22,496 nucleotides of DNA from a candidate division WOR-3 bacterium (GCA_039803745.1 JBDRZD010000032.1:1-22496); one strand, 5' to 3'. Counted from the stretch's first letter, positions 1 through 22,496 are shown. Notes: generated by a model not told the origin, from the letters alone. Numbers and translations are program-made.

Positions 1-546
1 ATTTTAGCACACGACTGTAAAGATAAATTTAAATCTGAAAAACTTATTAAAAAGGGATTATATAATAACCCAGAAAGATGGGAATACCCTTGGTGGCTTG
101 GATTTTTAAATTATACTTTTTTTAAAGATTATGAAAAAGCAGGAAGATATTTCAGATTATCTTCATTAAAACCTGATGCACCTGAAAGTGCTTATAGATG
201 GGCTGCTTTTATCTATTACAAAAAATTAAAAAAACTTGAAATATCACTCCTTTTATGGGATGAACTTTACAGAAAGGCAAAAAATGAATTTGAAAAAAAT
301 ATTGCAAAAAGTTATGTTTTATCAACATTACATAAGATTCATTTAAGGGATTTGAATAAAGCCTTAAAAAAATTTTATGAGAATGAGAAAAGGATGCCAG
401 AAAATTTGGAAGAGATGATTATCAAAAAATATATAGATTCAATACCAAAGGATCCATTTGGTGGAAAATATTATATTAAAGATAGTGTTATAATAAGCAC
501 AAAAACACCAAAAATTTTTATACCTGAAATTAAAGAACTCTTTTAA
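1..546 (+). CDS. TPR-containing protein, 5' partial; resembles pilin-locus TPR proteins (Myxococcus PilG / Geobacter XapA type)
   Basis: Frame +1 is open from base 1, so the track's 352 start is internal. It reads ILAHDCKDKFKSEKLIKKGLYNNPERWEYPWWLGFLNYTFFKDYEKAGRYFRLSSLKPDAP..., a TPR-like helix pattern, and ends in a GspG-like tail (PENLEEMIIKKYIDSIPKDPFGGKY). Stop TAA at 544-546. Family call is from remembered motif resemblance. Confidence 0.6.
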   Translation: MLAHDCKDKFKSEKLIKKGLYNNPERWEYPWWLGFLNYTFFKDYEKAGRYFRLSSLKPDAPESAYRWAAFIYYKKLKKLEISLLLWDELYRKAKNEFEKNIAKSYVLSTLHKIHLRDLNKALKKFYENEKRMPENLEEMIIKKYIDSIPKDPFGGKYYIKDSVIISTKTPKIFIPEIKELF

Positions 547-1244
547 TTGAAGAATCTATATTTAAGTATATACCATAGGGCTTTAAAACCATCTTTCCAT
601 TTTATCTTTTTCCCTTCCTTATAAGTCCTTCCATAATAATTTATAGCAGTCTCATATATTCTCCACCTTTTTTGCTTTGCAACTTTAACAGTAAATTCAA
701 CTTCAAATCCAAAATCATTCTGCTTTAAATTTATTGAATTTAACACCTCTCTTTTAAACATCTTATAGCAAACTTCAATATCTGAAAGGGTTATATCACA
801 CAAAAAGTTTATTAAAAAGGAAATCAATTTATTTCCAAGAAAATGGTGAAAATAAAGACATCTATGGGGTTTTCCATAAAACCTTGAACCATAAACAATA
901 TCTGCTTTATCTTCTAAAATAAGTCTTAACATTTCATTCCAATCATTTGGGTCATATTCTAAATCTGCATCCTGAATAACTATTATATCACCTGAACAGG
1001 TTTCAAATCCTTTTCTAAGTGCTGCACCTTTACCCATATTTTTTTCCTGAAACACTATTTTTAAATATTTTTTCTCTTCCTTTAATTTATTTAGAATTTC
1101 TCTTGTTCCATCATTTGAACCATCATCAACTATAACAATTTCTTTTTCAACAGGATAATTGAGTTTAACATTTTCAACCATTTCTATAACCTTTTCTATA
1201 TAATCCTTTTCATTATAAACAGGAATTACAATTGATAATTTCAA
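543..1244 (-). CDS. Family 2 glycosyltransferase (DPM1/polyprenol-phosphate glycosyltransferase-like)
   Basis: Motifs LSIVIPVYNE, IVDDGSNDGT, GKGAAL, QDADLEYDP (DxD), GSRF and FGFEVE. TTG start, with an AAGGAG SD at 1253-1258 overlapping the gyrB stop. Confidence 0.92.
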   Translation of the reverse strand: MKLSIVIPVYNEKDYIEKVIEMVENVKLNYPVEKEIVIVDDGSNDGTREILNKLKEEKKYLKIVFQEKNMGKGAALRKGFETCSGDIIVIQDADLEYDPNDWNEMLRLILEDKADIVYGSRFYGKPHRCLYFHHFLGNKLISFLINFLCDITLSDIEVCYKMFKREVLNSINLKQNDFGFEVEFTVKVAKQKRWRIYETAINYYGRTYKEGKKIKWKDGFKALWYILKYRFFN

Positions 1245-1256
1245 TAAAGAAACTCC

Positions 1257-3155
1257 TTAAATATCAAGAACTTGAACTTTCTTTGCATTTTCCTCAATGA
1301 ATTTTCTTCTTGGTTCAACTTTATCACCCATTAAAATTGAAAAAAGTCTATCAGCCTGTGCAGCATCTTCAAGAGTTACTTTCTTCAAAATTCTTTTTTC
1401 AGGATTCATTGTCGTTTCCCATAATTGCTCTGGGTTCATTTCACCAAGCCCTTTAAACCTTTGAACAATTACACCTTTATCCCCAATTTTCTTTAAAGTT
1501 TCTTCAAGTTCTTCCTCTGTATAAACATAATAAACATTTTTTCCTTTTTGAATTCTATAAAGAGGTGGCTGGGCTATATAAAGATAACCTGCCTCTATTA
1601 ATGGTCTTAAATATCTATAGAAAAGTGTTAAAAGAAGGGTTCTTATATGGGAACCATCAACATCTGCATCAGTCATTATTATTATCTTATGATACCTTGC
1701 CTTTGAAATGTCTTGCTCCTCTTCTTCTGGCCCAATCCCTATTGCCTGAAATAGTGCTCTTATCTCTTCATTTGATAGTATTTTTTCCATACTCGCCTTT
1801 TCAACATTCAAAATCTTTCCTTTTAAAGGCAATATTGCCTGAAATTCCCTCATCCTTGCCTGCTTTGCACTTCCACCAGCAGATTCACCTTCCACTATGA
1901 ATAACTCACTCTCAGAAGGGTTTTTTGAAATACAATCAGCAAGTTTGCCGGGTAAAGTATCACTCTCTAAAAAACTTTTTCTTCTAACAAGTTCCTTTGC
2001 CTTTTTTGCAGCCTCCCTTGATTTTGCAGCAAGAACAACTTTTTGAATAATTTTTTCTGCATCCTTTGGATTTTCTTCAAGAAATCTATAAAATTTCTCA
2101 TAAAATATTGATTCAACTATTCCTTTTACATGACTGTTACCAAGTTTTGTCTTTGTCTGCCCTTCAAACTGCGGATTCCTCATCTTTACATGAATTACAG
2201 CAGTTAATCCTTCTCTTGTATCCTCTCCCTGCAATACAAAACCTTCTTTCAAAAAGCCATTTTTTTTGCCAAAATCGTTCAAACATTTTGTCAATGCAGA
2301 TTTAAAACCTGAAACATGGGTTCCACCTTCATGGGTATTTATTGTATTAACAAAACTTAAAATATTTTCAAGGTATGAATCATTATACTCCACTCCAATT
2401 TCAACAATCACATCATCTCTTTCTTCTTTCAAATAAAAAGGCTTGCAAATTGGGTTCCTTGCCTCATCAAGATAATTTACAAAAGAAATAAGTCCACCTT
2501 TATTTTTAAAAACTTCCTCTTTTTTATCTCTTTCATCCCTTAAAATTATTTCAACATTTTCAATTAAAAAGGAAAGTTCAAGAAGCCTATCCCTTACAAT
2601 TTCATATTCAAAATCTATCTTTTTAAAAATCTCTCTATCAGGTTTAAACCTTATCTCTGTTCCTGTCCCTTCAGCCTTTCCAATTTCCTTTAATTCTGTT
2701 ACCTTATATCCTCTTGAAAATTCCTGATACCATATTTTTCCATCCCTTTTAACCCATACCTTCATATATTCTGAAAGAGCACAAACAACAGATGCACCTA
2801 CACCATGAAGCCCACCTGAAATAACATAAACCTTTTCATCAAACTTACCACCTGCATGTAAAGTTGTCATAACAATCTCAACACCAGGCTTTTTAAGTTC
2901 TGGATGAAGGTCAACAGGTATACCCCTTCCATTATCTATTACACTGCAGGAATTATCCTTATGTAAGATAACTTCAATTTTTGAACAAAAACCTGCAAGT
3001 GCCTCATCAACACTGTTATCAACAATTTCAAATATAAGATGATGCAAACCTCTTTTACCAACATCACCTATATACATTGCAGGTCTTCTTCTTACACCTT
3101 CAAGACCAGGAAGAACCTGAATTTTTGAAGAATCATACCTTTCTTCCTTTTTCAT
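1257..3155 (-). CDS. gyrB: DNA gyrase subunit B (short form, lacking the proteobacterial insert)
   Basis: GHKL motifs (VRRRPAMYIG, EIVDNSVDE, DNGRGIP, HAGGKF, GGLHGVG), FEGQTKTKLGN, LPGKLADC, TOPRIM motifs (EGESAGG, PLKGKILN, MTDADVDG), RFKGLGEM and C-terminal LDI. Position after DUF721 favours gyrB over parE. Confidence 0.93.
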   Translation of the reverse strand: MKKEERYDSSKIQVLPGLEGVRRRPAMYIGDVGKRGLHHLIFEIVDNSVDEALAGFCSKIEVILHKDNSCSVIDNGRGIPVDLHPELKKPGVEIVMTTLHAGGKFDEKVYVISGGLHGVGASVVCALSEYMKVWVKRDGKIWYQEFSRGYKVTELKEIGKAEGTGTEIRFKPDREIFKKIDFEYEIVRDRLLELSFLIENVEIILRDERDKKEEVFKNKGGLISFVNYLDEARNPICKPFYLKEERDDVIVEIGVEYNDSYLENILSFVNTINTHEGGTHVSGFKSALTKCLNDFGKKNGFLKEGFVLQGEDTREGLTAVIHVKMRNPQFEGQTKTKLGNSHVKGIVESIFYEKFYRFLEENPKDAEKIIQKVVLAAKSREAAKKAKELVRRKSFLESDTLPGKLADCISKNPSESELFIVEGESAGGSAKQARMREFQAILPLKGKILNVEKASMEKILSNEEIRALFQAIGIGPEEEEQDISKARYHKIIIMTDADVDGSHIRTLLLTLFYRYLRPLIEAGYLYIAQPPLYRIQKGKNVYYVYTEEELEETLKKIGDKGVIVQRFKGLGEMNPEQLWETTMNPEKRILKKVTLEDAAQADRLFSILMGDKVEPRRKFIEENAKKVQVLDI

Positions 3156-3432
3156 CTCCTCTCCTTATTTTTATATCCTTTATAAAATTTTCATTAATTC
3201 TTTTATTTATCTTTTCAATAATTTCATTTTTTAAAAAGTAAATTTCATTTTTAACAAAAGGAGAACTTGTTTTTAAAAAAATAATACCATCCTTTATATT
3301 CTCAAAAATAAGGTTTTCTTTATATTTTTCAGGCAAAATTTCATTCAAAAAATTCAAAACTTCTATCTCTTTTAATTTGTTTTGGGGTAAATTTTTTAAA
3401 AAATCATCTATTATCTTCTCTATCTTCTCCAT
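3133..3432 (-). CDS. dciA: DUF721 / DciA family helicase-loader-like protein
   Basis: 99 aa with IKDGIIFLKTSSPFVKNEIYFLKNEIIEKIN...IKDIKIR, matching the DUF721 pattern. Sits directly upstream of gyrB (23-nt overlap), a common position for this family. Confidence 0.75.
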   Translation of the reverse strand: MEKIEKIIDDFLKNLPQNKLKEIEVLNFLNEILPEKYKENLIFENIKDGIIFLKTSSPFVKNEIYFLKNEIIEKINKRINENFIKDIKIRRGDEKGRKV

Positions 3433-3443
3433 TTAAGATATAT

Positions 3444-3473
3444 ATTATAATAAACGTGGATTAATAAATTCAA
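3444..3473 (-). promoter_or_regulatory. Sigma70-type promoter for dciA-gyrB-GT2
   Basis: Minus strand: TTGAAT (3473-3468), 18-nt spacer, TATAAT (3449-3444). ATG lies 11 nt downstream with no SD. Confidence 0.55.
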
Positions 3474-3481
3474 TCCAGTTT
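3452..3481 (-). terminator. Imperfect hairpin: possible intrinsic terminator of the GT-C gene, or an operator
   Basis: Minus strand AAACTGGATTGA-ATTTA-TTAATCCAC-GTTT, core TGGATT-N9-AATCCA. It spans the GT-C stop codon and the -35/spacer of the dciA promoter, and the U-tract is weak. Confidence 0.25.
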
Positions 3482-5542
3482 TTTAATAATCCAATAACCT
3501 GTTGAAATATGAGCCCCTGTTATAATTATCTCATTTTTACCAATTTTGAGTAAATTTTTAGATAAAGGAATAACAAATTCACTAAAATTCTCTATTTCTT
3601 TTAAATTAAGAACTCCTAAATAATTTCCATTTAAATAGATATGAATTTGTTGAAAGGGAATTTCTATTGAATTTAAAGAAATTTTATTGTAAAATGTTGA
3701 TGAATAAAACAAACTTTTTGCTATTCTGCCAACAAGGTAAATTTTCTCAATTTCCTTTTCTTTTATATAAAAATTGAACTTTTCAAACTTTGAAAATATA
3801 CCCCCTTCAAGAAATTCTTTTCCATTCATTTTTCCTCTAATTGGAAATGGTCTTATCTTTATTAAAGGCTCATATAAAGAAAAAGAGTATTTATGAACTC
3901 TTTCAGATAAAGGATCCCCAACATCTATATAATCTATAACTGTATAAAGTGTTTCTGCATAAATTTTTTTGCCATCTAAAATCTTATTTATCCCAACCTT
4001 GCCTATTTTTACATGATTTCCTGAAATAGTTTGATGATAATAAACTATGCTATCTGCCAAAAACTCAAAATTACTAAACCAAGGAACTTCTTCATCGGTT
4101 GCATCCCAGTAAATATAATATTCTCCATCTTTTTTAAAATAATATTTTAACAATTCAAAGTAATGAGAGGGATAATGAAATTTAGAAAATCTTAAAGCCC
4201 TCCAATTCTCTCCAAAGGAGAATGAATAAATTCTTCTTCCTGTAAAAAATTTTAAAGTGGCTGAACGAAGAGAAATAAATTCACCCTCTCCTATATTATT
4301 TTTAATCCATTTTGAAGCCATGTAATGAGGATATACCTTGTGAATTGTAATAAAAATATTTTTGTTTTCAAAATCTATACTCTGAAATAAAGGTATTAAT
4401 AGATAAAATCCATATAAAATGTATTTGATCCATGGGAAATTTTTAAATTTTTTAACTAAAAAATCAATACCCAGAATTCCTAAAAGAAAAATAAAGGGGA
4501 ATAACCAAACAGTATGACGAAGAAGATGAACTCCTGCAAAAACTGTTAAGCCAGAGATAATCCAGAAGATTAAAAAATTTAAAAAGGAAATAATTATGAA
4601 TTCTTTTGAAGTTTCATTAGAAAATGTCTTTTTATAAAAAATTCCAAAAAAACAAAAAATTAAAAAACAAAAAGGGAGCTGACTTGAATAAAATTCAATA
4701 TTTTTACTTTCCCAAAGGGATGGATAAAAACCTAAAAAAACTCCTAATAAATAATCTCTTAAATATTCTATTAAAGAGGAAAAAACTGCGGGTTTTGAAT
4801 AAACAAAAAATAAAGATTGGGGATAAATTCCTGTAGGCAAAAATGTTCTTGAAATTATAAAATATATAATAGAGGGTATTAACCATATTAAAATGAGAAT
4901 AAAATTATAAATTATAAATTTTTTCTTTTTTCTTATGAAAAAATAAATCAAAAATATTAAAAATATAAATACTGATTCGGGTCGTGAAAGGGCAAGAAAA
5001 ATGCCTGATAAAAAGAAAAAAATTTCTTTTCTTAATAAAAAAAATATGATTGTAAGGTAAAAGAAAAAGGTTAAAAAACTGTGTCCCATTCCAAGGATAA
5101 AAATATACCTAAAAGGCATAAAAAGGGATAGCATAAGAATTGATAAAAAACTTATAAAATTATCATTTGTGGAGATTTTAAATATATAAAAAATAAAAAT
5201 GAGCGTTAAAAATAGAAAAAGCATATTTATTAAAAAAATAAAAGAAGAAAAACCCTCAGGGGTTTTAGTAAAAAACCTGTATACCAAGGAATAGAATATC
5301 TGGGCAAGAAAAGATGGTTCCATTGGTGCAGAGGGTTCATTATCATTAAATTTAAATGGGTATCCTTTTCCCATCTGAACAGAATAACAAAGTGTTACAT
5401 ATGAATCATCTGTAGGGAAAAGGAAAACTCCTCCTGTTTTTGTAACTATAGTGAAATATCTGTATAAGGAGAAAAAACACACTATTAAAAAAATAATTGA
5501 TACTGGAAAATATTTGCTTTTGAAAAAATCTTTTAATTTCAT
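3470..5542 (-). CDS. Polytopic membrane protein, probable GT-C superfamily glycosyltransferase with a C-terminal soluble domain
   Basis: Many hydrophobic segments in roughly the first 390 aa. The first loop carries the acidic pair PTDDSYV...GYPFKFNDNEP (DDxY-type GT-C motif), followed by ALSRPES. The C-terminal region is soluble and beta-rich (DVGDPLSERVHKY; GKNEIIIT). Confidence 0.65.
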   Translation of the reverse strand: MKLKDFFKSKYFPVSIIFLIVCFFSLYRYFTIVTKTGGVFLFPTDDSYVTLCYSVQMGKGYPFKFNDNEPSAPMEPSFLAQIFYSLVYRFFTKTPEGFSSFIFLINMLFLFLTLIFIFYIFKISTNDNFISFLSILMLSLFMPFRYIFILGMGHSFLTFFFYLTIIFFLLRKEIFFFLSGIFLALSRPESVFIFLIFLIYFFIRKKKKFIIYNFILILIWLIPSIIYFIISRTFLPTGIYPQSLFFVYSKPAVFSSLIEYLRDYLLGVFLGFYPSLWESKNIEFYSSQLPFCFLIFCFFGIFYKKTFSNETSKEFIIISFLNFLIFWIISGLTVFAGVHLLRHTVWLFPFIFLLGILGIDFLVKKFKNFPWIKYILYGFYLLIPLFQSIDFENKNIFITIHKVYPHYMASKWIKNNIGEGEFISLRSATLKFFTGRRIYSFSFGENWRALRFSKFHYPSHYFELLKYYFKKDGEYYIYWDATDEEVPWFSNFEFLADSIVYYHQTISGNHVKIGKVGINKILDGKKIYAETLYTVIDYIDVGDPLSERVHKYSFSLYEPLIKIRPFPIRGKMNGKEFLEGGIFSKFEKFNFYIKEKEIEKIYLVGRIAKSLFYSSTFYNKISLNSIEIPFQQIHIYLNGNYLGVLNLKEIENFSEFVIPLSKNLLKIGKNEIIITGAHISTGYWIIKKLD

Positions 5543-5548
5543 ATAAAT

Positions 5549-5578
5549 ATTATAAACAAATTGACTTTTATTTTTCTA
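5549..5578 (-). promoter_or_regulatory. Divergent promoter for the GT-C gene (leaderless)
   Basis: Minus strand TATAAT at 5554-5549, 6 nt before the ATG at 5542. Weak -35 TAGAAA (5578-5573) at 18-nt spacing. Confidence 0.5.
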
Positions 5579-5589
5579 TCCTTTATAAT
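5561..5589 (+). promoter_or_regulatory. Near-consensus sigma70 promoter for the cyclase cluster (leaderless)
   Basis: TTGACT (5561-5566), 17-nt spacer, TATAAT (5584-5589). ATG at 5596 is 6 nt downstream with no SD. Confidence 0.75.
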
Positions 5590-5595
5590 AAAATT

Positions 5596-6210
5596 ATGAA
5601 ATTATGCCTTCGTTGCGGAAAAAGTATTAAAGAAAGTGAAAGGTTTTGTAAATTTTGTGGATTTTATTTTCCATTATTAGATATTGAAAGAAAAAAACTT
5701 GTGGTAATTCATGTTGACATAGAAGGATTCACAAGAATTTCTCATTTACTTGAACCTGAAAATATTGACGAGATATTAAAAAGTATTTTTGGCTCTCTCA
5801 TATTTATTTTGGAATCCAACGGAGTATTCATAAATCAATTTTATGGTGATGAGATTGTAGGACTTTTAGGACTTTCTGGAGTTAAGGAAAATCTTTTAGA
5901 AAAAGCATTAGAAATTGAATCAAAAGTGCATTATTTTTTTAAAAACTATAAAACAAATGAAAATATTATTCCAAAAGTAAAGATTTCAATGGAATATGGG
6001 GAATTGTTTTTAACATTGCATAAAACCGATGGCTCTTCTTATCTTTTAATATGTGGTGAGCCAGAGGAAAGAGCAAAAGAAGGATTAAAATTTATAAAAG
6101 GAGGAGAAACTGCAATAGGAATAAATTTCTTAAATGCCCTTGAAAATAAAATAAAAGTTTTACCAGCAACAGAAAAAAGGAAAGATATATTTATAATTGA
6201 AAGAACTTAA
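5596..6210 (+). CDS. Zinc-ribbon + class III nucleotide cyclase domain; C1-like half (metal-binding Asps only)
   Basis: CxxC-x10-CxxC at C4/C7/C18/C21. HVDIEGFT (D41), FYGDE (D85) and KISMEYG (K129 at the RIG position) are present. The GDTVNxAxR motif is replaced by GEPEERAKE. Confidence 0.82.
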   Translation: MKLCLRCGKSIKESERFCKFCGFYFPLLDIERKKLVVIHVDIEGFTRISHLLEPENIDEILKSIFGSLIFILESNGVFINQFYGDEIVGLLGLSGVKENLLEKALEIESKVHYFFKNYKTNENIIPKVKISMEYGELFLTLHKTDGSSYLLICGEPEERAKEGLKFIKGGETAIGINFLNALENKIKVLPATEKRKDIFIIERT

Positions 6211-6212
6211 AG

Positions 6213-8909
6213 ATGGCAGGTATCGTTGAAATTTCAGAAAAAATTTTAAAGCAAATAGCCCTTGCACTCAATACTGCTAAACTCTATCCACCGGGTCATC
6301 CTCTTTTTGAAAAGATGATTGAAAATTCTCTTGAATTAACACTTGAAATCCCTCCGAATATAAATACACTTTCTTTTTATTTCTTTGAGAATACAGTAAT
6401 AGTTGAAAAAGAAAAACTTGATATCTCAAAATTTCCAGCAATTCAATCTTTAATAAAATATTTAGACAGAATAAGGGTTAAAAGTATATCAATAGATATA
6501 GATGCCCAGAGAAAGGATTGGGAAGCCTTTTATAAAATGCTTTCTACTCCTGTAAAAGAATTAAAGGAAACAGAAGATATTGCAGTTTTATTACATGAAC
6601 TTGGAGCAGAGAAAATAAGGGTTAATGATGTTGAATTTGGTGTAATTTCAGCAAAGCAAAAAGTTGAAATAAAATTTGATATTGATAGTATTATTGAGAG
6701 AATAAAAAAAGGAGAAATAATATCATCTGAAGAATCTATTGAACTTTTTAAAGAAACAACAGGTTTTGCTCCAGAAAGGTTAAATTATATTTCAAAAGAT
6801 GGAGTGTTAGAGAAAATTCAAGAATTTAAAGAAAATATATACAAAAAATATGGATTTATCGAGCCAGAAAAATTATCCATAGCAATTGCTGAAATATTTG
6901 AAAAACTTTCACCAGATTTAAGGAGAGATGTTTTGGGTGATATGATAGAAATTGAAGAATTAAGGAATATAGCAAAAGAAATTATAAAGAATTTAAATGA
7001 AGAAGAAATAATGGAATTTTTATTATCTTATAAAGGAAATAAAGAAGAGATAATGGAATATCTTCCCGAAAATAAAAAGCAAAAATTACAAAGTTTATCT
7101 ATTTTAAGAGAAAAGAAAGAAGAACCCGGTGCAAAGATAGGTATTTTTTATGGAGAAGGAATTTTATCAAAGGAAATGGAAGAAAGAATTTTAAAACTCT
7201 ATGAAACTATAAAGATTGAGAAAGAAGAAAATAAAATAAAAGAAGAAGTTTCTAAATTTTTGAATGAACTTCTTGGTATAAAAGATTATCAAGATATTAA
7301 AGAAAAAGTTCCTGAATTTGTAAATTCTTTAAAAATGATTGCTTCCTTTTTAATAGAACAATATGGTGCAGATGCTTTTGAGGAATTTTCCCTCCTTGGT
7401 TCTCATATACTATCTCTTCTAACTCCTGATATTAAGAATAACATATATGAGCATCTTTCAAAAACTAAAGAAACTGCTGATATGATAAGAAGTATACTTC
7501 CCAGTTTACCTGACGAGGAACTAATAACCCTTTTTGCATCAAGAATAAAAAATTTCCCTGAAGAGGTTAATGAGATGGTAAAGGTCTTACCTTCAGAAAA
7601 AATAGAAATTTTAAGGAAAAGGGAAATAATTGAAGGTGGAGAGGGAAGACCATTTGTTCCTTCAAGGAAATTGATTGAAATAGAAAAAATAGCAAGAGAA
7701 AGGCACCTTATAATTACAGGAGAAAAGAAGTTTGAAGCAATGAAAAAGGAAATTGAAGAAGGCATTAGAACTGCTGAATTAGAAAATATAATTGAACCAT
7801 TTCTAAAGGATATTAAATCAGAGGATAATGAAAAAAGAAAAAATTCTGTTAATGGGATAGGAAGCCTTTTAATCTCTTTTTTAAAGACAGGCAAAACAAA
7901 ACTTGCAAAAACATTATTAAATTTTTTAAGGGAAAATATTGAAGGTGAAGAAGATTTAGAAGTATTTTTTACCTATCTTGAATATTTTGAGAAAGGATAT
8001 GTAATTGCAAAAGAAAAAAACATTGTTGATATTATTGAAATATTTGAGGTTGAATTTAAAAAATTACTTGATTTAAAAGAAAAAAGAAAATTTGTAATAA
8101 ACGCTCTTGGAAAAACAAAAACCGATTTTGCATTAAGAATGTTATTAACAACTTTATGGGAAGAAGAAAGTATAGAAGAAATTAAAGAGGCATTAATTCC
8201 CCTTGGAGAAAAAGCTCTCGAGTGGCTCCTTAAACTCTTCCCCGAGGTAGAGAATCTTCTTATAAGAAAAAGAATAATTGAACTCCTTATTTTACTTCCG
8301 CAAACAAATATACATAGTTTAAAAGAACTAATCTTTGATAAAAGAAAGTCTGTTCAGAGAGATATTTTATACATTGTTGGAGAAAAGAAAATATCAGAGA
8401 TGGTTCCTTATATAGAAGAAATTCTTCCTGTTTCGGAGGACATTGTAAGAAAAGAAGCAATAAAGGCACTTGTTAAGATAAAAACAAAAGAAGCAAAGGA
8501 AATACTGATTAAATCTCTTGAAGATAAAAATGAAGAAATAAGAAAGGAGGTAATAAAGGGGCTGTGTGCTGATATGGATGAAAAAATAGTTCCAAGATTA
8601 AGGGATTATTTTAAATTTTATATGGAAAAAAATGTTGAGGAAAACACTCCGCTATTAATTGAAATAATGAAAGGTTTAAAAAAGATTAAGAATAAAGAAA
8701 TACTTCCATTTTTATTTAAAATAATTGAAGAAAAAAATATATTAAAAAAACCAAAATATCCACAAGAATTAAGAAGAGAAGCAATAAAATATTTAGTTGA
8801 ATTTAAAGAAGATAAAAATGTTATTGAAAAATTAAAAAGTTATAAAAATGATCCTGACAATGAAATAAGAATATTCTTAAAGGTATTTTTATCAAAATAT
8901 GGAGAATAG
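6213..8909 (+). CDS. HEAT-repeat protein with an N-terminal LYPxxHP domain and an internal duplicated helical domain
   Basis: C-terminal HEAT-like units (DKRKSVQRDILYIVG, SEDIVRKEAIKALVK, DKNEEIRKEVIKGL, DPDNEIR). N-terminal TAKLYPPGHP. 171-aa-offset internal repeat. No TM segment evident. Confidence 0.75.
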   Translation: MAGIVEISEKILKQIALALNTAKLYPPGHPLFEKMIENSLELTLEIPPNINTLSFYFFENTVIVEKEKLDISKFPAIQSLIKYLDRIRVKSISIDIDAQRKDWEAFYKMLSTPVKELKETEDIAVLLHELGAEKIRVNDVEFGVISAKQKVEIKFDIDSIIERIKKGEIISSEESIELFKETTGFAPERLNYISKDGVLEKIQEFKENIYKKYGFIEPEKLSIAIAEIFEKLSPDLRRDVLGDMIEIEELRNIAKEIIKNLNEEEIMEFLLSYKGNKEEIMEYLPENKKQKLQSLSILREKKEEPGAKIGIFYGEGILSKEMEERILKLYETIKIEKEENKIKEEVSKFLNELLGIKDYQDIKEKVPEFVNSLKMIASFLIEQYGADAFEEFSLLGSHILSLLTPDIKNNIYEHLSKTKETADMIRSILPSLPDEELITLFASRIKNFPEEVNEMVKVLPSEKIEILRKREIIEGGEGRPFVPSRKLIEIEKIARERHLIITGEKKFEAMKKEIEEGIRTAELENIIEPFLKDIKSEDNEKRKNSVNGIGSLLISFLKTGKTKLAKTLLNFLRENIEGEEDLEVFFTYLEYFEKGYVIAKEKNIVDIIEIFEVEFKKLLDLKEKRKFVINALGKTKTDFALRMLLTTLWEEESIEEIKEALIPLGEKALEWLLKLFPEVENLLIRKRIIELLILLPQTNIHSLKELIFDKRKSVQRDILYIVGEKKISEMVPYIEEILPVSEDIVRKEAIKALVKIKTKEAKEILIKSLEDKNEEIRKEVIKGLCADMDEKIVPRLRDYFKFYMEKNVEENTPLLIEIMKGLKKIKNKEILPFLFKIIEEKNILKKPKYPQELRREAIKYLVEFKEDKNVIEKLKSYKNDPDNEIRIFLKVFLSKYGE

Positions 8910-11907
8910 AAAAGTTTGTTTTAAATGTTTTGCTTATATTCCTGAAGATGCTCTATATTGTCCCTCCTGTGGAGTAAATTTAATTTCTGAAGAAAAAGAA
9001 GCAAAAGGAGAGGGTGAAAAAAAATTTATAACTTGCTTATTCATCTTAATAGAAAAGCCGGAATATGAAATGTTTGATGAAAAAAAATTTAAAGAAAGGA
9101 TTGAAGTGCTTTATGAAATAAATAAGATGAGCAAGGAATTCGGTGGCTGGATTGATAAATGGATCGGCTTAAATGGCTTAATGATAATTTTTGGAATTCC
9201 GAGAGCAAAAAGTATGGATGCAGAAATTGCTTGTAAACTCGCTTTAGAAGTAGAAAAATATTTAAAAGAAAAAAAATTAAATTATAGAATAGGAATAAAT
9301 TCGGGATGGGTTTATTTCGGACAGATTGGTCCGGGTAATTACCTTCATACAACTGTTATAGGAGATACTGTAAATATAGCCTATAGATTAGCAGAAATAT
9401 CAAATTCTGAAATAATAATTTCTGAAGATACAAATTCCCTTGTTGAAGAAAGATTTCACACAATAAAAAAGAAAAAGATGTTTTTAAAGGGAAGGGGGGA
9501 GATTATTTCAATATACGAGTTAAAGGGTATAAGGGAAAAGCCAAAAGAGATGCATTTTAGAATACCATTTACTGGTAGAGAAGAAGAACTCAAAATTCTT
9601 AATTCATATAAGGAACTTGCAAGAAAGAGAAAGGGAAATGTACTTTTTATAAAAGGTGAACCAGGTATTGGAAAGACAACACTTAAAAATTACTGGCTTA
9701 AAATATTTGAAGGAAAGGAAGATTTTTTTATATTTGAAGGAGAACCTCTCTTTGAAATTTATGGAAGTCCTATAGGAACAATTCAAAAAGCGATAACAAA
9801 ATTTATAGAAAAAGAAAAAAATATTCAAAGTATTAAAGATTATGAGGAAATAAAGGAAATACTATTTGAAATAGAAATCAGGGAAAAATTTGAACCTTTT
9901 TCTTATATTGAACTTTTAAAATTAAGATTGAGAAAATTTTTAGAATCTCTTTTAGAAATAAAACCAATTATATTTATAGTTGATTCTTGTGAAAAAATTG
10001 ATGAGATAACAAAAATTATTCTGGAGTATCTAATTACCACTTTAAATCATAAAATATTTTTCCTTTTACTGGGAAGGGAGAATCCTTTTGGGAGAGAACT
10101 TCTTTTTATAAAAGAAAAAGAACTTTTACCTTTTGACTATAGAGAGATAAATGATATATTAAGAAAATTTCTGAAAGAAGATTTAAGCACTGATTTTGTT
10201 AAAAAATTTATAGAGATAACCGAGGGCATACCACTTTATGTTACAGAATTTTTAAAGATCCTGTCAAGAAAAAAAAGTAAATCCCTTGAGATTCCCGGAA
10301 CTTTAATAAGTACTATTTTAGAATTTTATGATATATTAACAAAAGAAGAAAGGGAAGTGCTTGAAAAGATGAGCGTATTGATAGAGTGGGATGAAGAAGG
10401 CGAATTAAAAGACTTTTTCAACGAAGAGGAAAAAAATATAATTAAAAACTTTGTAGAGGAGGAAATACTTGAAAAAGAAGGAAATATTTATAAATTTGTA
10501 AACCCACTTATAAGAAATGTAATTTATAATGCAATCCTAAAAAAGAAAAAGTTAAAGATCCATTCAGATGTTATAAATATACTTGATAGTAAAATAGATT
10601 TAAATAAATTATCTTCTTATCTTTTTTATCATTCCTATAATGGAGAATTATGGGAAAAGGCATTTGAATTTGCATTAATTTCAGGAAAAGATAGATTTGC
10701 ATCTGGTGCATTTAAGGAAAGCATAGATTATTTAAATAAAGGAGAGGAATGCTTCCAGAAAATTAAAGAAAAAAATTTTGTAAAACTAAGCGAAGTCTTT
10801 GAATACAAAGCAGAAGCAAAAAAGAATTTAGGTCTTATAGAAGAGGCAATAAAAGATCTGCATAAAAGTATAGTAATGGTAGAAGGAACCGATGATATTA
10901 AGCTATTTTCGTTGAAACAAAAACTTGCTGAAACTTATCTTGAAAAAAATGAAATAGAACCCTGCAAGAAAATAATTACTGAAATTTTAAATATAAAAGA
11001 AAAAATTAAAGATGAAATTATTTTTTCAACTCATCTTACCCTTGGCAAACTTTATTTTAATTTAGGGAAATTTCATCTTTCCCTGGCAGAATACAATAAG
11101 GCATATAACATTATGAAAAATTTAAATGAAAAAAGAATTTATAAAATAGCTCTAACTCTTTCAGAACTTCACAAAGAGGTAGGGAATTTTGAAATGGCAG
11201 AAGAATATATAAATATAGCCGAAGGAAATGTTAAAGAATATAAAGATATATTATATGAGTTCAAGATAATGGAAAATAAATTTGATTTGTATATTAAAAC
11301 AGGCAATTTTATTAAAATAAAAGAAGAGGTAAATAAAATTATAGGTATGGCTAAATTTATAGAAAACAATTATTATTACTTTGTGTTTTTAGCATTAAAG
11401 GCACTTTTATTTTCCTATTTAAAAGATGAAAAAGAAGCGAAAAAGATTGTTCAAGAATTGTTACCAATATGGACAAATTTTGGAAGCGCCTTTAAATCTT
11501 TATTAAACTTATCTAAGGCAATGTATTTAACAGGGGAAAGAGAAGCCCTTTTAAAAATATTAAGAGAACTGTATAAAATCCATGAAAAACTCCATCCCTT
11601 CCTGTTTGTGGAGTTAAATCTTTTGCTTGCAAAAATCCAGGAAACAGAATCAGAAAAATACCTTGAAAGGGCATGGGAAATTGCAAAGGAAATAACATCA
11701 CCCTATTTACATCTTCTTGTTTTTTTAACTTTTACAGAAGTATATAATAAAATTGGTAATAAGGAAAAGGCAAAGATTTATTATAGAAAAGCAGACTATA
11801 TGTTAAAAGAGTTATCTGAAAAAATAAAAAGACCGGATCTTAAAAGATATTTCTTACTACACCCTGATTTTGACATTTTGAGAACCGCACATTTTCTTCT
11901 TTCTTGA
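8899..11907 (+). CDS. Zinc-ribbon + class III cyclase (C2-like half) + STAND P-loop NTPase + TPR-like repeats
   Basis: CxxC-x10-CxxC, then GGWIDKWIG, RIGINSG, TTVIGDTVNIAYRL and LKGRG. NTPase motifs FTGREEEL, Walker A GEPGIGKT (9655-9678), Walker B-like IIFIVD, TEGIPLYV and FVNPLIR. Helical TPR-like C-terminus. Confidence 0.9.
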   Translation: MENRKVCFKCFAYIPEDALYCPSCGVNLISEEKEAKGEGEKKFITCLFILIEKPEYEMFDEKKFKERIEVLYEINKMSKEFGGWIDKWIGLNGLMIIFGIPRAKSMDAEIACKLALEVEKYLKEKKLNYRIGINSGWVYFGQIGPGNYLHTTVIGDTVNIAYRLAEISNSEIIISEDTNSLVEERFHTIKKKKMFLKGRGEIISIYELKGIREKPKEMHFRIPFTGREEELKILNSYKELARKRKGNVLFIKGEPGIGKTTLKNYWLKIFEGKEDFFIFEGEPLFEIYGSPIGTIQKAITKFIEKEKNIQSIKDYEEIKEILFEIEIREKFEPFSYIELLKLRLRKFLESLLEIKPIIFIVDSCEKIDEITKIILEYLITTLNHKIFFLLLGRENPFGRELLFIKEKELLPFDYREINDILRKFLKEDLSTDFVKKFIEITEGIPLYVTEFLKILSRKKSKSLEIPGTLISTILEFYDILTKEEREVLEKMSVLIEWDEEGELKDFFNEEEKNIIKNFVEEEILEKEGNIYKFVNPLIRNVIYNAILKKKKLKIHSDVINILDSKIDLNKLSSYLFYHSYNGELWEKAFEFALISGKDRFASGAFKESIDYLNKGEECFQKIKEKNFVKLSEVFEYKAEAKKNLGLIEEAIKDLHKSIVMVEGTDDIKLFSLKQKLAETYLEKNEIEPCKKIITEILNIKEKIKDEIIFSTHLTLGKLYFNLGKFHLSLAEYNKAYNIMKNLNEKRIYKIALTLSELHKEVGNFEMAEEYINIAEGNVKEYKDILYEFKIMENKFDLYIKTGNFIKIKEEVNKIIGMAKFIENNYYYFVFLALKALLFSYLKDEKEAKKIVQELLPIWTNFGSAFKSLLNLSKAMYLTGEREALLKILRELYKIHEKLHPFLFVELNLLLAKIQETESEKYLERAWEIAKEITSPYLHLLVFLTFTEVYNKIGNKEKAKIYYRKADYMLKELSEKIKRPDLKRYFLLHPDFDILRTAHFLLS

Positions 11908-11936
11908 TTGACTTTTTATTTATTTTATCATAAAAT
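11908..11936 (+). promoter_or_regulatory. Internal sigma70 promoter for the cheW-to-roadblock sub-operon
   Basis: TTGACT (11908-11913), 17-nt spacer, TAAAAT (11931-11936), lying in the only real gap of the cluster. ATG at 11947 is 10 nt downstream with no SD. Confidence 0.7.
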
Positions 11937-11946
11937 TTTAAATTTA

Positions 11947-12372
11947 ATGTTTGAATTACTTATATGTAAAATTAGAAATTTAAAGATAGGGATAGAAGTG
12001 AATAAAATAATTGAGATTGTGGAATCAAAAGAAATAACAAATTTACCTCCAATTTTTAAGACATTAAAAGGAATGTTTAATTTAAGAGGAGATATTTTAC
12101 CTTTTCTTGATATTGGAGAAATTTTATTTAAAGAAAAAAGGGAAGGAAAATTTAACTATTTTGTCATAGTTGAATCAGAAAAGGGGAAAATAGGAATTGG
12201 AATTGATGAAGTAATAGAAAATATTAAAACTGATACAATTCCTTCAAAAAGCGCACCCGGGAAAATTCTTTCAGAAGTTGAAAAAAATTTTTTAAAAGGT
12301 GTTTTAGAAAAAAAAGAAGAAATAATTTATATAATAGATGTAAATAAATTGATTGAAAGGGAGGATATATGA
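11947..12372 (+). CDS. cheW: CheW scaffold protein
   Basis: IGIEVNKIIEIV, ITNLP, GMFNLRGDILPFLD, GIGIDEV, FLKGV and IIDVNKL. Start revised to ATG 11947, because the track's TTG at 11908 is the -35 box. Confidence 0.92.
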   Translation: MFELLICKIRNLKIGIEVNKIIEIVESKEITNLPPIFKTLKGMFNLRGDILPFLDIGEILFKEKREGKFNYFVIVESEKGKIGIGIDEVIENIKTDTIPSKSAPGKILSEVEKNFLKGVLEKKEEIIYIIDVNKLIEREDI

Positions 12373-12734
12373 ATCCAAGGGTTTTGATTGTGGATGATGC
12401 AAGATTTATGAGAAAACTCTTAGGTGATATACTCAAAAGAGGAGGATATGAAATATGTGGAGAGGCAGCAACAGGAGCAGAAGCAATAAAACTTTATAAG
12501 GAGTTAAAACCTGACATTGTGACAATGGATATAATAATGCCCGATATGAGTGGAATAGATGCAGTGAGAGAAATACTCAAAATTGACCCGAATGCAAAAA
12601 TACTCATGGTTTCAGCAATGGGTCAGCAAGCCCTTGTTCTTGAATCATTACAAGCAGGTGCTAAGGATTATATTGTAAAACCTTTCCAACCTATGAGGGT
12701 ATTGGAAGCTGTTGAAAGAATTTTGAAAAAATGA
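12369..12734 (+). CDS. cheY: CheY response regulator (Bacillus/Thermotoga-like)
   Basis: VLIVDDARFMR, PDIVTMDIIMP (phospho-acceptor Asp), MVSAMGQ and KPF. GGAGG SD and an ATGA overlap with cheW. Confidence 0.95.
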   Translation: MNPRVLIVDDARFMRKLLGDILKRGGYEICGEAATGAEAIKLYKELKPDIVTMDIIMPDMSGIDAVREILKIDPNAKILMVSAMGQQALVLESLQAGAKDYIVKPFQPMRVLEAVERILKK

Positions 12735-14479
12735 AAGAACTTAAAGAATATAAAGAACTTTTTAAATCAGAAGTAAAAGAAATCATAGAAAAATGTGAAG
12801 AAATTATATTAAAGATTGAAAAAGAGGGCATTAAAAGAGAATTTATAGATGAACTATTTCGTTATTTTCATACCATTAAAGGCTCTGCTGCTTCTGTTGG
12901 TGAGGAAGAAATAGAAAAAATTTCTCATCGTCTTGAAGATATGCTTGATAAAATAAGAAAAGAGGGAAAAAAGCAAATCGAAATTGAAGAAATTTTAAAA
13001 AGTATAGATAAAATAAAAAAATTACTAAAAGAAAAAATCCAGAAATATGAAATTGAAATTTATCTTTCACCTGAAACTCCTTTAAAAGGAGCAAGAGCCT
13101 TTGTTATATTGGAAAGATTGAAGGAAAAATTTAGAATTTTAAAGGTGGAACCAGATATTGAAGAGATAAAACAGGATAAATTTGATTTTTCCTTTAAAGT
13201 GGAATTAGAAATAGAAGAACAAAATGTAGAAGAGTTAAAAGAGATTTTAAATCTCTATTCAGAAATAGAACATTATAAAATTTTAGAAGTTAAAGAAAAA
13301 GAAATTATAAAAAAAATTAAAGAAGAAGAAATTACTGAAATAAAAATAAAATCTGAAGTTATTGACAGAATTATTAATTATATGGGTGAAGTGCTTATAG
13401 AAAGGGATAAATTGAAAAAAATAATTTCTGAAAAAGGTGAAAAGGAAATAAAAGAAGAATTTGACTCTTTTGAAAGGTTATTAGCATCTATTCAGGATGA
13501 AATTGTGAGTTTAAGATTAATACCTGTAAAAGTAATTCTTTCAGGATTACCAAGATATGTAAGGGATGAGTCTAAAAAACTGGGTAAGGAAATTGAAATT
13601 GAAATTGAAGGAGAGGAAATTGAGGTTGATAGAATTTTATTAGAAAAGTTAAAAGACCCAATAATTCACCTTGTGAGAAATTCTATTGACCATGGCATTG
13701 AAAAACCCGAGGAAAGAATTAAAAACGGTAAGAAAAGGGTTGGGAAAATATCAATAAGTATTAAAAAAGATAGGGGGATAGTTTTTATAAGTGTTAAAGA
13801 TGACGGTGAAGGAATAAATAGAGAAAAGGTGGTTAAAAGGGCTCTTGAATTAGGTATTATAAAAGAAGAAGAAACTTCATCAATAAGTGATGAGAAGATT
13901 GTTGAAATCTTAACAAATCCTCTTTTTTCAACAAAAAAAGATGTAACTTCTCTTTCAGGAAGAGGAGTTGGTTTAAACGTGGTTAAAGAAACACTTCTTA
14001 AAATAGGTGGTGATTTAAAAATAAACTTTGAGGAAAAAAAGGGAACAGAGGTTATTTTAAGAATCCCTGTTTCTCTTGCTATTATAAAAGCTGTTATAGT
14101 TGAAAGTGGTGAAGAGAAATATGTTTTACCTTTAAATTATGTTACAGGAATTTATAATGTTAAAAATATAAAAATCTTTACACTCCAAGGGAAAAAATTC
14201 ACAATAATAAACAAAAAAATTTATCCAGTTTATGAATTTGATTATTTTATAGGAGTAAAAAATAATGGTAAAGAATGCAAAGAGGGAATTGCAGTGGAAG
14301 GGGAAGATATAAGCTTTGTGCTCCTTATAAGCAGGGTAATTTCCGAGCAGGATGTTTTTGTTAAAAACCTTAATGAAATTTTTATGAGAATCCCCTTTAT
14401 TACAGGGGGAACAATTTTGGGAGATGGTAAGCCTTATTTCATAATAGATCCAATTTCACTTATTAAAAAGGGAGGATAA
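12731..14479 (+). CDS. cheA: CheA histidine kinase (P1-P2-P3-P4-P5)
   Basis: Hpt FRYFHTIKGSA (H47), P2 YEIEIYLSPETPLKGARA, HLVRNSIDHGIE, DDGEG, FST...SGRGVGL and a C-terminal CheW-like P5 (GGTILGDG). Confidence 0.96.
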   Translation: MKELKEYKELFKSEVKEIIEKCEEIILKIEKEGIKREFIDELFRYFHTIKGSAASVGEEEIEKISHRLEDMLDKIRKEGKKQIEIEEILKSIDKIKKLLKEKIQKYEIEIYLSPETPLKGARAFVILERLKEKFRILKVEPDIEEIKQDKFDFSFKVELEIEEQNVEELKEILNLYSEIEHYKILEVKEKEIIKKIKEEEITEIKIKSEVIDRIINYMGEVLIERDKLKKIISEKGEKEIKEEFDSFERLLASIQDEIVSLRLIPVKVILSGLPRYVRDESKKLGKEIEIEIEGEEIEVDRILLEKLKDPIIHLVRNSIDHGIEKPEERIKNGKKRVGKISISIKKDRGIVFISVKDDGEGINREKVVKRALELGIIKEEETSSISDEKIVEILTNPLFSTKKDVTSLSGRGVGLNVVKETLLKIGGDLKINFEEKKGTEVILRIPVSLAIIKAVIVESGEEKYVLPLNYVTGIYNVKNIKIFTLQGKKFTIINKKIYPVYEFDYFIGVKNNGKECKEGIAVEGEDISFVLLISRVISEQDVFVKNLNEIFMRIPFITGGTILGDGKPYFIIDPISLIKKGG

Positions 14480-15090
14480 TGAAATTAAAGGATTTGAGCC
14501 CATTTTATATTGATGGAATAAAAGAAGTGGCAAATATAGGAGCAGGTCATGCTGCAACTTCCTTATCTCAACTGATTAAAAGGAAAATATTTATGCATCC
14601 ACCGGATGTTTTCATAGGTAAATCAGAAGAAGTATTTAACCAAATAATGGACAAAAACTATCTTGCCATAGGTGTGTTACAGTATTTCTTAGGTGATTTA
14701 ACAGGATTAACACTTTTATTAATGGAAAATGAAGAAGCAAAAAAATTCCTTTCTTTGATGATGGAAGAAGATATCAGGGAAATAGGAGAAAATGAAGAAT
14801 CTGCTTTAAAGGAAATAACAAATATAGTAACAGGTTCTTACATGACTTCCTTATCTGAATTCCTGAATCTTTTAGCCCTGCCATCTGTCCCATTTCTTAA
14901 AATTGACATGACAAAGGCAATTGTCACATCTGCTCTTTTAAGTATAGAGTATTATGAAGAATTCGCTATATGTATAAAAAGTACATTCTTTGTAGAGAAC
15001 GGACCAAAAATTACATTTAACTTCTTCTTCCTGCCTGATGAAAGTGGAATAATAGTTTTAACAAATAGACTTCAGGAAATGATAGAATGA
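14479..15090 (+). CDS. cheC: CheC CheY-P phosphatase
   Basis: Two intact (D/S)-x3-E-x2-N-x22-P motifs: D12/E16/N19/P42 and S108/E112/N115/P138. GGAGG SD and a TAATG overlap. Confidence 0.93.
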   Translation: MKLKDLSPFYIDGIKEVANIGAGHAATSLSQLIKRKIFMHPPDVFIGKSEEVFNQIMDKNYLAIGVLQYFLGDLTGLTLLLMENEEAKKFLSLMMEEDIREIGENEESALKEITNIVTGSYMTSLSEFLNLLALPSVPFLKIDMTKAIVTSALLSIEYYEEFAICIKSTFFVENGPKITFNFFFLPDESGIIVLTNRLQEMIE

Positions 15091-17534
15091 ATATAAAAGA
15101 AGAAGAAATTAAAATACTTAAAAAATTTGGAGAAAAAATAGACCCAAAGGATCCTTCTTCTCATAATAATCTTGCAATCGTTTTCTTTAATAGAGGTCTT
15201 GTAGAAGATGCTGTTTCGGAATTAAAAAAGGCTCTTGAAATAAACCCCGATTTCAAGATTGCCCAGAGAAATTTAATAATAATTTTAAAAAGAACAGGTA
15301 AAATAGAAGATTATATTGAAAAACCTTTAAGGGAAGTAATGCAGGATCCGGAAAATATAGAAATAAGAATAAGGCTTGCTGAAGCATATTTCCATATAGG
15401 CAAGTACACTGAGGCAATGACTGAATATAAAAATGTAATAACAAAAGATCCAAATAATATAAAAGCATTAAAGGGACTTGGTACTGTCAAGAAAAAAATG
15501 GGGCTATTGCAGGAAGCCCTTGCTACCTTTAAAAGAGCCTACAAAATAAATCCAGAAGATGAGGAAGTATTAAGGAGCATGGGTGAAATATATTACAATA
15601 TGGGATTATATGAAATGGCAATAAAATATTTGAAAAATGCAATAAAAGTAAATCCTGAGTCAGCAGAAGCACATCTTTTTCTCTCCTTTGCATTAGGTGA
15701 AATGGGGTTAATAGAAGAGGCACTTGATGAAGCAATAAAAGCAAAAGAGTTGAATCCATATATTGCAGATATAAAAGAATTAATAGAAATTGAAGATGAA
15801 AAAATATCTGCAGAGGAAGAACTTAAAGAGGCAATGGGAATAAAAATAAGGGAGAAAATACTCACATTTAAATCAAGGCTTGAAATGGCACAGGTTTATA
15901 AAAATAAACTTCTGTTAAAAGATGCATTGAGGGAATTAAATAAGGCTCTGGAAGAACAGCCCCTTGAAAGAGAGGCACTAAAACTTAAAGCAGAAATAGA
16001 AATTATTGAAGGGGATTATGATGAAGCCCTTAATACTCTTGATAAAATAAGTCCAAAGGATTTTCACACATGGAATATGACAGCCTGTGTTTTGCTTTTA
16101 AAGGGTTTTAAAGAGAGGGCTAAAAAAATATGGGAAAACATACTAAATTATCCTTATGCTCTTAATAACTATGCCCTCCTTTTTATACCCGATAAACAGG
16201 AAGAAGCAGAAGCGCTTCTAAAAAGGGCATACGAAATGGAAGAAGGCTTTCTGATACCTCTTTATAACCTCTCTTTTTTAAAAATGATGCAGGGTAAAAA
16301 AGAAGAGGCGGAAAAAAATCTTGCAGAGTTAACTGAACTTTATTATACAGATCCTGTAATAATTTATAATTATGCAAAAATATTAATTGAAAAAGAAAAA
16401 CTATCAGAGGCAGAAAAAATGGTAAAAAATGCTCTTGAAGTTTTCCCTGATAATTTTTTACTCATATCTTCTATTAAAAAAATCTATTCAATTAAGGGTG
16501 AAGAAGAAAAGATTCAAGAAATGGAAAATATAAAACCTAAAAAAATAGAAAAGGGTGAAGTGTTCTTACTTGCCATAGCGGGTTCCCCAAGAGGAATTCC
16601 TTATTCCCCAGAAAGAGTAATTAAGAAAGAAGAAATAAAGGATTTAAAAATAAAAATTGAAAGAGCAAAAAAATATATAGAAGAAAATAATTATGAAGAA
16701 GCCCAAAAAATAATAGAAGAAGCAAAAAAAATTTATCCTGAAGATTTTGAAGTGAATTATCTTCTTGGTGAAATGTATTATAAATTAGGATTCTATGAGG
16801 CTGCAGAAAATATCTTTATAACTTTAAGAAAAAAAACTTTTGATCCAAGGATAGTGCTAAAACTTGCAGAGATATATATAAAAATAGGAAGACTAAGAGA
16901 GGCTGAAAGGGAATTGGAAGAGATAAAAGAAGAAGGAATTTTTTATTACGAAAAGATGAACCTGTTATCAGAAATAAAAGAAAAAAAGGGAGAATATATA
17001 GAGGCTCTTAAAATAATAAGTAAACTTTTTGAGTTTAAAAAAGATGATACAAAGGTTTTGCTTAAATTTGGTAAATTACTGTTAAAAACAAGGAGGTTTG
17101 AAGATGCAAAAAAAACTTTTTTAAAAATTTTAGAAAAAGAACCTTTTAACAAGATAGCAGAATATTACCTCGCAAAAGTATACTTACATACAAATGAGAT
17201 TGATAAAGCAAAAGAATTGTGCGAACAATTATTGGTAAGGGAAAAAGAAAATCCCTATGCTTTTCTTTTAAAAGCCGAAATATTAATAAAAGAAGGAAAA
17301 TATAAAGAGGCGATACCCTATTTAGAGAATTCAATAAAAATAAACTTCTGGCTACCACTTGCCCATTATTATATAGGAATTGTATATGCATTAGAAGGCA
17401 GACATGAAGAAGCAATTTACCACTGGGAAAAAGTGATAAAAATGGAACCAAATACAAAAATAGGAAAGAAGGCAGGAGAATACATTAAAACAACACTTAG
17501 TTTTTTAAACCTTTTAAAAAAGGATATAGAATAA
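15087..17534 (+). CDS. Large multi-TPR protein (815 aa)
   Basis: Repeated TPR consensus throughout (HNNLAIVFFNRGLVEDAVSELKKALEINP; MGEIYYNMGLYEMAIKYLKNAIKVNP; AHYYIGIVYALEGRHEEAIYHWEKVIKMEP). No signal peptide seen. Confidence 0.92.
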   Translation: MNIKEEEIKILKKFGEKIDPKDPSSHNNLAIVFFNRGLVEDAVSELKKALEINPDFKIAQRNLIIILKRTGKIEDYIEKPLREVMQDPENIEIRIRLAEAYFHIGKYTEAMTEYKNVITKDPNNIKALKGLGTVKKKMGLLQEALATFKRAYKINPEDEEVLRSMGEIYYNMGLYEMAIKYLKNAIKVNPESAEAHLFLSFALGEMGLIEEALDEAIKAKELNPYIADIKELIEIEDEKISAEEELKEAMGIKIREKILTFKSRLEMAQVYKNKLLLKDALRELNKALEEQPLEREALKLKAEIEIIEGDYDEALNTLDKISPKDFHTWNMTACVLLLKGFKERAKKIWENILNYPYALNNYALLFIPDKQEEAEALLKRAYEMEEGFLIPLYNLSFLKMMQGKKEEAEKNLAELTELYYTDPVIIYNYAKILIEKEKLSEAEKMVKNALEVFPDNFLLISSIKKIYSIKGEEEKIQEMENIKPKKIEKGEVFLLAIAGSPRGIPYSPERVIKKEEIKDLKIKIERAKKYIEENNYEEAQKIIEEAKKIYPEDFEVNYLLGEMYYKLGFYEAAENIFITLRKKTFDPRIVLKLAEIYIKIGRLREAERELEEIKEEGIFYYEKMNLLSEIKEKKGEYIEALKIISKLFEFKKDDTKVLLKFGKLLLKTRRFEDAKKTFLKILEKEPFNKIAEYYLAKVYLHTNEIDKAKELCEQLLVREKENPYAFLLKAEILIKEGKYKEAIPYLENSIKINFWLPLAHYYIGIVYALEGRHEEAIYHWEKVIKMEPNTKIGKKAGEYIKTTLSFLNLLKKDIE

Positions 17535-18652
17535 TGCCAATTCAGGGAAATTTAAAGGAACTTTCAATTGCTGACTTCCTTCAACTTCTATACATGAACA
17601 AAAAATCTGGAATAGTGGAAATACAGGGGGATGGCGAACATTTTAAAATATTTCTTAGAAATGGAAATATTAAATTTATAGAAGATTTAAACAGAAATCT
17701 TTTGATAAGTGAAATAAAAAAAACAGGGATTCTAAACCCTCAAATAGAAAAAATTCTTGATTCCATTGAAAAGGAAGAAAAGGTTCTTGAAATAATTTTG
17801 AAAGAAAATTTAAACAAAGAAATACTTAAAAAGTTAATAATGAAACTTGCTCTGGATAGAATGTTTTATATTTTACAACTCAAAGAGGGAAATTTTACAT
17901 TTACTGAAATAGAAGAACAAAAAATCCTTGAAACAGATTTAGAGTTTTCCACCCAGGACTTCATTCTTGAAAGTTCAAGAAAAATAGATGAATGGTCTGA
18001 AATCACAAAGAAAATACCTGATTTTTCCTTTGTTCCTTCACTTTCAGATGAGTGGCTAAAAAGGGAAAATGAAACTTTGAGTCTTGATGCCCTCGAATGG
18101 AAAATCCTTTCATTAATTGATGGAAATAGAAATATTTCAGAAATAATTTCCCTCTCAAAAGAAAGCGCTTTAAAAGTGGCAAGAAAGATATGCGATCTTA
18201 TTGAAAGGGGAATTTTAAAGATAAAAGAAGTGAAAAAATTTGAAGAAGAAGTAAAGAAAAAGAAAGCACAGGAATTTTTCATAAAAGCAAGGGAATTTGC
18301 TAAAAATGGACAGTATTTAGAAGCAGAAACCTTTCTTTTAAGAGCACTCTCTTTGAATCCTGATTTTCTTATGGCACATCTTGCTTTAGGAGATATCTAT
18401 TATATCCAGAAAAAGTATAGACTTGCTGCTCAAGAGTATTATGAAGTAATGAAAAGAGACCCGGATAATCCTCTTAGTTATTATGGACTTGCATTTGTTA
18501 GAATAAAACTTGGAGATATACTCGGAGCAATCCAGATAATAGAAAAAGGTTTAAAAAATGCTACAGGAAAGATGAAAGAGGAAATGGAAAATATGATTTC
18601 GATTTTAAGAAAACTGGTTCTTATGACTGATACAAAAAGGAGTATATTCTGA
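17534..18652 (+). CDS. DUF4388 (PATAN-like) + winged-helix-like + TPR protein
   Basis: N-terminal IQGNLKELSIADFLQLLYMNKKSGIVEI...FLRNGNI, EGNFTF and SRKIDEW. Then LDALEWKILSLIDGNRNISEI (wHTH-like) and three TPRs. Confidence 0.88.
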   Translation: MPIQGNLKELSIADFLQLLYMNKKSGIVEIQGDGEHFKIFLRNGNIKFIEDLNRNLLISEIKKTGILNPQIEKILDSIEKEEKVLEIILKENLNKEILKKLIMKLALDRMFYILQLKEGNFTFTEIEEQKILETDLEFSTQDFILESSRKIDEWSEITKKIPDFSFVPSLSDEWLKRENETLSLDALEWKILSLIDGNRNISEIISLSKESALKVARKICDLIERGILKIKEVKKFEEEVKKKKAQEFFIKAREFAKNGQYLEAETFLLRALSLNPDFLMAHLALGDIYYIQKKYRLAAQEYYEVMKRDPDNPLSYYGLAFVRIKLGDILGAIQIIEKGLKNATGKMKEEMENMISILRKLVLMTDTKRSIF

Positions 18653-19170
18653 TGGAAGAAAAACTCGTTTATGATCCAAAATCCACTTTAATTTTAGACC
18701 TTGTTGAAGAATACATAAATCATTATCTCTATGAAGAAGCCGAAACACTATTGAAAGATTATTTAAAGGATGCACCTCTAAGTAAAAGAGCAATTGAACT
18801 CTGGATGAAAATTGCAGAAGGAAAAGGGGAAATTGAGAAATACAAAAAACTTAAAGAGAAGTTTGAAAAATTAGAAAAAATATATCTTGAAGAAAAAATA
18901 AAAATAAAGGAAAAGGAATTCTTGAAAGAGAGAAAAGAGGTGGAAGAGATAAGAGAGATACAGGAATTCCCTCTCAAGGAGATGGAAGAGTTATTTGAGA
19001 GTTTCTTAAAGGGACTAAAACTCGGGAAAGCAAAAAAAATAATAATAGAGGATAAAAATATTTTTCTATACATTAAAAAGAACGGAAAATGGACAGAAAT
19101 AAAATTCAAAGAAAGCACAAAATTTCCAGAAGCAACATGGATAATGAAAAGTCTTGAAAAAATAAAATGA
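18652..19170 (+). CDS. Hypothetical protein: TPR-like N-terminus, charged linker, degenerate roadblock-like C-terminus
   Basis: LVEEYINHYLYEEAETLLKDYLKDAP is TPR-like. GLKLGKAKKIIIEDKNIFLY resembles the LGxxxxhhhE strand of roadblock/LC7. Coupled by TGATG and ATGA overlaps. Confidence 0.55.
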   Translation: MEEKLVYDPKSTLILDLVEEYINHYLYEEAETLLKDYLKDAPLSKRAIELWMKIAEGKGEIEKYKKLKEKFEKLEKIYLEEKIKIKEKEFLKERKEVEEIREIQEFPLKEMEELFESFLKGLKLGKAKKIIIEDKNIFLYIKKNGKWTEIKFKESTKFPEATWIMKSLEKIK

Positions 19171-19475
19171 ACAAATTTAGTGAGATTGAAAAAATAATTA
19201 AAATCCCTGGGATAAGGGGAGTTTATATTTTTGATGAAAAGGGGAAAGAAATTTACAGAGAATCAACATTTTCAAAAGATAAAGAATATTATAAAGAATT
19301 TATTGACTTTATTATAAAAAATAAGGAAAAACTACCAAAAATTTTTTACATATTTACAGAAACACACCTTATAATTATTGCTCATAATGAAAAAATTTTT
19401 TTATCAATATCTTTTAAGGAAATAAATCTGGGACTCTTAAGAATCCATATGAAAAAATTTTTAAATATTGACTGA
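19167..19475 (+). CDS. Roadblock/LC7 (MglB/MglC-like) protein
   Basis: IIKIPGIRGVYIFDEKGKEI at the N-terminus and EINLGLLRIHMKK at the C-terminus are typical roadblock signatures. 102 aa. Confidence 0.72.
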   Translation: MNKFSEIEKIIKIPGIRGVYIFDEKGKEIYRESTFSKDKEYYKEFIDFIIKNKEKLPKIFYIFTETHLIIIAHNEKIFLSISFKEINLGLLRIHMKKFLNID

Positions 19476-20531
19476 AAAAATAATATTATTCTCTTCCACT
19501 TTAAAATCAAAATCTAAAAATTTTTTTGCAACAAAAACTGCTGTTTTAAAATGTTCTGTTTCTTTATCAATTATTATTTTACCTCCTGCAAGCGAAAGCC
19601 ATAAAACAAGATTGTCAGATAAATGATAATCAACAGAATTTTTCAAAATCATATCTAAAAAATCATTAACACAAATTTCTGCAAGATTTTCTGCTGGTAC
19701 ACCCTTTTTACATAAGATATCATTTCCTATCAATCCATTATTTTCAAGTTCTGCCCATACTGTAAAACTGCAACCGGGTGAAAGAGAATCTTCATAGGAA
19801 TATTTAAAGTGAAAATCCCTATAACCTCTACTAATTAAAATATTTTCTGCTTTTTCCTTTATCCTTTCACAAACTTTTTTTTCTTTAAGAGAAATTGAAG
19901 AAGAAATTTTACCGTTTATTTTTAATATTCTTCCTTTTTCAAAATTTAAGTTTAAATTTTCTTTTAAAAATTTTCTAAACTCGTTTAAATTTTTAAAATC
20001 ATATAAAGAATTTTTCCCTTTTAAATATATCTTCACCTCACCACCACCTTTTGGATAATAACCCCTTCTCAAAATTTTTATATCAATATCCTTTATAATT
20101 TTTGAAACAACCTTTAATATAACATTCTCAAAATAGTCAAAAGTCATTGCTCCAGGAACATCTGTTCCACCCTTTAAATGAAGAAAAACAGGATTCTTTG
20201 AAAAAATACTAACAGGTAAAATTGTTTGAAGAAAAAGAGGGATACTTCCAGCAGTTTGAAAATCAAGAAAAACTTTACCTCCTAAAATTTCCCCTGGTTT
20301 AAATTCAACTTCAAGGGAGCCAAGAAAATCACCTTTTACCTCTGAATTTGTTATCATTTTCAAAGCCTTTAAAATATTCAAATGTTGTGCTTTTAGTCCT
20401 GGATTTGGTCTTCCCTTTCTTATATTGAAAATTCTAAAGAGCTCTTTTTTAAAAAGAGAATAAACAAGGGCATACCTTAAAATTTGTCCTCCACCTTCAC
20501 CAAAAGAGCCGTCTATCTCTACCATAATCAA
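19461..20531 (-). CDS. rtcA: RNA 3'-terminal phosphate cyclase
   Basis: IDGSFGEGGGQILR, IRKGRPNPGLKAQH, TAGSIPL, GGTDVP, RRGYYPKGGG and the adenylated-His motif VDYHLSD. Start is TTG 20531 (GAGGA 7 nt upstream) or ATG 20525. Confidence 0.95.
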   Translation of the reverse strand: MIMVEIDGSFGEGGGQILRYALVYSLFKKELFRIFNIRKGRPNPGLKAQHLNILKALKMITNSEVKGDFLGSLEVEFKPGEILGGKVFLDFQTAGSIPLFLQTILPVSIFSKNPVFLHLKGGTDVPGAMTFDYFENVILKVVSKIIKDIDIKILRRGYYPKGGGEVKIYLKGKNSLYDFKNLNEFRKFLKENLNLNFEKGRILKINGKISSSISLKEKKVCERIKEKAENILISRGYRDFHFKYSYEDSLSPGCSFTVWAELENNGLIGNDILCKKGVPAENLAEICVNDFLDMILKNSVDYHLSDNLVLWLSLAGGKIIIDKETEHFKTAVFVAKKFLDFDFKVEENNIIFSVNI

Positions 20532-21432
20532 AGGGTATTCCTCTTTTAAAACCTAATTTTTTTGCATATTCAACAACTTCTTTATATTCCTCATAAGTAA
20601 TCCTTCTTGAAAGTTCTTTAAAGGAATAGGCTTTATAGCATGGTCTATATTGATCCATTATATTTATAAAAGAATTTATTGAAATTTCCTTTGCAATAAA
20701 ATCAAGAACCTTAAAAGAACCAGCAAGTCTATTTGGCAATACAAGATGCCTTATCAAAAGTCCCCTTTTTGCAATCCCGTTTTCTATTACAAGATCACCA
20801 ACCTGCCTGTGCATCTCCTTTAAAACTTTTTTTGATACTTCAAAATAATTTTTTATATCTGAATATTTTCTGGCAACCTCTGAATCAGAATATTTTGCAT
20901 CAGGCATATAAATATCAACAATTCCATCAAGTAATTTCAAAATTAAAAGGGAATCATAGCCACCTGAATTATAAACAATTGGAATTCTTAAACCCTTTGG
21001 AATTGCAATTAATAGTGCTTCAAGGATCTGAGGAACAACATGGGTTGGACTTACTAAGTTTAAATTGTGGCATCCCATCCTCTGGACTTCTAAAAAAATT
21101 TCTGCAAGTGTAAAAGGGTCAATTTCTTTACCTTCCACAAGTTGGCTTATTTCATAATTCTGGCAGAAAATACAATGGAGGTTGCAACCTGAAAAAAATA
21201 CAGTTCCACTTCCATACCTTCCAACAAGCACCTCTTCCTCTCCATAATGGGGACCAAAAGAAGAAACAATCGCAAATCTCCCTGTTTTACATTCACCTCT
21301 TTCATCCTCATACCTATTTACCTTACAACCTCTTGGACATATAATACATTTTTTAAGATAATCAAGGGCTTTATTCACCCTTTTTTCCAATTCACCCTTT
21401 TTATAAATTTCAATATAAGAAGGATACATCAT
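20497..21432 (-). CDS. Radical SAM protein, PflX-like (function unknown)
   Basis: CNLHCIFCQN (CxxxCxxC), N-terminal CIICPRGC, HYGEE, GSGTVFFSGC, NLVSPTH, DIYMPDAKY, RHLVLP and MDQYRP. Confidence 0.9.
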   Translation of the reverse strand: MMYPSYIEIYKKGELEKRVNKALDYLKKCIICPRGCKVNRYEDERGECKTGRFAIVSSFGPHYGEEEVLVGRYGSGTVFFSGCNLHCIFCQNYEISQLVEGKEIDPFTLAEIFLEVQRMGCHNLNLVSPTHVVPQILEALLIAIPKGLRIPIVYNSGGYDSLLILKLLDGIVDIYMPDAKYSDSEVARKYSDIKNYFEVSKKVLKEMHRQVGDLVIENGIAKRGLLIRHLVLPNRLAGSFKVLDFIAKEISINSFINIMDQYRPCYKAYSFKELSRRITYEEYKEVVEYAKKLGFKRGIPFDYGRDRRLFW

Positions 21433-22496
21433 TCTTCCACTTTGTATTTCTCAAAAAATTTTCTTTCATATTCTTCAAGTGTTCCTTCTTTTATAGCCTC
21501 CCTAATATTTTTCATCAACTTTGAATAAAAGGATAAAGAATGATAAGTTGAAAGGTAAAGGGCGAGATATTCTTCTGCAGAGAAGAGGTGTCTTATATAA
21601 GCCCTTGAAAAATTTTTACAAACATAACAGTTGCAATCAGGGTCCAAAGGCAAAGGATCTTCTGCATATTTTGCATTCCTTATTCTTATTTTTCCATAAG
21701 AAGTGAAAATAAGACCTGTTCTTGCATTTCTTGTAGGAAGAACTGAATCAAATATATCTATCCCATTTTTAACTGCAAAAAATATATCTTCAGGATAACC
21801 AACTCCCATAAGGTATCTTGGTTTTTCCTCTGGATAATAACTTATAATATCAGAAATAATTTTCTCTCTTTCTTCTTTTGGCTCACCGACAGCAAGCCCA
21901 CCTATACAGTATCCATCAAAATCATATTCCTTTAATTTTTCAATCCCTTTTATCCTCAAATCTAAATATGTGCTACCCTGCCCTATTCCAAAAATTAATG
22001 GTCTTATCTTTTTATCTTTAAATTCCCTATCAAAAAACTCCTTTGATTTAAAAGCCCATTTAATTGTTAAATCAAGTGATTCCTTTGCATATTCATAAGT
22101 AACAGGATAAGGCGGGCATTCATCAAGTGTCATCATAACATCTGTTCCTAAATCTATCTGGATTTCTATAACCTTTTCAGGTGTGAAAAATATTTTTCTT
22201 CCATCTATATGAGATTTAAATTCAATACCCTCCTCCTTTATTTTCTTTAAATCAGAAAGAGAATAAACTTGAAAACCACCTGAATCTGTAAATATCACTC
22301 CTTTAAAATTCATAAACTTATGAATCCCCCCAATTTTTTTAATTATTTTCTCCCCTGGTCTTAAATGAAGATGATAGGCATTTGTTATTATTCCTTTAAT
22401 ACCTATTTTCTTTAAAATATCAGGAGGCATTGTTTTAACAGTCCCTTGCGATGCAACAGGAAGAAAAGTTGGTGTTTCAATATTTCCTGATTTTGT
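21429..22496 (-). CDS. tgt: Queuine tRNA-ribosyltransferase (bacterial Tgt), 5' partial
   Basis: The frame stays open to the window edge (TKSGNIETPTFLPVASQGTVKTM...). Motifs NAYHL, DSGGFQ, LDEC, GGLAVGE, YLMGVG, DIFDSVLPTR and Zn site CNCYVC...H. The Cys (DEC) and Val (AVGE) fit a preQ1-inserting enzyme. Confidence 0.96.
   Translation of the reverse strand, partial: TKSGNIETPTFLPVASQGTVKTMPPDILKKIGIKGIITNAYHLHLRPGEKIIKKIGGIHKFMNFKGVIFTDSGGFQVYSLSDLKKIKEEGIEFKSHIDGRKIFFTPEKVIEIQIDLGTDVMMTLDECPPYPVTYEYAKESLDLTIKWAFKSKEFFDREFKDKKIRPLIFGIGQGSTYLDLRIKGIEKLKEYDFDGYCIGGLAVGEPKEEREKIISDIISYYPEEKPRYLMGVGYPEDIFFAVKNGIDIFDSVLPTRNARTGLIFTSYGKIRIRNAKYAEDPLPLDPDCNCYVCKNFSRAYIRHLFSAEEYLALYLSTYHSLSFYSKLMKNIREAIKEGTLEEYERKFFEKYKVEE

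Follow-up and report, generated by a model that had tools for sequence, protein, structure and literature searches.

The window, that is the whole 22,496-nt stretch of DNA analysed, comes from an uncultured hot-spring bacterium and carries on its + strand three genes, here designated S, H and L, whose coordinates are collected in Table 1 together with those of the neighbouring features. H starts 2 nt past the S stop and its end overlaps the start of L by 11 nt. Among the promoter-like sites of the region, the best one stops 7 nt short of the S start codon; its only basis is resemblance to the consensus, in a very AT-rich stretch where 103 such sites were found against 69 expected, and the same bases are also kept in a contig of a relative (G010:C154). 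Downstream of L the genes follow one another with no gaps or tiny ones, and no terminator-like site was found on the + strand from nt 5596 to nt 19200. These downstream genes, among which are those for the Che proteins, are probably part of the same operon as S-H-L. The same set of Che genes is found after L in genome G004, the linkage being seen in this family only, and Che genes were absent after the S-H-L triad in G005, G007 and G009. A search for FliG in the genome carrying S-H-L found none.

Table 1. Features of the S-H-L locus, in nucleotide positions of the window
Feature	Position	Strand	Basis
Promoter-like site, TTGACT-17-TATAAT	5561..5589	+	11/12 consensus match; best of the region
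S, 204 aa, zinc ribbon and C1-like class III cyclase domain	5596..6210	+	ORF, alignments, model
S zinc ribbon (C4, C7, C18, C21)	5605..5658	+	Pfam Zn_Ribbon_1, 21.5 bits, under the cut-off of 25
S D41 codon (5716-5718) to D85 codon (5848-5850), DIEGFT and GDE motifs	5716..5850	+	two metal-binding Asp
H, 898 aa, conserved N-terminal domain with YPxGHP motif and C-terminal HEAT repeats	6213..8909	+	
L, 1002 aa, zinc ribbon, C2-like class III cyclase, STAND-type P-loop ATPase (AAA_16), TPR	8899..11907	+	
L zinc ribbon (C7, C10, C21, C24)	8917..8970	+	Cys columns at least 90% in 12 orthologues
L cyclase domain, about aa 42-215	9022..9543	+	Pfam, alignments
L AAA_16 / STAND ATPase region	9565..10050	+	Pfam AAA_16, 42.5 bits
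L Walker A, GEPGIGKT, aa 253-260	9655-9678	+	motif position
L TPR region, aa 669-883	10903..11547	+	Pfam TPR_12, 42.3 bits; weak TPR_MalT match
CheW, CheY, CheA, CheC/CheX, 815-aa TPR protein, DUF4388-TPR, two small unknown ORFs	11908..19475	+	

The residues of S and L were placed by alignment with the solved cyclases CyaB (3r5g) and Cya2 (2w01) and with a canonical paralogue encoded in the same genome. S retains both metal-binding Asp, D41 and D85, and where the phosphate-binding Arg would stand it has another basic residue, K129 (codons at nt 5716, 5848 and 5980, respectively, by counting), and bears Q81, L151, E158 and E162 at the purine Lys, Thr, Asn and Arg positions. L retains K87, T152, N159, R163 and K197 at the Lys, Thr, Asn, Arg and Lys positions (codons at nt 9157, 9352, 9373 and 9385, with K197-G198 at 9487) and has L50 and N92 at the two metal Asp positions; where GD is expected it has G-L-N, with one extra residue inserted, and the DxxGFT motif is missing. 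A preliminary description of this DNA had claimed that S keeps the C1 residues and has lost those of C2, and that L is its complement. The translations and alignments agree with it to the very residue and nucleotide, and these equivalences hold when either domain is aligned with class III cyclases.

Against Pfam PF00211 (gathering cut-off 21.9 bits), L scored 44.9 bits with the match lying on the C-terminal two thirds of the model, and S scored 17.3 bits, below the cut-off, with the match on the N-terminal half of the same model. A word-based homologue search with S retrieved only 7 close relatives. Modelled with AlphaFold (pLDDT 86.8), S matched whole class III catalytic domains in Foldseek comparisons (E ~1e-13, 180-195 aligned columns, TM 0.66-0.76), and the fold predicted for S is a complete cyclase-homology fold. 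The S family profile matched solved cyclases at 8e-28; in the PDB it matched best over C1-type halves (ADCY10 42-190, AC5 464-575, AC8 413-519 and AC9 388-541), and it scored 2e-11 with sGC alpha versus 3e-6 with sGC beta. The L profile matched best over C2-type halves (ADCY10 279-469 at 1e-24, AC8 1066-1174 and AC5 1069-1251), with sGC beta at 6e-13 versus sGC alpha at 2e-6, and the closest solved match of L is CyaB (3r5g). After its cyclase domain, L has the layout of a STAND NTPase, in which a P-loop NTPase domain is followed by a repeat sensor. Subclass IIIb, as Linder and Schultz are said to have defined it in 2003, has a Thr replacing the substrate-defining Asp, and the Lys/Thr purine pair of L (K87, T152) fits this subclass.

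The product of H was assigned HEAT repeats only by Pfam and weak HEAT-type families, far under their cut-offs, by NCBIfam, and its matches in the ESM Atlas were unnamed clusters only (best score 0.90). A model of aa 1-330, in which aa 1-140 form an N-terminal alpha/beta part, reached a pLDDT of 80.7 and retrieved nothing from the PDB by Foldseek at E up to 0.001. With aa 172-300 (VIA-align wide) the best Z score, 7.7, was obtained for the MgtE N-domain and FliG scored about 5-6, values in a range common for helical repeats. A search for H in the genome contigs, with narrow patterns, gave 2 loci only.

The division of catalytic residues between S and L is preserved among orthologues. Asp1, Asp2 and a basic residue at the phosphate-Arg position were each found in 15/15 S orthologues of 20-67% identity, with Thr in 0/15, Asn in 1/15 and Arg in 0/15; all four zinc-ribbon Cys are likewise invariant (15/15), as is the unusual GDE motif. 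D41, F45, T46, G84, D85 and E86 are among the only 14 columns invariant in this set (first sequence 204 aa). For L, with 12 orthologues, Thr, Asn and Arg were each present in 12/12, K or R before the Gly in 12/12, and Lys or Arg at the purine position in 11/12 (Lys 8, Arg 3, Thr 1), with Asp in 0/12 at either metal position; T152, N159, R163 and G198 are included in the only 16 invariant columns (first sequence 260 aa). Four L orthologues of another family have an Asp one residue off the second metal position, so that complementarity is less clean there. The mirror-site residues of both proteins drift freely among orthologues, and no orthologue examined, at identities as low as 20%, has a broken S or L frame. 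On these alignments, the complementary loss of residues is more than chance and the split is a conserved one, the latter being new here.

To place the pair in its phylum, WOR-3/Hydrothermae, 272 genomes were surveyed, with S orthologues scoring at least 192 bits and paralogues at most 160 bits. S is carried by 56 of them. H lies directly downstream of S in 54/56, and L was located on the S contig and strand, within 4 kb, in 47/56; the remaining nine S-bearing genomes, without a linked L, include assembly breaks. The order is L-S-H in 41 of the 47 linked genomes, S-H-L in 5 and L-S in 1, the last without H on the contig, and the locus described here is of the S-H-L type; one further L, in G226, is cut by the contig end. 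Both gene orders show the complementary pattern, across many families of the phylum. Genome G147, considered as a counter-example with L and without S, was rejected, a 100-N scaffold gap being found at the 3' end of its L.

S and L were lost jointly, with H kept, in two relatives. The contig G010:C154 is 85-88% identical to positions 4976-15435 of the window and has two clean deletions, which remove the interiors of S (5657-6197) and of L (8940-11843), and in G006 H stands alone in the syntenic slot that holds S-H-L in G005, G007 and G009. The S-L pair was also not found in the same-genus genome G001 (93% complete). The pair is dispensable, being missing in G001 and lost twice elsewhere. The preliminary description had proposed to look whether homologous pairs co-occur with the same split, and had argued that random decay explains the pattern poorly. 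Orthologous pairs do co-occur and keep the complementary pattern, the catalytic residues are among the few invariant columns of each protein, and each of its proposed checks that was run by computer came out in its favour; its interpretation is supported.

In phylogenetic trees L formed one clade (95/93 in one tree, 96 in another), S made up one side of a branch (96), and the S and L subtrees had matching order; judging from these trees, the S and L families each arose once. L was nested among, or sister to, canonical homodimer-type paralogues. These bacteria have many cyclase paralogues per genome, and the genome carrying S-H-L encodes, besides 4 cNMP-binding proteins, a canonical paralogue, C10 (G000:C10, 1116 aa), with all eight catalytic residues, and a second C1-like protein, C63 (559 aa), fused to TPR, in which D..D is kept and Lys, Thr, Asn and Arg are lost; C10 and C63 are both candidate partners of S or L. 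C10 has a Zn-ribbon-cyclase-AAA-TPR layout, the Rv0386-type architecture.

The S profile also found metagenomic tandem two-cyclase proteins (e.g. P0012, P0019, P0043 and P0057). Like S and L they are members of the cyclase-AAA-TPR superfamily, two zinc ribbons being present in some, and show complementary C1/C2 degeneracy within one chain, fused and not split. The idea that these proteins are S-L fusions, in the Rosetta-stone sense, was rejected by the tree: in three lineages, each apart from the others, the two domains of a chain group most closely with one another, and these proteins are thus independent duplications and analogues.

A complex of S 27-204 and L 38-218 with ATP and 2 Mg was modelled and scored 0.69, the best of 3 controls scoring 0.12; the mark used for this score is reached by 116/157 solved complexes and 2/215 mismatched pairs, in a calibration made without ligands or user alignments. 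Runs agreed in at least 90% of contacts, with a pLDDT of at least 84 for the partner and of 86-87 for non-partner chains, and the predicted interface sets S 44-47 and 81-84 against L 87-91, 150-159 and 196-199, which are catalytic elements. The heterodimer proposed in the preliminary description passes the controls as a model, and this pass may reflect class III likeness and not pair-specific binding, because class III cyclase dimers have been solved many times.

As read from the alignments, the full catalytic set is present only across S and L, and neither protein is complete alone. Because relatives throughout the phylum preserve this split, it is most likely that S and L work only as a mixed pair, like the two halves of animal adenylyl cyclases. 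We put at about 0.7 the probability that S and the N-terminal cyclase domain of L assemble head to tail into an obligate heterodimer bearing a single catalytic site, an assembly that is possibly gated. In such a heterodimer S would be the C1-type subunit, with D41 and D85 holding the two metal ions and K129 at the phosphate-binding Arg position, and L the C2-type subunit, in which K87 and T152 would read the adenine, N159 would position the ribose, and the transition state and phosphates would be stabilised by R163 and K197. Of the possible products, cAMP is the most likely. The mirror site, formed by Q81, L151, E158 and E162 of S with L50 and N92 of L, would be dead, neither homodimer would be able to be active, and an enzyme would be present only once S docks on L. 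The STAND ATPase/TPR part of L might control this docking, and H would probably do so too.

Three other explanations have to be weighed against the S-L heterodimer. That the complementarity is the accidental decay of two redundant paralogues heading for loss might be suggested by the dispensability of the pair in some relatives (G010:C154, G006 and G001); the conservation data already contradict it, since frames stay open at identities as low as 20%, the few invariant columns include the catalytic residues and the pattern is kept in both gene orders and in many families, and we regard it as very improbable. It is unlikely, though less so, that S and L are not partners of each other and are half-dead subunits, each of which heterodimerises with another cyclase of the cell and so tunes or asymmetrises it, S pairing with C10 and L with C63. 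The presence of both candidate partners, one with all eight residues and one C1-like, in a genome rich in paralogues speaks for it, but neither linkage nor joint loss would be expected if the partners were encoded at other loci, so that the linkage of S and L in 47/56 genomes, in two gene orders, and their joint loss twice count against it, as do the matching subtrees. Such partnerships and the S-L pairing are not mutually exclusive.

No likelier is the third explanation, according to which S and L, with H, form a non-catalytic nucleotide sensor or scaffold that binds ATP or another nucleotide without cyclising it and whose output passes via STAND/TPR. The Lys replacing the phosphate Arg (K129) and the unusual invariant GDE of S are compatible with this, and STAND and TPR modules are typical of signalling hubs; however, it is the residues of the chemistry, i.e. 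both Asp, the transition-state Asn and the Arg, that are invariant while the mirror-site residues drift, and cNMP receptors are present in the genome. The obligate S-L heterodimer can also be extended into a wider scheme, which we consider possible and rather doubtful: a signal-gated split cyclase in which H would be an adaptor that delivers S to the STAND/TPR switch or withholds it, with the module co-transcribed with CheW-CheY-CheA-CheC/X and thus, as we propose, wired to the chemosensory phosphorelay, coupling Che signalling to cAMP. In this scheme the C1/C2 division would have arisen repeatedly in bacteria, once split and at least 3 times as a fused tandem.

The asymmetric single-site cyclase design is treated as a eukaryotic invention, and mammalian membrane adenylyl cyclases have Asp, not Thr, at the second purine position. 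S and L resemble these enzymes (1azs, 1cjk) in their division of labour: one half carries the Asp pair together with the basic residue that binds phosphate, the other carries Lys, Asp/Thr, Asn, Arg and Lys, and of the two sites one would be active and the other degenerate. The S model matches VC1 (1cjk_A) with a TM of 0.75. The mammalian enzymes differ in being G-protein regulated, with both halves joined in a single membrane protein. The likeness with ADCY10 (sACfl), in which C1-C2 is followed by a predicted STAND/P-loop region according to passages of PMC12802110, extends to the Asp-bearing domain paired with a Lys/Thr/Asn/Arg-bearing one, to the Lys/Thr purine pair and to the C2-type domain followed by a P-loop STAND module. 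Unlike in ADCY10, C1 and C2 are here encoded by two genes, a zinc ribbon is present in both products, and a HEAT-repeat gene adjoins S (54/56). Because L is sister to canonical bacterial homodimer-type paralogues, the trees argue for an origin of S-L independent of sAC. With sGC alpha/beta and with the chytrid RGC/NeoR rhodopsin cyclases, described as heterodimeric in parts of PMC8815786 and PMC12264004, S-L would share two gene products forming one catalytic site; those systems differ in being eukaryotic, in using GTP and in their other sensor domains.

Among bacterial proteins, canonical Zn-ribbon-cyclase-AAA-TPR proteins such as G000:C10 have the architecture of L but keep all eight residues, so that two sites are possible in their homodimers. 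Bacterial class III cyclases are presented in a section of PMC9552081 as homodimerising monomers with two equal sites, fused dimers being unknown in bacteria. Our literature searches turned up no description of a natural bacterial class III heterodimer made from two genes; PMC2447327 (Shenoy et al. 2004), portions of which discuss Rv1358, Rv1359 and Rv0891c and use the word 'heterodimer' three times, may bear on novelty. If the S-L heterodimer is real, the asymmetric design evolved in bacteria too, which counters the textbook view of symmetric homodimers, and subunit assembly may itself be the regulated step; it would also offer a simple, thermostable and separable model for the role of the sAC STAND region and for the purpose of the dead second site.

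Contigs assembled from hot-spring metagenome runs, independent of one another, were also inspected; none of the public runs listed as carrying the sequence is an RNA run. Short-sided joints in the contigs (20-28-letter sides, likeness threshold 85) were set aside, being probably spurious in DNA so rich in A and T. Intact S and L are present in these contigs, all of them DNA contigs.

The source genome (G000) is a metagenome-assembled genome of 1.67 Mb, 93% complete and with 24-34% G+C, in which the gene for S, a C1-like cyclase, opens a tight plus-strand row (nt 5596-19475) running through the HEAT-repeat protein H and the C2-like cyclase-STAND-TPR protein L down to two small ORFs. The window is contig C32 of this genome. 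S and H are separated by 2 nt, H and L overlap by 11 nt and CheW follows L at 0 nt. No plus-strand terminator-like site was found by consensus matching inside the row, and the S start is abutted by the region's best promoter-like site (a consensus match only). In this stretch (window 5561-5596) the -10-like hexamer ends 7 nt ahead of the S start codon; should this be the true promoter, transcripts of the operon would have little or no leader. Housekeeping genes lie at both ends of the row: gyrB, dciA and a family 2 glycosyltransferase at one, rtcA, a radical SAM gene and tgt at the other.

Features of the S-H-L region
Feature	Coordinates	Strand	Description
690-aa polytopic membrane protein	3470-5542	-	divergent from S; no Pfam match
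S	5596-6210	+	204 aa
H	6213-8909	+	898 aa, HEAT repeats
L	8899-11907	+	1002 aa
CheW, CheY, CheA, CheC/CheX, 815-aa TPR protein, DUF4388-TPR protein, two small ORFs	11908-19475	+	tight row behind L

S consists of a zinc ribbon and a cyclase domain. Pfam recognises only the N-terminal half of the latter, under the cut-off (17.3 bits), and phmmer against the PDB aligns residues 28-96 to CyaB (3r5g) and Cya2 (2w01), placing D41 and D85 on both metal Asp and Q81 on the Lys/Glu position; the AlphaFold model of S (pLDDT 86.8) resembles entire class III domains, including VC1. L combines a zinc ribbon with a cyclase domain (44.9 bits in Pfam), AAA_16 and TPR. In the alignment of its residues 70-209 to CyaB the catalytic positions are filled by K87, T152, N159, R163 and K197-G198, with G-L-N where the GD motif is expected. 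The resulting signatures are D-Q-D-K-L-E-E-I for S, L-K-N-R-T-N-R-K for L and the canonical D-K-D-R-T-N-R-K for C10, a 1116-aa cyclase paralogue of the same genome. The residue numbers and nucleotide positions of the preliminary description, which had regarded S and L as reciprocally crippled, were all correct. The second metal Asp of S lies in a GDE motif (G84-D85-E86, window 5845-5853), the Glu being present in 15 of 15 S orthologues, whereas canonical paralogues have GDC, GDA or GDG. S also weakly matches GGDEF diguanylate cyclases in phmmer (4urg, E 0.009), and these matches may be traceable to the GDE motif.

A first set of S orthologues, sharing the same neighbours, was found in 41 related genomes; residues were counted in 15 S orthologues (20-67% identity) and 12 L orthologues. 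The complementary pattern recurs throughout, although four L proteins of another family have an Asp shifted by one residue from the second metal position. Judged from these alignments, the split is conserved and would not be the product of decay. Asp and Asn/Arg mutants of Rv1625c are reported to complement each other (work ascribed to Guo et al., 2001), so that such a mixed dimer can reportedly be active.

Catalytic positions in orthologues of the two cyclase subunits
Position	S (15)	L (12)
First metal Asp	Asp 15/15	Asp 0/12 (Glu once)
Second metal Asp	Asp 15/15	Asp 0/12 (Glu three times)
Phosphate Arg	K, R or H 15/15	Arg 6, Lys 1, G/T/S 5
Purine Lys	Q 11, R 3, K 1	K 8, R 3, T 1
Purine Thr	Thr 0/15	Thr 12/12
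Transition-state Asn	Asn 1/15	Asn 12/12
Transition-state Arg	Arg 0/15	Arg 12/12
Lys before Gly	K 6, other residue or gap 9	K or R 12/12

Members of the H family are present in 106 of the phylum's 272 genomes; besides the S-H-L order seen in G004, G005, G007 and G009, the three genes also occur around it as L-S-H. Taking as S orthologues those profile matches of at least 192 bits that lie in a frame of 207-267 aa (matches of up to 160 bits are paralogues within 1000-1200-aa proteins), 56 genomes carry S. The L profile gives 56 matches of at least 225 bits in 55 genomes, with paralogues at 212 bits or less. By the printed coordinates H is immediately 3' of S in 54 of the 56; in the remaining two, G008 and G129, the H matches stand on different contigs, and the S of G008 lies at a contig end. 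L is found within 4 kb of S, on the same contig and strand, in 47 of the 56 S-bearing genomes (41 as L-S-H, five as S-H-L and one as L-S with no H on the contig). As for the nine without a whole L nearby, L is truncated by the contig start in G226 and located on a different contig in G127, G157 and G008, G148 has an L-type match about 13 kb off on the opposite strand and masked sequence immediately upstream of S, and no L orthologue is among the matches listed for G155, G136, G138 and G225. Both the co-occurrence of homologous pairs and the retention of the complementary residues in relatives, which had been proposed as checks of the heterodimer, are therefore borne out. A candidate counter-example, the L without S of G147, was rejected, as a 100-N scaffold gap stands at the end of L.

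The subunits are also lost together. A contig assigned to G010 (G010:C154:9000-16009) is collinear with window 4976-15435 at 85-88% nucleotide identity but has two clean deletions, which remove the interiors of S (window 5657-6197) and L (8940-11843), leaving the first codons of both and H and the Che genes intact. A contaminating close relative is the probable source of this contig, given that G010 shows 8% contamination and possesses, on another contig (C52), an H-L pair of the S-H-L type of its own. The gene for the 690-aa membrane protein is also present in C154, next to H. In G006 (95% complete) a lone H takes the place that S-H-L occupies, between the same flanking genes, in the congeneric G005, G007 and G009, S and L matches being at paralogue level only, and no S, H or L was found in G001 (same genus, 93% complete). 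These patterns indicate that S and L come and go together, that H can persist without them and that the module is dispensable. Full-length H homologues of about 860-950 aa with an AYPGEHP motif occur with no cyclase gene alongside in family f35 (loci L044-L058, e.g. G240:C13 and G232:C38), so the H family also exists independently of the cyclases.

In a tree of 42 cyclase domains, L forms one clade (support 95/93) within the canonical Zn-ribbon-cyclase-AAA-TPR paralogues and S falls on the other side, where C63, a long-branch second C1-like protein of G000, has no firm position; the order of lineages matches between the S and L subtrees. A further tree (53 rows, quick method) likewise separates S from the rest by a single branch and recovers L as a clade (support 96 in each case). 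Both trees thus indicate a single origin for each of S and L that predates the split of the phylum into families, after which the two would have been inherited together.

The complex was modelled from S 27-204 and L 38-218 with ATP and two Mg. The S-L model scored 0.69, versus 0.12 for the best of three controls, with at least 90% of contacts agreeing between runs and a partner pLDDT of at least 84. In the model, S 44-47 (GFT) and 81-84 lie against L 87-91, 150-159 and 196-199, a predicted head-to-tail interface in which the Asp face of S and the Lys/Thr/Asn/Arg/Lys face of L would build the site. Among solved complexes, 116 of 157 attain the pass mark, as against 2 of 215 mismatched pairs; these counts are rough, given that own alignments and ligands were used. 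The modelling thus sets the heterodimer well apart from its controls but, since many class III dimers have been solved, a pass speaks for likeness to those and not for binding of S to L. Every computational test run supports the candidate heterodimer of the preliminary description. Most likely, S and L form an obligate heterodimer with a single Lys/Thr (ATP) site, attached to a STAND/TPR switch and joined by a HEAT partner; for this heterodimer we infer activity, product, partner preference and regulation. The analysis contributes S-H-L as a second gene order, genome counts for the whole phylum, two cases in which S and L were lost jointly, one origin for either subunit, a link to the Che genes and evidence that fused tandem cyclases are independent analogues.

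Alternative pairings are possible because of C63 (G000:C63:5544-6020, locus L002), a 559-aa C1-like cyclase fused to TPR and devoid of a zinc ribbon, which keeps both metal Asp, has Ser for Lys and has lost Thr, Asn and Arg; it may be an alternative partner of L, and similar frames of 559-580 aa occur in G005, G009 and G010. A different arrangement appeared when the S profile was run against 1.84 billion representatives. With an E-value limit of 0.001 this yielded 99,655 proteins, and 48 among the best 150 have at least two cyclase domains per chain. These two-domain proteins are of about 1300-1600 aa, the cyclase pair being followed by AAA and TPR, and four of the 48 (P0012, P0019, P0043 and P0057) present a clean C1/C2 split. 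Their interpretation as S-L fusions was rejected: in a tree including 12 of the 48 they fall into three separate lineages, and the paired domains are each other's closest relatives. The tandem forms would therefore be convergent, independent analogues of the S-L pair. Two of them bear the source name 'class 3 adenylate cyclase/TPR repeat protein', and in P0018 each cyclase domain is preceded by a zinc ribbon. The S orthologues are annotated in databases as hypothetical proteins of 'candidate division WOR-3', and whole S and whole L occur on near-identical contigs in hot-spring metagenome runs from different studies.

Matches of the S and L profiles to known asymmetric cyclases (residues or E values)
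Protein	S profile	L profile
ADCY10	42-190	279-469, 1e-24
AC5	464-575	1069-1251
AC8	413-519	1066-1174
AC9	388-541	1139-1237
VC1	5e-14	1.8e-8
IIC2	no match listed at E up to 0.01	1.1e-7
sGC	alpha 2e-11, beta 3e-6	beta 6e-13, alpha 2e-6

In architecture, S plus L comes closest to full-length soluble adenylyl cyclase, which has C1, C2 and a predicted STAND/P-loop region (PMC12802110). The published heterodimeric cyclases are eukaryotic, namely sGC (PMC6005667) and chytrid RGC/NeoR (PMC8815786, PMC12264004). Bacterial class III cyclases are treated as homodimerising monomers, and a fused dimeric bacterial form as unknown, by Schultz 2022 (PMC9552081). Full-text literature searches, whose coverage did not extend to the body of PMC2447327, returned no natural two-gene bacterial class III heterodimer; according to the search index, heterodimers come up in that paper (Shenoy et al. 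2004), as do Rv1358 and Rv1359, two neighbouring genes of mycobacteria.

Che genes downstream of the triad are confined to the source family (G000, G004 and the G010:C154 contig). No MCP, CheB or CheR lies within the Che-like row at 11908-19475; G000 encodes four cNMP-binding proteins and, outside that row, two MCPs above the cut-off. No FliG_C match was obtained in this 93%-complete genome. In H, residues 1-330 (window 6213-7202) gave no recognised fold for the N-terminal alpha/beta domain (aa 1-140), which has invariant Y25, P26, H29 and P30, and the helices at 172-300 weakly resemble MgtE N-domain/FliG repeats (Z 7.7, 98 residues, rmsd 3.5).
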